DNA from: Candidatus Gottesmanbacteria bacterium RIFCSPLOWO2_01_FULL_42_22
GTDB lineage: Bacteria > Patescibacteriota > Microgenomatia > 2-02-FULL-39-11
Assembly: GCA_001779315.1 (NCBI GenBank)
Contig: MFJU01000001.1
Location: 6,258 to 70,257, forward strand
Length of the DNA: 64,000 nt
Reading direction: 5' to 3'
Part shown: in pieces, positions 1 through 64,000 of the stretch
Layout of the letters: every line of letters begins with the position of its first letter
How positions within the stretch are numbered: the first letter of the stretch is position 1
Notes under the pieces: generated by a model
What the model was told of the DNA's origin: nothing
Seen by the model: the letters and a program-made list of their open reading frames with translations, nothing else
The model's database searches: none
Translations under genes and position numbers: made by a program

Positions 1-243
1 GATATATCGATGGGGGATAAAAACTGTATTTTTCGGAAACATCCCTCTGGTAGCCGGATCAGTCAATTGGCTGAAATGCCGTAAGGTGATCAGCTTGTCT
101 ATCAGATGACGGTAATAATGACTGTAGGTTCTTTCTCTGCCGGCCACAACCAGCGCCAGGGTTTCAAATTTTCCTTTTTTGGCCGCGGTGAAAATTTCCA
201 GGGCGCTGTGTCCGGCTAAAGTTGCAATAATCGGTTTAGTCAT
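1..243 (-). CDS. Partial (N-terminal part only; C-terminus lies beyond the window edge) second PurP-like ATP-grasp protein, a paralog of the purP at 1353-2366
   Basis: Reverse translation from the ATG at 243-241 gives MTKPIIATLAGHSALEIFTAAKKGKFETLALVV..., which aligns with the N-terminus of the neighbouring PurP (MKNFSIATLASHTSLQILKGAKDEGFRTLAFC...). Confidence 0.6.
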   Translation of the reverse strand, partial: MTKPIIATLAGHSALEIFTAAKKGKFETLALVVAGRERTYSHYYRHLIDKLITLRHFSQLTDPATRGMFPKNTVFIPHRYI

Positions 244-252
244 AAATTAACT

Positions 253-1356
253 TCAGGCTTTAAGCTGTAAACTCCGGCTGTCATAAATGATATTCAAAGG
301 TGTAATGATCACCTGTTTTTTGCCTTTTTCGACGACACCCGCCTGGTAAGCTTTGATATCATGTTTAGCCGCTATCTGCAATACCGTCTCAGCATCCCCG
401 GAGGCAACGAAAACGGCAAAACCGGCACCCATATTAAAACTGCCATAAGCTTCTTTTGCTTCCAGAGGTCCTTTGGCCATCATGAATTTAAAGACTTCGG
501 GAACCGGCGGCAGACAGTTTATGCGGTAAGTCAGTTCTTTTTCACTACGCATGATTTTGCGCCAGCCATGCCCGGTAATATTGGCCAGATAATGGATATC
601 TATGCCATAGGCAAACAAGGCCTGCAGCAAGGTAGAATAAATTATCGTCGGCACCAGTAAGGCTTCGCCGTAATATTTCCCGTTTGCCATTTTCGTTTTA
701 TAGCCGTCGGGCAGTTTTCCGGCAATTTTCCGGGCCAGTGAAACGCCGTTTGACTGGATGCCTTTACTTTCCAGAAGAATTATGGCATCACCGGCCGAGA
801 GATTTTGACCTAAAACCAGCCTTTTTTTAGGTTTAATGATGCCGAAACAGGCTCCGGCTAAATCGATAGCCCCCTCTCTGACAATACCTTTAAGGACCGG
901 TGTTTCTCCGCCGCCCCAGGAAACTTCAGCTATATTACAGGCTAGCCTCCAGCCCTTAATAAAATCGGTTGTCCTTTTTTTATCAGCGAACCACTCTGAA
1001 CTGCCGGCAGCCCAATAAGCGACTAAGGCAGTCGGCCGGGCGCCGACGGTGATTAAATCATTTATAATATAAGCGACAGTATCCTGGGCAATCTGCTTAT
1101 AATAGCTTTGCCCTGTCAGTTTAGCCATCTCATCGGCCACCAGACTTTTGGTACCCAGACACTCCTCAACCAGAGCAAAAAAGCAATCGCTGTATTCCAT
1201 TACATATGCCGATTCTCCGCGGCTTGCGGAAATCTCCTGCATTTGGCTGAAGTGCAAATTCCTGGCTGTTTTTTTGCCTTCGGTCTGGGCCATAATTTTA
1301 AAGGGATCGATCAGCTGATAGACAACTCCTGATTGCTCGTAGGTGATTTTTTTCAT
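253..1356 (-). CDS. purM: Phosphoribosylformylglycinamidine cyclo-ligase (AIR synthetase)
   Basis: 367 aa; PurM/AIRS N- and C-domain conservation (..GGGETPVLKG.., ..NMGAGFAVFV..); sits inside the purine operon. Confidence 0.9.
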   Translation of the reverse strand: MKKITYEQSGVVYQLIDPFKIMAQTEGKKTARNLHFSQMQEISASRGESAYVMEYSDCFFALVEECLGTKSLVADEMAKLTGQSYYKQIAQDTVAYIINDLITVGARPTALVAYWAAGSSEWFADKKRTTDFIKGWRLACNIAEVSWGGGETPVLKGIVREGAIDLAGACFGIIKPKKRLVLGQNLSAGDAIILLESKGIQSNGVSLARKIAGKLPDGYKTKMANGKYYGEALLVPTIIYSTLLQALFAYGIDIHYLANITGHGWRKIMRSEKELTYRINCLPPVPEVFKFMMAKGPLEAKEAYGSFNMGAGFAVFVASGDAETVLQIAAKHDIKAYQAGVVEKGKKQVIITPLNIIYDSRSLQLKA

Positions 1357-2366
1357 GTTAAAATTACAGCCAGTTTTCTTTGCTTTATGGCCTGTTTGAT
1401 CTCCCGGGCAATCCTTCGGCCGACGCTCATAGGTATATCATATAGCAAATCCATGTATGGCGAACCTTTGATATAAAGATTGGTTCCGGCCACAATCCGG
1501 CAGGAGATTTCGATGGTATAGATGGTGGAATCACGGGTTATAATGGTTTCCAGGCAAAACGGGCCGAACAGTCCTTTCGGTGCAGCCATGATTTTTGAAC
1601 TGTTAACTATCTGTTGCCCCATTTCATAGATCTGAGGCAGTAAAGATTCGCGTAAAACAATCGGGAAATTGCCGATGACCGTGTAATCCGGTTCGGGTTT
1701 CAGATCCAATTGAAATTCTGCCGGCAAGCGTCCCAAACCGTCCACATCTGATTCGTAACGGCGGTCAACACCGGTAATTTCCAGTTTTCTGCTTAAAGCT
1801 GAGTAAAAATATTGGATATAAACGGGTATTCCTATGATATACTCTTGGATTAAATATTTTCCAGGTTCCAACTGTTTTTCCTTTAATTGCCGCTTTAAAA
1901 CCGCTTTATCTTTAGCTAAAAAATAACCCGAACCGCCCCGGGCTCCAAAAGTTTTAACGATAACCGGCCGGTCGACATTATTAGGACTTAAAAAAGTTAG
2001 TGGCAATTTCAGACCGGCGCTGTCCAGCATTTTTTTTTGCAATAACCTATTCCCTTCTATTTCTAAAACCTTTTTATTGCCGAAATACTTAAATTTTGTC
2101 TGCCGGTTAAAATCCTTGCCCAAATAAGCAACAAACGAACCGTGCGGAATCATGATGACAAATGAATTGGCCAACTTTTTTTCCAAACCGATTAGTTCCC
2201 GGTAATTTCCAAGAGTCACCAGTTTATCAATGAACTGGAAATTCCGGTAAAATTGCTCATTTTTATTAATGCAAAAGGCCAGAGTCCGAAAACCTTCATC
2301 CTTGGCTCCTTTAAGTATCTGCAGACTGGTGTGGGAAGCCAGTGTGGCGATGCTAAAATTTTTCAT
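1353..2366 (-). CDS. purP: 5-formaminoimidazole-4-carboxamide ribonucleotide (FAICAR) synthetase, archaeal-type ATP-grasp PurP
   Basis: 337 aa; N-terminal IATLASHTSLQILKGAKDEGF matches the PurP N-domain; ATP-grasp-like C-terminus; 4-nt overlap with purM. Confidence 0.75.
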   Translation of the reverse strand: MKNFSIATLASHTSLQILKGAKDEGFRTLAFCINKNEQFYRNFQFIDKLVTLGNYRELIGLEKKLANSFVIMIPHGSFVAYLGKDFNRQTKFKYFGNKKVLEIEGNRLLQKKMLDSAGLKLPLTFLSPNNVDRPVIVKTFGARGGSGYFLAKDKAVLKRQLKEKQLEPGKYLIQEYIIGIPVYIQYFYSALSRKLEITGVDRRYESDVDGLGRLPAEFQLDLKPEPDYTVIGNFPIVLRESLLPQIYEMGQQIVNSSKIMAAPKGLFGPFCLETIITRDSTIYTIEISCRIVAGTNLYIKGSPYMDLLYDIPMSVGRRIAREIKQAIKQRKLAVILT

Positions 2367-3256
2367 AATTCAGATAAATAATCGATTCCCAAAAAATTAA
2401 AAATACCGTCTAAATTAGCCAATACTTCTTTTTGGCCGTCCTCGAATAATATTATCGTATGTATAGAAAACATCGGCAATTTCGGCTCATTTTCTGAAAT
2501 AAATCTCGGTTCAAAAGTAAATCCGCAGTTATCGTTTATAACAAAATCACTTTCGCTGTTTATAAATTCTCGAGCTTTGCTGATGACGCTGTTGATCTTT
2601 TCTTCCTCGCCGCTGGCTATTTTTCTCTGTTGATCCTCATTTGGTTCTTTATTAAGAAATGGAATGGAATGGCCGAGATTGGGTTTAGTCATGTCTGTTG
2701 TCGAAACGATATAATTATAGTATCCCCCGGTCTTCATTAATTCGCTAGATTGGATGTATAGGTCTTTAAATGAAATTCCTGGCCGGATTTTGCCTGTTAA
2801 CTGTTTTAAAATTTCCGAACAAAGGCGGTAATGATCTTTTATCCGCGGGTCTTTACCCAGATAAAAAGTGAATCCGAAATCAGCGATCAAAGGAGTATCT
2901 TCAAGAAAAAAATACGGTGAGGAAAAAAGATATCCCCAGCCCTGATTATCCAAATAAACATCGGTTTTCGGCCAAAAAGTCTTTTCGCGCAGATTAGAAT
3001 ATTTAGCTCTATCCGGTTGACTTCGCCCGGCAAAAAGGGCAACTGTACCGAATGGCGGAGGTTCATACCAATAACCGTGTACCTGGCCCGATTTTTCCAG
3101 GTAAGTATGCCAAATATTGACGAATTTGAATTCAGAAACCTTTTTTTTACTTTTAAAGGCTCTTTGCAGGCTCAACAAGCAGCTTTGGGCAGCCGCTAAT
3201 CTGGTCTGCCTGACTATCAGGGCTTTATCTTTAAATTTCATTTTAAATTTTTCCAA
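2363..3256 (-). CDS. Divergent M24 (pita-bread fold, creatinase/prolidase/MetAP-like) family protein of unknown function embedded in the purine operon
   Basis: 297 aa. C-terminal motifs resemble M24 metal-site segments (GHSIPF.....EP, FTFEP, HTIILFEDGQKEVL vs prolidase/MetAP ...TVLITE(D)NGxE-LT). Translationally coupled to purP (ATGA overlap) and overlaps purD by 19 nt. Confidence 0.45.
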   Translation of the reverse strand: MEKFKMKFKDKALIVRQTRLAAAQSCLLSLQRAFKSKKKVSEFKFVNIWHTYLEKSGQVHGYWYEPPPFGTVALFAGRSQPDRAKYSNLREKTFWPKTDVYLDNQGWGYLFSSPYFFLEDTPLIADFGFTFYLGKDPRIKDHYRLCSEILKQLTGKIRPGISFKDLYIQSSELMKTGGYYNYIVSTTDMTKPNLGHSIPFLNKEPNEDQQRKIASGEEEKINSVISKAREFINSESDFVINDNCGFTFEPRFISENEPKLPMFSIHTIILFEDGQKEVLANLDGIFNFLGIDYLSEL

Positions 3257-4530
3257 AGGGATGCCTCCAGGCCTTTTTGGGCGATGTCCTTACGGTAGCG
3301 CATGTTTTTGAAATGAATAACATCTTTGCCGATTTGACTGTAAACCAGTTTAATAGCTTCTTCTAAAGTTTCTCCCCGGGCGCAAACTGCCAGCACCCGG
3401 CCGCTGCCGGCAGTTATTTTATCAGCCTGTTTTTTGACACCGGCCAGAAAAATGTTTATTAATTTATTCATATTTTCAGGGATATTGATTTCCATGCCGG
3501 AAACATATTTTCCCGGATAACCTTTGGCCGTTAAAATTACGCAAACCGCTGAACCCCTCTTCCAGGTTATTTTAAGTTTGCCGACTGCTTTGCGCTGGAT
3601 TGCCGTTAGGATATCCATTAAATCCGTTTTCAGAAGCTGCATCAAAGGTTGGGTTTCCGGATCGCCGAAACGGCAATTGTATTCCAGGACAAACGGTCCT
3701 TTTTCGGTCAGGATCAATCCCGGATAGAGAATGCCCTGATAAGGATTGCCTTCCTTGCCCATCGCCGCGATTGTCGGTGCAATGATCGACTTTTCGATTA
3801 ACTTAATCATTTCATCTGTTAAAAAAGGAACAGGCGCATAGGCGCCGATGCCGCCGGTATTAGAGCCGCGGTCCCCATCCCTGGCTCTTTTATGGTCCTG
3901 TGAAGGCAGGAGAGTCACGAAATCGGTTCCATCCGTCACGGCCATAAATGAAACTTCCTGACCGATCAGACATTCTTCGATTATGACCCGGGCTGCTGCT
4001 CTACCGAATAATTTGTTTTTCATCAGCTTAGTCAGAAACTCATTGGCTTTTGCATAGGTTCTGCAGACTGCCACTCCTTTGCCCAAACACTGTCCGTCAG
4101 CTTTGATGACCAGAGGATAAAGTTGTTTCCGGGCATAAGCCCTGGCTTTGGACAGACTCTTAAAAACAGAAAATTTGGCAGTCGGGATTGCGTATTTTTT
4201 CATCAGTTTTTTTGCGAAAACTTTCGAACCTTCCAGCCGGGCTGCTTTCGCGGAAGGTCCGATGACAGTCAGTTTGTTTTGGCGGAATAGATCAGCCAGA
4301 CCGGCGATCAACGGAGCTTCGGGACCTACTAATGTCAGATCAATCCGTTTATCTTTGGCAAATTCCAGAATCTGCCTGTATTTATGTATGGGAATATTGA
4401 CATTGGTGGCCAGGGAAGCCGTACCGGCATTACCCGGCAGACAAAAAAGTTGACTGATCCGCCGGGATTGGGCAAGTTTCCAAACCAAAGCATGTTCCCG
4501 ACCCCCGGAACCGATGACTAATACTTTCAT
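3238..4530 (-). CDS. purD: Phosphoribosylamine-glycine ligase (GAR synthetase)
   Basis: 430 aa; MKVLVIGSGGREHAL N-terminus; ATP-grasp core. Confidence 0.9.
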   Translation of the reverse strand: MKVLVIGSGGREHALVWKLAQSRRISQLFCLPGNAGTASLATNVNIPIHKYRQILEFAKDKRIDLTLVGPEAPLIAGLADLFRQNKLTVIGPSAKAARLEGSKVFAKKLMKKYAIPTAKFSVFKSLSKARAYARKQLYPLVIKADGQCLGKGVAVCRTYAKANEFLTKLMKNKLFGRAAARVIIEECLIGQEVSFMAVTDGTDFVTLLPSQDHKRARDGDRGSNTGGIGAYAPVPFLTDEMIKLIEKSIIAPTIAAMGKEGNPYQGILYPGLILTEKGPFVLEYNCRFGDPETQPLMQLLKTDLMDILTAIQRKAVGKLKITWKRGSAVCVILTAKGYPGKYVSGMEINIPENMNKLINIFLAGVKKQADKITAGSGRVLAVCARGETLEEAIKLVYSQIGKDVIHFKNMRYRKDIAQKGLEASLWKNLK

Positions 4531-4536
4531 AATTTC

Positions 4537-5256
4537 CTAACCTGACGGATATAGACAGACGGCTGCTTCTTTTGCCCGCTTTAAGACAGCTAAATTTTTT
4601 TTATCAACCAGGGCTTTTGTTCTCCTCAGGATTTTCAGTTTATTTTTAGTAAATAGTTTTAAGATTTCTATCTGTAATTTATGCTCCAACGGCAATACTT
4701 TAGCCTGCAAGGATTCAACGGTCTCGTTTTGACTGATAGTGATTTTGCTGCGTCCGACAATTTCTCCCCGGTCATATTGTTCATTGACCAAATGGCAGGT
4801 TGCTTCTGTCCAAAAATCTTTTTTGGTTATTCTTCTGTATAAAATTACCGCTGCATGCACCCGCCTGCCATACATTCCCCTGCCGCCGAAATCGGCTCGC
4901 GGCGGATCCAAGGGCCCTGGATGCTGATTGGTTATGCAGCCTTTATATTCACTGATTAAATTTGGAGGCGTCAGCGGCAACCAGCCGAATTGTCCGATAA
5001 TATCAATATCTCGCTTTTGGCATTCGCAAATCAATTTCGCTCCAAAAGATTGGTGTGTTGCAAAACGCAGCGGATCAACGATTATGACATCCTTTTTCTC
5101 CATGCCCAATTTATGTGCTTTTTCGATACCTCCAATTCCCCTTTTACTGGCCACCACTAATGACGGCGACATCTTTAAGATCCTTTTTCGGCAGGCGACA
5201 ATGACGGCCTCGGCAGTCGAGCCACCACCGGAAATAAATAACGCTAACTTAAGCAT
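4537..5256 (-). CDS. purN: Phosphoribosylglycinamide formyltransferase (formyl-transferase family)
   Basis: 239 aa; LALFISGGGSTAEAVI N-terminus typical of PurN; position between purD and glyA. Confidence 0.7.
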   Translation of the reverse strand: MLKLALFISGGGSTAEAVIVACRKRILKMSPSLVVASKRGIGGIEKAHKLGMEKKDVIIVDPLRFATHQSFGAKLICECQKRDIDIIGQFGWLPLTPPNLISEYKGCITNQHPGPLDPPRADFGGRGMYGRRVHAAVILYRRITKKDFWTEATCHLVNEQYDRGEIVGRSKITISQNETVESLQAKVLPLEHKLQIEILKLFTKNKLKILRRTKALVDKKNLAVLKRAKEAAVCLYPSG

Positions 5257-5259
5257 GCG

Positions 5260-6600
5260 TTAGTCCCAGGCAAAAATGGGGAATTTAAAAGCCATTTGTT
5301 TAACTTCTTTCCCAATGGTTGCCAATTTTTTATTCTTCCAGACTTCGGCTTTTACCTTCTTAATAAACTGCGCTCTTATTTCTTTCTGCTCGGGTAATCG
5401 ATAATGTTCCACTTCCGCGATAACTTTGGTAATCCAGCCGGCGATCTTTTTCATCTCGTTCTCTTTTAATCCGCGGGTCGTCACAATCGGCGTCCCCAAC
5501 CTGACGCCTGAGGGATACATCGGTGGATTCTGGTCATGCGGCACGGTATTGTAATTAACCACAATATTAACCACTTCCAAAGCTTCGGCGACGATGTTAC
5601 CGATTACTTTATTCGGACGCAGATCCATCACAATCAGATGGCTGTCGGTACCGTCTGTCGTTAATTTAATGCCGCTTTTAATAAGAGTATCAGCCAATAC
5701 CTTGGCGTTCTTGACTATTTGTTGGGCATATTTTTTAAACTTAGGCGAAGCGGCTTCTTTGAAACAAACGGCCATGGCCGCTGTCACATTGTCATGCGGA
5801 CCACCCGAAAGTCCCGGAAAAACCGCGCGGTCTATTTTTTTGCCCATTTCGGCATCGCGTATTAATCCTTTATGCGTAACCATCAGAACGGCTCCTCTAG
5901 GGCCGCGGATCGTTTTATGCGTTGTAAACATCACCACGTCAGCATACGGTACTGGTGAAGGATAAGCGCCACCGGCAACTAACCCGGCAACATGGGCGAT
6001 ATCAGTTAATAAAATCGCATTAATGCTGTCAGCAATTTGGCGCCATTTTTTCCAATTAAATAATCTTGGGTACGCCGTCGTTCCCACTACCAGCATTTTA
6101 GGCTTCTCCTTTTTAGCCAAATCGGAAATTTTATCCATATCCAGCCAGCCGTCAGGTTCAACGTTAAATTGAACAGAATTAAAATATTTGCCGGAAAAAG
6201 TAACCCCCGGATGACCATGTGTCAGGTGGCCTCCGCCTGATAATTTTAATCCCATAATTTTGTCTCCAGGATTCAACAAAGCAAAGTAAACCGCCGTATT
6301 TGCCGGTGAACCCGAATAAGGCTGGACGTTAACATGAGGAACATCAAACAGTTTTTTGCAGCGCTCGATAGCCAATGTTTCAATTTCATCAATGTATCGA
6401 TTTCCTTGATAATAACGGTGATACGGATAACCTTCGGAATACTTATTAGTCAGAACCGATCCTAGCGCCTCTAATACAGCTTGAGAGACATAATTTTCTG
6501 ACGGGATCATTTCCAGCACATCCTTTTGCCGGCGTTCTTCCTGAAGCATATAACTGTATAATTCTTTGTCATATTTGCCGATATTAATATAATTTTTCAT
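5260..6600 (-). CDS. glyA: Serine hydroxymethyltransferase
   Basis: 446 aa; the SHMT PLP-lysine region TTHKT.RGPRG is present. Confidence 0.9.
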   Translation of the reverse strand: MKNYINIGKYDKELYSYMLQEERRQKDVLEMIPSENYVSQAVLEALGSVLTNKYSEGYPYHRYYQGNRYIDEIETLAIERCKKLFDVPHVNVQPYSGSPANTAVYFALLNPGDKIMGLKLSGGGHLTHGHPGVTFSGKYFNSVQFNVEPDGWLDMDKISDLAKKEKPKMLVVGTTAYPRLFNWKKWRQIADSINAILLTDIAHVAGLVAGGAYPSPVPYADVVMFTTHKTIRGPRGAVLMVTHKGLIRDAEMGKKIDRAVFPGLSGGPHDNVTAAMAVCFKEAASPKFKKYAQQIVKNAKVLADTLIKSGIKLTTDGTDSHLIVMDLRPNKVIGNIVAEALEVVNIVVNYNTVPHDQNPPMYPSGVRLGTPIVTTRGLKENEMKKIAGWITKVIAEVEHYRLPEQKEIRAQFIKKVKAEVWKNKKLATIGKEVKQMAFKFPIFAWD

Positions 6601-6687
6601 AAAATTACCTCCATATTAACTTAATAAATTTAACACCTTACATGAATTTAAGATATCTAGATCATAGTTGAATAACTGAAATGTATC

Positions 6688-8109
6688 TTAACTTGCTGTA
6701 TTTTCCAATATATTTTTGCGGAAATTGTGTTTAACAGGTAAAGGATAGCGTCCGGAAAAGCAGGCAGTACAAAGGCTATCTTGTTTTTGGGCGGATGCTT
6801 CAATTAAGCCTGAAAGACTTAAATATTTCAGCGAATCCGCTTTAATGAATTCCCTGATTTGGGCGACGCTTTTTTTAGCGGCAATCAAATCATGGCGGTT
6901 AGGGGTATCCACGCCAAAATAGCACGGCCAGCGGACCGGCGGCGAACAGATCCTGAGATGAATTTCGCGGGCACCGCTTTTCTTCAGCATTTCGACAATC
7001 TTTTTCATGGTCGTTCCCCGGACAATCGAGTCATCAACCAATACTACCCGCTTACCGGCGATAATTTTTGTTAAAACATTAAATTTTATCTGTACCCCCA
7101 GCTCCCGGATATGCTGTTCCGGCTGGATAAAAGTCCGGCCGATATAACGGTTCTTAATGAGAACCTCACCGTACGGAATCCCCAATTCGGAAGCAAAACC
7201 GATGGCCGCTGAAGTACCGGAATCAGGTATGGCAGCTACTAAATCCGCTTTAATAGGCGCTTCCTTTGCCAGCAGCTGGCCACTTCTGAAGCGGACGCTG
7301 TGAACTAGTTGTTGATTCAATAAACTGTCAGGCCTGGCCAGATATACGTATTCAAACAGGCAAAATTTCTTTGAGGCACCGGCAGCTTTAATTTTTCCCA
7401 AATTGACAATGCCGTTGCGGTTAATTTCAATCACTTCACCCGGCTCAACTTCTCTTATAAAATCAGCACCGATAGTTTCCAAAGCACAGCTTTCTGATGC
7501 CACTACATGGTAACCGTTAAGTTTCCCCAAAACCAGAGGCCGGAATCCCCAGGGATCACGAAAGGCATAAAGCCGCTTTTTGGAACAGGCTACAATTGAA
7601 TATGCGCCCTTAAATAAAGGAGCAGCGTTGATTATTTTTTCATTCCATTTCTCGCCGGAGGCGTAATAGATGGTATAAGCCAATACCTCCGTGTCACTGG
7701 TGGATATTCTTTTGACATTAGTTAATTTTTTAGCTAATTCTTCGGAATTTATAATATTGCCATTATGGGACACGGCGAAAACTTTATGCTTCAACGATAA
7801 AATGACGGGTTGGGTATTTTCTTTGGTATTGCCGCCGGTGGTTGAATAACGGTTGTGACCGATGGCGATAAATCCCTTAAGCTTGCTTAGGTTTTGCTCG
7901 TTAAAGACGGAAGTGACCAACCCCAGGTTTCTGATGCTTCTCAGCTTAATGCCGTCGGAAACAGCTATGCCGGCACCTTCCTGCCCGCGGTGCTGCAAGG
8001 AGTGCAAAGCAAAATAGGCTATTTTGGCGACGTCTTCACCCGGAGCATAAATACCGAAAACTCCGCATTTATCGCGGATAGCATCTTTCGGATCGGAGGA
8101 TGAAATCAT
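6688..8109 (-). CDS. purF: Amidophosphoribosyltransferase (glutamine PRPP amidotransferase), with a short propeptide before the nucleophile Cys
   Basis: 473 aa; ..DKCGVFGIY.. Ntn Cys nucleophile; PRTase motif VLVDDSIVRGTT; C-terminal Cys cluster (CTACFSGRYP). Confidence 0.9.
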   Translation of the reverse strand: MISSSDPKDAIRDKCGVFGIYAPGEDVAKIAYFALHSLQHRGQEGAGIAVSDGIKLRSIRNLGLVTSVFNEQNLSKLKGFIAIGHNRYSTTGGNTKENTQPVILSLKHKVFAVSHNGNIINSEELAKKLTNVKRISTSDTEVLAYTIYYASGEKWNEKIINAAPLFKGAYSIVACSKKRLYAFRDPWGFRPLVLGKLNGYHVVASESCALETIGADFIREVEPGEVIEINRNGIVNLGKIKAAGASKKFCLFEYVYLARPDSLLNQQLVHSVRFRSGQLLAKEAPIKADLVAAIPDSGTSAAIGFASELGIPYGEVLIKNRYIGRTFIQPEQHIRELGVQIKFNVLTKIIAGKRVVLVDDSIVRGTTMKKIVEMLKKSGAREIHLRICSPPVRWPCYFGVDTPNRHDLIAAKKSVAQIREFIKADSLKYLSLSGLIEASAQKQDSLCTACFSGRYPLPVKHNFRKNILENTAS

Positions 8110-8112
8110 TTT

Positions 8113-8571
8113 TTACTGATTTATCTTTAAAACTTCTTTTTTCATCTGATTTTGAAAAGTAACTATTTTATTTTTTAAGCGTTTGTTTTGCAACGCCAGC
8201 ATTTTAACCGCGGCAAGGGAAGCCTGATCTGCTTCCAAGACAGTCAAAGCCGCGATACCCGAGGGCATTCTCAGACTTGAAAGAATATCCAATCCGGCAA
8301 AAGCTGCGCTTTTCGGCGGACAATTGATAACCGGATAGACGGTGTGAGCATCGACAAAACCGCCCAAAGCATTACTCCGGCCGGCGACACAGATATAGAT
8401 TAGAGGTTTCTGTTTTTTTTCATAACTGTCCAGAATTTTCAGTAAATATTCTGGAGTTTTATGGGCCGAAGCGATGTGCACTTTAAAAGGGACCAGGAAC
8501 TTTTCCAGGTTTCTCGCAATCTCTTTATAGGTTTCCGCATCACGCTCTGAACCGGCAATTATAACTATCAT
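8113..8571 (-). CDS. purE: N5-CAIR mutase / AIR carboxylase catalytic subunit
   Basis: 152 aa; MIVIIAGSERD, the ..AHKTP.. and ..AGRSNALGG.. PurE motifs; no purK nearby. Confidence 0.9.
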   Translation of the reverse strand: MIVIIAGSERDAETYKEIARNLEKFLVPFKVHIASAHKTPEYLLKILDSYEKKQKPLIYICVAGRSNALGGFVDAHTVYPVINCPPKSAAFAGLDILSSLRMPSGIAALTVLEADQASLAAVKMLALQNKRLKNKIVTFQNQMKKEVLKINQ

Positions 8572-9545
8572 TTGTAGGGAAGGCGAAAATATTTTTCCAT
8601 ATTTTTGTTTATTTCTTCAAGTACCGGATATTTTCTGGCAATAAATTTTTTTCCGGTGATCATCTCAAAAATGGCGATATATCTTCTAGCAGTTTTAACG
8701 ATTAAATCCTCAGTCATTTTCGGCGGTTCACCGTCTCCGATATATCCCTTGTGAGCATACCAAAGCCGCAAAAATTCTTTGTCAAAATTTTCCGGTTCCT
8801 GACCTTCTTTTAATCTTTTAAGGTAAGTCTCCTTTTTCCAAAAACGGCTGGAATCAGGCGTATGGATTTCATCAATCAGCATCAGTTTCCCTTTGTAATC
8901 GGCAAATTCATACTTGGTATCGACTAGTATAATGCCGGCACGGCTGCAAATTTTGCTTCCTCTTTCAAATAAGGCCAAAGCCGCCTGCTTCATTTGCTTC
9001 CAGTCTTTCGCTTTAATTATCTTTTTAGCCAAAATTTCTTTTTCCGTCAGTTTCCGGTCGTGCTGGCCGTGTTCGGCTTTGGTGGTAGGAGTTATGATCG
9101 GATGGGGCAATTTTTGATTTTTCTTCATCCCGTCCGGAAACTTGATGCCGTAGATGATCCTTTCTCCGTTTTCGTAAGCTTTCCAGATAGAAGTTGAGGT
9201 TACTCCGCTTAAATATCCCCTGACAACCATTTCCACTGGATAGGCTTGGGCTTCGATGGCGACGGTCACATTGGAATCCGGAAAAGCCAGGGCATGATTT
9301 GTCACAATATCTCTGGTTTTGTCAAACCAGAAAGCGGACAACTCATTTAAGACCTGGCCTTTAAACGGTATATAGCCCAATACTCTGTCAAAAGCGGAAA
9401 TACGGTCGGTGGTGATGAGGATTCTCCGCTGGCCGACCCGGTAGATATCCCTGACTTTACCCTGCTCTTTTGATTTTAAAGAGGGGAGATCGACTTTTTT
9501 TAAAACAAATTTTAAAGTTTTTCTTATGGTTTGTTCCGTCAGCAT
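8568..9545 (-). CDS. purC: SAICAR synthetase
   Basis: 325 aa; GKVRDIY..., ..LILVDTKYEF.. SAICAR synthetase motifs. Confidence 0.9.
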   Translation of the reverse strand: MLTEQTIRKTLKFVLKKVDLPSLKSKEQGKVRDIYRVGQRRILITTDRISAFDRVLGYIPFKGQVLNELSAFWFDKTRDIVTNHALAFPDSNVTVAIEAQAYPVEMVVRGYLSGVTSTSIWKAYENGERIIYGIKFPDGMKKNQKLPHPIITPTTKAEHGQHDRKLTEKEILAKKIIKAKDWKQMKQAALALFERGSKICSRAGIILVDTKYEFADYKGKLMLIDEIHTPDSSRFWKKETYLKRLKEGQEPENFDKEFLRLWYAHKGYIGDGEPPKMTEDLIVKTARRYIAIFEMITGKKFIARKYPVLEEINKNMEKYFRLPYK

Positions 9546-9622
9546 GATATACCTTTTTTAAACTTTTCCCATCTAAAAATCAATAATGAAGATTGCTCTG
9601 ATAATTTTTAATGAAATAATTA

Positions 9623-9709
9623 AAGGGTGAATCCAGATTTTTCGCGCACAGGCGGACCCCGCCCCGAAGGGGAAGGGATCCGAGCACGAAAAATTTCGGA
9701 TGAACCCTT
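9623..9709 (-). other. Highly structured, GC-rich RNA element in the purQ-purC spacer (long imperfect inverted repeat enclosing cUUCGg and GGCGG-GGU-CCGCC hairpins); possible attenuator or riboswitch of unknown class
   Basis: Minus-strand RNA AAGGGUUCAUCCGAAAUUUUUCGUGCUCGGAUCCCUUCCCCUUCGGGGCGGGGUCCGCCUGUGCGCGAAAAAUCUGGAUUCACCCUU. The outer arms pair over about 22 bp with internal loops, and there is no U-tract after it. Confidence 0.35.
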
Positions 9710-9712
9710 AAA

Positions 9713-10516
9713 TTATCCTTTAATAAAATACCTGACGGCATTTTGAAATATTTTCAGTCCCGGCCCTGTCCGCGGACAGCTCTTTCCTTCACGCCTTAAT
9801 TTATCCGCCAAATTTGTCCAATGGGGGAGCTGGTGAAAAAACTGGGCCCGTTCCGGATGAGGCATCAGTCCTAGTATTCTTCCTGATTCATCATTTATTC
9901 CGGCAATATCCGCCAATGATCCGTTTGGATTGGCCGGTAAATCAGAATAACGGCAAGTTTCTCCCCGGCTATACTTGAGAGCTATCATTCTTCTGCTTTT
10001 CAATTTTGCCAAAATTTCCGTTTCCGCATAAAATTTACCTTCTCCATGGGCAATAGGCAATGAAATCTGGCTGATGCCCGATAACCAGGGAGAATCATTT
10101 TCAATTCGAAGATCGACCCAGCGCGTCACCAGGCGAGCCTGGCTGTTATGAAGAAGGGCAATTTGCCTTTCTCCGAATTTTGAATTTAAAGCCGGCAAAA
10201 GGCCTAAATTTGCTAAGATTTGGAAACCGTTGCAAATGCCGATCACCAACCTATCGCTGTTTACAAATTCCAAAATTTCCTGCCAAAGATGATTCTTAAG
10301 TTTATTGGCATAAGCATTTCCGGAACCGCTATCGTCGCCGTAAGAAAAACCGCCGGGAAGACAAAGAATCTGAAAATCGGCAAGACTGACTTTATGGGCT
10401 ACCAGATCATTGACATGAACAATTACCGCTTTCCCTCCTGCCGTGTCAAAAGCATACTTTGTTTCCGCTTCACTGTTCAGCCCGTATCCTGAAAAGATTA
10501 ATACTTTTGGTTTCAT
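9713..10516 (-). CDS. purQ: FGAM synthetase glutamine amidotransferase subunit
   Basis: Class I GATase fold (..LCLPGGFSYGDD.. nucleophile Cys, ..PHPER.. His). The ORF is open up to 10558, but the ATG at 10516 (MKPKVLIF...) abuts the purL stop and is the likelier start. Confidence 0.8.
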   Translation of the reverse strand: MKPKVLIFSGYGLNSEAETKYAFDTAGGKAVIVHVNDLVAHKVSLADFQILCLPGGFSYGDDSGSGNAYANKLKNHLWQEILEFVNSDRLVIGICNGFQILANLGLLPALNSKFGERQIALLHNSQARLVTRWVDLRIENDSPWLSGISQISLPIAHGEGKFYAETEILAKLKSRRMIALKYSRGETCRYSDLPANPNGSLADIAGINDESGRILGLMPHPERAQFFHQLPHWTNLADKLRREGKSCPRTGPGLKIFQNAVRYFIKG

Positions 10517-10517
10517 T

Positions 10518-13409
10518 TTAATAATCGGCAAATTTTCTGCGGTAGGCAGCCAAAGCAAGGTCTACCGTCGTTTTAATACGGTTATTTTTATAGTTCAGAC
10601 TGATTATTTTATCTTCAGTGACGACACCGACAGGAGTCGGCCGCTCCCCTTTAAATATATTTTCGAAGATCAGCTTATTTTCGGCCGCAATAGCGACGAC
10701 AATCCTACCCATGCTTTCTGAAAAAAAGGCAGTTTGGGCTTTGTTGACATTGCCTTTTATCTCGCTTAAATCAGCCTTGACACCGAGTTTACCGGCCATG
10801 GCTCCTTTTGCCAGGCCGACAGCCAATCCGCCTTTATTGAGAGGGATGGCCGAAGCGACTATCCTTTTTTGGATCGCTTTATGAAGCAGTCTGTATATTT
10901 TCATATTTTCTAATGCATTGACGGACGGCACTGTCTGGCTATCGGTTTCACCCAAAAGATAAAGTAAATCTCCGGGCTTTTTAAAATCGGCGGTGACGGC
11001 AGAATAAACGTTGTCAATTATGCCCAGACTGGTAATTAACAAGGTCGGAGGAATCGATATTCTGACTTTTCGTCCATTCTGATCAAATCCCTGGAAATCG
11101 TTATATAAACTGTCTTTACCGGAAATAAAAGGAGTTTGGTAAGAAAGAGCATAGTCATGACAGGCTTGGGCCGCGCATTTTAGCTGATACAAACGTTCCG
11201 GATCAGAAGGTGAACACCAGCAGAAGTTATCAAGAAGGGCTATCCGTCCGGGATCGGCACCGGCGGCCACTACATTCCTGATGGCGGTATCGATAGAGCA
11301 GGCAGCCATCCGGTAGCTGTCAGACTCGCTGAAATCGGGATATAAGCCAAAGGAAGTGATTATACCCCGCTCGGAATCGAGAAGCGGGCGGATGACCGCC
11401 GTTTCGCCGTTAAGCCGACCCCGTCCGATAAGAGGTCCGACTACCAAATTGGCCTGGACGATATGGTCATACTGGCTGGAAATAAATTCAAAACCGGTAA
11501 TTGAGGGATCTTTCAGCAAATCAAGCAAATAATCGGAGTGTTTTCTACCATTTAAATTAAATTTTTTGGACGCTATATTGACAGGCTGTTTTGTTTTTAA
11601 AATTTTCCGTGGGTAGCCTTCATGAAGAAAATCAAGGTCAACATCCATAATTGTTTTATTCCGGTATTTGACGACGCATTTTCCTGATGAAGTAAATCTG
11701 CCGATAATGGTTGCTTCAACTGCGCGTCTTGTCATCAGTTTATTTAAAATATGCCATTTGGCAGGCGGTACTGCCAGCGTCATCCTTTCCTGTGACTCTG
11801 ATACCCAGATTTCCCACGGTTCCAAACCGCTGTATTTTAAAGGCACCTTTTCCAGTTCGACCAGACAGCCACCTGACTGCCTGGCCATTTCGGCAACCGA
11901 GCAGGATAATCCGCCGGCACCATTATCGGTAATGGAGTGGTAAAGTAACTGGTCCCTGGCTTCCTTGACAAGCGCATCACTGAATTTTTTCTGGATAATC
12001 GGATTGCCGATTTGCACGGCCGATACCGGACTGCCGGCATCCATTCCTTCAGATGAAAATGTGGCTCCGTGAATGCCGTCTTTACCGACACGACCACCGA
12101 CCATGACAATATAGTCTCCCCTCCGGGCTGATTTGGCAGTTGACAGTCTGCCTTTAATTTTTTGGGGAATAATTCCGATCGTGCCGACAAAGACCAACGG
12201 TTTCCCGCGGTACCTTTCATTGAAATATAAAAATCCCAGTGGTGTCGGAATACCCGATTGATTGCCTCCGGCATTGACTCCGGCGATAATTCCCTCAAGT
12301 ATCCTTCTCGATGAAAGCATTTTTTGAGTTAATCCCCGGCCTTTGTAAAGCGGTACGTCGCAATCAGGATCGGCAACACAAAAGCCGTAAAAATTAGCAA
12401 TTGGCAAGGCACCCAGCCCGAAGCCGATTGTGTCGCGGTTGACGCCAACAATACCGGTTAATGAACCGCCAAACGGATCAAGCGCCGACGGACTGTTATG
12501 TGTTTCCACCTTGTGAGTCACCAGGAATTTTGAGTCAAAATGAATGGCCCCGGAGTTATCAGTAAAAACGGAAGCGGCAAATTTTGGCTTTTTTTTTAAA
12601 ATTTTTTCCGTGGCTCCTTTGATGAAAGTTTTAAATAAACCTTTTTCCAGTTCATCGATTTGACTGCCAAAAATCGTATGCTTGCAGTGTTCAGACCATG
12701 TCTGGGCTAATGATTCCAGCTCAATATCGGTCGGTTTTCTGCCAATTTTCCGGAAATACTCTCTGATGGTTTTCATCGACGGCAAATCCAGTGCCAATGG
12801 GCCTCTTGGCTTACCCTGAATATCCCTGATGCCGTTTTTACCGATATCGGCTAGTGTTTTATCGGCCACAGCCAAATCCACTTCCAGAACGCTGGATTTT
12901 GCTTTAAGATTAACTTTAGGCACGGATAAATCCATCCCCCCGTTCTCTAAATACTCAACCCGGCTTTTAATGCTGATCGTCTCAATTAACGGATTATAAA
13001 AATTTTGACTGAGCTTTTTTATTTCGTCCAAAGTCAGCTGACCGTCGATAAAAGTAATCTGCGAAGAATAAATATTTTCACCTTTACTGAATTTCTTTTT
13101 CCGGAAATCTTCGATGGCTTCTTTTGCCGTTATGGCAATATTATCCGTCACCCCGGGCATATAGCCAATTTCAAAAGCCCAGCTGAAATAGGCTGGATCG
13201 CTTAAATTAACTGTTTGGGTAAGCGGATTAGTCAAAATCGAAGCTATAGCCGTAAGATTCTTCAGAGGGGAGTTTATTTCCAGGCTGTAGACGTCTGCTA
13301 AAAAAAGGTTTTTTATTTTACTGCCAAAACCTAATTCCTGAAGTCTTTTTTTCCGAATTTTAGCCCTGGCATCACTAATCTTCGAATAGACTTCTATCCT
13401 TGTTATCAT
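10518..13409 (-). CDS. purL: FGAM synthetase, PurS-like N-terminal domain fused to the PurL synthetase subunit
   Basis: 963 aa; the first ~90 aa are PurS-like (RIEVYSK..DARAKIRKKRLQELGF), followed by AIRS-like duplicated PurL domains. Confidence 0.85.
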   Translation of the reverse strand: MITRIEVYSKISDARAKIRKKRLQELGFGSKIKNLFLADVYSLEINSPLKNLTAIASILTNPLTQTVNLSDPAYFSWAFEIGYMPGVTDNIAITAKEAIEDFRKKKFSKGENIYSSQITFIDGQLTLDEIKKLSQNFYNPLIETISIKSRVEYLENGGMDLSVPKVNLKAKSSVLEVDLAVADKTLADIGKNGIRDIQGKPRGPLALDLPSMKTIREYFRKIGRKPTDIELESLAQTWSEHCKHTIFGSQIDELEKGLFKTFIKGATEKILKKKPKFAASVFTDNSGAIHFDSKFLVTHKVETHNSPSALDPFGGSLTGIVGVNRDTIGFGLGALPIANFYGFCVADPDCDVPLYKGRGLTQKMLSSRRILEGIIAGVNAGGNQSGIPTPLGFLYFNERYRGKPLVFVGTIGIIPQKIKGRLSTAKSARRGDYIVMVGGRVGKDGIHGATFSSEGMDAGSPVSAVQIGNPIIQKKFSDALVKEARDQLLYHSITDNGAGGLSCSVAEMARQSGGCLVELEKVPLKYSGLEPWEIWVSESQERMTLAVPPAKWHILNKLMTRRAVEATIIGRFTSSGKCVVKYRNKTIMDVDLDFLHEGYPRKILKTKQPVNIASKKFNLNGRKHSDYLLDLLKDPSITGFEFISSQYDHIVQANLVVGPLIGRGRLNGETAVIRPLLDSERGIITSFGLYPDFSESDSYRMAACSIDTAIRNVVAAGADPGRIALLDNFCWCSPSDPERLYQLKCAAQACHDYALSYQTPFISGKDSLYNDFQGFDQNGRKVRISIPPTLLITSLGIIDNVYSAVTADFKKPGDLLYLLGETDSQTVPSVNALENMKIYRLLHKAIQKRIVASAIPLNKGGLAVGLAKGAMAGKLGVKADLSEIKGNVNKAQTAFFSESMGRIVVAIAAENKLIFENIFKGERPTPVGVVTEDKIISLNYKNNRIKTTVDLALAAYRRKFADY

Positions 13410-13413
13410 CAGC

Positions 13414-15069
13414 TCATGACTGTTTTAAACAAGCAGCTATAAATTCCCTGAACAAAGGATGGGGAGACAAGGGACGGCTTTTGTATTCCGGATGTCCCTG
13501 GACTCCCAGGTAAAACGGGTGCATGGTTTTTGGCAGTTCGATGATTTCGACCAGATTCTCAACGACACTGCGGGCAGATATAATTAAACCGGCTTTTTCA
13601 AAATCTTTAATATATTGGTCATTAAATTCATAGCGGTGCCTGTGTCTTTCACCGGTTAATCCTTTGCTTTTATCCAAAAATTGGTCGTATTTTCCATATG
13701 CATCCCAGGCAATCGTATCTTTTTTTACTAAAGCCTGCCAGGCACCCAGGCGCATGGTACCGCCGTAAGCTCTTCGTTCCATAAATTCTTTCTGGGCGGG
13801 CATGAGGTGAATGACCGGATACGGCGTATCTGCTGAATTTTCCGTAGTATCCGCTTTTGACCAACCCAATATTTCCCTGGCAAAAGCCACCACCGCCAGC
13901 TGCATACCGTAGCAAAGTCCCAGATAGGGAATCTTATTTCTTCTGGCAAATCCGGCGGCTGCAATCATGCCCTCAGATCCCCTTTCACCCCAGCCGATTG
14001 GCACGATCAGTCCATGGACTGAGGGTATCGCCGGTTCGCCCTGCTGTTCTACCTTCTCGGCATCGATCCATAGCGTTTTGACTTGTGCATCATTGACCCA
14101 GGCAGCATGGTCAATTGCATCCATTAAAGCCGCGTATGAATCCCTTAGCTGATACTCACCTGTTTTAAAATATTTGCCGACGATGGCAATGGTGATTTTT
14201 TTCTTTTTGGGAGATTTAATTTTTTTGACCAGGCTCTGCCATTCGGAAAGTTCAGGTTCATGGTATTCCAAACCCAATTTCTGGCAGACTTTAGACAAAA
14301 AGGACTGTTCATGGAATTGCAGGGGGACTTCGTAAACCGTTTCCGCATCAGGACTGGAGATGATATCCTCGCTTCTTATATTGCAGAAAAGGGAAAATCG
14401 GTCGCGGCGTCTTTTATCGAGGGGTTTTTCGCTTCTGGCAATGATGAAATCCGGCTGGATGCCCATGGAATTCAGCGCTCTGACGGACTGCTGAGTCGGT
14501 TTGGTTTTCGGTTCACCGAGATGCGGGGGAGTCGGCAAATAACTGACATGGACATGGATGACATCACCTGGATGTTTCAGGGTCAATATTCTTGAAGCCT
14601 CATAATAAAAGAGATTTTGGTATTCGCCGACCGTTCCGCCCAACTCAATGATGACAATTTCCGCTTTGTCTTTTTTGCCGGCAAAATTGATGCGCTCTAT
14701 AATCTCATTGGTGATATGGGGAATGCCCTCAACATCCTCGCCGTTATATTCAAACCTTCTCTCCCGGTCGATCACTTCCTTGTAAATTTGTCCCATAGTT
14801 ACAAAATTGTAGCGGGACATATTTCTGTCCAAATATTTTTCATAGGTGCCGATGTCCATGTCGGCTTCAGTACCGTCTTCGCAAAGAAAAGGATCTCCGT
14901 GCTCAATGGGATTGATGGTACCGGCATCCAGATTAAGATAATTTTCGCATTTGACGTTGGTGACTTTATATCCGGAAGCTTTAAGAAGAAAAGCGATTGA
15001 AGCGGAAGCAATGCCTTTGCCAAGCCCTGAAAGCACTCCGCCGGAAATGAAGATATATTTGATCGGCAT
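13414..15069 (-). CDS. pyrG: CTP synthase
   Basis: 551 aa; N-terminal YIFISGGVLSGLGKG; C-terminal GATase with ..GLCYGMQ.. nucleophile. Confidence 0.9.
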   Translation of the reverse strand: MPIKYIFISGGVLSGLGKGIASASIAFLLKASGYKVTNVKCENYLNLDAGTINPIEHGDPFLCEDGTEADMDIGTYEKYLDRNMSRYNFVTMGQIYKEVIDRERRFEYNGEDVEGIPHITNEIIERINFAGKKDKAEIVIIELGGTVGEYQNLFYYEASRILTLKHPGDVIHVHVSYLPTPPHLGEPKTKPTQQSVRALNSMGIQPDFIIARSEKPLDKRRRDRFSLFCNIRSEDIISSPDAETVYEVPLQFHEQSFLSKVCQKLGLEYHEPELSEWQSLVKKIKSPKKKKITIAIVGKYFKTGEYQLRDSYAALMDAIDHAAWVNDAQVKTLWIDAEKVEQQGEPAIPSVHGLIVPIGWGERGSEGMIAAAGFARRNKIPYLGLCYGMQLAVVAFAREILGWSKADTTENSADTPYPVIHLMPAQKEFMERRAYGGTMRLGAWQALVKKDTIAWDAYGKYDQFLDKSKGLTGERHRHRYEFNDQYIKDFEKAGLIISARSVVENLVEIIELPKTMHPFYLGVQGHPEYKSRPLSPHPLFREFIAACLKQS

Positions 15070-15167
15070 GTTTTAAGATACCAAAATTCAGCTCAATCTG
15101 TCAACAACCACGCATCGCACACCTTCCATACACCTTGCAGCTGATTTACCCTTTACACCTGGAGATA

Positions 15168-15800
15168 TTACTTTTTCCTGGTTGCCAAATAATCCCTGCC
15201 TTTACCGACAGTGGAATTAATGGGTATATTTTTTTGGCAAAGAGGACAATCCTTTTCTTCATAAGCCGCCAATTTTACTTCTGCTAAAGAAGTGAATGGA
15301 GCTCCGACTGTCTGACCATTGACTTCATCAGGATTACGGTTGACTAAAACGCAAACAGCTACAACTTCTCCGCCTGCCGCTTTGACACTGTCAACAACTT
15401 TTTTGACTGACCCGCCGGTAGTTGTAATATCTTCTACAACCAAAATTTTTTTACTCTTGATCAGCTGATCGTATCCACGGGTAAAAATCTGATTTTTTTC
15501 AGGCGTTTTTTCAGTATAAAAACCCAGGACTTCCCGTCCGGTCAATTGGCTCAAATGATAGGCTGTCCATTGGGAAAGTATTATGCCCCCCAGAGCCGGT
15601 GCCGCCACCGCTTGGATATTTCTATCCTTAAATCTTTCGGCTATCTCACGACAGATGGCTGAGACTTCTCCGGTATGGGGATAGACGGCATCTTTGTTCA
15701 AATATGCCTCACCGTGCTTGCCTGAGGTATAAACGATATGGCTTCCGATGATATAGCCTCCGACTTTTTTAAAAATATTCATTAATTCTTCGCCTGTCAT
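15168..15800 (-). CDS. pyrE: Orotate phosphoribosyltransferase
   Basis: 210 aa; PRTase motif ILVVEDITTTGGS. Confidence 0.85.
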   Translation of the reverse strand: MTGEELMNIFKKVGGYIIGSHIVYTSGKHGEAYLNKDAVYPHTGEVSAICREIAERFKDRNIQAVAAPALGGIILSQWTAYHLSQLTGREVLGFYTEKTPEKNQIFTRGYDQLIKSKKILVVEDITTTGGSVKKVVDSVKAAGGEVVAVCVLVNRNPDEVNGQTVGAPFTSLAEVKLAAYEEKDCPLCQKNIPINSTVGKGRDYLATRKK

Positions 15801-16630
15801 ACAGAATCCTTTCGAAATTTATTAATTTCATCACGGAGTTTTATGGCTTCCTGACGGGCTTTATCTGCAAAATCGCTTCTGTTTGAGGCAAAGATGATGC
15901 CGCGGGATGAATTGATAACGGCATTTAAACCGTTTCCGTCGACTCCAGCTTTGACGGTTTTTTCGACTTGACCGCCTTGAACCCCGATACCGGGAATCAG
16001 CAAGGGGAAATTATCACCAACTATATGTCGCACAATCTCAAGTTCACTGGGGTAGGTGGCACCTACCACTAAGGCGCAATTATCATTAGTATTCCAATCT
16101 TTAACCACATTTTCAGCCACAATTTGGAACAATTTTTTCCCGTCATATTCTAAATCCTGAAACTCGCCTGCCCCGGGATTGGAAGTGCGGCAAAGGACAA
16201 AAATACCTTTGTCTTCATAATCAAGAAATGGTTTAAGGGCTTCCCTTCCCAAATAAGGGTGTACGGTTACAGCATCAGCTTTCAAATATTCGAAAACAAA
16301 TTTGGCATACCCCAGGTTGGTATTGCCGATATCTGCCCGTTTAGCGTCAATAATTAAGGGTACTTCGGGATATTTTCCCTTCAGATAATCAGAGGTCATT
16401 CTTAAAGCTTCAATGCCGGCATGCCCGCGCTCTTCATAAAAGGCAGTGTTGGGTTTATAAGCGCAGATTAAATCATGGGTGGCTTCAATAATTGCCTTGT
16501 TGAAGGTTGACTGGGGATGTTCACCCTTCCGTATAAATTCAGGAATTTTAGAAATATCACTGTCTAAACCGACACAAACTAAACTGTTATTCTTAATGGA
16601 AATTGCTTTAAGCTTATCCTTGAATCTCAT
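15797..16630 (-). CDS. pyrF: Orotidine 5'-phosphate decarboxylase (long, type 2 form)
   Basis: 277 aa; ..LIIDAKRADIGNT.. active-site region; overlaps pyrE by 4 nt. Confidence 0.85.
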   Translation of the reverse strand: MRFKDKLKAISIKNNSLVCVGLDSDISKIPEFIRKGEHPQSTFNKAIIEATHDLICAYKPNTAFYEERGHAGIEALRMTSDYLKGKYPEVPLIIDAKRADIGNTNLGYAKFVFEYLKADAVTVHPYLGREALKPFLDYEDKGIFVLCRTSNPGAGEFQDLEYDGKKLFQIVAENVVKDWNTNDNCALVVGATYPSELEIVRHIVGDNFPLLIPGIGVQGGQVEKTVKAGVDGNGLNAVINSSRGIIFASNRSDFADKARQEAIKLRDEINKFRKDSV

Positions 16631-17580
16631 TAATGGGCCGCTCCGACTATTTCAGAAATATTTTTAATTCCGTTTTTTTCCATATACTCCAATAAGTCTT
16701 TTTCCAATTCTTGATAGACTTTCATACCTTTAGTATATGTTGCTGTACCAACTCCTATTAAAGAGGCTCCGGCCAGTATCATTTCGACAACGTCCTGCCA
16801 TTTCTCGATTCCGCCCATGCCCAATATGGGAATCTTGACTGCTTCAAAAATATCATAGACACATCTTACAGCAATAGGTCTTATTCCCGGTCCGGAAACT
16901 CCGCCTTTTTTAGCGCCGATGATCGGTTTTCTTTTTTCGATATCGATGACCATCCCCGGACCGACTGTGTTTATGGCAGAAATGCCGTCAGCCCCTTCGG
17001 CTTCACATTCCTTGGCAATATCGGCTATATCAGTCACATTCGGCGATAATTTTGCCAGAACAGGGATTTTTCCGGAAACTTTCTTAACAACCTTAACGAC
17101 TTTGCCGGCACCGCCCTTTTCCATACCCAAAGACCTGCCCAGTTCATCTTCTGTATTGGGACAGGACAAATTAAGTTCAATAAATTCCGGTTTCAGAGGA
17201 ACTATTTTTTCAACTAATACCACAAATTCCTTTAGTCTGGTCGAAAAAAGACTAACTAGAATGACTGATTTACCTTTATGCTCATTAATAAATTCGGCAA
17301 TTTCCCGGGAGCCTTTTTCAATTCCGGCATTTCTCAGACCTACGGAATTGAGAAGTCCGTGTTCATACTTCCAAAGACGGGGTAACGGATTGCCTTCGCG
17401 TTTTTCAAAAGTAAGGGATTTTAAAGTTACTCCTCCAACACCTGCTTCAATCGCCCGTTTATGTTCAGGAATTTCGGTAATGATCCCGGAAGGCAAAATA
17501 AAGGGATTTTTAAATTTGACACCGCAGAATTCTAACGATAAATCAGCCATTCTTTGAATAATTTGTATCACAGTAAACAA
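16630..17580 (-). CDS. pyrD: Dihydroorotate dehydrogenase catalytic subunit (class 1)
   Basis: 316 aa; ..LNLSCPNT.. catalytic Cys region and TIM-barrel DHOD conservation. Confidence 0.85.
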   Translation of the reverse strand: MFTVIQIIQRMADLSLEFCGVKFKNPFILPSGIITEIPEHKRAIEAGVGGVTLKSLTFEKREGNPLPRLWKYEHGLLNSVGLRNAGIEKGSREIAEFINEHKGKSVILVSLFSTRLKEFVVLVEKIVPLKPEFIELNLSCPNTEDELGRSLGMEKGGAGKVVKVVKKVSGKIPVLAKLSPNVTDIADIAKECEAEGADGISAINTVGPGMVIDIEKRKPIIGAKKGGVSGPGIRPIAVRCVYDIFEAVKIPILGMGGIEKWQDVVEMILAGASLIGVGTATYTKGMKVYQELEKDLLEYMEKNGIKNISEIVGAAH

Positions 17581-17622
17581 ACTAGCGCAATGGTCTCATC
17601 CCTCTGTGTTATTATACTTTAG

Positions 17623-19044
17623 ATGAAATACCGGCTGGAAAAGGATTCGCTGGGAACAGTCAGCATTCCGAAAGATGCCTATTACGGTGCCCAGACACAA
17701 AGGGCTCTCGTTAATTTCCCTATCTCCGGCCTTTTGCCCGATCCTGTTTATGTCAAAGCGACTGTTCTGATCAAAAAAGCCGCTGTCAAAACCAATTATC
17801 GGTTAAAACTTCTAGAGAGGGATATTTATCAGGCCATCAATTTTGCCTGCGATGAAATTCTGAGAGGTAAATATATATACCAATTTGTAGTTGATCCCTT
17901 CCAGGCCGGCGCCGGTACTTCACACAACATGAATGTCAATGAGGTCATCGCCAATTTAGCTAATGAAAAATTAGGCTTCGCCAAAGGCACATATACTAAA
18001 GTTCATCCCAACAATCATGTCAACATGGCCCAATCGACCAATGATGTTATTCCGGCAGCTGCCAGAATCAGCCTATTACTTCTATGGCCGGATTTTTCCG
18101 CTGCGCTGGTAAAAACCATTAATACTTTTCAAAAGAAGGCTAAAGATTTTTCCAAAATATTTAAAGCCGGACGGACTCATCTGATGGATGCTCTGCCGGT
18201 TACACTAGGGGGCGAATTCGAAGCATATGCTCTGGCTTTGAAAAATGACCATGATCGTTTGAAAAAATGCAGAGAAAATCTTTTGATTCTGGGATTGGGC
18301 GGTACGGCCGTCGGAACAGGAGTCAACAGCCATCCGCAATTTACGAATATTGCTGTAAAAGAGCTTGAGCAATTGACTGGTTTAAAATTAAAAACCTCAT
18401 CAAATCTTCAGGAATCAATGCAGAATGTTTCTGATTTCCTGGATTTTTCCGGATGTCTTAGAATTTTAAGCCAAAACCTGATCAGGATCGGCAATGATCT
18501 GAGATTAATGTCTTCAGGACCAGGCACGGGTTTGGCCGAACTGACTATTCCCGAAGTCCAGGCTGGTTCATCGATCATGCCCGGCAAAGTCAATCCCTCA
18601 ATAATTGAAATGCTGACTATGACGGCTTTCCAGGTGATCGGCTCTGATCAGATAATTCTGTTGGCCTCAATGCATGGGCAACTTGAGCTTAATGTTTTTA
18701 TGCCGGTAATTATCCACAATTTGACCAACCAAATCAGATATTTAACCCGAAGCTTAACAGTTTTTCATGATAAATATTTAAGACTGGTAAAAGCCGATGA
18801 GACAATGTGCCGCTTCTGGCTGGACAGATCAGCCGGTTTAGCAGCTGCCCTTAATCCATATCTCGGCTACGAAAAAGCAGCTTCCCTCTACCGGGAGTCA
18901 CTCATAACAGGTATTCCTATTAAAGAACTGGTCGTTAAACAGGGTTTAATGACTGCCTCAGAAGCGGCCGAAAATTTCAATATAAAAAAACTTATCAATC
19001 CCAATCTTTCGGCAAAGCGCTATGTTGGACAAAGAAAGTCTTAA
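17623..19044 (+). CDS. fumC: Class II fumarate hydratase / aspartase-family lyase (best match to FumC)
   Basis: 473 aa; GAQTQRALVNF, and the signature GSSIMPGKVNPSIIEMLTM (fumarase-type GSSxMPxKxNP). Confidence 0.75.
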   Translation: MKYRLEKDSLGTVSIPKDAYYGAQTQRALVNFPISGLLPDPVYVKATVLIKKAAVKTNYRLKLLERDIYQAINFACDEILRGKYIYQFVVDPFQAGAGTSHNMNVNEVIANLANEKLGFAKGTYTKVHPNNHVNMAQSTNDVIPAAARISLLLLWPDFSAALVKTINTFQKKAKDFSKIFKAGRTHLMDALPVTLGGEFEAYALALKNDHDRLKKCRENLLILGLGGTAVGTGVNSHPQFTNIAVKELEQLTGLKLKTSSNLQESMQNVSDFLDFSGCLRILSQNLIRIGNDLRLMSSGPGTGLAELTIPEVQAGSSIMPGKVNPSIIEMLTMTAFQVIGSDQIILLASMHGQLELNVFMPVIIHNLTNQIRYLTRSLTVFHDKYLRLVKADETMCRFWLDRSAGLAAALNPYLGYEKAASLYRESLITGIPIKELVVKQGLMTASEAAENFNIKKLINPNLSAKRYVGQRKS

Positions 19045-20149
19045 ACTCCATAAAAAGTTAGGCGGTAAGCTGGAGATAAAAGTAAAACAGCATCTGTCCT
19101 CCAAACGCCAGTTATCCCTTCTCTACACCCCGGGAGTGGCCGGTAGCGTTAAGGCCATCAATCAGTATAAATCAATGGCCTATCAGTTATCGCTAAAGAA
19201 AAACACGGTAGCTGTAATAACCGATGCTACGGCCGTTTTGGGATTAGGCAAAGTCAGTCCGGAAGCGGCTTTGCCGGTCATGGAAGGCAAGTGCCTCTTG
19301 TTTAAGGAATTGGCCGGGATTGATGCCTTTCCCTTATGCTTGAAAACCAATAACTGGCAGGAGACGATGGTTGTCATCAGGAGTTTAGCTCCGACTTTTG
19401 CCGCTATCAATCTGGAAGATATCGCCGCCCCCGACTGCTTTAAGATTGAAGAAAATCTGCAGGATTTGGGTATACCGGTCGTTCATGATGACCAGCATGC
19501 GACAGCCATCGCTGTTTTGGCAGGATTATTTAATGCAGTCAAGATTGTCGGGAAAAATCTAAAAAAATGCCGGCTTATTGTCTGCGGAGCAGGCGCAGCC
19601 GGCACTGCTGTTATTAAACTTTTACATTATTACGGCAACCAAAATCTTATAGCGGTTGATAGCAATGGAATTATCGGCAAACACCGTCGATTTCCGGATG
19701 AATATAAAAAAGAGCTGGCTGAAATTACCAATCCGGACAACAACAGGGGTAATTTGGCGCAGGCTGTGCGGGAAAGCGATATCCTCATTGGAGTCTCCAA
19801 AAAAAATCTTTTTCAAAGGGAGATGATCAGATCAATGAATCGGCAGGCTATAGTTTTTGCCTTAGCCAATCCTGATCCGGAGATAAGCAGGGTTGATGCG
19901 CTAAAAGCCGGAGCTACCGTCTATGCCTCAGGCTCAAGCATTGACCGGAATCAAATCAATAATGCCCTGGTCTTTCCCGGACTTTTCCGGGGGTTAATTG
20001 ACAGCCACAGGAAAAAAATAACATCCCAGCTTAAAATCAAAACTGCCCATGCCATTGCTTCTCTGATAACAAGACCAACCTCAAAAAAATTCATGCCTTC
20101 TGTTTTGGATAAAAAGGTGGTAAGAAGAGTTGCTGAAGCTATACTATAA
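19022..20149 (+). CDS. NAD(P)-dependent malic enzyme (short form)
   Basis: 375 aa; YTPGVA, CGAGAAGTAV Rossmann motif, ANPDPEI; start overlaps the fumC end by 23 nt. Confidence 0.8.
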   Translation: MLDKESLKLHKKLGGKLEIKVKQHLSSKRQLSLLYTPGVAGSVKAINQYKSMAYQLSLKKNTVAVITDATAVLGLGKVSPEAALPVMEGKCLLFKELAGIDAFPLCLKTNNWQETMVVIRSLAPTFAAINLEDIAAPDCFKIEENLQDLGIPVVHDDQHATAIAVLAGLFNAVKIVGKNLKKCRLIVCGAGAAGTAVIKLLHYYGNQNLIAVDSNGIIGKHRRFPDEYKKELAEITNPDNNRGNLAQAVRESDILIGVSKKNLFQREMIRSMNRQAIVFALANPDPEISRVDALKAGATVYASGSSIDRNQINNALVFPGLFRGLIDSHRKKITSQLKIKTAHAIASLITRPTSKKFMPSVLDKKVVRRVAEAIL

Positions 20150-22664
20150 CGGGTAATGGTAATGCTTCTTTTCTCTCCCAATCCCCTGTTTCTTCAGCCA
20201 GTAGCCGCATCCCGGAGCAGCTACGGATATCATCTAATCCTAAGATAAACTGCATGACTCTTTCATTACCAATTCCGTAACCCGCATGAGGGTCTGTCTT
20301 TTCCTTATAAATAATATCCAAATACCATCTAAAATCGTCGATGGCTGTTTCAGGAGGTAATTTCGTTCTTTCACAATAAATTCTAAACATTTCTGAACTT
20401 AATAACCGGTCTTCAAGCTGTTTACCTCGATGTTCTCTGACAGACGCTCCGGTTGCCTCACCGGCAATAGGAAGTATCAAATCAGCTGAGAGCACAACGC
20501 GCGGATCAATTTCAGAAACTTTCATATTAAAAAATTTTATCTCTTTGGGATATCTCATGATAAAAACCGGTAAATTACTTTTAACAACTTTTTCTCCTGA
20601 TTCTTCCTGTTTTTTGTTGTTTAATAGTTTAATTACAGCTTGTTCATGTTCCGCTTTTAAGTCGTCACCCCACTTAAGATTTGAGAAACCATTTTCTCGA
20701 AGAAGTATTAATGCATCTTCGTACGTAATTCTGTAATAGGGATTTTCGATAGTCTCTCGAAGTTGTTTTAAATCTCTCCCGTACAACATTGAAAGGGTAT
20801 CACCATGTTGTTCAACTGCGACACGAATCATAGTTTTTGTCGATGCTTCAATATGCTGCAAAAGTGCCTCAAACATTTTTCCTTCATCATAATTATCTCT
20901 AGTCATTCCATCGACCATAGTTGACCCGAATTCTTCTTCTGTCAGTCGAAATTGACGCAAATGTCGGTTGTCTTCCGTCTCTTCATCTCTGCCGCTATGA
21001 ATAATCGTATAAACCCCGTGCCGATGCACTTGAAGTGCTTGTTCCAATGCTAATTGTCCGGTTTGTGTGATGAATAATTGTACGCCGGCCCTGCTCATAA
21101 CCTTAAAAAGTGTATCAACATTTTCACAGGAGCCAGTAACTCCTACAATTTCCGGAACCGTAATATATTGAAGGCCAATTTGTCCATAATGTCCTGAGAC
21201 TGCCTTTTGTATACTTGCCTCCAGTTGGGAAAGCGCTTTTATATGTTCCTTTGTCTGTATTTCTTTATTACCTTCGTTTGTCTTTATTGTAAATATCCCT
21301 CTTTCTTTTACCAGTCGTTGTACGGCTTTTTCTGAAATCTCGTCTTCAGAGACTGCTTCAAAAGAAGGAATGCTTTCTAATGTTTTTTCAATATATTCTT
21401 GGGCTTTTGTAGAATCATACATTACATCCTGATAAAAAACCCCCAGATGATATAGCGTCCATATTTTCAATCGTTGCAGTCTCCGATCGTCCGGATTTCT
21501 AACCAAAGAATCATTTAGGTCCGTTAGGGCTTTTTGCAGAAATTCTTCAGTTTCGTTTGCTATGGTTTTGTCATAAAGTTGAGCTAAACCTATTCTTAAT
21601 GAGCATTCTGCTTCTTTGGTTTGCAGACTCTGAATAAATGACTCGTGTTCTTCACCCTGAAGATAAACATCCGCTAGAGTACGGGCCAAACCATAAGCTT
21701 TATGAGCTGTTAAAAAATAGTTAATCGGATCACCATCACCTATCCTTCCTCTTAAAAGGGCAAATATACCAAAATTGGCTGCATGATAACAATCTCTAGG
21801 AGACCGTTCTCTGCCGTTAGCAATTTCTGTTAAATACGATCCGAAACGCGACATACCCTCATCAAGAATATTGAAAGGGACATCCTCAGAAGTTACTTCA
21901 TTTAATAAACCATTTGCATCGATGATAAGACCCCAGTCTGTTAATTGTGCAATAACTTGGCCATTATGCATTATTGTTCCTATATCCTGAAGGTGTAATG
22001 AATCTTCTCCGAATAAATTTCGATTCTCATGCACTTCATGTGGAGGATTAGTGGGATACGCTCCCGAGTTGATTTGTTGACTGATAATATCTAATACCTG
22101 AGCAGGTTTTGTTCGGTCATAACGGGATGGAATATCCGGCATCCACATAACCTGGGGAATCAAAAAATCATTTTTGTATGTTTGGATGGCTACATCAATG
22201 ACTTCTTTTAAACCGTGTTCTGAAGAATATTCAGGAAGACTGTTATTTTCCGGAGGGTTGAGAAAATAATCTGCCAATTCTCTGAGATAAAATCTGTTTA
22301 TTGAAGGTGTATTAGGATAATTCTTAGATTCTACTGTAATTTTACGTCTCTCAATCCTGAGTAACGCATCCAAAACAACCCGCGATTTAGTTTCCCATGT
22401 TCCTCTAAAATCTAAATCAGCTTCTAATCTTATGACATCTTCCAAAGTAACTGATAAATTTTTTAGGGGTAAATATGTGTCAAATAACAACCCAGCCTGC
22501 TGCATTCTTAAATATCTGCCGGCAAAATTAGGCGGTAACAATTCGGGGCGAATTGAGGGAGGTCCGGTTATTCCTGTCTGTTGATCATAGTTTGTTAGTT
22601 GTTCTTCGATAAAAGCTGTTTTACGAGCCTCTATTTGATCAGCTGCAACCTCATAACTTGACAT
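20139..22664 (-). CDS. Large fusion protein: unknown ~460-aa N-terminal domain plus a C-terminal AsnRS/AsnA-like class II aminoacyl-tRNA-synthetase catalytic core with no anticodon-binding domain
   Basis: 841 aa. C-terminal half aligns with the AsnRS core: ..FITQTGQLALEQ.. (motif 1 region), ..RHLRQFRLTEEEF.. (motif 2; cf. RHLAEFWMLEPE), ITYEDA..WGDDLKAEHE, PVFIMRYPKEIKFFNM, GEATGASVRE, PHAGYGIGNERVMQFILG (motif 3). Codon usage and G+C are visibly more AT-rich than the flanking genes. Confidence 0.7.
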   Translation of the reverse strand: MSSYEVAADQIEARKTAFIEEQLTNYDQQTGITGPPSIRPELLPPNFAGRYLRMQQAGLLFDTYLPLKNLSVTLEDVIRLEADLDFRGTWETKSRVVLDALLRIERRKITVESKNYPNTPSINRFYLRELADYFLNPPENNSLPEYSSEHGLKEVIDVAIQTYKNDFLIPQVMWMPDIPSRYDRTKPAQVLDIISQQINSGAYPTNPPHEVHENRNLFGEDSLHLQDIGTIMHNGQVIAQLTDWGLIIDANGLLNEVTSEDVPFNILDEGMSRFGSYLTEIANGRERSPRDCYHAANFGIFALLRGRIGDGDPINYFLTAHKAYGLARTLADVYLQGEEHESFIQSLQTKEAECSLRIGLAQLYDKTIANETEEFLQKALTDLNDSLVRNPDDRRLQRLKIWTLYHLGVFYQDVMYDSTKAQEYIEKTLESIPSFEAVSEDEISEKAVQRLVKERGIFTIKTNEGNKEIQTKEHIKALSQLEASIQKAVSGHYGQIGLQYITVPEIVGVTGSCENVDTLFKVMSRAGVQLFITQTGQLALEQALQVHRHGVYTIIHSGRDEETEDNRHLRQFRLTEEEFGSTMVDGMTRDNYDEGKMFEALLQHIEASTKTMIRVAVEQHGDTLSMLYGRDLKQLRETIENPYYRITYEDALILLRENGFSNLKWGDDLKAEHEQAVIKLLNNKKQEESGEKVVKSNLPVFIMRYPKEIKFFNMKVSEIDPRVVLSADLILPIAGEATGASVREHRGKQLEDRLLSSEMFRIYCERTKLPPETAIDDFRWYLDIIYKEKTDPHAGYGIGNERVMQFILGLDDIRSCSGMRLLAEETGDWERKEALPLPVIV

Positions 22665-22720
22665 ATTACCCTAATATTTTATACCCATAAGAAGACATTT
22701 CAAAATATTGTCAAAATCCG

Positions 22721-23779
22721 CTATATTATTTTTCGGCCGAAGCCTGGCCGGACGAGGATTTTGCCATTTTCAAAAACGGTTTGGCCTCTGATGACTGTTC
22801 TAACTATTTTGCCTGAAACAATCCAACCGGCAAAAGGCGACCAACCGCATTTGGTGAATAAGTTTTTGTTTTCGATTTTATATTCCTCTTCTGTTTCCGC
22901 TTCGATATATGTATCTATACCTTGATTAATTCCGAAAACTTTCCGCGGGCCTTCATTTGTCAGCCTAATTATTTCTTTAACTGATATTCTGTTTTCGGTA
23001 AGCGCAGTTAATAAAAGAGGCAACAGAGTTTCCAAGCCGGGGACGCCATTCGGCGGTTTGGCCGATTTTTTTTCTTCGAGAGTATGCGGTGCATGGTCGG
23101 TTGAGATGCAGTCAATATCTGAAAGATGGGCCCAGAGAAAATCCTGGTCAGCTTGCATTGCCAGCGGCGGCTTCATCATCGCCAAGGTACCCATTTTTTG
23201 ATAATCTTTATCGGTTAAAAATAAATAGTTGGGTGTTGTATCGCAGGTAACAGGAACTTTATTCTTTTTAGCTTCAATTATTTTTTCCAAATCTGACTTG
23301 GTGGAAACATGGGTAATATGGAGTTTTTTGCCAAATTTCGCTGCTAATTCAAGCGCCAAATCAACTTTATCCCCTTCCGCATGGACAATAATTATTTTTT
23401 GTTTTGGCCAGGCAGAAAAAATATTTTCCAGTATTTCCTCATTTTCTACCTTAAATTGGCCGGTTGAGACATTAAGATAGATTTTCAGACCGGCAACCAG
23501 GGGTGCTGCTTTGGCAAACTCTTCTGCATTCCTGCCATCCGAACCGAAATAAAAAGCGTAGTCCACTACAGCTTTTTTTCGGGCTGCAACGATTTTTTCC
23601 GCAAGCCTCGCGACAGTGAAAACCGGACGCAGATTATTGGGCATATCGCAAACTGCGGTAATGCCTCCGGCTGCCGCAGCAGAGGTTCCAGTCAGGAAAT
23701 CTTCCTTGTGTTGTTCTTCAAAATCGCGCAGATGTACATGGACATCGATAAGCCCCGGCAACCGAAGTAGTGAACTCAT
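22721..23779 (-). CDS. pyrC: Dihydroorotase (short cyclic-amidohydrolase form)
   Basis: 352 aa; ..DVHVHLRD.., ..TDHAPH.. metal-binding motifs; sits in the carAB-pyrB-pyrC run. Confidence 0.8.
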   Translation of the reverse strand: MSSLLRLPGLIDVHVHLRDFEEQHKEDFLTGTSAAAAGGITAVCDMPNNLRPVFTVARLAEKIVAARKKAVVDYAFYFGSDGRNAEEFAKAAPLVAGLKIYLNVSTGQFKVENEEILENIFSAWPKQKIIIVHAEGDKVDLALELAAKFGKKLHITHVSTKSDLEKIIEAKKNKVPVTCDTTPNYLFLTDKDYQKMGTLAMMKPPLAMQADQDFLWAHLSDIDCISTDHAPHTLEEKKSAKPPNGVPGLETLLPLLLTALTENRISVKEIIRLTNEGPRKVFGINQGIDTYIEAETEEEYKIENKNLFTKCGWSPFAGWIVSGKIVRTVIRGQTVFENGKILVRPGFGRKII

Positions 23780-24714
23780 GGATTTAAGATCACATCAAGA
23801 AGAGCCATACGGACAGCCAGACCGTTCTTCAGTTGATCTTTCAGATAGAGTGAACGGGGATCATCATCCAATTCATGACTAATCTCGTTGGCGGCAATCG
23901 GTAAAGGATGCATGATGATGACTTCCTTTTTTGCCCGGGTAAGCAGACTTTTATCCAGCCTGTAAAAGCTTTTTAGCTTTTCATATTCAGCGGGATTTTC
24001 AAAACGTTCTTTCTGCACTCTTGTCATATAAATAACATCAGAGACGGAAATGGTCTCGGATAGTTTACTTGTTTCGAAAACGGAAGAGGATTTTTTGATT
24101 TTGACAGTAATCTCATAAGGCATGGCCAGCATTTCAGGCGAAACCAAATTAAAATTTATTTTTTTATCAGTTTTCAAAAGCAGTTTGGCTAAAGAATGGA
24201 CTGTCCGGCCGAACTTAAGATCACCGGCCAGGGTAACCGTCAGTTCTTTTTTGTCAGGAAAACGCCTGACAATGGTATAAACATCCAGAAGAGCCTGGGT
24301 CGGATGCTCGCCCGGCCCGTCTCCGGCATTGACTACCGGCACCGCTGAAACTTGAGTGGCTTTGGTAGGATAACCAACCTCGGGATGCCTGATGATCAGG
24401 CAATCGGCATAAGTTGAAAAAACCCTGACGGTATGCTCGAATGATTCGCCTTTTTCTACCGAAGTATTTTTCATGCCGTTTAAGGGAATGATGCCTCCGC
24501 CCAACCTCTGCATGGCTGTAATAAATGAGGAAAAGGTCCTGGTTGACGGCTCGAAAAACAAAAAGGCGCCTATTTTGCCTTTTAATGAGTCATCTCCCCC
24601 TTTTTCTACGGTCAGTTTTTTCATCCTGTCTGTCTTTTGAAAAATAAGCGCAAGGTCGGAAGCCTCAAGTGAATCGACTGTAGTTAAATCCTGTCCGAAA
24701 AGACTGTTTTTCAT
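23776..24714 (-). CDS. pyrB: Aspartate carbamoyltransferase catalytic subunit
   Basis: 312 aa; STRTFSSF, HPTQAL, HPLP motifs. Confidence 0.9.
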   Translation of the reverse strand: MKNSLFGQDLTTVDSLEASDLALIFQKTDRMKKLTVEKGGDDSLKGKIGAFLFFEPSTRTFSSFITAMQRLGGGIIPLNGMKNTSVEKGESFEHTVRVFSTYADCLIIRHPEVGYPTKATQVSAVPVVNAGDGPGEHPTQALLDVYTIVRRFPDKKELTVTLAGDLKFGRTVHSLAKLLLKTDKKINFNLVSPEMLAMPYEITVKIKKSSSVFETSKLSETISVSDVIYMTRVQKERFENPAEYEKLKSFYRLDKSLLTRAKKEVIIMHPLPIAANEISHELDDDPRSLYLKDQLKNGLAVRMALLDVILNP

Positions 24715-27700
24715 AATTTTTCCGTTTTGTCCTTGGGTTGAATGGTCGCCAGGTATTCACACCAGGATTTAACTTTCAGGTCTTCCGGTTTCAGTTTATA
24801 AAGGGAATTAATGAATAAATTAGCGGTTGATACTTTTGTAAAAAGCGGGATATTAGTATCAACTGTGGCTCTTCTGATTTGATAACCGTCAGTCAGTTCC
24901 AAAGACATTTCCTTTACTCCCAAATCATCGCGGTCGCTTAAATTAAAAACCAAACTTACCTGTTTACTCTTGATGACATCAATGACATTCGGCCGTTTTT
25001 TTTCATGGACTTTATATACCTGTTTGACTTTTAGGCGGTTGAGCTTGAGAAAGGCGGCCGTATTATTGGTAGCAAAAAGAGCAAATCCCATTTTGGCCAA
25101 AACCCGGCAACCCTGCAGCATTTTTTGCTTATATTCCATACCGCCTAAAGATACCAAAGCCGCTTTTTTATCAAAGCTGGCTCCTGTAGACAGTATAGCT
25201 TTAAGATAGGCTTCATTCAAACTGTCACCAAAGCAGGCCACTTCCCCGGTCGAAGCCATTTCCACCCGCAGGACCGGATCGACCCGCCTGAGCCTGGTAA
25301 AGGAAAAATGGGCTGCCTTGACGCCGGTATATCTCGGCCTTTTGATTTTAACCTGTTTGACGTTGTCCCCCAATAAAACCTTAGTGGCAATTTCGATGAA
25401 ATTTATCCCCAGGACTTTGGATACAAAAGGGAAAGTGCGGGATGCTCTCAAATTGCCTTCAATTACCAATACTTCAGGAATGGCCCGGCCGTCTTCATTG
25501 ACCAGAAACTGGATATTGAAAGGTCCGTTGATAGGCAGAGCTTTGACGATATTGACAGTGTTTTCCTTAATCATTTCGACTGCTTCATCCCCGAGTGAAA
25601 AAGAGGGCAAAACCAGAGTCGCATCTCCTGAATGGACGCCGGCATGCTCTACGTGTTCGGATATGGCCCAGACGACGATTTTCCCTTTACAGGCTACACC
25701 GTCAAAATCAACTTCTTTGGCTCCCCGGATAAACTTAGACATAACCAGCGGATACTCTGAGGAGACAATACTGTCTGAGGTTGCCAAATATCGGCTAAGC
25801 AATTCTTCCGAATAGGCTACATACATGGCCCGCCCGGACAGAACATAGGAAGGTCTGATAAGGACTGGATAGCCTATTTTTTTGGCGAATTCCAAAGCTT
25901 CCTTTTTGCTTTTAAGTCTTTTCCAGAGAGGCTGGATAATTTTCAGGCTGTCCAGAAGTGCGGAAAATTTTTCCCGGTCCTCGACGCGGTCTATCACCTC
26001 CGGATTACTTCCCAGGAATCGAACTGTGCTTTCTGCTAATTTAGCAGTTAAGGAATTGGGAATTTGACCGCCGACGGAAACTACCAAAGGACATTTTTCC
26101 AGATCACTAATATCCAGAATCCTTTCGCGGGTCAGTTCCTCAAAATAAAGCTTGTCCAGTATGTCATAATCCGTTGAGACTGTTTCCGGGTTGCAGTTGA
26201 TCATTATCGGCGAATATCCGTTTTTTTTAGCAGTTATAGCGCAATTGACAGCACACCAGTCAAATTCGACGGAGGAGCCGATCTGGTAAGGTCCCCCTCC
26301 TATAATGGCAATCTGTTTCGGTAAATTAAATCTGATATCATGTTTCTGGCGGTGATATGATAAATAAAGGTAATTTGTTTTCGCCGGAAATTCCCCGGCC
26401 AGGGTATCAATCTGGCAGACTTTCGGTAAAATATTATGCCGTTTCCTTAAATTACGTATTTCGCTGTCGGCAACTGAATAGATTTCTCCTATCTGCACAT
26501 CGGAAAAACCCAATTTTTTAGCCTTTAACAAAGTTGTTTCCGTTGGTTTTCCGTCAGAACTTTCACTGATCATATTTTTGTAAAAGTTGACGATATTTTC
26601 AATCCGGTCCAAAAACCAGTAATCAATGCCTGTTTCTTTGTAAATGTCTTTTTTGGACTGACCGTTAAATAAATTATAGGCAATGTTATAAGGCCTGTCA
26701 GGAGAAGCTTTCAGGGGACGGAGCTTACCTTTATCAAAATCATCGGAAATAATTCCCTCAAAATCCAAATCCAAAGATCTGACGGCTTTTTGCAGGGCTT
26801 CTTCAAAACTGCGGCCGATGGCCATGACTTCGCCGACACTCTGCATTTCACTGCCCAATGTTTCATCCTGGTTTTTAAATTTCAGAAAATCCCAGCGGGG
26901 AATTTTAACCACCACATAATCCAGAGCTGGCTCAAAAAAGGCGCTGGTAGCCTGTGTTACCTGGTTTCTCAGATCCGAAAGCCGGTAACCTAAGGCCAGC
27001 TTAGCGGCAATATAAGCCAGGGGATAGCCTGTTGCTTTGGAAGCCAAGGCTGATGAACGGGAAAGCCGGGCATTAACTTCGATGATGCGGTAATCACCGT
27101 CAATGGGTGAAAGAGCATACTGGATATTGCATTCGCCGACTATAGGCAAATTTTTAACGACCTTGATGGCAATTTCCCTTAAGCGGTGATACTCGCTATT
27201 TGTTAAAGTTTGGGAAGGGGCAACCACAATTGATTCACCGGTATGGATACCCATCGGATCGAAATTTTCCATATTGCAGACGGTAATACAATTGTCTTTT
27301 GAGTCACGGACGACCTCATATTCAATTTCTTTCCAATGTTCGAGATATTCCTCAATTAAAATTTGCGGCGTCTGTGTTAATGCTTTCTGGCTGATACTGA
27401 TTAAATCTTGTGAGTTTCGGGCAACACCTGAACCCAAACCGCCTAAAGAAAAACCTGCTCTGACAATGACAGGGTACTTTATTTTTCCGGAAAGGTCATT
27501 GACTTGGGAAAGTTTGCGGCAGAGAGTGCTTTGAGGAACTTTTAAGCCTAAATTTTCAATTGTTTGGCGAAAAAGCAGACGGTCTTCGGTATTACGGATA
27601 GCCGAAAGCGGTGTGCCCAATATCTCAACCCGGTATTTTTTAAAAATATTTTTGCGGGCCAGTGCCAGTCCGCAATTTAGGGCAGTCTGTCCGCCGAATC

Positions 27701-27965
27701 CCAATAAAATTCCGTCAGGTCTTTCCTTTTGGATGACTTTTTCCGCAAAGTATGGGGTGACCGGTAAAAAATAAACTCTGCTGACCAGCTCGTGCGAGGT
27801 TTGGATGGTGGCAATATTGGGATTGATGAGGACAACTTCGATGCCTTCTTCTTTCAATGCTTTGGCCGCCTGGGAGCCGGAGTAATCAAATTCACCGGCT
27901 TCTCCTATTTTGAGAGCGCCTGAGCCCAGAAGCAATACCTTCTTGATTTTCAAATTGTTAGCCAC
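24711..27965 (-). CDS. carB: Carbamoyl-phosphate synthase large subunit
   Basis: 1084 aa; duplicated ATP-grasp halves plus MGS-like C-terminus. Confidence 0.92.
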   Translation of the reverse strand: MANNLKIKKVLLLGSGALKIGEAGEFDYSGSQAAKALKEEGIEVVLINPNIATIQTSHELVSRVYFLPVTPYFAEKVIQKERPDGILLGFGGQTALNCGLALARKNIFKKYRVEILGTPLSAIRNTEDRLLFRQTIENLGLKVPQSTLCRKLSQVNDLSGKIKYPVIVRAGFSLGGLGSGVARNSQDLISISQKALTQTPQILIEEYLEHWKEIEYEVVRDSKDNCITVCNMENFDPMGIHTGESIVVAPSQTLTNSEYHRLREIAIKVVKNLPIVGECNIQYALSPIDGDYRIIEVNARLSRSSALASKATGYPLAYIAAKLALGYRLSDLRNQVTQATSAFFEPALDYVVVKIPRWDFLKFKNQDETLGSEMQSVGEVMAIGRSFEEALQKAVRSLDLDFEGIISDDFDKGKLRPLKASPDRPYNIAYNLFNGQSKKDIYKETGIDYWFLDRIENIVNFYKNMISESSDGKPTETTLLKAKKLGFSDVQIGEIYSVADSEIRNLRKRHNILPKVCQIDTLAGEFPAKTNYLYLSYHRQKHDIRFNLPKQIAIIGGGPYQIGSSVEFDWCAVNCAITAKKNGYSPIMINCNPETVSTDYDILDKLYFEELTRERILDISDLEKCPLVVSVGGQIPNSLTAKLAESTVRFLGSNPEVIDRVEDREKFSALLDSLKIIQPLWKRLKSKKEALEFAKKIGYPVLIRPSYVLSGRAMYVAYSEELLSRYLATSDSIVSSEYPLVMSKFIRGAKEVDFDGVACKGKIVVWAISEHVEHAGVHSGDATLVLPSFSLGDEAVEMIKENTVNIVKALPINGPFNIQFLVNEDGRAIPEVLVIEGNLRASRTFPFVSKVLGINFIEIATKVLLGDNVKQVKIKRPRYTGVKAAHFSFTRLRRVDPVLRVEMASTGEVACFGDSLNEAYLKAILSTGASFDKKAALVSLGGMEYKQKMLQGCRVLAKMGFALFATNNTAAFLKLNRLKVKQVYKVHEKKRPNVIDVIKSKQVSLVFNLSDRDDLGVKEMSLELTDGYQIRRATVDTNIPLFTKVSTANLFINSLYKLKPEDLKVKSWCEYLATIQPKDKTEKL

Positions 27966-29050
27966 TGCCTCACTTTTTCAAAATAATAATCAAAAAACCA
28001 TTCCGTGTCAGTCGGACCGGGATTGGCCTCCGGGTGGAATTGCACGCAAAAAAAAGGCAAATTTTTATGCCTTATGCCTTCGTTGGTACCGTCATTAAGA
28101 TTGACAAACCAGACTTGCCAGTCGGCAGGGATGGTTTTCTCGACTACCGAGTAGCCGTGGTTTTGCGAAGTGATAAAGCTTTTTGAGCTTTCAACTTCCA
28201 TAACCGGCTGGTTCTGCCCCCGATGCCCGTATTTTAATTTGAAAATTTCAGCTCCGGCCGCCAGAGCCATAACCTGATGTCCGAGGCAAATGCCGAAAGT
28301 GGGAATTTTTCGGGAGAAAGCCTGTTTTATTGTTTCGATTGTCTCAGGCATTTTCCTGGCATCTCCAGGTCCGTTGCTGATAAAGACCGTATCGAAAAGA
28401 GGAGACTTTTTATCCAGGAATGGATTATAGTTCCAGGGAACTCTGATAACAGTCGTATTATATTTCAGCATCAGTCTAATTTGGTTTTCCTTAAGACCGC
28501 AGTCGATAAACAGGACTTTTATTTTGCCGTTTCCGTAAATTTGTTGTTTTGCCGTACTGACAAAAGGCACAAGATTCTCTCTGTTGATATCTATAAAAAA
28601 CCCCGATTTTATCGGGGTTTGTGAAAAAGTAATTATGCCTTTCATCACTCCTTTATCGCGGAGTGTTTTAGTTAAAGAGCGGGTATCAATACCGGACAGA
28701 CAGGGTATTTTGTACTTTACCAGCCAATCTTTTAATGTTTGCCCGGCTTCGTAATGGGTTCTATTATCAACATATTCTGACACAATTAAGCCGCGGATTT
28801 GGATTCTGTCCGATTCAAATTTTTCCGTCAGGTTGTTTGCCTTAGTTTCTTTGGGAACTCCGTAATTGCCGATTAAAGGATATGTTTGGACCAGGATCTG
28901 ACCGTAATAGGAAGGGTCTGTCAAGCCTTCGGGATAACCGACCATGCCGGTTGAGAAAACTACTTCCCCGGCAACTTCGGTACTTGAGCCAATCGAATCG
29001 CCCTCTAAAATCTGTCCATTCTCAAGCTTCAGGTAACCTTTCTCTGCCAT
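27950..29050 (-). CDS. carA: Carbamoyl-phosphate synthase small (glutaminase) subunit
   Basis: 366 aa; ..GICLGHQ.. GATase nucleophile. Confidence 0.9.
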   Translation of the reverse strand: MAEKGYLKLENGQILEGDSIGSSTEVAGEVVFSTGMVGYPEGLTDPSYYGQILVQTYPLIGNYGVPKETKANNLTEKFESDRIQIRGLIVSEYVDNRTHYEAGQTLKDWLVKYKIPCLSGIDTRSLTKTLRDKGVMKGIITFSQTPIKSGFFIDINRENLVPFVSTAKQQIYGNGKIKVLFIDCGLKENQIRLMLKYNTTVIRVPWNYNPFLDKKSPLFDTVFISNGPGDARKMPETIETIKQAFSRKIPTFGICLGHQVMALAAGAEIFKLKYGHRGQNQPVMEVESSKSFITSQNHGYSVVEKTIPADWQVWFVNLNDGTNEGIRHKNLPFFCVQFHPEANPGPTDTEWFFDYYFEKVRQWLTI

Positions 29051-29058
29051 AATATATC

Positions 29059-31709
<2,651 letters not shown>

Positions 31710-31717
<8 letters not shown>

Positions 31718-33224
31718 TAAAGATTTTTTTAAAACTGTCCAGGAGTTTATTTAATTTACCTGCAGTCTCATCGCTGATTTTTTCTTCGGTTCTGATTTTT
31801 TTCAGGATATCCTTATGCTGGCCATTGATATAATCCAGATAGGCAAGTTCAAAATCGGCGATTTTGACTGTCTCAATATCATCCAGATAACCGTTGGTCC
31901 CTGCGTAAAATAAAACCACCTGCTCCTCGACACTCATGGGTTTGAACTGGCCCTGTTTTAGAAGCTCAATCATTCTGGCTCCGCGTTCGATCTGTTTTTT
32001 GGTTTTTTCATCCAGGTCTGTGGCAAATTGGGCAAAAGCGGCCATGTCGCGGTACTGGGCTAAATCCAGTCTTAATCTGCCGGCTACCTGCTTTATGGCC
32101 TTAATTTGGGCTGCTGCCCCGACTCTGGAAACTGACAATCCGACATTAATGGCCGGTCTGATACCGGCATAAAAAAGGTCAGATTCGAAATAAATCTGAC
32201 CGTCGGTGATGGAAATGACATTGGTCGGAATGTAGGCCGACATGTCTCCGGCCTGGGTTTCAATGATGGGAAGTGCCGTCAGAGAACCTCCGCCGTATTT
32301 TTCCGACAGGCGGGCGCTTCTTTCCAAAAGCCTGGAATGGAGGTAGAAAATGTCGCCCGGATAGGCTTCACGTCCTGAAGGCCTTCTTAAAATAAGCGAT
32401 ATCTGCCGGTAAGCCCAGGCATGCTTGGTTAAATCGTCATAGACAACCAGGGCATCTTTGCCCTTATCCATGAAATATTCACCGATAGCTGTACCCGTGT
32501 ATGGCGCGATATACTGCATGGAAGCAGGATCAGAAGCGTTGGCCGCCACAATAATCGTGTGTTCCAAAGCGCCGTTGCGGCTGAATAAATCAATTATTTG
32601 CGCAATTCTGGAGGCTTTCTGACCGATGGCTACATAAATACAAACTACATTCTTGCCTTTTTGGTTAATGATCGTATCCAGAGTGACCGCTGTTTTTCCG
32701 GTACCCCGGTCGCCGATAATAAGTTCCCTTTGTCCCCGACCGATAGGAATCATGCTGTCAATCGCTTTGATGCCGGTCTGAAGCGGAGTTGAGACAGGCT
32801 GGCGTTTGACCACACCCGGAGCCATTTTTTCTATCGGATAATATTTGTCAATTTTGACGGGACCTTTTCCATCCAGGGAATTACCTAAAGGATCGATTAC
32901 CCTGCCTATTAAATCCTCGCCTGCGCCTATTGATAACAGCCGGTCGATGCCTCTGACTATATCGCCTTCTTTGATATCCAGATAATCTCCTAAAATAACT
33001 ACACCTACCTGTTTTTCTTCCAGATTAATGGCCACACCCAAAACACCGTTGGCAAATTCCACCATTTCCGAATATGAGAGATCGTTAAGTCCGGAGACTT
33101 TAGCCACTCCGTCAGTAACTTCCATCACCTTACCGATAAATCCCGCTTCAATTTCCGGTCTGACTTTATCAAGTTTTTTAAGTAAATCACCGATAATGGC
33201 GCCGGTGGTAATTTTATTTGGCAT
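31710..33224 (-). CDS. atpA: F1 ATP synthase alpha subunit
   Basis: 504 aa; P-loop GDRGTGKT. Confidence 0.95.
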
Positions 33225-33228
33225 ATTT

Positions 33229-33474
33229 TTAACTTAAGGCTTCCTTAATTTTATGAAGATCCAGCGAAAGTGAGGCATCCAGATACCAATCACCCAGCTG
33301 GACCGTAAAACCTCCCAGGAGTTTCTTTTCAATTTCGTTAACCACGGCAATTTTTTCTCCGAAAATTTTTTCGAGCCTCGCCTTAATTTCTTCGCGCTGT
33401 TTGTCTGTCAGGAAAACAGAACTTTTAACCGTGGCTGTCTTTGCTCTCTCTGTATTCGATTCCTTATTTTTCAT
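33229..33474 (-). CDS. atpH: F1 ATP synthase delta (OSCP) subunit, truncated to the C-terminal domain only
   Basis: 81 aa; ..[22 protein letters not shown].. matches the delta C-terminal region. Upstream extension is blocked by the in-frame atpF stop 3 codons before the ATG. Confidence 0.6.
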
Positions 33475-33483
33475 TTTTTTTAC

Positions 33484-33981
33484 TTAAATATTGGATTTGG
33501 CAATTTCCTTAATCTTGCGGTCAATCAGAGCTTTCTGCGTGTTTTCAGTGAGAGCTTCTTTTATGACTTTTTCAACAATCTTTTCAGCGATCATAACCGC
33601 TTCGCGCCTTAAATCCTTTGCCAAATCTTCCTTCATTGCCTCAATTTCGCGTTTTCCTTTAGCGATAATTTCCTGAGCCTCCCTTTGGGCTTTTTCCAAC
33701 AATTCTTCTTCCCGTTTTTTGGCAGCCCGTTTGGCTTCTTCAATAATTGTTTTTCCATCACTTCTGGCTCTTACTAGAATCTCATCACGTTTTTTTTCAC
33801 TTTTTTCAAATTCGCTTTTCATTTTATCGCTGTATGACAAACCCTCCTCAATTTTTTTCTTCCTGTCAGCTAAAACCTTCAGAATGGGTTTGTAAAGGAA
33901 TTTTTTCAAAATCAGCAAAAGCAGCAGGAAATTAATTGACTGTAACAGTAATGATATTGGTTGTATGCCTAAATTTTCCAT
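33484..33981 (-). CDS. atpF: Fo ATP synthase b subunit
   Basis: 165 aa; single N-terminal TM then a long charged coiled coil. Confidence 0.8.
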   Translation of the reverse strand: MENLGIQPISLLLQSINFLLLLLILKKFLYKPILKVLADRKKKIEEGLSYSDKMKSEFEKSEKKRDEILVRARSDGKTIIEEAKRAAKKREEELLEKAQREAQEIIAKGKREIEAMKEDLAKDLRREAVMIAEKIVEKVIKEALTENTQKALIDRKIKEIAKSNI

Positions 33982-34006
33982 AATTTAAATTCCGTTTTAC
34001 TTGCCA

Positions 34007-34267
<261 letters not shown>

Positions 34268-34286
34268 TTAAATTTAATAAATTCTT

Positions 34287-35201
34287 TTAATGTTCTTCAT
34301 GGCTTACGGCCATTGAGAAAAAAACAGCTGCTAAAAGCGGAAAAACCATAGCCTGGATAAGACCGACAAATAATTCCAAACCCAGAAAAGGAATCGGCGC
34401 TAATAAAGGTATCAAAAAAGCGATAACTGTCAGCAGCACTTCTCCGGCAAAAATGTTACCGAATAACCTGAAGGCAAAAGAGACTATTCTGGCAAATTCA
34501 GAAATCAGCTCCAGAATACCGACGACAAAATTAATGGGATTGGAGATATTGAAAAACTTTTTAAGATAGGAAAAACCCAATGCTGACAGACCAGCGTACT
34601 GAACGTAACCGACAGTCATAATCGCCAGAGCCAAAGTCGTGTTCAAATCAGCTGAGCCGGAACGGAACAATGGAATGAATTCGCTGTTTTTAACCGTCTT
34701 TTGATTTTCGGCGGCAGTCGCTGATTCGCCGGCGCTCTTTTCTCCCGCGGTAAACTCGGATGTTGCCGCTACAGCTCTGTTGGAAAAAAGCGCTTCTTTG
34801 CTTTCTTCGTTCTTAGTCAGACCGATGGTGCCCACACCCGGCAGTAAACCGGCCCAATTATTGAAGAAGATAAACAGAAAAAGAGTCATTAAGAAGGGAA
34901 AAAAACGCTGGATATTTTCCTTAAGTATTTCCTCAAATAAATTGTGGATGCCACCGACGGCCATTTCCATAATATTCTGCAAAGTTCCGGGAATCATTTT
35001 AATGTTCCCCGATGTCATCAGAGATAAAAATATCAGAACGGCCATCGAAAACCAGGTAGTCAGCAGGGCATTGGTCACCGGTATACCGAATAATTGAAAT
35101 AATGTCTCTGCTCTTAAAGAAATATGGACTGTAGGCATATTATTTGTTAAGTAAATCTTTGACGGTTTTATACATAGTATAAAGTCCGATAAATAACCCA
35201 A
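34287..35201 (-). CDS. atpB: Fo ATP synthase a subunit
   Basis: 304 aa; ..FRLFGNIFAGE.. with the conserved Arg. Confidence 0.9.
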   Translation of the reverse strand: MGYLSDFILCIKPSKIYLTNNMPTVHISLRAETLFQLFGIPVTNALLTTWFSMAVLIFLSLMTSGNIKMIPGTLQNIMEMAVGGIHNLFEEILKENIQRFFPFLMTLFLFIFFNNWAGLLPGVGTIGLTKNEESKEALFSNRAVAATSEFTAGEKSAGESATAAENQKTVKNSEFIPLFRSGSADLNTTLALAIMTVGYVQYAGLSALGFSYLKKFFNISNPINFVVGILELISEFARIVSFAFRLFGNIFAGEVLLTVIAFLIPLLAPIPFLGLELFVGLIQAMVFPLLAAVFFSMAVSHEEH

Positions 35202-35412
35202 AAAAAATTAGAGAGAGCGTTATTTTAGGAGCGGAATCAAATTTGTTATCCAAATAGGAGCCTAAAAAGGCTCCGCCGACTAAAGGGACAATTAGAGAAA
35301 AACCTATTCCCGATGCACCGGCAATTATGCCGATTATTTCCGGTTTTTTAAATTTCCCTTTCTCAGGCTTCTTATCCGAATCCGTGTCCCCAGCTGTTAT
35401 ATTTTTTTTCAC
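35140..35412 (-). CDS. Small membrane protein, AtpI/AtpZ-like ATP synthase protein I
   Basis: 90 aa; two predicted TM helices; sits immediately upstream of and overlapping atpB. Confidence 0.45.
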   Translation of the reverse strand: MKKNITAGDTDSDKKPEKGKFKKPEIIGIIAGASGIGFSLIVPLVGGAFLGSYLDNKFDSAPKITLSLIFFGLFIGLYTMYKTVKDLLNK

Positions 35413-35483
35413 TCTCTGATTTTAATATCTTAATTTTAGTTTAGACAGTAAGTTTCCGTCAAGATGCCGCTGCGATGCATCCA

Positions 35484-38400
35484 TCACACCAAAAGTTTGG
35501 CATCATCGACCAAAACTGCCAACCGCTCGTCTTTTTCGCTGACCTTGCCCTTGACCAAAACTACTTTGTCAGTTACCCAGGTAAATTTGGTCCTTTCATA
35601 AACTGTCGGGAAAACTACCAGTTCGATGGAACCGGTAAAGTCGTCTATTTTGACAAAGGCCATTTCCTGGCCGCCCTGCCTGGTGGTGATTTTTTTGACC
35701 TGGGTGACGATGCCGCCGATGACCACCGTTGATTTCACTTCAGAAGCCAGCATATTCAGGCGGTGAGAGACTCTTTTTTCCAGATCATTTATCTGGTTTG
35801 TCAAAGGATGCTCGGTGATATAAAAACCCAAAAACTGTTTTTCAAAAAGCAGCAATTCTTCCTTTGACAGTTCTTCCATTTCCGGAAATACATCAATGAT
35901 TTCCTCGCTTTCAGAAACCTCAAACAGGCTTACCTGTCCCTGGTCTTTTTTCTCCTGGCCTTTATGGACTCTTTCGATTATTTCCGAAAAAGCAGCCAGG
36001 AGAGAGGCACGTTTGCCGAACTGGTCCATCGCCCCTGCTTTGATCAGACTCTCGACCGTTTTACGGTTGACCTTTGAGAGGTCGACCCTTTTTATAAAAT
36101 CGGTAAATGACTTAAAATCTCCGTCTTTCTCGCGGGCTGCCAAAATAGAGTCAATGGCCGCCGTTCCGACATTCTTAATGGCCGACATGCCGAATCTTAT
36201 TTCGCCTTTGTCATCTTTTTCCGCTTCGATTTTAAACTCGACATCGGATTTGTTGATATTGGGACTCATAAGATTGATTTTCATCCGGCGGCATTCAAGA
36301 ATAGCCTGGGCAATCTTTTCATCACGGGAAGGTCCTGAAGCTCCCCGGCTTTCAGCAGCCAAAACCGCTGTCATAAACTCCACCGGATACTTCTGCTTCA
36401 TATAAGCAGTCTGGTAGGCGATTAAGGCATAAGAAGCGGAATGGGCTTTATTGAAACCATAGCCGACAAATTTCTCGATTAAGGAAAAGATATTTTCAGC
36501 CATGCTTACGCTTAAACCGCGGCTGGAACAGCCTTTAATAAATTTCTCCTTTTCCTTTTTCATGACTTCACGCTTTTTCTTGCCGATGGCCATCCGCAGT
36601 TTATCCGCTTCAACCATGGAATAGCCGGCCATTTTATTGGCGATCTGCATACATTGTTCCTGATAGACGGCAATGCCGTAGGTCTCAGCCAGAATCGGTT
36701 TCAAATCCGGATGCAGATATTTGATCTTGCGGGGATTTTCCTTGGCTTCGATAAAAGTGGGAATCCATTCCATCGGACCGGGGCGGAAAAGTGCTACCAT
36801 GGCTGAAATATCGGTAAATTTAGTCGGTTTTAAATCACGGGCTAATCTTCTCATGCCGGCTGATTCCATCTGGAAGATACCGGTTGTTTCACCGGAAGAA
36901 ATGAGTGTATAGACTGCCGGATCATTCAACGCCAGCACACTTAAATCAATTTCTATATTTTTTGTGGCTTTGACGAATCTAATGGCATTTTCCAGAATAG
37001 TCAGGTTTCTTAAACCTAACAGATCCATTTTAAGCAGTCCGACCGCTTTCCCTTCAGCCGCATTCAGGTCCAGACAGTACATGTCATATTGGGTAATAAT
37101 CCTTTGTCCCTTGGTCTCTCTTTGTAAAGGGGTGTATTCCGTCAGTTTCTTATCGGAGATGACCACCCCGGCCGCGTGAACTGAGGCATGGCGGGCTACC
37201 CCTTCCAATTTTCTGGCCTGGTCAATCAGTTTTTTGGTCTCCGGTTCATTTTGATATGCCTGGGACAATTCCGGCTGTGTTTGTACAGCCTTGTCAATAG
37301 TCATCGGAAAACCCTGGGCTCCCGGCGGTATAAGTTTGGCAATCCTGTCAGGTTGGGCATAAGGCATACCTAAAGCCCGCCCGACATCGCGGATGGCTGC
37401 CCTGGCCTCCATGGTACCGAAAGTAATTATTTGGGCAACCCGGTCATTGCCGTATTTTTCGGTGACGTAGGCGATAACTTCATCGCGCCGGGTATCGGCA
37501 AAATCCAGATCGATATCAGGAGGCGAAGGACGGTCAGGATTTAAAAATCTTTCAAACGGTAGGGAATGACGGATCGGATCAAGCTCGGTAATACCTGTTG
37601 AATAGGCCACTAGGCTGCCGGCAGCTGAACCCCGTCCCGGCCCGACCCCAATCCCCTGTCTTTTGGCCCAATTGACGAAATCAGCCACGATCAGAAAATA
37701 GGTCGAGTACCCCTTGACGGTAATGATGTTAAGTTCATAATCCAGCCTTTTTTTAAGTTCTTCCCTCATTTCGCTGTAGCGCTGTCTCATGCCTTCCAGA
37801 GCCGTTTTTCTCAAAAATGTTTCTGCTGTTTCACCCTCCGGTACTTCAAATTGAGGCAGGATCCATTTGCCCAATTCAATTTCTACATTGCACTTCTCGG
37901 CTATTTTGACCGTATTCTCGATCGCTTCCGGATATTGGATGAACAATCCCTTCATTTCTTCCCGGCTTTTCATATAAAAATCAGGTGAATTAAGCATGGA
38001 GAGAGGTCTTTTGGATTCCAGCATGGTATGCTGAGTCTGGATGCACAACAGGATTTCCTGGGTGTAGGCGTCATCGGGCATTATATAATGTATATCGTTG
38101 GTAGCGACCAGAGGCACTCCCAGCTTCCTTGAAAGCCCAATCATTTTTTCATTGACCGAATCCTGCTCGGGAATATTGGGATGTTTCTGGAGCTCAAAAT
38201 AGTAATCTTGGCCAAATATCTCCAAAAATTCCCTGGCCTTCTTTTCAGCTGTTTCTTCCTGCCTGTTTAAAAGAAGACTGGGCACCTGGCCGTTTAAACA
38301 GCCGGAAAGACAAATTAAACCTTCGCTGTGTTCTCTCAGAATTTCCAAATCGATGCGGGGCTTGTAGTAATAGCCTTCGAGATGGGCATGGCTGACCAGC

Positions 38401-38711
38401 TTCATCAGGTTGTGGTAACCGCTGTTGTTTTTAGCTAGAAGTAAAAGGTGATGCTGGTCGTTGTCAGCCCCGTTCTGTTTTTCCAGTCTGGAGCGGGCTG
38501 CCTGATAGGCTTCCACACCGATAATAGGTTTGATCCCGGCTTCGCGGGCCGCCAGAAAAAATTTAATCACCCCGTACATCGCCCCGTGGTCAGTAATGGC
38601 CAGGGATTTCATGCCTAATTCACGGGTGCGGGCCATCAAATCCTTAATCTTGGCTAATCCGTCCAGCAGCGAATATTCCGTATGTGTGTGCAGGTGTACA
38701 AAATCAGACAT
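35484..38711 (-). CDS. dnaE: DNA polymerase III alpha subunit
   Basis: 1075 aa; N-terminal PHP domain HLHTHTEYSLLDG; pol III alpha palm/fingers; OB-fold C-terminus. Confidence 0.95.
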   Translation of the reverse strand: MSDFVHLHTHTEYSLLDGLAKIKDLMARTRELGMKSLAITDHGAMYGVIKFFLAAREAGIKPIIGVEAYQAARSRLEKQNGADNDQHHLLLLAKNNSGYHNLMKLVSHAHLEGYYYKPRIDLEILREHSEGLICLSGCLNGQVPSLLLNRQEETAEKKAREFLEIFGQDYYFELQKHPNIPEQDSVNEKMIGLSRKLGVPLVATNDIHYIMPDDAYTQEILLCIQTQHTMLESKRPLSMLNSPDFYMKSREEMKGLFIQYPEAIENTVKIAEKCNVEIELGKWILPQFEVPEGETAETFLRKTALEGMRQRYSEMREELKKRLDYELNIITVKGYSTYFLIVADFVNWAKRQGIGVGPGRGSAAGSLVAYSTGITELDPIRHSLPFERFLNPDRPSPPDIDLDFADTRRDEVIAYVTEKYGNDRVAQIITFGTMEARAAIRDVGRALGMPYAQPDRIAKLIPPGAQGFPMTIDKAVQTQPELSQAYQNEPETKKLIDQARKLEGVARHASVHAAGVVISDKKLTEYTPLQRETKGQRIITQYDMYCLDLNAAEGKAVGLLKMDLLGLRNLTILENAIRFVKATKNIEIDLSVLALNDPAVYTLISSGETTGIFQMESAGMRRLARDLKPTKFTDISAMVALFRPGPMEWIPTFIEAKENPRKIKYLHPDLKPILAETYGIAVYQEQCMQIANKMAGYSMVEADKLRMAIGKKKREVMKKEKEKFIKGCSSRGLSVSMAENIFSLIEKFVGYGFNKAHSASYALIAYQTAYMKQKYPVEFMTAVLAAESRGASGPSRDEKIAQAILECRRMKINLMSPNINKSDVEFKIEAEKDDKGEIRFGMSAIKNVGTAAIDSILAAREKDGDFKSFTDFIKRVDLSKVNRKTVESLIKAGAMDQFGKRASLLAAFSEIIERVHKGQEKKDQGQVSLFEVSESEEIIDVFPEMEELSKEELLLFEKQFLGFYITEHPLTNQINDLEKRVSHRLNMLASEVKSTVVIGGIVTQVKKITTRQGGQEMAFVKIDDFTGSIELVVFPTVYERTKFTWVTDKVVLVKGKVSEKDERLAVLVDDAKLLV

Positions 38712-38712
38712 G

Positions 38713-39477
38713 TTACATTTTTATTACCGGAAATTCAGACTGCCAGGCTATTACCTTGTTTCTGCCTCCTGATGTAGCTAATGCTGACGGCCATTCCCCT
38801 TTAGCTACATAGAGTGCCGAATCTGCCCTACTTAGGATAGATCTTAGATCATCCTCCTTTCTAACAACAGTATATCCGATACTGGCAGTGATAGGTTCTG
38901 GAATCTTAACTCCCTCAATTTTGGATGCCAACTCAGATTCTATTGTTTGACGAAGTCTTTCCAACGCAACCATTCCCCCATCTTCTCCTGTATTGGAAAG
39001 AACTGCAGCAAATTCCTCTCCGCCTAATCTAGCGACGGCATCTGTTACCCGTAATGTTTCCCCTATAATTTGTGAAAATTTTTTTAAGACTTCATCCCCT
39101 ATTGCGTGACCGTAATTTGTATTAAATTGCTTAAAATGATCAAGATCAATCATCGCTATCACAAGAGGTTCGCTTGTTCTTTCGGCATGAGATTTCATCA
39201 TTTCCACAATTTTTTCGAAGCCACGTCTGTTCCAAACTGCCGTTAATTCATCGGTAGTACCCTTCATGATTAACAATGATAAATGATCCGCCAATGCCTG
39301 AGCTACTACCTCAATAGGCAACTGATCATTTTTTACAGATTGCAATAGTGAAATCATATTTTGCGCTATTTCACTGCTCTCAATTTGTCGATGTCTTTCC
39401 AGATTTAAAGGTATATTAATTGTTGCTTCTTTTGTACGTCTTTGAAGATATTGAAAATATTCCGTTCCATTATCCAT
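38713..39477 (-). CDS. GGDEF-domain diguanylate cyclase with a short N-terminal sensor region of unknown type
   Basis: 254 aa; ..LTAVWNRRGFE.., ..IDLDHFKQFNTNYGH.., active-site RLGGEEF; AT-richer codon usage than its neighbours. Confidence 0.8.
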   Translation of the reverse strand: MDNGTEYFQYLQRRTKEATINIPLNLERHRQIESSEIAQNMISLLQSVKNDQLPIEVVAQALADHLSLLIMKGTTDELTAVWNRRGFEKIVEMMKSHAERTSEPLVIAMIDLDHFKQFNTNYGHAIGDEVLKKFSQIIGETLRVTDAVARLGGEEFAAVLSNTGEDGGMVALERLRQTIESELASKIEGVKIPEPITASIGYTVVRKEDDLRSILSRADSALYVAKGEWPSALATSGGRNKVIAWQSEFPVIKM

Positions 39478-39484
39478 TAAGAGA

Positions 39485-40861
39485 TCATTTTAGCTTGTTT
39501 TCGAGGATTTTACGAGTGGTGGTGGCATCTGCACGACCATGAGATTGCCGCATGACCTGGCCTAAAAGAAACATTATGGCTGATTCTTTGCCGGCTTTGT
39601 AATCGACAACGGCTTTGGAATTGACAGCTAAGACTTTATTTATCACCTCCTCCAAATCTTTTTCGGACATGGGCAACTTTTGAGTCTTTGCTTGTATAAG
39701 ATTAACGAGTCCTTCCGGTGATAATTTGCTGATATCGGCCTTTTTATTGATGATCCAGTTGGCGACTGTTTTTGCAGGGATAGTTTTAGATTTGACGGCT
39801 TTTTCAAAATAATCCGCCGTTTTCTTGTCTTCGGTCAAGACTGTTGCATCGTATTCCGACAATCCATATTCTTTTATAAAGCGAGCAATCCTTGTATCCG
39901 GCAGTTCAGGAATTAGAGCTTTGAAATTTGAGATTTGAGACTTAGACCAGCGGATGGGAGGAATGTCCGGTTCCGGGAAGTAGCGGTAATCCTGGGCTTC
40001 TTCCTTGGACCTTTGGGAAAAAGTGACGCCTTTTTTTTCATCCCAGCCGCGGGTTTCCTGCTGCGGGTACTTACCTGTTTCCAAAATAGCAATATGTCTG
40101 TCCGTTTCGAAATCAATGGCTTTTTTGGCAAAAGAAAAAGAATTGATATTTTTGACTTCGACTTTATAAGGAGGCAATTTTTGAATTTTGTCCCGATTTA
40201 ATCGGGATTGAATTTTTTGGACTGATATATTCGGCTCCAATCTCATCGAGCCTTTTTCCATATCGGCATCGGAAATTTCCAGATAGCGGATAATCTGGTG
40301 CAGTTTTTTAAGGAAAATCCTGGCTTCCTCGCTTGACCGGATATCCGCTTCGGTGACGATTTCAACCAGAGGCACACCGCTGCGGTTGAAATCAATCAAA
40401 GAAACTTTCTTACTTGCCCCTCGTAGCCCGGAGGGCGAAGTGGGGTCGTCAACAGTCGCATGCATCAATTTACCGGTATCTTCCTCAAGATGGACGCGGG
40501 TTATGCCGATCCGCTTTTTTTCATTGCCGACTGTTATATCCAGAAAACCGCGGACGGCAAAAGGCTGATCATATTGGGAAATCTGGTAGCCTTTTGGCAA
40601 ATCAGGATAGAAATAATTCTTGCGGTCAAATTTGGAAAACAAAGGTATCTCGCAATTCAGAGCCAGTCCCAGTAAAACAGCCCATTCGACCGCCTTCCGG
40701 TTGGGAACCGGCAAAGCTCCCGGCAATCCCAGACAGACAGGACAGGTATAAATATTGGGTTTATCGGCACCGAAAGGGTCGTTTTTACAGCCGCAAAACA
40801 TCTTGGAGACGGTCTTGAGCTCCACATGAATTTCCATCCCGATAATTGGTTTATAATACAT
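39485..40861 (-). CDS. gatB: Asp-tRNA(Asn)/Glu-tRNA(Gln) amidotransferase subunit B
   Basis: 458 aa; N-terminal GMEIHVEL..CGC; C-terminal YqeY-like tail. Confidence 0.9.
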   Translation of the reverse strand: MYYKPIIGMEIHVELKTVSKMFCGCKNDPFGADKPNIYTCPVCLGLPGALPVPNRKAVEWAVLLGLALNCEIPLFSKFDRKNYFYPDLPKGYQISQYDQPFAVRGFLDITVGNEKKRIGITRVHLEEDTGKLMHATVDDPTSPSGLRGASKKVSLIDFNRSGVPLVEIVTEADIRSSEEARIFLKKLHQIIRYLEISDADMEKGSMRLEPNISVQKIQSRLNRDKIQKLPPYKVEVKNINSFSFAKKAIDFETDRHIAILETGKYPQQETRGWDEKKGVTFSQRSKEEAQDYRYFPEPDIPPIRWSKSQISNFKALIPELPDTRIARFIKEYGLSEYDATVLTEDKKTADYFEKAVKSKTIPAKTVANWIINKKADISKLSPEGLVNLIQAKTQKLPMSEKDLEEVINKVLAVNSKAVVDYKAGKESAIMFLLGQVMRQSHGRADATTTRKILENKLK

Positions 40862-40862
40862 A

Positions 40863-42275
40863 TTAAGAAATAATATCCGGTTTCTGTTTATGCCATTCGG
40901 TTACCTGCTGGTATTGATGCCCGATATTGAGAAGCAATTCTTCCGTAAACATTTTTCCGATCAGTTGCATGCCAATCGGCAGTTTGTCTTTGGTAAAGCC
41001 GCATGGTACTGCCAACGAAGGAACTCCGACGGGATTCTGGGTGACTGTATAAAAATCTGCCAATAAATTCTGCAATGGATCACTCATTAGTTCACCGATG
41101 ACCGTCGGCGGGGTGGGATTGACCGGCATTAAGATAGCGTCATATTTTGAGAGGATATCCTGATAAGCTTTGATGAACAAAGTTCTGGCTTTCTGGGCTT
41201 TCCGGTAAAAAGCGTCATAATAACCGGCTGATAAGGCATAGGTTCCGATCATGATCCGCCTAATGGTTTCTTCCGTAAATTTTGACCTGTCAAATCCATA
41301 TCTAATACCATCATATCTGGCCAAATTAGAACTGGTTTCGCAGGGAGCGATTACGTAATAAACTGCCAAACCGTAATCAAAAATTGGCATAGTCACTTCC
41401 TCGATTTCAGCTCCGATTTCGGCAAATTTATTTACTGCTTTCAAAATCGCGTTTTTGATTTCAACGTCAAGACCTTTACCAAGTAAATCTTTAGGGAGGG
41501 CAATTTTTCTGCCCTTGAGGGGTTTATTTAAAAATGAGGTATATTTCGGCACGGACGCAGGGGAACTAGTGGCATCATATGGGTCTTTGCCGGCAATTCT
41601 TTCCAAAATGACCGCACAATCTTCCGCGGACTTTCCCATCGGACCAATCGTATCAAAAGATGAAGCATAGGCTATAGCTCCATATCTGGAAACACGTCCG
41701 CAAGTAACTTTCAAACCCGTGATATTACACCAGGCAGCCGGATTCCTGATGGATCCGCCTGTATCTTCGCCTATGGCAAAGACAGTCATCCTTCCGGAAA
41801 TTGCCGCTGCCGGACCTCCGCTTGAGCCTCCGGCCACACGCTTTAAATCCCAGGGATTATGGGTCGGACCAAAATCGGTATTTTCCGTACTGCCGCCATG
41901 TCCCCAGGCATCCTGATTCATTTTACCGATTAAAAGAGCTCCCAAATCTAGCAGTTTTTTATAAACAGTCGCGTCATATTGAGGTATGTAATCAGCTAAA
42001 ACATTTGAAGCACAGGTTGTTCTGATACCGCGGGTTACATAGACATCTTTTAGGACAAAGGGCATGCCTGTCAGTAAATCAAATTCTTTCTTTCCGTTAT
42101 CCGTTTGACGCGCTTTATCCAAAACAGTTTTTTTATCAACAATTGTTATCGCAGAATTAATTCTGGAATCGTACTTTTCAATATTCCCATATGTTTCTTT
42201 AATTAATTCCTCACAGGAAAATTCCTTTTTCCGCAGTCCGAGATGAATTTCTTTAATTGATTTATCAGTTATCAT
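40863..42275 (-). CDS. gatA: Asp-tRNA(Asn)/Glu-tRNA(Gln) amidotransferase subunit A (amidase)
   Basis: 470 aa; amidase-signature GGSSGG(P)AAA region. Confidence 0.9.
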   Translation of the reverse strand: MITDKSIKEIHLGLRKKEFSCEELIKETYGNIEKYDSRINSAITIVDKKTVLDKARQTDNGKKEFDLLTGMPFVLKDVYVTRGIRTTCASNVLADYIPQYDATVYKKLLDLGALLIGKMNQDAWGHGGSTENTDFGPTHNPWDLKRVAGGSSGGPAAAISGRMTVFAIGEDTGGSIRNPAAWCNITGLKVTCGRVSRYGAIAYASSFDTIGPMGKSAEDCAVILERIAGKDPYDATSSPASVPKYTSFLNKPLKGRKIALPKDLLGKGLDVEIKNAILKAVNKFAEIGAEIEEVTMPIFDYGLAVYYVIAPCETSSNLARYDGIRYGFDRSKFTEETIRRIMIGTYALSAGYYDAFYRKAQKARTLFIKAYQDILSKYDAILMPVNPTPPTVIGELMSDPLQNLLADFYTVTQNPVGVPSLAVPCGFTKDKLPIGMQLIGKMFTEELLLNIGHQYQQVTEWHKQKPDIIS

Positions 42276-42586
42276 TCTTCTTCAAAAATGGCTTTAACCA
42301 TAAAATAACCGTTGTGCTTGTCTTTGGCGTTTGACAGAGCTTCTTCCTGGGTCAACATGCGTTCATTATCAACAATATCTTCCCTGAAAACATTTTCTTG
42401 TCCGGTCACCTGCGCGGTTTCTTCAATATTAGCTGTATTTAAGGATTGAAGTTGGGATACGTAAGATAAGATGGATGATACGCTATCTGCCAGTTTCTTG
42501 ATTTGTTCCTCATTAAGACTTAAATTTGCCAGTTTTGCCAATTTATAAATTTCTTCCGGAGTAAGTTTGGTGTTCTTATCAGCCAT
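42272..42586 (-). CDS. gatC: Asp-tRNA(Asn)/Glu-tRNA(Gln) amidotransferase subunit C
   Basis: 104 aa; GatC-like, 4-nt overlap with gatA. Confidence 0.8.
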   Translation of the reverse strand: MADKNTKLTPEEIYKLAKLANLSLNEEQIKKLADSVSSILSYVSQLQSLNTANIEETAQVTGQENVFREDIVDNERMLTQEEALSNAKDKHNGYFMVKAIFEEE

Positions 42587-42618
42587 AATAATTACGTATA
42601 GTTTATTATAATATTTTT

Positions 42619-43905
42619 TCAGTCTCCGATCATACCGGAAAGATAGCAGAATCTGTCGATCAACTGCTGAATGTCATCTCCCGTGTATCCTTCGTTCATT
42701 TTTAAATCGTGTCCGATAACTGCCAAAGTCATGGCTGCTTCTTCCCTTAATGTCCGTCCGCTGATGACTTTTTTAATATCCAAGCCGGCGGCATATTTTT
42801 TTAGATTGACATCACCGCTGTCAGCAGATGTAATTACTAACACGGTCACGTTTTTCTTCACCACTATGTTCACCAGCTGTTTTTTCCAATCTATCGGGGC
42901 AGTCCCACTGCCTCTGGCCTTTATAATAAAAATTCGCTTTCCCTTGTTATACAGAAGCGGAATTATTTGGCTGTCATTATCAACGGAGACGATATGAGCC
43001 AATTTAAAAGCTTTTTCCAGTCTGTCAAAAGTTGTCTCCCGGAAATAAAACCTGGATAAATAAGGGAATATTTCCATATTTTTTATTCTTTCGTACAAAT
43101 CATCACACAATGATGTTTTGAATATCCTATTATTTACAATTTGCAGGATTGCACCGGAATTTGGTGAATGAAAAATACCGTCAGAATGAAGTTTGACGGT
43201 ACCCAATCCCGGAAGAATTTCGATTACCTGATTTTGATCCTTACGAATAGCCGTAACTATGTAAACTCCGCCGTGTAACTGTTTTTCCAACCCCGTATAT
43301 ATGCCGCCGGTAATATTGGAGATTGCCAAAGAGTCTTCTACGTAACCGGATTCGGAAGAACCAATGAAAATGACTTTCTTTTTTGAAGCATATAAGTAGG
43401 GGGACAGCATCACCGCAAACAAGCAGGCCTTATTAGCCAAAGTATCTGTCCCCTGTGAGATGATTAAATTTTCAACCTGGCTCAATTCATTGATTGAAAA
43501 ATGTAATGAGGCTATGAAATGAGAGAAATTTTCCTGACCGGAGTCGAAACTGCTGATTCTGGCGGATTTCCGGAACTTTAAATCAACCCAGGGAATTTTA
43601 ATGTCTTTACCCTGGGTAAAAGTCCAGGGAAAAAGATGGCCTAAATTATCGGTCCTGATGACATTTTTTAGAATTAGTTTATTTATTTGTAAGGTATTTT
43701 TGCCTATAGTTTTCTCAATCGTTAAAGGATGCGGTGAAGGACTCAATTTGTTTAATTCGTTTTTTAGGGAATCAATTGTTCCCCCCTGGGCAATAAAGGT
43801 GAAAGAAGACTTTAAGATGTCTTTTTGTATTTCAAAATAATTTTTCCAGTTAGCGATGGACTTCCAAACTCTGCTGTCCAAAGATTTCTTCTGTTTAACG
43901 CCCAT
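42619..43905 (-). CDS. L-asparaginase-family protein with atypical spacing and a ~100-aa C-terminal extension
   Basis: 428 aa; asparaginase motif 1 ..AQGGTIDS.. and motif 2 ..ISQGTDTL..; lies between glnA and gatCAB. Confidence 0.55.
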   Translation of the reverse strand: MGVKQKKSLDSRVWKSIANWKNYFEIQKDILKSSFTFIAQGGTIDSLKNELNKLSPSPHPLTIEKTIGKNTLQINKLILKNVIRTDNLGHLFPWTFTQGKDIKIPWVDLKFRKSARISSFDSGQENFSHFIASLHFSINELSQVENLIISQGTDTLANKACLFAVMLSPYLYASKKKVIFIGSSESGYVEDSLAISNITGGIYTGLEKQLHGGVYIVTAIRKDQNQVIEILPGLGTVKLHSDGIFHSPNSGAILQIVNNRIFKTSLCDDLYERIKNMEIFPYLSRFYFRETTFDRLEKAFKLAHIVSVDNDSQIIPLLYNKGKRIFIIKARGSGTAPIDWKKQLVNIVVKKNVTVLVITSADSGDVNLKKYAAGLDIKKVISGRTLREEAAMTLAVIGHDLKMNEGYTGDDIQQLIDRFCYLSGMIGD

Positions 43906-43949
43906 AGTAATTTTTTGGACAGGGAATAGCCTATTATATCAATCTAAAG

Positions 43950-43984
43950 AACATAATAATAGAAGCCCTGACAGCAGGGCTTCT
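43950..43984 (-). terminator. Rho-independent terminator downstream of glnA
   Basis: Minus-strand RNA GAAGCCCUG-CUGU-CAGGGCUUC (9-bp stem) followed by UAUUAUUAUGUUCUUU. Confidence 0.55.
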
Positions 43985-44006
43985 TTTTAATAATTGGTTT
44001 TCTTGT

Positions 44007-45353
44007 TTAGGTAATTTCCAGGTATTTGGCCATTTCCCAATCGGTGACGTGAATGCGGAAGTCATCCCACTCTGCCTTTTTGGCTTCCAAATACCTGCTC
44101 CAGGTATAATCACCAAAGATATCCCGGACAATTCTGCCTTTTTCGATTTCATCAATCGCCTCTTTGAGCGAGGCCGGCAGTTTGGTAATGTAATGTTTTG
44201 CCAAGCGTGCATCGTCAAATTCGAAAAGATTCTCTTCGACCGGTTCCGGTGCTTTCATCGCCTTTTTAATGCCTTCCAGCCCGATTTTTAACAAAACGGC
44301 AAAGGTCAGATAAGGATTACTGGCCGGGTCCGGACTTCTGATTTCCAGCCTGGTGGCCTTTTCCTCTGTGCCTTTGGAAACTTTCGGTACGCGGATGAGG
44401 GCCGAGCGGTTGATTCTGGCCCAGCAGGCATAGACCGGCGCTTCATAGCCCGGTGTCAGACGCTTATAGGAATTGACCGTCGGCGCAAAAACACCGCTAA
44501 TTTCCCTGACATGCTTCAATTGTCCCGCTAGATATTGATAGGCAATTTTTGACAGGCCGTATTTATCGGCTTTGTCATAAAAGGCATTACGGCCGCCTTT
44601 CCACATAGATTGGTGGATATGCATACCCGAGCCGTTGATGCCGAAAAAGGGTTTCGGCATAAAAGTAGCATGAAAGTTATGCTTAAAGGCGATGAATTTT
44701 GTGGCCATCTTCAGAGTAATGGTGTTATCTGCTGTTCTCAAAGCCTTGTCATAACGGATGTCAATCTCATGCTGGTTATCAGCTACCTCATGGGTTGAGG
44801 ATTCTGTGATAATCCCCATTTGAGCGATGGCTTCCATTATCTCCCGTTTAATAAGATAGGTCTCATCCATGATCAGATCGAAATAATAACCGTTGCCTTT
44901 TGACTGAGGCAAGATACAACCGGAAGCGTCTTTGGGAAAAAGGAAAAATTCACATTCCGGGCCGGTGTAAAATTCAAAACCCAATTGTTTGGCTTCCATT
45001 AAAACCTTTTTCAGAATCTGCCTCGGATCGCCGTCAAAAGGTTCATGATTCGGTTTATAAACATCGCAAATGACTCTGGCTACTCTTCCCGTTTCAACAT
45101 TATTTCTCCAGGGCATAAGCGCGTAGGTATCCGGATCCGGCATCAGATACATGTCAGATTCATGGATCCTGGCATAACCTTCAATTGAAGAACCGTCAAT
45201 CCAGACACCCCGGACCATGGCATCGGGTAAATTATAGGCAGGAATGGTCGAGCTTTTTATATTGCCCAAAAAATCGGTAAATTGCAGATCGACAAAAGAA
45301 ACTTTATCTTTTTTTACGCGTTCCAGCACCTCTTTAATGTTGTCTTTAGGCAT
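44007..45353 (-). CDS. glnA: Glutamine synthetase type I
   Basis: 448 aa; GS beta-grasp plus catalytic domain (..GMHIHQS.., ..NPYL..); AGGAG RBS 9 nt upstream. Confidence 0.92.
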   Translation of the reverse strand: MPKDNIKEVLERVKKDKVSFVDLQFTDFLGNIKSSTIPAYNLPDAMVRGVWIDGSSIEGYARIHESDMYLMPDPDTYALMPWRNNVETGRVARVICDVYKPNHEPFDGDPRQILKKVLMEAKQLGFEFYTGPECEFFLFPKDASGCILPQSKGNGYYFDLIMDETYLIKREIMEAIAQMGIITESSTHEVADNQHEIDIRYDKALRTADNTITLKMATKFIAFKHNFHATFMPKPFFGINGSGMHIHQSMWKGGRNAFYDKADKYGLSKIAYQYLAGQLKHVREISGVFAPTVNSYKRLTPGYEAPVYACWARINRSALIRVPKVSKGTEEKATRLEIRSPDPASNPYLTFAVLLKIGLEGIKKAMKAPEPVEENLFEFDDARLAKHYITKLPASLKEAIDEIEKGRIVRDIFGDYTWSRYLEAKKAEWDDFRIHVTDWEMAKYLEIT

Positions 45354-45393
45354 GAGTCTAATCTCCTATAGTAATTTTAATAATCCAGGATAA

Positions 45394-45460
45394 TAAAAAA
45401 AGTCCTCTGCCTCATCATTGAGAGCAGAAGACTTCGCTGTCTTGCCCCGCTTCTTTGCGG
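45394..45460 (-). promoter_or_regulatory. ANTAR-type antiterminator target: two tandem hexaloop hairpins whose second stem overlaps the 5' arm of an intrinsic terminator in the glnA leader
   Basis: Minus-strand RNA: CCGC-AAAGAA-GCGG, then GGCA, then AGAC-AGCGAA-GUCU (both loops 6 nt with A1 and G4). Next comes the terminator AGUCUUCUGC-UCUCAAUGAUGA-GGCAGAGGACU + UUUUUUU. The hairpin-2 3' arm GUCU is shared with the terminator 5' arm. Confidence 0.65.
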
Positions 45461-45497
45461 AATAATTATTTATCTTAAATCCGGAAACAGCCTTCTG

Positions 45498-46214
45498 TCA
45501 AGCCCTGAATTTTATTCTGTCAGCCAGGATGACGGCTTCGGCTATTTCGCGGATCGATTTGCGGCTGTTCATGCTTTCCTGTTGCAGTCTTCGGTAAGCC
45601 TGATTTTCGTTTAAACTTAAGTTTTTCATCAAAATTCCTTTAGCTTTTTCCAAAACTTTCCTCATTTCCAGAGTTTCCCGGATAGCCAATGATTCTTCTA
45701 TCAATAAGGCATTTTCAATGGCAGTTCCTGCTAATTTGCCTATGGCTGACAAAAGGTTAATTTCCGTTGACGTATGTTTATGGATCTTCCTGTGCTGGAT
45801 ATTAATGACTCCGCAAACACCTTTTTTATTGAGAATGGGCACTGACAGGAAAGCTTCAAATTTGTCCTCGGGGAGACTTCGGAAATATTTGAAACGGCTA
45901 TCACGGGCCGCACCTTTGGAGATTGCCACGGGCTTTTTCTCTTTGGCCACCCAGCCGGTGATGCCTTCGCCCAATTTCATTTTTATCTGTTTCAACAAAT
46001 TACTGTGGGGATTTTTGGAGGCCCTCAGAATTAGTTCGTTCTGTCCTTCATCCAGGACATAAATCAGGCAGGAATCAGCCCGGGTCACGGAAGTCGCTAT
46101 TTTGACGATTTCCTTAAGCAGTTCATCTATTTCCAGCTTTTGAATATCCTGTGTAATTTTATACAAAAAGGACAATTCTTTATTAAGTTCCGAAATCCGG
46201 GTTTTTGCATTCAT
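45498..46214 (-). CDS. GAF-ANTAR RNA-binding antitermination regulator
   Basis: 238 aa; N-terminal GAF (..LGEGITGWVAKEKKP..); C-terminal ANTAR helix bundle (..EKAKGILMKNLSLNENQAYRRLQQESMNSRKSIREIAEAVI..). Confidence 0.8.
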   Translation of the reverse strand: MNAKTRISELNKELSFLYKITQDIQKLEIDELLKEIVKIATSVTRADSCLIYVLDEGQNELILRASKNPHSNLLKQIKMKLGEGITGWVAKEKKPVAISKGAARDSRFKYFRSLPEDKFEAFLSVPILNKKGVCGVINIQHRKIHKHTSTEINLLSAIGKLAGTAIENALLIEESLAIRETLEMRKVLEKAKGILMKNLSLNENQAYRRLQQESMNSRKSIREIAEAVILADRIKFRA

Positions 46215-46966
46215 ATGATTTTTTCGAGAATAGCCTGATGGGCTTGTTTTTCCTCGCTATCGGGAAGTAGGGACAATTTTATCTCTTTTCCGTATTTTTT
46301 TTCAAGGGCGCGCCCTATCAACCAATCGGCCACCAACCAATTTTTAGGTAAAAATGGACCGTGATAATAACTGCCGATAGCATTCCGGCAAATCCCTCCT
46401 TCAAATCCGTCATCACCGTTGTTTCCCCCACCCGCCAAAACTTCTGCCAGTGGTTTCATTTTCGGACCTAAATATGTCCGGCCGCCGTGGTTTTCAAAAC
46501 CTACGATAGTGATTCCTTTTAATCCCGTAGGATTAATAATTTTTGCTGCGCAATTGCTTATGAGCCGCTGTTTTTGGTCTCCGGGATGTTCTGTATGAAG
46601 ATCAAATATTGAAGCTCCGGGAATGGGATCTCCCTGATATGGCTTATAATAATGCCCGGCAGCCTGGTAAGCGGCGCAGACGAAAAGGGCAGGGATATTC
46701 TTTTTAATCATTTCCTTCAAGATAGGTCCTTTATTTTGAATAAAATCATCCGCGGCCACTCTTTGCTGCCGGTCCTGGGCTCCGCCCATGAAAATTAAAT
46801 CAGTCTTTTTTAAATCTTGTTTATTATTCTCCAGAGTTATCGGCAGGACCGAAACTCCGATTCCTCTCCACTGGCAGCGACGGGTCAGACAATAAATATT
46901 GCCGCGGTCACCGTAAGTAGACATCAAATCAGGATAAAGCCAGGCGATTGTTAGTTTGTAGTTCAT
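46211..46966 (-). CDS. gatD: Lipid II isoglutaminyl synthase glutaminase subunit (CobQ-like GATase partner of MurT)
   Basis: Near-identical blocks to characterised GatD (..ITIVGFENHGGRTY.., ..YYHGPFLPKN..). The ORF is open up to 47062, but the likely start is MNYKLTIAW at 46966. Confidence 0.75.
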   Translation of the reverse strand: MNYKLTIAWLYPDLMSTYGDRGNIYCLTRRCQWRGIGVSVLPITLENNKQDLKKTDLIFMGGAQDRQQRVAADDFIQNKGPILKEMIKKNIPALFVCAAYQAAGHYYKPYQGDPIPGASIFDLHTEHPGDQKQRLISNCAAKIINPTGLKGITIVGFENHGGRTYLGPKMKPLAEVLAGGGNNGDDGFEGGICRNAIGSYYHGPFLPKNWLVADWLIGRALEKKYGKEIKLSLLPDSEEKQAHQAILEKII

Positions 46967-46976
46967 AGTTTGTTGT

Positions 46977-48260
46977 TTATAGAATTTTTTTGCCGGATAT
47001 GATTTTTCTGATATCCAGCATGGCAGAATAAGTCGCCAGGATAAATAATTTTTCTCCCGCAACTTGCATCCCTACTGCTTGTTTGACTGCTTTTTGTAAA
47101 TCTGTTTCCAATAAGTAATTTTTCAAGCCGCTGTATTTGATGCGTAAACCCAAATCATAGGCCCTGTCCCCGGACAAAGTCAGATGGATAGATGCGGGAA
47201 TCATTTCGAAATCAACATCCCATATCCAGGAAACATCCCGACCGTCAGGTATCCGGTCATTTAATACAATCAGCAGATTATTGGCTTTAAGATCTAAAGC
47301 GGTTCTCAAAGATTCATTGAAGCCGGCCGGATTTTTGGACAGCATCAGTTTGATAAATCTGCCCATATATTCCATTTCCTCCTGCCTGCCAAAGGCCGGC
47401 CGCACTCTTTTTAATCCCTTTTTGATAACCGCCTCATCAATTTTCAATACCTTGGCAGAGGCGGCCGCTGCCTGGGTATTGTATTTGTTGTAAAGCCCGG
47501 GCAAAGGGGAATCCCAATTAAAAATTTGAGGGGATGGCCTTTTTAAATCGCACTTGAGACACTGCCACCACCCTAGATGGGAATAATAAACTGCGGAAAA
47601 TTTCAGACGGCTGCCGCAAGACGGGCAAAAAAGGGAATCCGTGGCGTGTTCAAAAGTTTTTTTCTGCCCTATTTTGTCATTCAAACCGAAATAAATAGTT
47701 TTGAGAGAGGCATTCTTGCCCAGGAAGGCGATCTGGGGGTCATCGCTGTTCAAAACCAATTTAGTTTTTTGAGTCAGTTTCCTGATAGCTTTCTGCCACT
47801 TTTCGGTGATGATATCAACTTCCCCATAGCGGTCCAGCTGGTCGCGGAAAAGATTGAGACAGACAAGCAAATCCGGAGACAGATTATCAAGTATGGCCGG
47901 CAGGGCATTTTCATCCGCTTCCAAAATGGCAAAATCACCATTTAAACTGCCGCTGATACTTGAGATCTGGATCAGCGATGAAACAACCCCGTTGACCAGA
48001 TTAGCTCCCGATGAATTGCTGATAACCTTAAAACCGGCTCCCTCCAGAATTGTTTTTACCATGAGTGAAGTAGTCGTCTTGCCGTTGGTACCGGCGATGA
48101 CAATCGTGCCTTTTAATTTTTGCGCTAATTTCTTAAGGAGGAAAGGATCAATTGCCAACGCCAGTTCTCCGGGCCAGGTGCCTCCGGCTCCCAGATTAAA
48201 AAGAGTACTAATTTTCCAAACAAGTTTGGCGATTAAAATGGCAAAATATTGCCTGATCAT
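46977..48260 (-). CDS. murT: Lipid II isoglutaminyl synthase, Mur-ligase-family subunit
   Basis: 427 aa; Mur ligase P-loop GTNGKTTT; Cys4 ribbon (CPSCG...CLKC); DUF1727-like C-terminus. Confidence 0.8.
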   Translation of the reverse strand: MIRQYFAILIAKLVWKISTLFNLGAGGTWPGELALAIDPFLLKKLAQKLKGTIVIAGTNGKTTTSLMVKTILEGAGFKVISNSSGANLVNGVVSSLIQISSISGSLNGDFAILEADENALPAILDNLSPDLLVCLNLFRDQLDRYGEVDIITEKWQKAIRKLTQKTKLVLNSDDPQIAFLGKNASLKTIYFGLNDKIGQKKTFEHATDSLFCPSCGSRLKFSAVYYSHLGWWQCLKCDLKRPSPQIFNWDSPLPGLYNKYNTQAAAASAKVLKIDEAVIKKGLKRVRPAFGRQEEMEYMGRFIKLMLSKNPAGFNESLRTALDLKANNLLIVLNDRIPDGRDVSWIWDVDFEMIPASIHLTLSGDRAYDLGLRIKYSGLKNYLLETDLQKAVKQAVGMQVAGEKLFILATYSAMLDIRKIISGKKIL

Positions 48261-48322
48261 AAAATTTGAAGACTGCTAATCAATTTTCCTACACCATCCA
48301 GGTAGATTAAGGCTACACCTTC

Positions 48323-49219
48323 CTACATGGCGGTTAAAATCTTTACCCTTTCGGATATGGGGGGATGGGTATTGAAAAGATTGGCAAACCAGGCGGAAAA
48401 GTTTTTGTCTTTAAAGGGATTGACAATATACAAATGAGCCGTGGCGTTGGTGGCCGCTTCCAGGACTTCCTTGTCAGCGGATATTTTCTGCAAAGCCGAG
48501 GCCAGTGCATCCGGATTTCTGGTCAAGAGAGCTCCGGACGCATCAGCCAGGAATTCCCTTCTTCTGGAAATTGCTAACTGGATCAGAGTCGCCACTAAAG
48601 GCGCGATTAAAGCCAGAACAATACTCATCAGGAATAATACAGCCGAGATATTACTCCTGTCATCCCTGTCCCTCTTACCCCACCATAGAGATCTTGAGAA
48701 CCAGTCAGACAGAAGAGCAATGACACCGACCATGATTGACACTATGGCCATCAGCCGGATATCAAAATTCTGGATATGGGAAATTTCGTGGGCAATAACC
48801 CCTTCCAACTCCCTTCTGGACAATTTATTGATGAGGCCGCGGGTGGCACAGACTACAGCGTGTTCCGGATCCCGGCCGGTGGCAAAAGCATTGGGAGCGC
48901 TGTCTTCAATCACATAAACTTTAGGTTTAGGGATACCGGCTGATAAAGCTATGTTCTCGGTGACGGTATAGAGGTCAAAATCTTTCTTGCGGTCAGCTAA
49001 CCGCGCTCCCGACAAAGTCAGGACCATTTTGTCTGAATAATAATAGCTGACCAGACTCATGATACCTGAGATGATCAGGCCCAGGCCGATCCACGATGAA
49101 CCATAACCCAAAGATTTACCCAGGATGTAACTGACCGTCACCACAAACAACATAAAAATCGTCATCACCATGACGGTTTTCATTTTATTGGCTTGTATCT
49201 GGCTGTGAATTGAGATCAT
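48323..49219 (-). CDS. htpX: Membrane zinc metalloprotease HtpX (M48)
   Basis: 298 aa; HEISH zinc motif; N- and C-terminal TM helices. Confidence 0.85.
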   Translation of the reverse strand: MISIHSQIQANKMKTVMVMTIFMLFVVTVSYILGKSLGYGSSWIGLGLIISGIMSLVSYYYSDKMVLTLSGARLADRKKDFDLYTVTENIALSAGIPKPKVYVIEDSAPNAFATGRDPEHAVVCATRGLINKLSRRELEGVIAHEISHIQNFDIRLMAIVSIMVGVIALLSDWFSRSLWWGKRDRDDRSNISAVLFLMSIVLALIAPLVATLIQLAISRRREFLADASGALLTRNPDALASALQKISADKEVLEAATNATAHLYIVNPFKDKNFSAWFANLFNTHPPISERVKILTAM

Positions 49220-49788
49220 TCCCCGAATTTTACCTCAACTTTTTTCCTGTCTTCTTTTTTGGCTTCATAATATTCCTTATCGCGGAAATTGAACTTTCCG
49301 GCAATTAAAGCATTCGGAAACATCTGGAGCTTTGTATTATACTCCATGACCATGGTATTGTGATGCTGCCGGGAAAAGGAAACTTTGTCTTCCGTATCCG
49401 CCAGTTCCTTCTGAAGCTGCAGGAAATTCTCATTCGCCTTCAGATTCGGATAATTCTCAGCCACGGCAAAAAGGGATTTTAATACACCGGACAATTGGTT
49501 GTCAGCCTGTGCTTTTTCTTTCGGGCTGGAGGCAGACAGAAGAGCAGATCTGGCACGGGTTATATTCTCCAGAAGTTTTTTTTCATGTTTGGTATAACCT
49601 TTGACCGTTTCCACCAGATTGGGTATTAAATCTGCCCTTCTTTTCAGCTGGACATCAATCTGGCTCCAGGCCTCACCTACCCTCATTTTTGATGAAACCA
49701 AATCATTATAGATGTACCAAATATATAAGGCAATCAATCCTAATATGGCCGCTAAAGCAAATAACATCAGTAAATCACCTCCGATCAA
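49216..49788 (-). CDS. lemA: LemA-family membrane protein
   Basis: 190 aa; N-terminal TM plus LemA helical domain; the usual lemA-htpX pairing, with 4-nt overlap. Confidence 0.85.
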   Translation of the reverse strand: MIGGDLLMLFALAAILGLIALYIWYIYNDLVSSKMRVGEAWSQIDVQLKRRADLIPNLVETVKGYTKHEKKLLENITRARSALLSASSPKEKAQADNQLSGVLKSLFAVAENYPNLKANENFLQLQKELADTEDKVSFSRQHHNTMVMEYNTKLQMFPNALIAGKFNFRDKEYYEAKKEDRKKVEVKFGE

Positions 49789-51562
49789 ATAACCATTCTT
49801 TAAATTTATTATACGGCAAAGTGTTAAGTATATCCTTTTTTTCAGCCCAACCGCGGCGGGCGACGGATATACCGTATTCCATTAAATCCATCGATTCACG
49901 GTCATGGCTGTCGGTGTCGATAATAAGTTTATTACCGTTGTCAACCGCTCTTTTTACCAGAACGTCAACCAAATCCAGCCGGGCCGGGTGAGCATTGATT
50001 TCAATGGCCTTATTTTTTTCTTTGGCAAAATTAAAAATCCTCTGCCAATCCAGATCATAACCTTCACGTTTACCTATTAAACGGCCTGAAGGATGAGCCA
50101 GTATTTTTGCTTTACGATGCGAATAGGCAGACAGAACTCTTTTTGTCATTTCTTCCTTTGGCATTTGAAAACTGCTGTGTATTGAAATAACCACAGCATC
50201 AACAAATTCAAATGCTTTTTCCGGTAAGGCTAATTTCCCTTCAGGAAGGATATCAACCTCCATCATGATGAATAATTTTACCCGAACACTTTTTATCTTA
50301 GACATTATTTGTTCATAATCAGCCTTTCGTCTTTTCATAATACCCACAATTTCATTTTCAGTATGTTTAGAAATGCTCGGATTATGGTCACTGATACCTA
50401 AATATTCATAACCCAGTCTTTGGGCTTTATCTACCATCTCTCCCAAGGAATTCTGACCAAGATCATGTGACGGCTCCAAATTATAGTTTGTGTGGATATG
50501 GACTTCGCCTTTAATGTCAGCTAGTTTTACCAGATCAGGCAGCTTGCTGTTTTCCGCTGCTTCTATTTCGCCCAAATCTTCCCTTAGTTCAGGCGGGATC
50601 CATGGCAGTCCAAGATATTTATAAAAATCCTCTTCTTGAGAGAATTCCATAATTTTTTGTTTTTTGTGTTTTAAAAGTTTAATACCGTATTCGGACAGGG
50701 ATAGACCTTTTTTCAGAGCAAATTCCCTTAGATGGATATTATGCTGTTTGCTACCGGTAAAATACTGCAACATGGCTCCGAAACTTTGCGGTTTTTGCAC
50801 TCTCAGATCCGCCTGCTGTCCGTTATCCAAAATCATACTGGCTCCGCCCGGTCCAATCTCTATCGTTTTATCTTTTTTAGGATATTTCAGGAAGTGATCA
50901 AGCACTTTTTTGGGATCGATTGTAGCTACCGCGATATCAACATCGCCTATAGTTGACACTTTCCGCCTTAAACTGCCTAACGGTTCAACTTTTTCAGTCT
51001 CCTCCAGTTTTTGCAAATACGCAACCAATAGCTTGGCTGAACTATCCGCAATCGGCAAAGGCATGCGTTTTTTCTTGTTCTGGCCCTGCTTAAACCTCTC
51101 CAGGGCTTCAATAATATCAGCCTGTGATTTAGCTCCGAATCCCTCCAATGAAGCGATTTTGTCATCTTTGGCAGCCTTCAGAAGCTTATCTACGGCCTTA
51201 TTAGCATCAGTCAAATTAAATTCGTGAGCCAACCTGTAGGCTTTTTTGGGGCCAAATCCGGAGACATCGAGCAGGATTAGCATGCCTGCCGGCACAGTTT
51301 TAAACAATTCCTCGTATTCACGGACTTTTCCTTTGGTGAATAACTGGTTCAGGTGGCCGGAAAGGGTAGCTCCTATCCCCGGGATTTCCGATAACCTCTT
51401 ATCCTGCCATAAATCCCTGATCTCAAGATTGCTGGTTTCGATGGCATCGGCCGCTTTCTCAAAAGCGATTATGCGGAAACGGTTGACATTCTGGACGGTA
51501 TAGATCGCCGCCACTTGCCTGAAGAGTCTGGCGATATCGGCATTAGCTATTTTTAAAGCCAT
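49775..51562 (-). CDS. polX: Family X DNA polymerase with C-terminal PHP phosphoesterase domain
   Basis: 595 aa; pol-beta-like N-terminal HhH/palm (..GIGATLSGHL..); PHP His/Asp motifs in the C-terminal half (..HIHTNYN.., ..GISDHN..). Confidence 0.85.
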   Translation of the reverse strand: MALKIANADIARLFRQVAAIYTVQNVNRFRIIAFEKAADAIETSNLEIRDLWQDKRLSEIPGIGATLSGHLNQLFTKGKVREYEELFKTVPAGMLILLDVSGFGPKKAYRLAHEFNLTDANKAVDKLLKAAKDDKIASLEGFGAKSQADIIEALERFKQGQNKKKRMPLPIADSSAKLLVAYLQKLEETEKVEPLGSLRRKVSTIGDVDIAVATIDPKKVLDHFLKYPKKDKTIEIGPGGASMILDNGQQADLRVQKPQSFGAMLQYFTGSKQHNIHLREFALKKGLSLSEYGIKLLKHKKQKIMEFSQEEDFYKYLGLPWIPPELREDLGEIEAAENSKLPDLVKLADIKGEVHIHTNYNLEPSHDLGQNSLGEMVDKAQRLGYEYLGISDHNPSISKHTENEIVGIMKRRKADYEQIMSKIKSVRVKLFIMMEVDILPEGKLALPEKAFEFVDAVVISIHSSFQMPKEEMTKRVLSAYSHRKAKILAHPSGRLIGKREGYDLDWQRIFNFAKEKNKAIEINAHPARLDLVDVLVKRAVDNGNKLIIDTDSHDRESMDLMEYGISVARRGWAEKKDILNTLPYNKFKEWLFDRR

Positions 51563-51642
51563 ATTTATCTAAACTATACTAGCATACGTATTGACCCTGC
51601 CTCAATCATTTGATATCATCGCTCAGAATAGAGCAGTCTTAC

Positions 51643-51715
51643 GGGCTCGTGGTGTAGCGGTTAACATGTCGCCCTGTCGAGGCGAAGATCGCCGGTTCGA
51701 ATCCGGTCGGGCCCG
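51643..51715 (+). tRNA. tRNA-Asp (anticodon GTC)
   Basis: Cloverleaf: acceptor GGGCTCG/CGGGCCC; anticodon stem TCGCC/GGCGA with loop CTGTCGA; T-loop GTTCGAA; no encoded CCA. TTGACC-17-TATCAT promoter-like hexamers about 30-60 nt upstream. Confidence 0.85.
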
Positions 51716-51828
51716 CTTTCACCTCGCCGAAGTTATAAAACGAAGGCGGGCGGCGAGGTTGTAGCGAGGTAAACCCGCCTAGTATTTCCTTTAATATCTG
51801 CCCGGAAAGGAGGAAATTTATCCTTTCT

Positions 51829-52392
51829 ATGTGGAAACAGATACTTAAAAAATTAGATTTTCCCGAATCATACATCTCTATCGCCTTGGGTTTTCTGGTC
51901 GTCTTAGTCGCCGGAATTCTGACTTATAACTATTTCAGTAAAAATAAAATAACTCAAAGTCAGGAGGAGATCGCCAAACAGGAGGAGATCGCCAAACAGG
52001 AAAAGCAGGCGATACCGAAAGATCTTCCGGCAAAATACACCGTCAAGTCATCCGACAGTTTATGGAAAATTGCCGAAGAGTATTACGGTTCAGGTTACAA
52101 CTGGGTTTCGATCGCTCAGGAAAACAGTATTTCGGCTTCAAATCCTGACTATTTGCAGGAAGGCTGGGTATTGAATATACCGAAAGCAGAAGTTATCCGG
52201 CCGGCAGGAGATATTTCAGCTGCCGAAACAGTTCAGCCGAAGGAATATACGGTTCAAAAAGGCGATACATTATGGGCAATTGCCAATAAGGAAACAGGAT
52301 CGGGCTACAACTGGACAAAAATCGCTCAATACAATGCCTTGCAGAATCCTGACCTGATTTATTCCGGCAACGTTCTAAAGATCCCAAGATAA
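51829..52392 (+). CDS. Membrane-anchored protein with two LysM peptidoglycan-binding domains
   Basis: 187 aa; N-terminal TM; two LysM repeats (YTVKSSDSLWKIAEEYYGSGYNW..., YTVQKGDTLWAIANKETGSGYNW...); internal 18-bp tandem repeat encoding QEEIAK x2. Confidence 0.8.
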   Translation: MWKQILKKLDFPESYISIALGFLVVLVAGILTYNYFSKNKITQSQEEIAKQEEIAKQEKQAIPKDLPAKYTVKSSDSLWKIAEEYYGSGYNWVSIAQENSISASNPDYLQEGWVLNIPKAEVIRPAGDISAAETVQPKEYTVQKGDTLWAIANKETGSGYNWTKIAQYNALQNPDLIYSGNVLKIPR

Positions 52393-52485
52393 TATTTCCG
52401 GATTCCGGTTTTATTTATTTCCGTCAAAAACGGATATTCTTTTGTGCTTTTAAGCCGTATGTCTATTTGCTATACTGATTCTCGT

Positions 52486-52560
52486 GCGGGCGTAGTTCAG
52501 CGGTAGAATGTCTCCTTCCCAAGGAGAAGGTCGTGGGTTCAAATCCCATCGCCCGCTCCA
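52486..52560 (+). tRNA. tRNA-Gly (anticodon CCC), CCA encoded
   Basis: Acceptor GCGGGCG/CGCCCGC; anticodon stem TCTCC/GGAGA with loop TTCCCAA; T-loop TTCAAAT; 3' TCCA. Confidence 0.85.
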
Positions 52561-52587
52561 AACGAAATCAGCGCGGGTTAGTTTCGC

Positions 52588-52773
52588 TCAGAACTGTTTT
52601 TCGAGGGATTCTTCGATTTTGTCTGCATCAACACGCTGCAGCATCTTCGGCAGTTCACGGTCCTGTGAAGTATCGATACCCATTTTATCCGTAATCATCT
52701 TCTGCATCTCTAAAAGTTTGGTGATTTCCTGTTCGGTAATCATATCAATCTGCAAGTCCATTTCTTCCCTCAA
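52588..52773 (-). CDS. Possible small acidic helical protein (hypothetical)
   Basis: 61-aa ORF in an otherwise gene-free ~460-bp gap between tRNA-Gly and the MBL gene; no recognisable motif. Confidence 0.2.
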   Translation of the reverse strand: MREEMDLQIDMITEQEITKLLEMQKMITDKMGIDTSQDRELPKMLQRVDADKIEESLEKQF

Positions 52774-53025
52774 ATCGAATAAACGGGAAGCCCTGTTTTG
52801 GGAAATTAAATACCGGAAAACCGATGCTGCCGATTTTTAAATTTATCCAATCAGCAATTATTTGAATGATTGTCCTTCTGGCATCAGCCTTGGCTTTGAG
52901 CGCTCTTACTGACAGGCGGGATGTAGGGATTTTATATTTAATATTCCCAGGCAAAGATTCTGATTTATTTACCATCGATCTTTAATGTAGCGGAAAAAGA
53001 CCGGCAATTCAAGGAAAAGAGAAAG

Positions 53026-53643
53026 TTACCGCCAGAAGTGCTTTTCATTAGCCAATGTCGAACTTTCACCGTGTCCGGGTTTGATTTCGGTTTCTCCGGG
53101 CAAGGAATAAATAAGCTTTAATGATTTTTTTATATCTTCAGGACTGCTGTAAGAAAAATCAGTCCGTCCCACACCTCCTTGGGCAAACAAGGTGTCACCG
53201 GTGAACAGGCTTTTTTCTTGAGGTATATATAGGCAGATACTTCCGGGAGTATGTCCGGGAGTTGCTATTATCCTAATTTCATAATCATCTGCTTTTATGA
53301 TTTCCTTGTCTTTCAGAAAACCGACCGGAATCGGGGGAGGATCAGTTTTAATTCCCAGGAAATGGGCGGCAGACTGAGACATATTCTTCACCAAAAAATC
53401 ATCTTTTTTATTAATAAGAAAAGGAATATTATATGCCAGCATTAGTTCAGTCGCTGCCATAATATGGTCGAAATGTCCGTGGGTGGCAATTATCTTGAGC
53501 GGTTTAACCTTTTTTTCTGTAATTATCCTTTCAATGTAATCAGCGTCATCACCGGGGTCAATTATCAGACAGTCATTATTTTCGGCGATGATGAGGTAGC
53601 AGTTAGATTTCATCTGGCCGACAGGCAGTGTCAGAATTTTCAT
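53026..53643 (-). CDS. MBL-fold metallo-hydrolase (glyoxalase II-like)
   Basis: 205 aa; ..IIATHGHFDHIMA.. metallo-beta-lactamase His motif. Confidence 0.8.
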   Translation of the reverse strand: MKILTLPVGQMKSNCYLIIAENNDCLIIDPGDDADYIERIITEKKVKPLKIIATHGHFDHIMAATELMLAYNIPFLINKKDDFLVKNMSQSAAHFLGIKTDPPPIPVGFLKDKEIIKADDYEIRIIATPGHTPGSICLYIPQEKSLFTGDTLFAQGGVGRTDFSYSSPEDIKKSLKLIYSLPGETEIKPGHGESSTLANEKHFWR

Positions 53644-53648
53644 TTTTC

Positions 53649-53680
53649 TTGACTATTAAAGTTAATTCAAATATTATAAT
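53649..53680 (+). promoter_or_regulatory. Sigma70-like promoter (TTGACT-17-TATTAT, overlapping TATAAT) driving the FMN riboswitch transcript
   Basis: ttgact at 53649-53654; 17-nt spacer; tattat at 53672-53677; tataat at 53675-53680; the riboswitch begins about 8 nt downstream. Confidence 0.5.
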
Positions 53681-53684
53681 AACA

Positions 53685-53871
53685 TTCCTTCGGGGTAGGG
53701 TGAATCTCCTTCGCTGAAGCTTCGGCGATCGAGGTAATTCCCAATCGGTAGATATTCTCTACGAGTCCCGATTATATCGGGACATGAGCCGGCGAAACTC
53801 CGGCAGCGACCGTAAAGTCGGGATAAAAGAGGGATTTGAGTTTGTGTTACCCCGATGGCCGGGGTTTTTTT
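53685..53871 (+). promoter_or_regulatory. FMN riboswitch (RFN element) with a terminator-type expression platform
   Basis: CUUCGGGGUAGGGUGAA...AUUCCCAAUCGGUAG...GCGACCGUAAAGUCGGGAUAAAAGAGGGA matches the RFN core (cf. CUUCGGGGCAGGGUGAAAUUCCCGACCGGCGGUAG...CCGACAGUGAAAGUCUGGAUGGGAGAAGGA). Followed by CCCCGAUGGCCGGGG + UUUUUUU at 53850-53871, abutting the ATG at 53872. Confidence 0.8.
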
Positions 53872-54771
53872 ATGAAAAAAATATTGGTTAAAGGACCGCT
53901 TTTCATTATTATAGCTGCCTTGCTTTGGAGTTTTGACGCTTTACTGCGAAGAAGCCTTTATACTCTGCCGTCATCGGTGATTGTCTTTTATGAGCATCTA
54001 TTGGGCGCGATTATCCTCCTGCCCTTATTAGCAAGATATATAAAAGAAGCGAAAAAGATGAACCGCCGGGAATGGCTCTCTATACTTGTGGTCTCCCTGT
54101 TTTCCGGAGCCTTAGGCACTATTTTCTATACCAAAGCTTTGGGCATGGTCCAGTATATCCAGTTCTCGGTGGTTGTTCTTTTACAGCAGCTTCAGCCTAT
54201 CTGGGCAATTGCGGCAGCCGCCATTATCCTTAAAGAAAAAATTTCGGGCAAATTCATCAAATGGGCGATCTTAGGCATAATCGCCGCTTATTTGATCAGT
54301 TTCCGCGATCTTAAGATAAATTTTGTTTCCGGTTCCGGTCAGATTACCGCGGCTGTCTTAGCTCTCATGGCCGGTTTTGTCTGGGCGGTTTCCACCTCCT
54401 TTTCCAAAGTCGTTTTAAAAAAAGTTTCCTTTTTGACTGCTACTTTTTTAAGATTCATCCTGGCGCCTGTTTTCGCTTTCCTTTTTATTTTAGGAGAGAA
54501 GCAATTGCCGGCTCTTACAAAAATAAATCCCCAGCAGTGGCTGATGCTTTTGGCAATTACATTCTCAACCGGCATGGTGGCTCTGGTTATTTATTATTAC
54601 GGCCTGAAAAAAACACCTGCCAGGGTTAGTACTATCGCGGAATTGGTATGGCCTGCTTCAGCCATTTTTATCGATTATTTCCTCTATAAATCCATCCTCT
54701 CTCCGACACAGATTCTGGGGGTGATACTTTTATTTATCGCTATTTACCATGTCAGTAAATTTTCCAAGTAA
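53872..54771 (+). CDS. EamA/DMT-family 10-TM transporter, probable riboflavin importer (ImpX/RibN-like)
   Basis: Two EamA repeats of ~5 TM helices each; directly controlled by the FMN riboswitch and followed by riboflavin kinase. The ORF is open from the TTG at 53836, but that would read through the terminator hairpin; the ATG at 53872 (MKKILVKG...) is preferred. Confidence 0.75.
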   Translation: MKKILVKGPLFIIIAALLWSFDALLRRSLYTLPSSVIVFYEHLLGAIILLPLLARYIKEAKKMNRREWLSILVVSLFSGALGTIFYTKALGMVQYIQFSVVVLLQQLQPIWAIAAAAIILKEKISGKFIKWAILGIIAAYLISFRDLKINFVSGSGQITAAVLALMAGFVWAVSTSFSKVVLKKVSFLTATFLRFILAPVFAFLFILGEKQLPALTKINPQQWLMLLAITFSTGMVALVIYYYGLKKTPARVSTIAELVWPASAIFIDYFLYKSILSPTQILGVILLFIAIYHVSKFSK

Positions 54772-55144
54772 ATCTTTCAAAGCACAGGTCATCCACGGCC
54801 GGAAAATGGGGAAAAAATTCGGTTTTCCCACCATCAATCTCGATAACCCCAGAATATTATCCGGGTTCAATAACGGAGTTTACGCTGCTTCTGTTGCCAT
54901 TGAGGGCAAAAATTATCAGGGGCTTTTATACAAAGGACCGCGGTTGATTTTGGGGGAAACAGAAACCATTTTGGAAATCTATCTTCTTGATTTTGACAGG
55001 GACATCTACGGGCAATGTGTCTCATTTAAACTCTTGGGCTTTTTGAGGGGAGTAATCCATTTTCCCGACACGGAAGCATACAAAGAACAATTGAAAAATG
55101 ACATTAATACCGCCCAAAAAATCTTCCGAACTTCTAAAGATTAG
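54749..55144 (+). CDS. Monofunctional riboflavin kinase (RibF C-terminal-domain type; no FMN adenylyltransferase domain)
   Basis: 131 aa; ..GRKMGKKFGFPTINL.. flavokinase motif (GxxxGxxxGFPTxN); 23-nt overlap with the transporter gene. Confidence 0.8.
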   Translation: MSVNFPSKSFKAQVIHGRKMGKKFGFPTINLDNPRILSGFNNGVYAASVAIEGKNYQGLLYKGPRLILGETETILEIYLLDFDRDIYGQCVSFKLLGFLRGVIHFPDTEAYKEQLKNDINTAQKIFRTSKD

Positions 55145-55181
55145 TTTTCTTTGTTAAAATCAAGATATTATAGAAATAGTT

Positions 55182-55252
55182 GCCTCTTTAGCTTAGTGGT
55201 AAAGCAGCGGTATCGTAAACCGCCGACGTCGGTTCGATTCCGACAAGGGGCT
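55182..55252 (+). tRNA. tRNA-Thr (anticodon CGT)
   Basis: Acceptor GCCTCTT/AAGGGGC; D-stem GCTT/AAGC; anticodon stem GCGGT/ACCGC with loop ATCGTAA; T-arm GTCGG-TTCGATT-CCGAC. Confidence 0.85.
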
Positions 55253-55271
55253 CAATAAGGCTGGTATAATA

Positions 55272-55985
55272 TTGTTTATGCAGTATACATCACACCGCTT
55301 GCGTTCACAGGAGAAAAAGCTCAATAAAAAGCTCGTTAGAACTGTCATTCTGATATTAGTCGGCACCATTGCCGCATTCCAGATCGGTTTGCCGGTATTG
55401 GCCAAAATTGTCGTTGGGTTGTCATTTCTGAGAAAAGATAAGGGCATTACAGAACAGTCTGCCGTCAGCCTGTTGTTTCCTCCGGCTTTAAATTCCCTAC
55501 CGGAAGCCACCAATTCAGCCATGATCATTGTCTCGGGAGTCACGGACAAAAACAGTTCTATAGTCATTTCTGTTAACGGCGAAGAAGAAAAGAGCGCATC
55601 GGATAATGAAGGACAATTTGAATTCAGGGGAGTCAGACTTCAGGAGGGTGAAAATACCATCGAAGCCTATCTGGAAAAAGAGGGAAAAAGAAGCTCCTCT
55701 GCCGGTTTGAATATTATTTATAAAAAAAAGCCGCCGGAAATTACCATCAATGAACCGGAAAACGGCCGTAAATTTTTCGGGGAGGATAAAACTGTAATTA
55801 TCAGAGGAACAACGGAAAATAATGCCCGTCTGAGTGTCAATGACCGCTTTATTATTGTCGAACCGGACGGCGATTTTGAATACAACACGTCATTAAATGA
55901 GGGCGAGAATAAATTTATTTTCAAATCTTCTGATATAGCCGGTAACAGCCATGAAGTTGAATTTAAGCTTGAGTACTCTCCTTAA
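55272..55985 (+). CDS. Membrane-anchored hypothetical protein with a beta-rich (Ig-like?) extracytoplasmic domain
   Basis: 237 aa; N-terminal TM (VILILVGTIAAFQIGLPVLAKIVVG); no catalytic motif seen. Confidence 0.5.
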   Translation: MFMQYTSHRLRSQEKKLNKKLVRTVILILVGTIAAFQIGLPVLAKIVVGLSFLRKDKGITEQSAVSLLFPPALNSLPEATNSAMIIVSGVTDKNSSIVISVNGEEEKSASDNEGQFEFRGVRLQEGENTIEAYLEKEGKRSSSAGLNIIYKKKPPEITINEPENGRKFFGEDKTVIIRGTTENNARLSVNDRFIIVEPDGDFEYNTSLNEGENKFIFKSSDIAGNSHEVEFKLEYSP

Positions 55986-57135
55986 ATTTTTGCTGTAACC
56001 CTGATAAAAGATAAAACCAGACCAGGAAATAAGTAAAGAACAGTGAATTTAAAAACAGGCTGTGCACCGCCGTAGCAATCATCAAGCTTTTGCCCGTTGC
56101 ATCCAACCGTAAAAACAAGGCTGTTAAAAATCCCAGATAAGCAATCAGGCCTAAGATACCGCTTGAGGCTGCCACAAACAAAAAACTGTTGTCAAAACCG
56201 GCAGCCGAATGGCTGGTCAGCCAGTCTTCACGAAGGTATTGGCTGTTGCGGAAATTGAATCTGAGAGTATTAAAACCTACTCCCAGAAACGGTTTACTTT
56301 TAATAATGGTCACGGCCGATTGCCAGTTCGACAGCCTTTCCCTGATGGAAAAAAGACGTTCCAGTTCGACACCGGCCCCTCCGGGCCTGGGCAGTAAAAA
56401 TAGGCCTGACAATAATACGATTCCGACCAAAAAATATTTAAAAAACCTGCCAGATCTGAAAGCCCAATATAAGGCTCCGGATACCAACGAGACATAAGAA
56501 CTTCTGGAATAGGTAAAAGCCAGACTAAAAAGGAGGGCTATTTTATAAATTATTTCCTGTATCTTCGAGGGATTTGACAGCCGGAACAGAAAAAGGACAA
56601 CCAGAATCAGTCCGAAGTAATTGGGATCAAGTAAAGTTGAAAATATCCGGCGGTAATGCGGATCCCAGCCCAGATAATAAAGATTTCTTAAATCCGGATA
56701 AAGGAAATACTGCAGCCAGCCGGCAATTACCAGAAAAATTCCGAAAAGGGAAACTGATTTAACTGCGAATTTTCTTTCTAAGTATTCTTTATCCAAAACA
56801 ATTAAAATTAACGGGTAAATCTGGAAATAAGCTACAAATCTCGCCAAGTACAAAAGCGAAATTATTTTATCCGTTTGGGAAAGACGGATGGGACTGAACC
56901 ACCAGCTGGCAAGAGCGACCAGGATAAAAAGGCCAAAGGCTTTAAATTCCGGCCTTTCCCGGTAAAGACTGATAAGATTTTTCCATGAAAATAACAGAAG
57001 CAGATTAAGCAGTAAAACGACGATATCCGGAGGATAAAGTTTTAGCGGTTGGGGAAAAAAATCGATTTGGAATAAAGGACCGGCTGAAACAGAGGCTAAC
57101 AGAAGCACAAGGATAATCTTATGGATTTTTTTCAT
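55963..57135 (-). CDS. O-antigen ligase / Wzy-like polytopic membrane protein
   Basis: 390 aa; ~10 TM helices with a large periplasmic loop containing ..TYSRSSYVSL.. (Wzy_C-like). Confidence 0.65.
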   Translation of the reverse strand: MKKIHKIILVLLLASVSAGPLFQIDFFPQPLKLYPPDIVVLLLNLLLLFSWKNLISLYRERPEFKAFGLFILVALASWWFSPIRLSQTDKIISLLYLARFVAYFQIYPLILIVLDKEYLERKFAVKSVSLFGIFLVIAGWLQYFLYPDLRNLYYLGWDPHYRRIFSTLLDPNYFGLILVVLFLFRLSNPSKIQEIIYKIALLFSLAFTYSRSSYVSLVSGALYWAFRSGRFFKYFLVGIVLLSGLFLLPRPGGAGVELERLFSIRERLSNWQSAVTIIKSKPFLGVGFNTLRFNFRNSQYLREDWLTSHSAAGFDNSFLFVAASSGILGLIAYLGFLTALFLRLDATGKSLMIATAVHSLFLNSLFFTYFLVWFYLLSGLQQKFKESTQA

Positions 57136-57901
57136 CTTTAAGGTAAGCAGTATAGAGCTTGCCCCGGGCTAAAAAAGAATGAAAACTCATCATCACGGCC
57201 ATAATCAATCCGGCCACTCCGTCAAGAAAGCCGAATTTCAGCAGATAGTTTTTAAAGAATTTACCTGCCGGATAGAGCAGGATCTGCCAAAAACCGATTC
57301 TTCTCCCCTGCTCTTTCCAAGATTGTGCGACTAGTGTCGAATATTCGTTTATTTTGACTAAAAATTCTTTGATATCTTTATGTGAGGAGTGAATAAAGGG
57401 ATTTTTCAGATACCCCGTTTTTCCGCTGATTTGCCATACTTCATGAACTTTATTGATCCATCGTCCCCTGTCATACCTGCCTAGTCTTAAAAAGAAGATA
57501 TGGCCCGTTTCACCGAACTTCAGCAGTTTCCTATAGATGATATCCTGCCTCTTTATAAAATATCCGTTCACATTTCCCGGGTTTTTAAGGATTTTGGTTA
57601 TTTCCTCCTGTAAATTACGGCTGACTTCCTCATCCGCATCGATTGACAAAACCCACTCATGACTTACCTTGCTTAAAGCAAAATTCCTTTGAGCGGCAAA
57701 ATCACCGTTTAAACTGTGCTGATGAATCTTTAGAGTTCCCGGATAATCTTTTTGAAACTGCTTAATTATGCGAATGACCGCTTCAGTGGAATTATCCAAA
57801 ACCAGAACAATTTCCGGACAAAAACTGACGGATTTTAGGCAGGCTAGAATTTTTGTCTCTTCATTTTGGGCCAGAATGACGCTAGATAGGTTTTTGATCA
57901 C
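57119..57901 (-). CDS. Family 2 glycosyltransferase
   Basis: 260 aa; GT-A fold, ..VLDNSTE.., ..SIDADEE.. (DxD). Confidence 0.8.
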   Translation of the reverse strand: MIKNLSSVILAQNEETKILACLKSVSFCPEIVLVLDNSTEAVIRIIKQFQKDYPGTLKIHQHSLNGDFAAQRNFALSKVSHEWVLSIDADEEVSRNLQEEITKILKNPGNVNGYFIKRQDIIYRKLLKFGETGHIFFLRLGRYDRGRWINKVHEVWQISGKTGYLKNPFIHSSHKDIKEFLVKINEYSTLVAQSWKEQGRRIGFWQILLYPAGKFFKNYLLKFGFLDGVAGLIMAVMMSFHSFLARGKLYTAYLKDEKNP

Positions 57902-58689
57902 TTTATCCTTATTTTATCCCAAATTATCTTGCCTGCCAAAAGGCATAAATAAACCCAGGCGGAAAGCTTCCTTACCCCGAAATGTTTATTGACCAGCTGC
58001 AAATTTGCTTTAAGGTTATAATAGATGGCGCGGTTTGACCAGCGGCCGATAGCCGAACTTAATTTATGATTGATAACCGTTTGGGGTTGGACTCCAATTT
58101 TGAAACCGCTTTTTTTAGCTCTCAGGCAAAAATCAACATCCTCGAAATAGAAAAAGAAGCGCTCGTCAAATAAGCCGATTGACTGAAAAACCTTTCTTCT
58201 GATTAGCATGCAGCAACCGCTGACATAATCCGCTTCTTTTGTATACTTTTTAAAATGCTTTTTTTCTTCCAAATGGCTAGTTCTGCCGGTCCAAGGGTTT
58301 AACCTTCCGCCGTAATCAAATATTGTTTCTCCATCACTATTGAGGAATTTGACGACTGCTCCGCTGATGTCATTTTCGGATTTGCTGATCTCTCCGAAAA
58401 AGTTTTTGGGGACAGTAGTATCATTATTTAGAATCAAAAAGTATGAAATAGCTTTATCTTTGACTGCTTCTTTTAAACCCCGGTTGACTCCGGCGGCGAA
58501 ACCCAGATTTTTTTCATTTCTGACAAGTCTGATATTTTTATAATGCTGAAAGTTTTCCTTTGTACCGTTATCGGCTAAAAAAATAGTGAGTTTAATTTCT
58601 TTTTTATTCGCTTTATAAAGGGAATCCAGGCAGTCTATGGTATCCTGGTACTTGCCGAAATGGAGAATGACGACAGCTATATTTTTCAT
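57898..58689 (-). CDS. Family 2 glycosyltransferase
   Basis: 263 aa; ..FLADNGT.., ..ILNNDTTV.., ..FEDVDF.. Confidence 0.8.
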   Translation of the reverse strand: MKNIAVVILHFGKYQDTIDCLDSLYKANKKEIKLTIFLADNGTKENFQHYKNIRLVRNEKNLGFAAGVNRGLKEAVKDKAISYFLILNNDTTVPKNFFGEISKSENDISGAVVKFLNSDGETIFDYGGRLNPWTGRTSHLEEKKHFKKYTKEADYVSGCCMLIRRKVFQSIGLFDERFFFYFEDVDFCLRAKKSGFKIGVQPQTVINHKLSSAIGRWSNRAIYYNLKANLQLVNKHFGVRKLSAWVYLCLLAGKIIWDKIRIK

Positions 58690-59846
58690 GTCTGTTTTAG
58701 AGTTTCTTTCAGTAATTTTTCCAGCCTGTCAGCGGATTTTGGCCAAGGCCAATTCTCTTTCACATAGTTTCTGCGGTAATCCCGGTCATTATCTTTGGTT
58801 TTTAAAACATCTTCTATTTTTTCAGCGAAAATACTCTCTTCCCTGGCTGAAATTTTACCCAGCCTTTTGTCAGTTAATATTTCCGGGATACCTCCTCCTC
58901 CGGTGGATAAAACCGCAAGCCCGCATGATAAAGCTTCCAAAATAACCAGACCGAACGGTTCATTTAACGGCGCGTAAAGGAAGAGCCTGGCTTGATTATA
59001 AAGCCTTATCAGATTTTCATCGCTTATATTCATCTCCAGCTTAAGCTCTACCCTTTTTTCTTTCGCTAAATTTTTTAAATAAACTGTCTCATTGCCTTCC
59101 GGACCGGCAATAACCAATGACGGCCTCTCATTTTTAGGTATTATGGCTATGCTATTGATAATGAAATCATGTCCTTTCAGAAGTGTCAAAGCTCCGACGG
59201 ATAGTACAAAATTTTCCTTTTTAATATTTAATGGTTTAAATAAATCGCTATCAACACCCGGATAATTTAACCAAACTTCCCTGCCGTAAATATTTTCCAA
59301 ATATTTCTGGCAATATTTTGAAAGAGTGACTATTTGGCCGGCATTTCGGGCATTCTCCCAATCTGTTTTCTTCAAAGGAAATCTGAAGGGAAGCGTCAGG
59401 TTATAGGTCAATTTATTGTTTTCTCTGGGAATATTTTCATAAAATTCCCGCTTTGGTTCCGGACAGGAATACAAAGAAGGGATTTTCAAATATCTCAAAA
59501 CATAAGGAGCTTGGGTCAGGTAGCAGGGATGGACAAAAGCTACATCATATTTGCCGCTGTTTATTCTTTCTGCCATTTGACTATAGGCTTTTTTAAGATC
59601 CGTATAGACAGATATGACAGAATAGGGGAATTTTTCCGGCTGATGATATGGAAATCTGTAAACATGCTGCACAAATTTTGTTAACGGTAAAAAACTTTCA
59701 TTGGTCCCGTTTAATATAAAGAGGTCCAATTGATGTTTTGCCGATAATCTTTTTACCAGCTCAAAAAGAGCCCGTTTCTGTCCTCCGGCAGGCAGATTAT
59801 GGACAACTGCAATTCTCATCTTAGCCTTCACACTTCCACTTCTCAT
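58686..59846 (-). CDS. Family 4 (GT-B, RfaB-like) glycosyltransferase
   Basis: 386 aa; C-terminal ..EPFGLVILEALSCGLAVLSTGGGGIPEIL.. GT4 motif. Confidence 0.8.
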   Translation of the reverse strand: MRSGSVKAKMRIAVVHNLPAGGQKRALFELVKRLSAKHQLDLFILNGTNESFLPLTKFVQHVYRFPYHQPEKFPYSVISVYTDLKKAYSQMAERINSGKYDVAFVHPCYLTQAPYVLRYLKIPSLYSCPEPKREFYENIPRENNKLTYNLTLPFRFPLKKTDWENARNAGQIVTLSKYCQKYLENIYGREVWLNYPGVDSDLFKPLNIKKENFVLSVGALTLLKGHDFIINSIAIIPKNERPSLVIAGPEGNETVYLKNLAKEKRVELKLEMNISDENLIRLYNQARLFLYAPLNEPFGLVILEALSCGLAVLSTGGGGIPEILTDKRLGKISAREESIFAEKIEDVLKTKDNDRDYRRNYVKENWPWPKSADRLEKLLKETLKQT

Positions 59847-60652
59847 TACACCTCGGGAGTGTCATATCTAAATAATCGGGTAAAAAATGCATACATTTGA
59901 ATATTGCCCTGATACAGGCCGAAGATGACGGCTGCCCGGAAACCGTTATATCCGTCCAGAAACCCACGTTTACGATAATAACAGCGAAAAAAATGCCTGG
60001 CAGTTTCCAGAAAGATCCCGCTAAAAAATGACGCTGCCGCTGTTTTTGATTTCGCCAAATCGCTTCCTTCGATTTTAATGTAATTTATTAAACGGAAAAA
60101 AGACAACCAGGAGTTGTACTTGCTTCGTTCAGGACTATGAAGTATCTCCACATCTTTTATATATCGGGTTTTCTTTTCGGGTATCTGGATTTGGGCATGG
60201 ATAATCCCGGAATATTTATAACCTTTGTGGTTACGGAATAGTCTCAACTGCCAATCAGGGTAAAAGTAGCCATGTTTCAAATAGGTCTTATCATTTATAT
60301 AATTCCTCCTCGGAAACCAATACCCGTCGATATCCTTTTTCTTAACCAACTCCCGTATCACTTCTTGAGCCCCCTCCGTCAACTCCTCATCCGCATCTAA
60401 TGTTAGTATCCATTCATTATTACTTTTTGAAATTGCATAATTTTTTTGAACAGAGAAATTAATAAATTTTTGGGAATATATTTGTTTTGTATATTGTGAT
60501 AATTCATTAACTGTATTGTCTCTACTATATGAATCAACAATGATTAAATTATCACCGTATTTTTTCCTAACTAATTTATTTATATTTTTTTCTTCATCTT
60601 GAACTATTACTACTAAATCTATTTTAAAATCTCTGTTAATAGCTATTGACAT
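59846..60652 (-). CDS. Family 2 glycosyltransferase (LPS-core/KdtX-like), markedly AT-rich
   Basis: 268 aa; ..LTLDADEELTEG.. DxD region; AT-rich codon usage unlike the upstream GT genes. Confidence 0.7.
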   Translation of the reverse strand: MSIAINRDFKIDLVVIVQDEEKNINKLVRKKYGDNLIIVDSYSRDNTVNELSQYTKQIYSQKFINFSVQKNYAISKSNNEWILTLDADEELTEGAQEVIRELVKKKDIDGYWFPRRNYINDKTYLKHGYFYPDWQLRLFRNHKGYKYSGIIHAQIQIPEKKTRYIKDVEILHSPERSKYNSWLSFFRLINYIKIEGSDLAKSKTAAASFFSGIFLETARHFFRCYYRKRGFLDGYNGFRAAVIFGLYQGNIQMYAFFTRLFRYDTPEV

Positions 60653-60684
60653 AACTGTAAATTATATTTAACTTATAAATATAA

Positions 60685-63045
60685 ATGGTTTTAATTATTT
60701 TATTAATACTAATTTTTTCTCTTTTTATTCCTACTAAAGTCTGGTCAGTTTTTGTTCCTGAAAATTCTCCTATTTTATCAAAAGGATCTACTTGGGACAA
60801 AACGAATGTTTATGGTCCCTCAGTAATATTTGATGATAATAATATCTATAAATTATGGTATACAGGGTATGATGGTTATAAAGCTCAAATTGGGTATTCT
60901 AGCTCTGATACTTACCTAAATTTTTCACCTAATCCGGTTTCTCCAATTATCCCAGGTACAATTATATATCAGTATGATGGAGGTGTAGAACATCCAAGTG
61001 TCCTTAAAATATCAAATAGCTTATATAAAATGTGGTTTCATCGTGCTAAATCAAGTTTTAATAGCTTCGAACTATATTACGCAGAATCTACAAATGGCAC
61101 AATTTGGACAAATTACACTAAGCTTTTATTTACTAATCAAACAACATGGGATCAATATAGTCAAACAGCACCATCAGTTATATACGATGAGAATGATGAA
61201 AATATGAAATATAAAATGTGGTATACAGGTTCAGGATATTTTAATAATGAGCCTAGAATGTGGAGAATAGGTTTTGCATATTCTAATGATGGAATTAATT
61301 GGACTAAAAACGTAGAACCAGTATTAATAGCTGATCAATATTGGGAAGACAAGAGAGAATTAACAGGAGTAGCAAATCCTCATGTACTAAAAATTTCTGA
61401 CAAATATCACATTTGGTACCATAGCAATGAAAAAATAGGTTATGCTGCTTCAAGCGATAGTGGAATGACTTGGAATAAATATATCGATCCAATACTTTCT
61501 GCTAAATCTGGAACATATTATAGCTCGTCTGTATGGGATCCATATGTTGTATATTATGATAATAAATTTTATCTATTTTTTTCCGCATTTAGTTCAAGCT
61601 CTAAACATATTGGTGTAGCTACCGATACTTCATTACCTGAAGTTGAAAAACCGACGGAGACGCCGACGGCGACTCCGACGGTGACGCCGACGGCCACTCC
61701 GACTCCTACCATTCCTAAAAATTCTCCGATTATCATTATTCCCGGATTGGGAGCATCCTGGAATTCCAAAGACATTATATCCTGTGATACAGGACAGTCC
61801 GGAAAATGGAGTAAAACTCCGTTTGTTACCGTCTATGACCGCCTGATTAAAACTTTGCAGAAAAATGCCAAGTTAAATCAAAATAAAGATTTTTATGTCT
61901 ATTATTATGACTGGCGCCTGCCAATAAACGATCAGACCAAAAAACTTAAGACATTTATTAATAAAGTAACTTCAAAATCGAAAGCGAGACTGATCGGCCA
62001 CAGTCTCGGAGGTTTATTAATCAGAGGCTATCTGACGGATTACCCTCAGGATGATAAGGTTTATAAAGCAATGACTATCGGTACCCCTCATTTAGGTACA
62101 ATTCTAAGTTACCCATTGTGGGAAAACGGAGAAATCTGGTTTGATGATCTGGCTACCAAAATTCCCATAACGCAGCTTATAAATTATTGCCGGGTAGTGA
62201 AAACTGTCATGAATCTGGGTACTGTTACTAACGGTCTGGTCAATATTGACGTTAATACTTATAAACTGATGAGTCCGCGCGAAACAATTGTGGCTCTCTC
62301 CCCTTCCATAGAATCCCTTTTGCCTGGTTTTGATTATTTAAAATTAGACGGCCAGACAGTTCCCTTTTCATCATTAAAATCACAAAATATTTGGCTTCAA
62401 AACCATCCCCCGGATGATCTCCGCACAAAATTAATTACTGACACCATCTCCGGATCCGGCTTTGATACCCTCAGATATCTTGAAATCGAACCGGCTCCGG
62501 CAAAGGATATACAAGCCGGCAACTGGCTTGACGGAAAACCGGTCAACCGGGAAAAAGATGAATCAGGTGACGGAACAGTCCTGTCTATGAGCAGCCAGTT
62601 GAATAGTGCAGATAATCAGGTGTTAAACGCTGATCATGTCCAAATAGTCTATTATGATGAAGCACTAAAGAAAATTCTTGAGTTTCTCAATCTCAAGGAA
62701 ATTTCCCCTTTTGGAATACAGGCTGTACCGGAAGCTGATGCTGATACTGCCATAACTTTGATGTCCGATAAAGATGCGGTTATTGAAGCAGTTAAACCTG
62801 ATAATCAGAAAGTTATCGGTCAGGATAATCTATTGGCTTTATTTAATCCTTTGAAAGGGAATTACAAATTGAAAATAAAAGGAAGCCAAAACGGACAGGC
62901 AGTCTTGCAGACAAGCTGGTTTAGTAAAACCGGAGGAATTGAAACCGATACCTATGCTTTAAAACTTAAGAAGAATAAGTGGAATAACTATCTTCTTCTC
63001 TATATGCCTGAAAGCCAAAATAAACTGCTTATGGTTCCGAATTAA
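60685..63045 (+). CDS. Secreted or membrane-anchored two-domain protein: N-terminal BNR/Asp-box beta-propeller (glycosidase/sialidase-like), Pro/Thr linker, C-terminal alpha/beta-hydrolase lipase-like domain
   Basis: 786 aa; N-terminal hydrophobic signal/anchor; Asp-box repeats (SSDSGMTW, SNDGINWT, STNGTIWT) and repeated ..MWYTG../..IWYHS.. blades; (PT)n linker PTETPTATPTVTPTATPTPT; C-terminal ..IIIPGLGAS.. and nucleophile elbow ..LIGHSLGGL.. Confidence 0.7.
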   Translation: MVLIILLILIFSLFIPTKVWSVFVPENSPILSKGSTWDKTNVYGPSVIFDDNNIYKLWYTGYDGYKAQIGYSSSDTYLNFSPNPVSPIIPGTIIYQYDGGVEHPSVLKISNSLYKMWFHRAKSSFNSFELYYAESTNGTIWTNYTKLLFTNQTTWDQYSQTAPSVIYDENDENMKYKMWYTGSGYFNNEPRMWRIGFAYSNDGINWTKNVEPVLIADQYWEDKRELTGVANPHVLKISDKYHIWYHSNEKIGYAASSDSGMTWNKYIDPILSAKSGTYYSSSVWDPYVVYYDNKFYLFFSAFSSSSKHIGVATDTSLPEVEKPTETPTATPTVTPTATPTPTIPKNSPIIIIPGLGASWNSKDIISCDTGQSGKWSKTPFVTVYDRLIKTLQKNAKLNQNKDFYVYYYDWRLPINDQTKKLKTFINKVTSKSKARLIGHSLGGLLIRGYLTDYPQDDKVYKAMTIGTPHLGTILSYPLWENGEIWFDDLATKIPITQLINYCRVVKTVMNLGTVTNGLVNIDVNTYKLMSPRETIVALSPSIESLLPGFDYLKLDGQTVPFSSLKSQNIWLQNHPPDDLRTKLITDTISGSGFDTLRYLEIEPAPAKDIQAGNWLDGKPVNREKDESGDGTVLSMSSQLNSADNQVLNADHVQIVYYDEALKKILEFLNLKEISPFGIQAVPEADADTAITLMSDKDAVIEAVKPDNQKVIGQDNLLALFNPLKGNYKLKIKGSQNGQAVLQTSWFSKTGGIETDTYALKLKKNKWNNYLLLYMPESQNKLLMVPN

Positions 63046-63077
63046 GAAGGATAACCGCTTTATTATTTCCTTGATAG

Positions 63078-63151
63078 TGGCCGCTGAGGGATTTGAACCC
63101 CCGACCCCTGCAATGTGAATGCAATGCTCTAGCCAACTGAGCTAAGCGGCC
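63078..63151 (-). tRNA. tRNA-Val (anticodon CAC)
   Basis: Reverse complement GGCCGCTTAGCTCAGTTGGCTAGAGCATTGCATTCACATTGCAGGGGTCGGGGGTTCAAATCCCTCAGCGGCCA; anticodon stem TTGCA/TGCAG with loop TTCACAT. Confidence 0.8.
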
Positions 63152-63223
63152 TTTTCCACTGAATATTATAGCTAAATAGTGCTTGCAGTGCTACCTTGGG
63201 TTTACCTATAATTAGAAAATATC

Positions 63224-63904
63224 ATGAATAAGCCGCATGTGGTAATAAATACTGATGACAGAAAGCCCCAATCTGACGTGACGGTAAATGATTATGTCGA
63301 AAAAGAGGTTGAAGACGACTCTAAGCAAGAGTTTTTCCTCGTCAAGATTTTCAGATCAGGAATAAATTTTGTCTTTGATTTCCTGGAAACCATTGTCGTA
63401 GCTTTATCTGTTTTTGTGGTCATTTATCTTTTTATTGTCCAGCCTCATGAAGTCAAAGGTTCCTCCATGGAGCCGACTTTCCAAAATAACGAATATATCA
63501 TCACTGATAAAATCAGCTACCGCTTCGGCAAACCCAACCGCGGGGATGTCGTTATTTTTAAAGCTCCGGTCAACCCGGACGTCGATTACATCAAAAGAAT
63601 TATCGGCCTACCCGGTGAAACGGTCATGGTCCAGAGCGGCCGGATCTATATTGACGGCAAAATGCTTAACGAACCTTATTTGGAAGATTTAACACCCATT
63701 TTTCCCGGCGGTTTTATCAAGGAGGGTGTAGTAGTTTCCATACCCGAGAACCATTATTTCGTCATGGGAGACAACAGGCCCCACAGCTCCGATTCACGTG
63801 AATTCGGCCCGATTGAAAAGAAACTGATTATCGGTAGGGCGGTTTTCCGCTATTGGCCAATCAATAACCTGGGATTGATTCCGGGCGCAAATTACAGATA
63901 CTAA
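63224..63904 (+). CDS. lepB: Signal peptidase I
   Basis: 226 aa; N-terminal TM; catalytic ..GSSMEPTF.. Ser box; ..YIKRIIGLPGE.. Lys box; ..GDNRPHSSDSREFG.. Confidence 0.85.
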   Translation: MNKPHVVINTDDRKPQSDVTVNDYVEKEVEDDSKQEFFLVKIFRSGINFVFDFLETIVVALSVFVVIYLFIVQPHEVKGSSMEPTFQNNEYIITDKISYRFGKPNRGDVVIFKAPVNPDVDYIKRIIGLPGETVMVQSGRIYIDGKMLNEPYLEDLTPIFPGGFIKEGVVVSIPENHYFVMGDNRPHSSDSREFGPIEKKLIIGRAVFRYWPINNLGLIPGANYRY

Positions 63905-63925
63905 AATACTGGGGAAATCAGGAAT

Positions 63926-64000
63926 AAAGCTTAAGAAGCTGTTCGTAAAGTTTACGGATTTCGTCGGTAGTTTTTTCCGGTATGCCTTTAAGAGTAATTT
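63926..64000 (-). CDS. 3' end of an unidentified minus-strand gene running in from beyond the window
   Basis: Reverse frame reads ...ITLKGIPEKTTDEIRKLYEQLLKLYS* with the stop at 63926-63928. Confidence 0.3.

Follow-up and report, generated by a model that had tools for sequence, protein, structure and literature searches.

A conserved ANTAR-type leader RNA and an adjacent GAF-ANTAR gene suggest an antitermination switch for glutamine synthetase in Gottesmanbacteria

The glutamine synthetase gene glnA of Candidatus Gottesmanbacteria bacterium RIFCSPLOWO2_01_FULL_42_22 is preceded by a leader with two tandem hexaloop hairpins and a terminator, and next to this leader lies a gene for a protein with a GAF and an ANTAR domain. 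We consider it probable (about 0.8) that leader and protein form a one-component antitermination switch of the ANTAR kind that controls glutamine synthetase. The locus was found in a 64,000-nt stretch of contig MFJU01000001.1, which was analysed as a whole and is called the window below; its features are collected in Table 1. The architecture of the leader, its conservation and covariation among relatives and the domain identities of the protein are direct observations, and they are presented before the mechanism that they suggest.

Table 1. Positions of the features of the glnA locus in the window
Feature	Position	Strand	Details
murT-like gene	46977-48260	-	Mur ligase middle domain and MurT_C (Pfam MurT_C 99.7 bits, Mur_ligase_M 59 bits)
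gatD-like glutamine amidotransferase gene	46211-46966	-	Pfam GATase_3 98 bits
antar, GAF-ANTAR one-component regulator gene	45498-46214	-	238 aa; GAF ~45714-46133, ANTAR ~45528-45683
Predicted sigma-70-type glnA promoter	45472-45501	-	-35 TTGACA 45501-45496, -10 TAAGAT 45477-45472, 18-nt spacer
P1 hairpin	45445-45462	-	UUCCGC (45462-45457), loop AAAGAA (45456-45451), GCGGGG (45450-45445)
P2 hairpin	45429-45442	-	AGAC (45442-45439), loop AGCGAA (45438-45433), GUCU (45432-45429)
Intrinsic terminator	45395-45432	-	hairpin 45402-45432, then U7 45401-45395
glnA, type I glutamine synthetase gene	44007-45353	-	Pfam Gln-synt_C 397 bits; RBS AGGAG 45363-45367
GC-rich hairpin 3' of glnA	43961-43984		terminator scan: 10 pairs, 4-nt loop

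The leader is 144 nt long and lies on the minus strand between the antar stop codon and the glnA start at 45353. The sequence-only reading, made before this analysis, had described in it two hairpins with A at the first and G at the fourth loop position, CCGC-AAAGAA-GCGG and AGAC-AGCGAA-GUCU. What that reading states about the sequence proved right throughout. Both hairpins were located on the minus strand, where they are separated by a linker of 2 nt, and both are kept in all 15 of the related leaders. The same reading held that the 3' arm of the second hairpin is reused in a 10-bp terminator followed by U7, and this is borne out by the sequence and by all ten aligned leaders: GUCU of P2 is at the same time the beginning of the terminator 5' arm, which makes P2 and the terminator mutually exclusive. 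The terminator hairpin (45432-45402) reads GUCUUCUGC.CUCA / UGAGGCAGAGGAC, and its stem has a lower part of 10 bp, one of them G-U, and an upper part of 4 bp, with a bulge of 1 nt between the two. When the window leader was folded with RNAfold the minimum free energy structure consisted of P1 and the terminator (-41.5 kcal/mol, z = -3.4), while the terminator hairpin folded alone gave -19.8 kcal/mol. The terminator was part of the minimum free energy structure in 10/10 aligned leaders, with the competing P2 losing. Two hairpins with A1/G4 hexaloops and a P2 arm common to the terminator support the assignment of this leader to the defining architecture of ANTAR targets. The dual-hexaloop RNA architecture was defined by Ramesh 2012 (PMC3369931), where glutamine synthetase is among the listed downstream genes. 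Attenuation by a leader peptide was also considered and rejected: no Shine-Dalgarno sequence accompanies the AUG AUG of the terminator loop, and these codons, when the sequences were read by eye, proved not to be conserved.

Conservation was examined on two sets, 10 aligned leaders for the promoter and terminator and 15 sequences for the pairs and loops of P1 and P2, and gene neighbourhoods of relatives were taken from 6-kb flanks. The order antar-leader-glnA is kept in 12 full-length Gottesmanbacteria loci, nine from genomes and three from metagenomes (L001-L009 and L080-L082). All 12 have gatC-gatA downstream and a significant covariance-model match at the same place, and murT-gatD is found upstream in every one whose upstream flank is covered. 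Compensatory changes are present at five of the six P1 pairs, 95.5% of P1 cells are paired compared with 31-54% in slid controls, and the covariation score of P1 was equalled by none of 500 shuffles. In the P1 loop A1 is found in 14/15 and G4 in 15/15 sequences, in the P2 loop A1 in 13/15 (otherwise G) and G4 again in 15/15, while the remaining loop positions are variable among relatives. The G-U pairs of P1 work in one orientation only, that of the glnA sense strand, and this speaks for P1 acting as RNA and not as a DNA operator; the operator reading was rejected on this ground and also because the stem covaries instead of staying fixed in sequence. Three of the four P2 stem pairs do not vary at all in the 15 sequences and hence give no covariation signal, so that the argument for P2 pairing is one of sequence conservation alone, and this conservation could also be caused by the overlapping terminator arm. 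The base of the terminator stem is 97.5% paired, with two compensatory pairs in the 10 aligned leaders.

Related regulators from other phyla adjoin ANTAR-like hairpins preceding amtB (L084), glnA (L142) and nadE, and for another one such a hairpin lies before a 2Fe-2S/NuoE-like gene that is itself downstream of one resembling gltB. The motif AGAC-hexaloop-GUCU is found beside related GAF-GAF-ANTAR genes in other phyla too, and the dual-hairpin element goes with the ANTAR gene in every case, the distant relatives L084 and L142 included. The neighbours of these regulators in other phyla are glnA, amtB, nadE and gltB-like genes and not murT-gatD, which suggests that the GAF-ANTAR module is a general nitrogen regulator and that its link with murT-gatD is lineage-specific.

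To see how specific the element is, we built a covariance model from the orthologous leaders L002-L009, with the window copy and its closest relative excluded. This leave-out model matched 45426-45464 on the minus strand with 38.6 bits (E 8e-7), the sole match with E<1 on both strands of the 64 kb. A dual hexaloop by itself is not rare, since a loose descriptor (hexaloop R..G.., stems of >=4 and >=3 bp, T5 nearby) gave 16 matches in the window, and this regular-expression descriptor was dropped as too unspecific. A second covariance model, R3, was rebuilt from the 28 sequences of Ramesh 2012 Fig. S2, mostly Firmicutes eut operons. It gave the window copy 10.7 bits (E 0.8, rank 2, with P2 misplaced), and on orthologous sites it gave E 0.002 for L082 and L084 and E 0.1 for L006. 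We do not treat the marginal R3 score as a refutation because R3 does match the L082, L084 and L006 sites and because models of this kind are reported to fail, or to carry over badly, from one phylum to another (PMC8164766). Two further matches were dismissed as chance: the best R3 match in the window, 32447-32482 on the minus strand (E 0.045), falls within atpA and its P1 loop is 3 nt long, and the second-best match of a model of our own, 43804-43842 on the minus strand (E 0.5), falls within an asparaginase-like ORF and its loop counts 8 nt and lacks G4. A search of the whole window against Rfam 15 gave no ANTAR-target match and nothing in the leader at gathering score, and at E up to 10 (region 44800-46800) no glutamine-riboswitch or T-box match was seen in the leader. 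The only Rfam family overlapping the leader, L10_leader, was rejected at 16.9 bits compared with a gathering score of 44 (E 8.6); it aligns to the terminator hairpin and U-tract.

That the gene directly upstream of the leader encodes a GAF-ANTAR protein was also proposed from the sequence alone, and both Pfam domains score above their curated cut-offs. The ANTAR domain (PF03861) has 66.2 bits against a cut-off of 27.3 (E 2.2e-18) at residues 178-229, which align with 3-54 of the 54 profile positions, and the GAF_2 domain has 64.5 bits against 28.6 (E 1.5e-17). Sequence matches of the ANTAR part in PDB include the RNA-bound ANTAR regulator 6wsh (3.7e-8) as well as 1s8n and 4akk. The AF2 model (pLDDT 86.6) consists of the GAF domain, a long helix and two further helices (149-199, 203-217 and 221-237), with pLDDT of ~92-95 over ANTAR residues 181-230; a long connecting helix is thus followed by a compact helical ANTAR unit. 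For the GAF domain the first PDB sequence match is 3e0y, followed by the PtsP GAF domain 3ci6 (3.6e-15) and by 3trc (1.9e-14). In NCBIfam the best match is the PtsP N-terminus (1.7e-18), next the NifA N-terminus (1.6e-11), and Foldseek ranks 1-3 are PtsP GAF domains (TM 0.84-0.87 normalised to target), with cNMP-binding GAF domains scoring nearly as high. The regulator is not a PtsP itself, as its score of 66 bits falls short of the cut-off of 583 and a phosphotransferase domain is absent. It is known that EI-Ntr's GAF domain is required for glutamine control of this enzyme (PMC4848567), and the apparent closeness of our GAF domain, in sequence and in modelled fold, to the glutamine-sensing GAF of PtsP/EI-Ntr is a lead towards the ligand and not a proof. 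The PtsP GAF structures matched include no ligand-bound one, and the ANTAR literature that we surveyed describes no experimental characterisation of a GAF-ANTAR protein.

Upstream of antar a MurT_C gene and a CobB/CobQ-type GATase gene stand side by side. The NCBIfam MurT equivalogs are the top match for the product of the first, yet under the cut-off (256 vs 800), and the product of the second likewise has NCBIfam GatD as its top match, at 168.6 bits, under the cut-off of 400. Strict equivalence of the pair to the MurT/GatD lipid II isoglutaminyl synthase is therefore not established. The gatD-like ORF is open back to a TTG at 47062, the ATG at 46966 being the likelier start, and MNYKLTIAWLYPD is located at residue 33 of its translation. 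As had been claimed, antar overlaps gatD by 4 nt on the minus strand: the antar ATG (46214-46212) and the gatD TGA (46213-46211) share the sequence ATGA. The glnA product scores 491.6 bits with NCBIfam TIGR00653, over the cut-off of 429. Behind glnA the terminator scan found a hairpin with a T-run on the plus strand only, which is likely the terminator of the glnA unit. A GGDEF gene is situated five genes downstream (38713-39477).

How glnA is transcribed bears on a suggestion of the sequence-only reading, namely that read-through of a murT-gatD-antar transcript into glnA is gated by the regulator. The tight coupling of antar to murT-gatD holds, since at the gatD-antar junction an overlap of 4 nt or 11 nt is found in five of the eight loci examined and a small gap in two more; the role given to read-through does not sit well with a conserved separate promoter of glnA. 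A consensus scan, the rules of which, like those for terminators, may not be those of CPR, predicted transcription to start near 45465. In 10/10 aligned leaders the TTGACA is invariant, the spacer is 17-18 nt and the promoter sits 9-12 nt upstream of P1 within an otherwise variable spacer. The -10 element is TA(A/G)GAT, or TAGTAT in L006, with 4/6 positions invariant. In the window the promoter overlaps the antar stop codon, and the same motif was noticed by eye in L080-L082. Because this motif is invariant between the antar stop and P1 we predict that glnA has its own promoter and that read-through from murT-gatD-antar is a secondary input at most. Together with the hairpin at its 3' end the conserved promoter makes glnA look like a separate promoter-attenuator-gene-terminator unit, to which upstream read-through would be only additive. 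The opposite case, in which glnA has no separate promoter and is expressed only by regulated read-through, closing a glutamine loop with GatD, is in accordance with the seven loci where antar overlaps or abuts gatD, with the absence of a terminator between antar and the leader and with the murT-gatD synteny in Gottesmanbacteria. We regard it as unlikely, given the invariant TTGACA-17/18-TAnGAT motif before P1, the gatD-antar gap of ~190 nt in L007 and the relatives in other phyla, which control glnA, amtB or nadE with no murT-gatD nearby. A self-contained glutamine loop involving GatD is in itself plausible.

In the switch as we infer it, glnA would be transcribed from its own sigma-70-type promoter and P1 would be the first structure formed in the nascent leader. 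By default the terminator would form and end transcription ahead of glnA, since P2, with only 4-5 bp, should lose to it. The active GAF-ANTAR protein, most likely dimeric, would bind the A1/G4 hexaloops of P1 and P2 and keep GUCU within P2, so that the terminator could not nucleate and RNA polymerase would continue into glnA; transcripts from murT-gatD-antar would encounter the same terminator and be gated identically. The GAF domain would report nitrogen status, its likeliest ligand being glutamine as inhibitor or 2-oxoglutarate as activator, and in either case low glutamine would raise synthesis of glutamine synthetase. The hairpin with U7 could instead be a constitutive terminator of murT-gatD-antar, with P1 and P2 incidental and glnA controlled otherwise. 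The terminator is indeed strong and forms by default in 10/10 aligned leaders, and the chance dual-hexaloop patterns in the window and the E of 0.8 from the published-substrate model would also fit. A constitutive terminator would, however, silence glnA, because the conserved promoter lies upstream of it, and it would leave unexplained the covariation of P1 at 5/6 pairs, the retention of A1/G4 in loops that otherwise vary and the constant presence of the element beside the ANTAR gene; we find it very improbable. A closer competitor keeps the switch as described and changes the signal to a cyclic nucleotide, c-di-GMP or a redox cofactor. The Foldseek scores of cAMP- and cGMP-binding GAF domains (Lcd1, PDE5/2) come near those of PtsP GAF, the GGDEF gene is located downstream, and NasT, an ANTAR protein, is reported to bind c-di-GMP (PMC10783516). 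Against this, the top three fold matches and the leading sequence matches are PtsP GAF domains, the next family is the GAF of NifA, which is also a nitrogen regulator, and the gene neighbourhood across the family is one of nitrogen or glutamine metabolism. We therefore consider another signal to be somewhat the less probable case, but one to be taken seriously.

A broader proposal follows the antitermination switch with a nitrogen ligand, and we put it forward tentatively, with the odds rather against it. The PtsP-like GAF-ANTAR protein may, as a one-component regulator, sense glutamine or 2-oxoglutarate directly and be the main transcriptional nitrogen control in Gottesmanbacteria. GAF-GAF-ANTAR relatives might act likewise in a number of further uncultured phyla, Elusimicrobia and Syntrophorhabdaceae among them, by way of a P2 of the clade-specific form AGAC-hexaloop-GUCU before glnA, amtB, nadE and genes adjoining gltB-like genes.

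The value of the locus is that it would offer a clean and minimal ANTAR switch in CPR, highly conserved and made from no more than a promoter, a 40-nt sensor RNA, a terminator and one 238-aa regulator. It makes testable whether a PtsP-type GAF domain couples glutamine or 2-oxoglutarate directly to RNA binding, and whether P2's invariant AGAC/GUCU stem is a clade-specific recognition feature. Nothing of relevance came from a literature search on ANTAR in CPR/Patescibacteria, because 'antar' also matches 'Antarctic', and no published study of such gene regulation in CPR was met with in the literature covered. The mechanism is not new, as predictions from 2012 already placed nitrogen genes, glutamine synthetase among them, under ANTAR control, and the glnA-leader element is a real and well-conserved further example of a known mechanism of nitrogen control.

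The nearest comparison is with EutV/eut of Enterococcus faecalis, NasR/nasF and AmiR/amiE (PMC3369931), which share with our locus the tandem A1/G4 hexaloop hairpins, the P2 3' arm common to the terminator, the regulator encoded beside its target and a target in nitrogen metabolism. Here, unlike in those systems, P1 closes with GC-GC and not AC-GU and P2 has AGAC/GUCU and not (G)AGC/GCU(C), and these different stem sequences are the reason why the window copy gets so low a score from the published-substrate model. A GAF domain serves as sensor in place of a receiver, NIT or pseudo-receiver domain, and the host belongs to CPR. Predicted ANTAR targets in glnA leaders of Firmicutes and other phyla (Ramesh 2012 Table S2) are alike in having glnA as target, an adjacent ANTAR gene and gatCAB nearby. 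An example, which is a prediction too, is Amet_3386 glnA and Amet_3385 ANTAR of Alkaliphilus metalliredigens, just downstream of gatB, where the gene order differs from ours in that the ANTAR gene lies downstream of glnA. The closest solved GAF domains by fold, those of PtsP/EI-Ntr (PDB 3ci6, 3trc), come from a nitrogen-status sensor in which the GAF domain mediates the glutamine response; identity to them is only 23-26%, and the output here is an ANTAR domain and not a PEP-utilising phosphotransferase. GnfK/GnfR of Geobacter sulfurreducens (PMC2995071) likewise exerts ANTAR antitermination on nitrogen-assimilation and fixation genes with leader terminators, but GnfR is a response regulator that is phosphorylated and is paired with a separate kinase, while the Gottesmanbacteria protein has the layout of a one-component GAF sensor.

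The element in the glnA leader is real. It lies on the minus strand in the 144-nt spacer before the ATG at 45353 (reading of 45200-46400), and what the sequence-only reading had stated on its two tandem hexaloop hairpins (P1 and P2), their loops, the terminator and the U7 tract was all borne out on that strand (see the table). The folding it had proposed, done with RNAfold, gave a minimum free energy structure containing P1 and the terminator at -41.5 kcal/mol (z = -3.4 vs shuffles). The hairpins are also conserved in orthologous glnA leaders. In all ten aligned leaders (the window and nine genome loci, L001-L009) P1 is present with differing stem sequences and compensatory changes in four of six pairs, P2 has the form AGAC-NNNGNN-GUCU with the outer pair slightly changed in some, and the 3' arm of P2 runs on into the terminator stem, followed by a U-run. 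The terminator base is 97.5% paired in these ten sequences, with two compensatory pairs. When three full-length metagenome orthologue loci (L080-L082) and two more distant relatives (L084 and L142) were included, compensatory changes were found in five of six P1 pairs, 96.6% of P1 and P2 cells were paired vs 31-54% with partners slid, and the covariation score of P1 and P2 was reached by none of 500 shuffles. The P2 stem is constant across these 15 sequences, so covariation is uninformative about P2. Loop 1 has A at position 1 in 14/15 and loop 2 in 13/15 (the rest G), G at position 4 is found in 15/15 of both, and positions 2, 3, 5 and 6 are variable, a pattern that fits the ANTAR rule. Several leader pairs are G-U, a pairing that holds solely on the glnA sense strand; this favours an RNA structure over a DNA operator.

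Features of the window and of related loci
Feature	Positions	Strand	Sequence or remark
P1 hairpin	45462-45445	-	UUCCGC-AAAGAA-GCGGGG
P2 hairpin	45442-45429	-	AGAC-AGCGAA-GUCU
Terminator hairpin	45432-45402	-	GUCUUCUGC(U)CUCA-AUGA-UGAGGCAGAGGAC
U7 tract	45401-45395	-	after terminator hairpin
Apical hexaloop stem	45411-45422	-	AAUGAU loop, 3-4 bp
R2 model match	45426-45464	-	38.6 bits, E 8e-7
GAF-ANTAR gene (antar)	45498-46214	-	238 aa
Promoter-like matches in gatD 3' end	46276-46321	-	TTGAAA-18-TAAAAT, TTGATA-16-AAAAAT
GC-rich hairpin	43961-43984		follows glnA
Asparaginase-like gene	42619-43905	-	428 aa
GGDEF diguanylate cyclase gene	38713-39477	-	
Co-directional array	31710-51562	-	
R3 model match in atpA	32447-32482	-	15.8 bits, E 0.045
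FMN riboswitch and linked genes	53682-55144	+	
EamA-family transporter gene	53836-54771	+	
Riboflavin kinase gene	54749-55144	+	stand-alone
L010 intergenic hairpins	2452-2600, 5647-5915, 7144-7360		AGAC-AUUGAW-GUCU
L015 intergenic hairpin	7186-7375		AGAC-AUUGAW-GUCU
L018 intergenic hairpins	7216-7425, 9272-9460		AGAC-AUUGAW-GUCU

A loose regular-expression descriptor matched the window 16 times, so the evidence is conservation and not the mere occurrence of two hexaloops. A covariance model from all ten aligned leaders (R1) found only the glnA leader site in the window, at 49 bits (next match E 0.5), and a model from L002-L009, omitting the window and its closest relative (R2), recovered the same site as its only window match with E<1. 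In Rfam 15 there was no ANTAR-target hit, nor any relevant family in the leader. We also rebuilt a model (R3) from the 28 aligned substrates in Fig. S2 of Ramesh et al. 2012 (PMC3369931). It placed the window copy at rank 2 with only 10.7 bits (E 0.8) and P2 misplaced, and matched the same site in L082 and in L084, a more distant locus (both E 0.002), and in L006 (E 0.1). ANTAR-target models are reported to fail outside their training phyla (Mehta et al. 2021, PMC8164766). The window element has all the structural features by which an ANTAR-target RNA is defined. The best R3 match in the window falls within the atpA coding sequence, its P1 loop is 3 nt long, and it is probably due to chance. 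The terminator apex can itself fold a short stem with a hexaloop bearing G at position 4 and A/G at position 1; it is also present in L001 (GAUGAU) and L005, the latter leader being aligned by R3 in this shifted register (E 1e-4), and is not conserved in the remaining orthologues.

The GAF-ANTAR identity of the regulator was confirmed by Pfam (ANTAR 66.2 bits, cut-off 27.3; GAF_2 64.5 bits), and Pfam likewise assigns the products of glnA (glutamine synthetase, 397 bits), murT (MurT_C, 99.7 bits) and gatD (CobB/CobQ-type GATase, 98 bits), the last likely starting at the ATG at 46966 rather than the TTG at 47062. A hypothetical protein of Candidatus Gottesmanbacteria bacterium RIFCSPLOWO2_02_FULL_42 matches the regulator at 100% identity. 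Proteins 60-85% identical to the regulator fall into over 100 clusters, some already named 'GAF and ANTAR domain-containing protein', and the organism-named ones are all from Gottesmanbacteria. At the nine genome and three metagenome orthologue loci the gene order is M48 peptidase, murT, gatD, GAF-ANTAR, leader, glnA, gatC and gatA, the first three genes being judged where the flank was covered (L004 and L005 have no upstream flank). An asparaginase-like gene stands between glnA and gatC in the window, L002, L003 and L007, and was not detected in L001, L004-L006, L008 and L009; its product weakly matches archaeal GatD (Glu-tRNA(Gln) amidotransferase subunit D) and could be an extra glutaminase subunit alongside gatCAB. 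All annotated genes of the surrounding array, among them polX, lemA, M48, murT, gatD, antar, glnA, gatCAB, GGDEF and dnaE, up to the ATP synthase genes, share the minus strand with short spacers. The GGDEF gene comes immediately after gatB, with dnaE following it; should the ligand of the GAF domain be a nucleotide second messenger, this gene may be of significance. Elsewhere, an FMN riboswitch (Rfam RF00050, 68.3 bits; gathering score 66.2) directly upstream of a transporter gene, followed by a kinase gene, suggests a unit for riboflavin salvage.

Read-through of a murT-gatD-antar transcript had been proposed as the route into glnA, gated by the regulator. Tight joining of antar to gatD (ATGA overlap of the antar ATG with the upstream stop in the window, L001, L006 and L009, 11-nt overlap in L002, small gaps in L003 and L008, ~190 nt in L007) makes co-transcription of the three genes likely, and RNAs made in this way would run into the same regulated terminator before glnA. 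As the main route the proposal is unlikely to hold, since the ten aligned leaders share a predicted promoter motif of their own: TTGACA, a 17-18 nt spacer and TA(A/G)GAT (TAGTAT in L006), ending 9-12 nt before P1, with TTGACA and four of six -10 positions invariant amid an otherwise variable spacer. The motif is likewise visible in L080-L082, and its -35 hexamer shares bases with the antar stop codon in the window. Its position upstream of P1 predicts a dedicated glnA transcript starting ~3 nt before P1, and upstream read-through is possible as a secondary input. In a scan of 43800-49500 the hairpins flanking glnA were among few terminator-like signals. Two overlapping promoter-like matches inside gatD, 60-100 nt before antar begins, may serve the regulator as an internal promoter. 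Full-length folding picks P1 and the terminator in 10/10 aligned leaders. The folding energies of the terminators are -11 to -20 kcal/mol and P2 alone has only 4 bp, so the terminator is favoured and the default state would be 'off', with a factor holding P2 required for read-through into glnA.

Outside Gottesmanbacteria the closest relatives are GAF-GAF-ANTAR proteins of ~410 aa from Elusimicrobia, Syntrophorhabdaceae, Manganitrophaceae, Firestonebacteria and unclassified MAGs. Among the genes beside them are a gltB-like gene with NuoE/F-like genes, purF-like, pyrG, queC, glutamine-dependent nadE, class I GATase and amtB genes, and one for a small protein whose helix-turn-helix is of the LuxR or sigma-70 region 4 type. 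Intergenic regions around these regulators repeatedly contain AGAC-AUUGAW-GUCU, which is the P2 sequence seen in Gottesmanbacteria, in many cases ahead of a terminator; P1 is harder to make out at these sites, often without a clear hexaloop. At L010, L015 and L018 (Elusimicrobia, Syntrophorhabdaceae and one unclassified MAG) these hairpins precede nadE, the LuxR-like gene, the amtB region, a 2Fe-2S/NuoE-like gene downstream of the gltB-like gene and the regulator's own gene. Downstream of the single-GAF relative at L084 (49% identical) come P1, P2, a terminator and an ORF that resembles amtB, named by eye from its N-terminal sequence alone; at L142 the regulator is followed by P1, P2, a terminator and glnA. 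These neighbours tie the family to nitrogen assimilation in general, and the murT-gatD neighbourhood is specific to Gottesmanbacteria.

In the AF2 model of the regulator (pLDDT 86.6) an N-terminal helix leads into a GAF fold (29-141), after which come a long helix (149-199) and two others. Sequence matches to the ANTAR part are 6wsh, an ANTAR regulator in complex with RNA (3.7e-8), Rv1626 and NasR. For the GAF part the best solved sequence match is 3e0y, an uncharacterised Geobacter GAF domain (1.8e-19), followed by the PtsP/EI-Ntr GAF domains 3ci6 (3.6e-15) and 3trc (1.9e-14); in NCBIfam the N-termini of PtsP (1.7e-18) and NifA (1.6e-11) are matched in part. PtsP GAF domains hold Foldseek ranks 1-3 (TM 0.84-0.87 normalised to target), and cNMP-binding GAF domains score nearly as high. 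EI-Ntr autophosphorylation is inhibited by glutamine via the GAF domain (Ronneau et al. 2016, PMC4848567), and the title of an E. coli study cited there speaks of reciprocal regulation by alpha-ketoglutarate. From this likeness we tentatively infer, at somewhat below even odds, that the signal would be glutamine as inhibitor or 2-oxoglutarate as activator. A regular-expression search of the glutamine synthetase gave no NLYDLP-type adenylylation motif, a weak indication, though one in keeping with control of its synthesis.

That the neighbouring GAF-ANTAR protein controls glnA by ANTAR-type antitermination is probable (about 0.8); the sequence-only reading was largely right once its promoter architecture is corrected, and the closed glutamine loop with GatD that it proposed is a plausible hypothesis. 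The dual-hexaloop ANTAR-target architecture was defined by Ramesh et al. 2012 (PMC3369931), where the predicted targets are mostly found ahead of nitrogen genes, among them glutamine synthases; 'glutamine synthetase' appears 25 times in its Table S2, one entry being a glnA of Alkaliphilus whose neighbouring ANTAR gene adjoins gatB. The GAF-ANTAR architecture is also known, called uncharacterised in 2012 (PMC3369931) and mentioned as an architecture only in papers of 2020 and 2025, and our literature search brought up none that connects ANTAR with CPR bacteria. ANTAR targets at glutamine synthetase being already predicted, what is added is a very well conserved example from Gottesmanbacteria, of moderate interest on two points, a sensor domain resembling that of PtsP and a P2 stem specific to the clade. 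The leaders of this clade differ from the published substrates in stem sequence, the latter favouring P1 ..AC/GU.. and P2 ..AGC/GCU.., preferences absent from Gottesmanbacteria.

What the first reader, a model, noticed from the sequence alone, without database searches (positions are those of the whole stretch)
60685..63045. Chimeric Asp-box propeller / lipase-like hydrolase fusion with a compositional seam at its Pro/Thr linker
The first ~310 codons (BNR/Asp-box beta-propeller with SxDxGxTW repeats) are conspicuously AT-rich. From the (PT)n linker onward, the sequence jumps to the local genomic composition and encodes a GHSLGG alpha/beta-hydrolase of the LCAT/PGAP1-like lipase type. The upstream divergent GT2 gene (59846-60652) shares the AT-rich character. 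This looks like a recombination-built gene pairing a carbohydrate-binding or glycosidase-like propeller with an esterase/lipase. In an organism of this type it could act on host or neighbour surface glycolipids.
Basis: partly seen in the sequence, partly recalled or inferred. Interest (0 to 1): 0.55.

Follow-up and report, generated by a model that had tools for sequence, protein, structure and literature searches.

The report
AT-rich swap cassette in glycan locus
The sharp AT-rich/GC-normal seam inside this secreted propeller-lipase gene is real, but it does not mark where two foreign genes were joined: it is one edge of a small AT-rich block that relatives exchange as a unit at a cell-surface sugar locus, inside a gene whose two-domain design is old and widespread.

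Summary
The seam is confirmed. Third-codon-position GC is 0.16 from 60395 to 61650 and 0.42 outside that stretch (log-likelihood ratio 56; the best of 100 shuffles was 12.7). The right edge falls on the first codons of the Pro/Thr linker.

The N-terminal domain is a five-bladed GH130/DUF377-like propeller, not a BNR sialidase-type one, and it lacks the invariant GH130 aspartate. The C-terminal part is a lipase/LCAT-like hydrolase with an invariant Ser440-Asp629-His651 triad, followed by a beta-sandwich.

The fusion is ancient. Dozens of 50%-identity clusters have this full-length architecture. In all eleven relatives fetched (mostly Gottesmanbacteria/Microgenomates), the gene sits divergently from a glycan operon. 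Wherever the contig reaches that far, tRNA-Val and signal peptidase I lie downstream.

The AT-rich island straddles the divergent promoter in every locus. In three pairs of relatives with conserved flanks, it coincides with a hyper-divergent block. That block holds the first operon gene(s) plus 160-290 codons of the propeller, and its relationships disagree with those of the flanks.

Best reading: an exchangeable variable cassette like those of O-antigen or capsule loci, with edges inside both genes. Function is inferred: a secreted, glycan-targeted esterase/lipase of the cell envelope.

The parts
55963..59846 (-). Distal genes of the divergent glycan-assembly operon: Wzy_C-type polymerase/ligase (55963-57135), GT2 (57119-57901), GT2 (57898-58689) and GT4 (58686-59846). 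GC3 is normal (0.37-0.44).
   Evidence: Pfam. GC3. Same gene order in L001, L082 and L084.
59846..60652 (-). First gene of the operon, a GT2 glycosyltransferase (268 aa) read divergently from the fusion gene. Codons 1 to ~80 lie inside the AT-rich island.
   Evidence: Pfam Glycos_transf_2, 4.6e-12. GC3 is 0.12/0.08 for codons 1-80 and 0.52 from codon 81, with the same step in L001.
60395..61650 (.). AT-rich island, inferred to be a variable cassette. It holds the 5' third of GT2, the 32-nt spacer and the whole signal peptide plus propeller coding region. GC3 is 0.159.
   Evidence: Change-point LLR 56, against <=12.7 in permutations. GC at conserved 4-fold sites is 0.09, against 0.44 in the hydrolase part.
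60653..60684 (.). 32-nt spacer between the two divergent start codons (GC 0.09). Both promoters must therefore overlap coding sequence.
   Evidence: The consensus promoter scan was uninformative.
60685..63045 (+). Fusion gene, 786 aa: signal peptide, GH130-like propeller, PT linker, Ser-Asp-His hydrolase and a beta-sandwich.
   Evidence: AlphaFold model with mean pLDDT 88.9.
60685..60747 (+). Predicted Sec signal peptide (MVLIILLILIFSLFIPTKVWS | VF).
   Evidence: A hydrophobic N-terminal helix at aa 2-13 followed by low confidence. A hydrophobic N-terminus ending in a small-x-small motif is conserved in 36 homologues. No signal-peptide predictor was available, so this is inferred.
60760..61638 (+). 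Five-bladed beta-propeller of GH130/DUF377 type (aa 26-318). It is allelic class A, with 'GVEHPS' where GH130 has 'EDPR'.
   Evidence: - Pfam PF04041 scores 47-52 bits, above the 26-bit cutoff.
- The PDB profile search finds 7fip at 8e-26 and 9fj8 at 1e-22.
- The top Foldseek hits are GH130, GH43 and GH117 structures.
- Motif classes are listed.
61639..61719 (+). Pro/Thr linker (aa 319-345), encoded by (CCG ACG)-type repeats, GC 0.60. The compositional seam lies at its 5' end.
   Evidence: pLDDT is below 50 for aa 324-342.
61720..62664 (+). Alpha/beta-hydrolase domain (aa 346-660), lipase/LCAT-like.
- Ser440: nt 62002-62004
- Asp629: nt 62569-62571
- His651: nt 62635-62637
   Evidence: - S, D and H are invariant in 36 and in 54 homologues.
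- Pfam: Palm_thioest, DUF915 and DUF676 score above their cutoffs. LCAT matches 35 of 36 family members.
- Foldseek neighbours are 6wpx, 4xx1 and family I lipases.
62665..63042 (+). C-terminal all-beta domain (aa 661-786) of unknown role. It is the least conserved part (11-32% identity to homologues).
   Evidence: Strands at aa 688-785 with pLDDT above 90. Identities.
63077..63151 (-). tRNA-Val(CAC), the conserved right-hand landmark of the locus.
   Evidence: Present 3' of the fusion gene in all 8 relatives scanned, as GAC in L087.
63224..63904 (+). Signal peptidase I (S26), a conserved downstream neighbour.
   Evidence: Pfam, 3.7e-53. Synteny.

Best explanation
The gene encodes an old, conserved, Sec-exported envelope enzyme of Gottesmanbacteria/Microgenomates (CPR bacteria). 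It consists of a five-bladed GH130-like propeller, most likely a glycan-recognition module in this allele; a flexible Pro/Thr linker; a lipase/LCAT-like Ser-Asp-His hydrolase; and a beta-sandwich. It sits head-to-head with a Wzy-type surface-glycan operon.

The compositional seam is the right-hand edge of a ~1.26-kb AT-rich block (60395-61650). This block spans the first ~80 codons of the divergent GT2 gene, the shared promoter spacer and the whole propeller. Across relatives the block behaves as an exchangeable variable cassette. It is replaced by deeply divergent but homologous alleles through recombination in the conserved flanks, as in the low-GC central regions of O-antigen and capsule loci. 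In this genome and in its nearest relative, the right-hand crossover or composition edge lies at the linker.

What is shown: the island, its conservation at this locus, its coincidence with a hyper-divergent block whose relationships disagree with the flanks, the ancient fusion, the folds and the catalytic triad.

What is inferred: that the window's own edges are recombination breakpoints; the reason the cassette stays AT-rich; secretion; and the function. On function, the variable half of the propeller travels with the variable glycosyltransferase. I therefore think it most likely (about 0.4) that the propeller recognises the glycan made by the adjacent operon and brings the esterase/acyl-hydrolase to an acylated or lipid-linked form of it. 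Host-directed lipid scavenging is the main alternative (about 0.3).
For: Seam.

Ancient fusion and synteny:
- Homologue counts.
- In the loci that extend far enough, the order is Wzy/GT2/GT2/GT4/(methyltransferase)/GT2, then divergently the fusion gene, tRNA-Val, S26, ParB, L27, L21, FtsW and IleRS.

Island conserved at this position:
- In each of the 8 loci tabulated, the gene directly divergent from the fusion gene has the lowest or near-lowest GC3 of the locus (0.19-0.35).
- Propeller GC3 is below hydrolase GC3 in 8 of 8 loci.

Island coincides with a hyper-divergent block between conserved flanks:

| Pair | Flank aa identity | Block aa identity |
|---|---|---|
| L084/L090 | GT4 0.78; fusion aa>=289 0.75-0.95 | GT2div 0.26; fusion aa 1-250 0.20-0.45 |
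| L083/L088 | GT4 0.64; MT 0.74; fusion aa>=200 0.45-0.95 | GT2 0.29; MT 0.34; fusion aa 1-160 0.23-0.40 |
| L082/L091 | GT4 0.62; MT 0.60 | GT2div 0.25; fusion aa 1-165 0.25-0.28 |

In L084/L090, GC3 steps 0.30->0.65 and 0.22->0.48 at the same point where identity recovers.

Discordant relationships:
- By hydrolase, the nearest relatives of P0014 are P0029 and P0023 (0.91 and 0.84). Their N-terminal segments are only 0.23-0.24 identical to P0014's. Its N-terminal segment groups instead with proteins whose hydrolases are ~0.4 identical.
- Segment N1 correlates poorly with the rest of the protein (rho 0.24-0.29, against 0.60-0.85 among the other segments).
- N1 does correlate with the neighbouring GT2 (rho 0.46), but not with the hydrolase (-0.03) or GT4 (-0.24).

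Not a recent import here:
- L001 is 61% identical in aa and has the same island with the same two edges.
- At conserved 4-fold sites, GC is 0.09/0.11 in the propeller against 0.44/0.35 in the hydrolase.
- Third-position identity in the propeller equals the composition expectation (41% vs 41%). Synonymous sites are therefore saturated while the protein stays 69% identical.

Folds and residues.
Against: - No pair of sequences shows a crossover exactly at the window's two edges. Window and L001 carry the same cassette type, so for this genome the breakpoint reading rests on composition alone.
- Saturated synonymous sites with persistently low GC in two lineages mean that history alone cannot explain the AT-richness. 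Some ongoing local force, or repeated re-import from an AT-rich pool, is needed and has not been identified.
- The pairwise correlations use non-independent pairs and carry no P value.
- In window vs L001 the island is not more divergent than the flanks (propeller 0.69, hydrolase 0.55).
- The high N2/hydrolase identity ratios that might show a linker breakpoint elsewhere all involve P0031, whose hydrolase may simply be fast-evolving.
- The function is untested, and the propeller's ligand is unknown.
Confidence: 0.65

Rival explanations
1. One reading: a recent chimera, in which an AT-rich foreign gene for a carbohydrate-binding propeller was joined by recombination at the PT linker to a resident lipase gene.
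For: A sharp synonymous-site seam lies exactly at the linker. Over deep time the hydrolase module does occur with other N-terminal modules, for example a Kelch propeller in P0068.
Against: - The same two-domain protein is found in dozens of clusters at a conserved chromosomal position.
- The nearest relative of both halves is the same protein, P0002/L001. The propeller half is the more similar one (69% vs 55%).
- The propeller-only search finds nothing closer in any other context.
- The island also covers the promoter and the 5' end of GT2.
- The seam is shared with a species whose synonymous sites are saturated relative to this one.
Confidence: 0.03
2. No exchange at all. The island is a locally maintained compositional state around a divergent promoter, such as transcription-associated AT-biased mutation, selection for an AT-rich regulatory or melting region, or loss of GC-biased gene conversion. 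The high divergence is then just faster local evolution.
For: - The island lies at the same place in every locus, whichever allele is present.
- AT-richness persists in two lineages despite saturated synonymous sites.
- The spacer is only 32 nt, so the promoters must lie in coding DNA.
Against: - The edges are abrupt, with GC3 going 0.08->0.52 and 0.16->0.40 within one 40-50-codon bin. They sit up to 950 nt from the promoter on one side and ~260 nt on the other.
- No comparable island exists at the other divergent gene pairs of the window.
- The N-terminal segment shows true incongruence of nearest neighbours, not just low identity.
- In window vs L001 the island protein is more conserved than the flank.

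This mechanism may still be why the cassette stays AT-rich, so it partly complements the best explanation.
Confidence: 0.2
3. Artefact: a chimeric metagenome assembly or bin joining two organisms of different GC, or an amino-acid-composition effect.
For: The sequence looks like an uncultured CPR genome. The relatives retrieved are mostly metagenome assemblies or MAGs.
Against: - Both junctions lie inside intact reading frames whose products align end to end with homologues.
- An independent NCBI genome (GCA_000999095.1, L001) has the same island with the same edges.
- GC1 and GC2 hardly differ, whereas GC3 and 4-fold-site GC do.
Confidence: 0.01
4. Functional rival: the protein is an offensive or foraging enzyme. 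The propeller docks onto glycans of a host or neighbouring cell, and the LCAT-like domain releases fatty acids or lysolipids from its membrane for a lipid-auxotrophic CPR cell. The cassette then varies to track host surface diversity.
For: - A signal peptide and no membrane anchor.
- Lipase, LCAT and phospholipase-A-like structural neighbours.
- Giant proteins carry up to about 20 tandem copies of the same propeller, which suggests an adhesin-like binding role.
- From general knowledge, many CPR bacteria lack fatty-acid synthesis.
Against: The strict head-to-head linkage with the cell's own glycan operon, and co-inheritance of the variable propeller half with the variable glycosyltransferase, point more simply to the cell's own glycan as ligand. 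There is no direct evidence either way.
Confidence: 0.3

Closest known systems
[quoted passage not shown]
   Same: - A five-bladed propeller with full-length profile alignment to 9fj8 (aa 29-311 vs 6-289, E 1e-22).
- These are the top Foldseek hits.
- The Pfam score is above the gathering cutoff.
- Like the GH130 hydrolases, it carries a signal peptide.
   Different: - The invariant catalytic Asp (BT3780 D142; D142N is inactive, PMC4599007) is replaced by His103 in the full-length register, or by Asn228 in the alternative blade register.
- No acidic residue is invariant across the 36-member family.
- NCBIfam equivalog scores are far below their cutoffs (75 vs 450).
- It is fused to a lipase-like domain, and elsewhere it is repeated in tandem in giant proteins.
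- Some alleles (class B, 'HDP[KR]V') keep the Asp.
LCAT/LPLA2, PGAP1-like and bacterial family I lipases, including the BlEst2 lipase (PDB 6wpx, 4xx1, 1ex9, 4lip)
   Same: An alpha/beta-hydrolase fold, a GHSLGG nucleophile elbow, an invariant Ser-Asp-His triad and a helical cap insertion. Pfam LCAT matches 35 of 36 family members and PGAP1 matches 36 of 36.
   Different: - Identity to any solved structure is only 10-17%.
- In the window protein PGAP1 is below its cutoff (21.7 vs 24.3), and LCAT is not detected at E<=0.01.
- It has an extra C-terminal beta-sandwich and an N-terminal propeller.
- The substrate is unknown.
Low-GC variable central regions of O-antigen and capsule (Wzy-dependent) loci, with mosaic genes at their borders (general knowledge from Enterobacteria and Streptococcus)
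   Same: A Wzy plus glycosyltransferase operon. Flanks are conserved while a central block is deeply divergent between otherwise close genomes. The variable block is markedly AT-rich, and its relationships disagree with those of the flanks.
   Different: - It occurs in CPR/Microgenomates genomes.
- The block is tiny (1.3-2.5 kb).
- It centres on a divergent promoter.
- One edge cuts through a secreted enzyme, so part (160-290 codons) or, in this genome, all of a propeller domain is swapped together with the glycosyltransferase.
- Both alternative alleles encode the same fold.

Membership tests
BNR/Asp-box (sialidase-type) beta-propeller | Match to the BNR repeat or sialidase-clan Pfam models | tested here: not met
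   No BNR-family hit even at E<=10. The only hit is PF04041.
BNR/Asp-box (sialidase-type) beta-propeller | Repeated canonical S-x-D-x-G-x-T-W, about one per blade | tested here: not met
   One exact motif (SSDSGMTW, aa 256). Two further motifs are the 7-residue S-x-[DN]-G-x-x-W. The 11 homologues checked have none of the canonical form.
BNR/Asp-box (sialidase-type) beta-propeller | Six-bladed fold with sialidase-like structural neighbours | tested here: not met
   The model has five blades. Of the top 50 PDB neighbours, 48 are five-bladed GH130, GH43, GH117, GH32 or GH159 structures (the other two are the BlEst2 lipase), and none is sialidase-like.
Glycoside hydrolase family 130 | Sequence match to the family model above the curated threshold | tested here: met
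   PF04041 scores 47.2 bits against a 26-bit cutoff. 36 of 36 homologues match.
Glycoside hydrolase family 130 | Five-bladed propeller fold closest to GH130 structures | tested here: met
   Foldseek E 3e-15 to 1e-14 to 3r67, 3qc2, 9gph and 5a7v. Profile E 8e-26 and 1e-22 to 7fip and 9fj8.
Glycoside hydrolase family 130 | Invariant catalytic aspartate of the [EY]-D-P-R motif (BT3780 Asp142) | tested here: not met
   It aligns to E102-H103 or to A227-N228. The column varies in the family among H, D, N, T, E, Q and S. Its role in GH130 is from PMC4599007.
Glycoside hydrolase family 130 | Phosphate-binding basic residues (phosphorylases) or the Glu pair (hydrolases) | not tested
   No structural superposition tool was available. 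No invariant D, E, R, K or H is found in the propeller part of alignment A1.
Glycoside hydrolase family 130 | Equivalog-level match to a characterised GH130 enzyme | tested here: not met
   The best NCBIfam hit is NF052550 at 74.9 bits against a 450-bit cutoff.
Lipase/LCAT/PGAP1-like alpha/beta hydrolases | G-x-S-x-G nucleophile elbow and a conserved Ser-Asp-His triad | tested here: met
   GHSLGG at aa 438. S440, D629 and H651 are invariant in 36 and in 54 sequences.
Lipase/LCAT/PGAP1-like alpha/beta hydrolases | Match to specific Pfam models above their thresholds | tested here: inconclusive
   In the window protein Palm_thioest (31.9 vs 26.8), DUF915 (26.9 vs 22) and DUF676 (23.9 vs 20.3) pass. 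PGAP1 (21.7 vs 24.3) fails, and LCAT is not listed. In the family, LCAT matches 35 of 36 and PGAP1 36 of 36 at E<=1e-3.
Lipase/LCAT/PGAP1-like alpha/beta hydrolases | Structural neighbours are lipases or acyltransferases | tested here: met
   6wpx (BlEst2) at 2e-13, 4xx1 (LCAT) at 3e-10 and Pseudomonas/Burkholderia/Proteus lipases at about 1e-9. The model has pLDDT 93.8.
Lipase/LCAT/PGAP1-like alpha/beta hydrolases | Ester or lipid hydrolysis, or acyl transfer activity | not testable with these tools
   Needs biochemistry.
Variable-cassette surface-glycan locus (O-antigen/capsule-like) | Wzy-type polymerase/ligase and several glycosyltransferases in one operon | tested here: met
   Wzy_C, GT2, GT2, GT4 and GT2.
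Variable-cassette surface-glycan locus (O-antigen/capsule-like) | Conserved flanks with a deeply divergent, phylogenetically discordant centre between related genomes | tested here: met
   Three locus pairs, nearest-neighbour incongruence and block co-inheritance.
Variable-cassette surface-glycan locus (O-antigen/capsule-like) | The variable part has atypically low GC | tested here: met
   Island GC3 is 0.12-0.30 against 0.31-0.61 in the flanks across the loci.
Variable-cassette surface-glycan locus (O-antigen/capsule-like) | Alternative cassettes segregating within one species or population | not testable with these tools
   Needs population metagenomes or read mapping. The closest pair available (L084/L090) is 78-84% identical in aa in the flanks.

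The most novel reading that the evidence does not exclude
The cassette may be a matched 'writer-reader' unit. It would swap, in a single recombination event, a glycosyltransferase that sets a feature of the surface glycan and the specificity-determining half of the propeller that recognises that glycan. The attached lipase/esterase would then always match the cell's current glycan type. The two ancient propeller allele classes (with and without the GH130 catalytic Asp) would correspond to different chemistries. This would be a serotype-switching device in episymbiotic CPR bacteria that operates partly inside a single gene.
Probability: 0.2. Interest if true: 0.65.

Novelty: new variant of a known kind. 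Interest (0 to 1): 0.4.

Why it matters
- It turns an apparent 'chimeric gene' into a concrete, testable picture of how uncultured CPR bacteria vary their surface. A kilobase-scale AT-rich cassette is exchanged between lineages, and its edge runs through a conserved secreted enzyme.
- It defines a widespread but uncharacterised Microgenomates protein family: a GH130-like propeller joined to an LCAT-like hydrolase and a beta-sandwich, always next to the glycan operon and tRNA-Val. This family is a good candidate for envelope glycolipid or glycopolymer processing, or for host-lipid acquisition.
- It gives a caution for composition-based detection of horizontal transfer. A sharp intragenic GC3 step can be an old, maintained property of a locus rather than a recent import.

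Tried and rejected
- The scan of genome contigs with the family alignment chose the generic GHSLGG pattern. It returned mostly unrelated alpha/beta hydrolases and was of little use.
- The scan of metagenome contigs with the single protein found no relative. The permitted second scan was not used.
- An exact look-up of the 99%-identical P0001 found no contig, so no near-identical independent assembly could be examined.
- The sigma-70 promoter and terminator consensus scan gave no more sites than shuffles (11 vs 12.8), so the promoters were not located.
- An amino-acid-composition explanation of the seam was rejected (GC1/GC2 vs GC3; 4-fold sites).
- Translational selection was rejected. Ribosomal-protein genes in the syntenic locus L001 have ordinary GC3 of 0.44-0.45.
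- A general property of divergent promoters was rejected, because no other such island exists in the 64 kb.
- A linker breakpoint elsewhere in the family is only suggested by P0031 and P0024 (N2/hydrolase identity ratio 1.7-2.2, against a median of 1.08). This may reflect a fast-evolving hydrolase, so it is not used as evidence.


Full report
**1. What is at the coordinates**

The ORF 60685..63045 (+) is real and encodes 786 aa. It is read divergently from a GT2 gene (59846..60652, -). The two start codons are only 32 nt apart.

Upstream of the GT2 gene, on the minus strand, lie GT4, GT2, GT2 and a Wzy_C-type gene. Downstream lie tRNA-Val(CAC) (63077-63151, -) and signal peptidase I.

**2. The compositional seam is real and synonymous**

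- The window averages 0.426 GC. The lowest-GC windows of 300, 900 and 1300 nt in the whole 64 kb all start at 60351-60401.
- The seam is carried by third codon positions, not by amino-acid content:

| Region | GC1 | GC2 | GC3 |
|---|---|---|---|
| Propeller, aa 26-318 | 0.365 | 0.396 | 0.181 |
| After the linker | 0.463 | 0.345 | 0.376 |

- Among 52 ORFs, the eleven lowest 100-codon GC3 windows all fall here. The background is 0.444 +/- 0.074.
- A two-state change-point fit on third positions from 55963 to 63904 gives an island at 60395..61650. GC3 is 0.159 inside and 0.423 outside. The log-likelihood ratio is 56, against a maximum of 12.7 in 100 permutations.
- The right edge has a support interval of 61635-61656. 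This is the first codons of the Pro/Thr linker, since aa 319 starts at nt 61639. The left edge is 60386-60419, which is codon ~80-88 of GT2.
- The island is therefore not 'the propeller'. It is a 1.26-kb block containing the 5' third of GT2, the spacer and the propeller. The rest of GT2 has ordinary composition.

**3. What the protein is**

*N-terminal domain.*
- Pfam gives Glyco_hydro_130 for the N-terminal part (47-52 bits against a 26-bit cutoff) and no BNR model, even at E<=10.
- A profile of 36 homologues matches the beta-1,2-mannoside phosphorylases 7fip and 9fj8 at 8e-26 and 1e-22. The 9fj8 match runs the full length.
- The AlphaFold model (pLDDT 88.9) shows five blades. Its PDB neighbours are GH130, GH43, GH117, GH32 and GH159 propellers, apart from two chains of the BlEst2 lipase that match the C-terminal part.
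The other two motifs are the 7-residue form typical of this propeller clan.
- The GH130 Asp that Cuskin et al. describe as invariant (Asp142 in BT3780; D142N is inactive; PMC4599007) is absent. In the full-length register it aligns to His103 ('GVEHPS'). In the alternative blade register it aligns to Asn228 ('GVANPH').
- No acidic or basic residue is invariant in the propeller across the family.
- The same propeller occurs in up to about 20 tandem copies in giant proteins.
- Together these points suggest a binding module rather than a canonical glycosidase in this allele. This is an inference.

*C-terminal part.*
- The model has pLDDT 93.8. It is an alpha/beta hydrolase with GHSLGG and invariant Ser440, Asp629 and His651.
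- Its closest solved structures are the BlEst2 lipase, LCAT and family I bacterial lipases, at 10-17% identity.
- Family members hit Palm_thioest, PGAP1 and LCAT models.
- A 125-residue beta-sandwich follows.

*N-terminus.* It is a hydrophobic signal-peptide-like segment conserved in the family. No predictor was available, so export is inferred.

**4. The fusion is old, common and fixed in place**

- The word-based search returned ~45 full-length two-domain homologues at 28-59% identity, from Gottesmanbacteria, other Microgenomates and CPR3.
- The exhaustive representative search found 578 clusters at E<=1e-30. By eye, roughly 55 of the best 150 align in a single stretch across both domains.
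- I fetched eleven relatives (L001, L082-L091). In all of them the gene sits head-to-head with a glycan operon. In the loci that extend far enough, it is followed by tRNA-Val, S26, ParB, L27, L21, FtsW and IleRS.
- Searching the halves separately does not give different best hits. The closest relative of both is P0002 (L001), at propeller 69% and hydrolase 55%. The propeller alone finds nothing closer elsewhere.

**5. What the seam is**

- The island is a property of the locus, not of this genome. In each of the 8 loci tabulated, the gene directly divergent from the fusion gene has the lowest or near-lowest GC3 (0.19-0.35). The propeller part always has lower GC3 than the hydrolase part. The low-GC3 tract reaches 150 to 320 codons into the gene, depending on the locus.
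- L001 is 61% identical in protein. It has the same island with the same two edges: GT2 codon ~80 and the linker.
- At codons conserved between the two genomes, 4-fold-site GC is 0.09/0.11 in the propeller, 0.44/0.35 in the hydrolase and 0.46-0.61 in neighbouring genes.
- Third-position identity in the propeller equals the composition expectation (41% vs 41%). Synonymous sites there are saturated while the protein stays 69% identical.
- The island is therefore not a recent import into this genome, and its AT-richness is being maintained or renewed.

**6. The island coincides with an exchanged block**

Three pairs of loci have conserved flanks but a hyper-divergent centre (aa identity):

| Pair | Conserved flanks | Divergent centre |
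|---|---|---|
| L084/L090 | GT4 0.78; fusion from aa 289 0.75-0.95 | divergent GT2 0.26; first 250 aa of fusion 0.20-0.45 |
| L083/L088 | GT4 0.64; MT 0.74; fusion from aa ~200 0.45-0.95 | GT2 0.29; MT 0.34; fusion aa 1-160 0.23-0.40 |
| L082/L091 | GT4 0.62; MT 0.60 | GT2 0.25; fusion aa 1-165 0.25-0.28 |

- In L084/L090, identity recovers exactly where GC3 steps up (0.30->0.65 and 0.22->0.48).
- This is incongruence, not only fast evolution. By hydrolase, the closest relatives of P0014 are P0029 and P0023 (0.91 and 0.84). Their N-terminal segments are only 0.23-0.24 identical to P0014's. Its N-terminal segment groups instead with proteins whose hydrolases are ~0.4 identical.
- Across 36 proteins, the first ~165 residues of the propeller correlate poorly with the rest (rho 0.24-0.29, against 0.60-0.85 among the other segments).
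- Across 10 loci, that segment's identity tracks the neighbouring GT2 (rho 0.46). It does not track the hydrolase (-0.03) or GT4 (-0.24). These pairs are not independent, so no P value is given.
- There are two old allele classes of the N-terminal segment. Class A ('G[VI]EHP') includes the window. Class B ('N[VL]HDP[KR]V') keeps the GH130-like Asp.

**7. Interpretation**

The pattern matches what is known, from general knowledge of O-antigen and capsule loci, as a low-GC variable central region exchanged by recombination in conserved flanks. Three things are unusual here:
- the phylum;
- the very small size, centred on a divergent promoter;
- one edge that lies within a secreted enzyme gene, so that part or all of its propeller is swapped together with the glycosyltransferase.

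In the window the tract runs to the linker, whose (CCG ACG)n repeats could favour a crossover. That the window's own edges are breakpoints is inferred from composition only.

Why both allele classes stay AT-rich is unexplained. Candidates are a local mutational or selective regime, loss of GC-biased conversion between diverged alleles, or circulation in an AT-rich gene pool.

**8. Function (inferred)**

- The protein is exported.
- The propeller binds a glycan.
- The Ser-Asp-His domain cleaves or transfers an acyl ester.
- The linkage with the operon, and co-inheritance of the variable propeller half with the variable glycosyltransferase, favour the cell's own glycoconjugate as target (about 0.4).
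- Host-membrane lipid scavenging is a serious alternative (about 0.3).

**9. Verdict**

- Observation: largely confirmed.
- 'Chimeric fusion': rejected.
- 'Recombination': retained in a different form.
- The domain architecture is a conserved, uncharacterised family, and the cassette is a new variant of a known kind of locus organisation.
- Interest: moderate.

Noticed in passing
window 63077-63151 (-); L001 7992-8836; L085 7370-8953; L086 7650-8639; L087 7375-7713; L088 8428-9592: tRNA-Val lies just 3' of the fusion gene in all 9 loci scanned. The gap between the gene and the tRNA is an insertion spot in relatives: NUDIX plus a GIY-YIG endonuclease-like gene in L001, a PMT_2 glycosyltransferase in L085, hypothetical genes in L086 and L087, and an IS200-type Y1 transposase in L088. 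In the window the gap is only 31 nt and empty.
   Followed up: partly
window 53682-53838 (+), before ORF 53836-54771: An FMN riboswitch (68.3 bits against a gathering score of 66.2) lies directly upstream of an EamA-family transporter gene. This is plausibly a riboflavin importer under FMN control.
   Followed up: no
proteins P0133 (5844 aa), P0212 (3302 aa), P0256 (2595 aa), P0149 (2300 aa), P0154 (1935 aa); These giant proteins carry 8-20 matched stretches of this same GH130-like propeller in tandem. Such use of a 'glycosidase' fold points to an adhesin or binding role.
   Followed up: no
alignment A1, column of window aa 99-107: There are two ancient allele classes of the propeller's second blade. 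'G[VI]EHPS' lacks the GH130 catalytic Asp and includes the window. 'N[VL]HDP[KR]V' retains Asp plus a basic residue, like GH130 'EDPR'. The swapped cassette may therefore toggle between a catalytic and a non-catalytic propeller.
   Followed up: partly
L001 5659-7995 (GCA_000999095.1, LCFP01000001.1): The public gene call for the nearest homologue (P0002, 664 aa, named 'PGAP1 family protein') is N-terminally truncated. The open frame starts 342 nt upstream and gives a 778-aa protein with a signal peptide and a complete propeller. A spurious 63-aa ORF is called on the opposite strand.
   Followed up: yes
window 20139-22664 (-) and 38713-39477 (-): These are the only other genes with clearly low GC3 (0.287 and 0.286). 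One is an 841-aa protein with a class II aminoacyl-tRNA-synthetase core at aa 473-815 and a ~470-aa unassigned N-terminal extension. The other is a GGDEF diguanylate cyclase.
   Followed up: no
window 61985-62008: A perfect 8-bp inverted repeat with an 8-nt loop (CGAGACTG ATCGGCCA CAGTCTCG) lies exactly over the codons for I-G-H-S-L-G (catalytic Ser440). The terminator scan flagged it on both strands. It is probably coincidental.
   Followed up: no
protein P0068 (829 aa) and P0053-P0074: The same hydrolase module occurs in other Microgenomates with different N-terminal parts: a Kelch beta-propeller in P0068, and 200-350 residues with no Pfam match in the others. Over deep time the targeting module is therefore interchangeable.
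   Followed up: partly
window 62200-62265 (aa 506-527): A window-specific ~22-residue insertion (KTVMNLGTVTNGLVNIDVNTYK) in the cap region of the hydrolase has pLDDT below 50. Most homologues have a shorter, different segment there or none.
   Followed up: no
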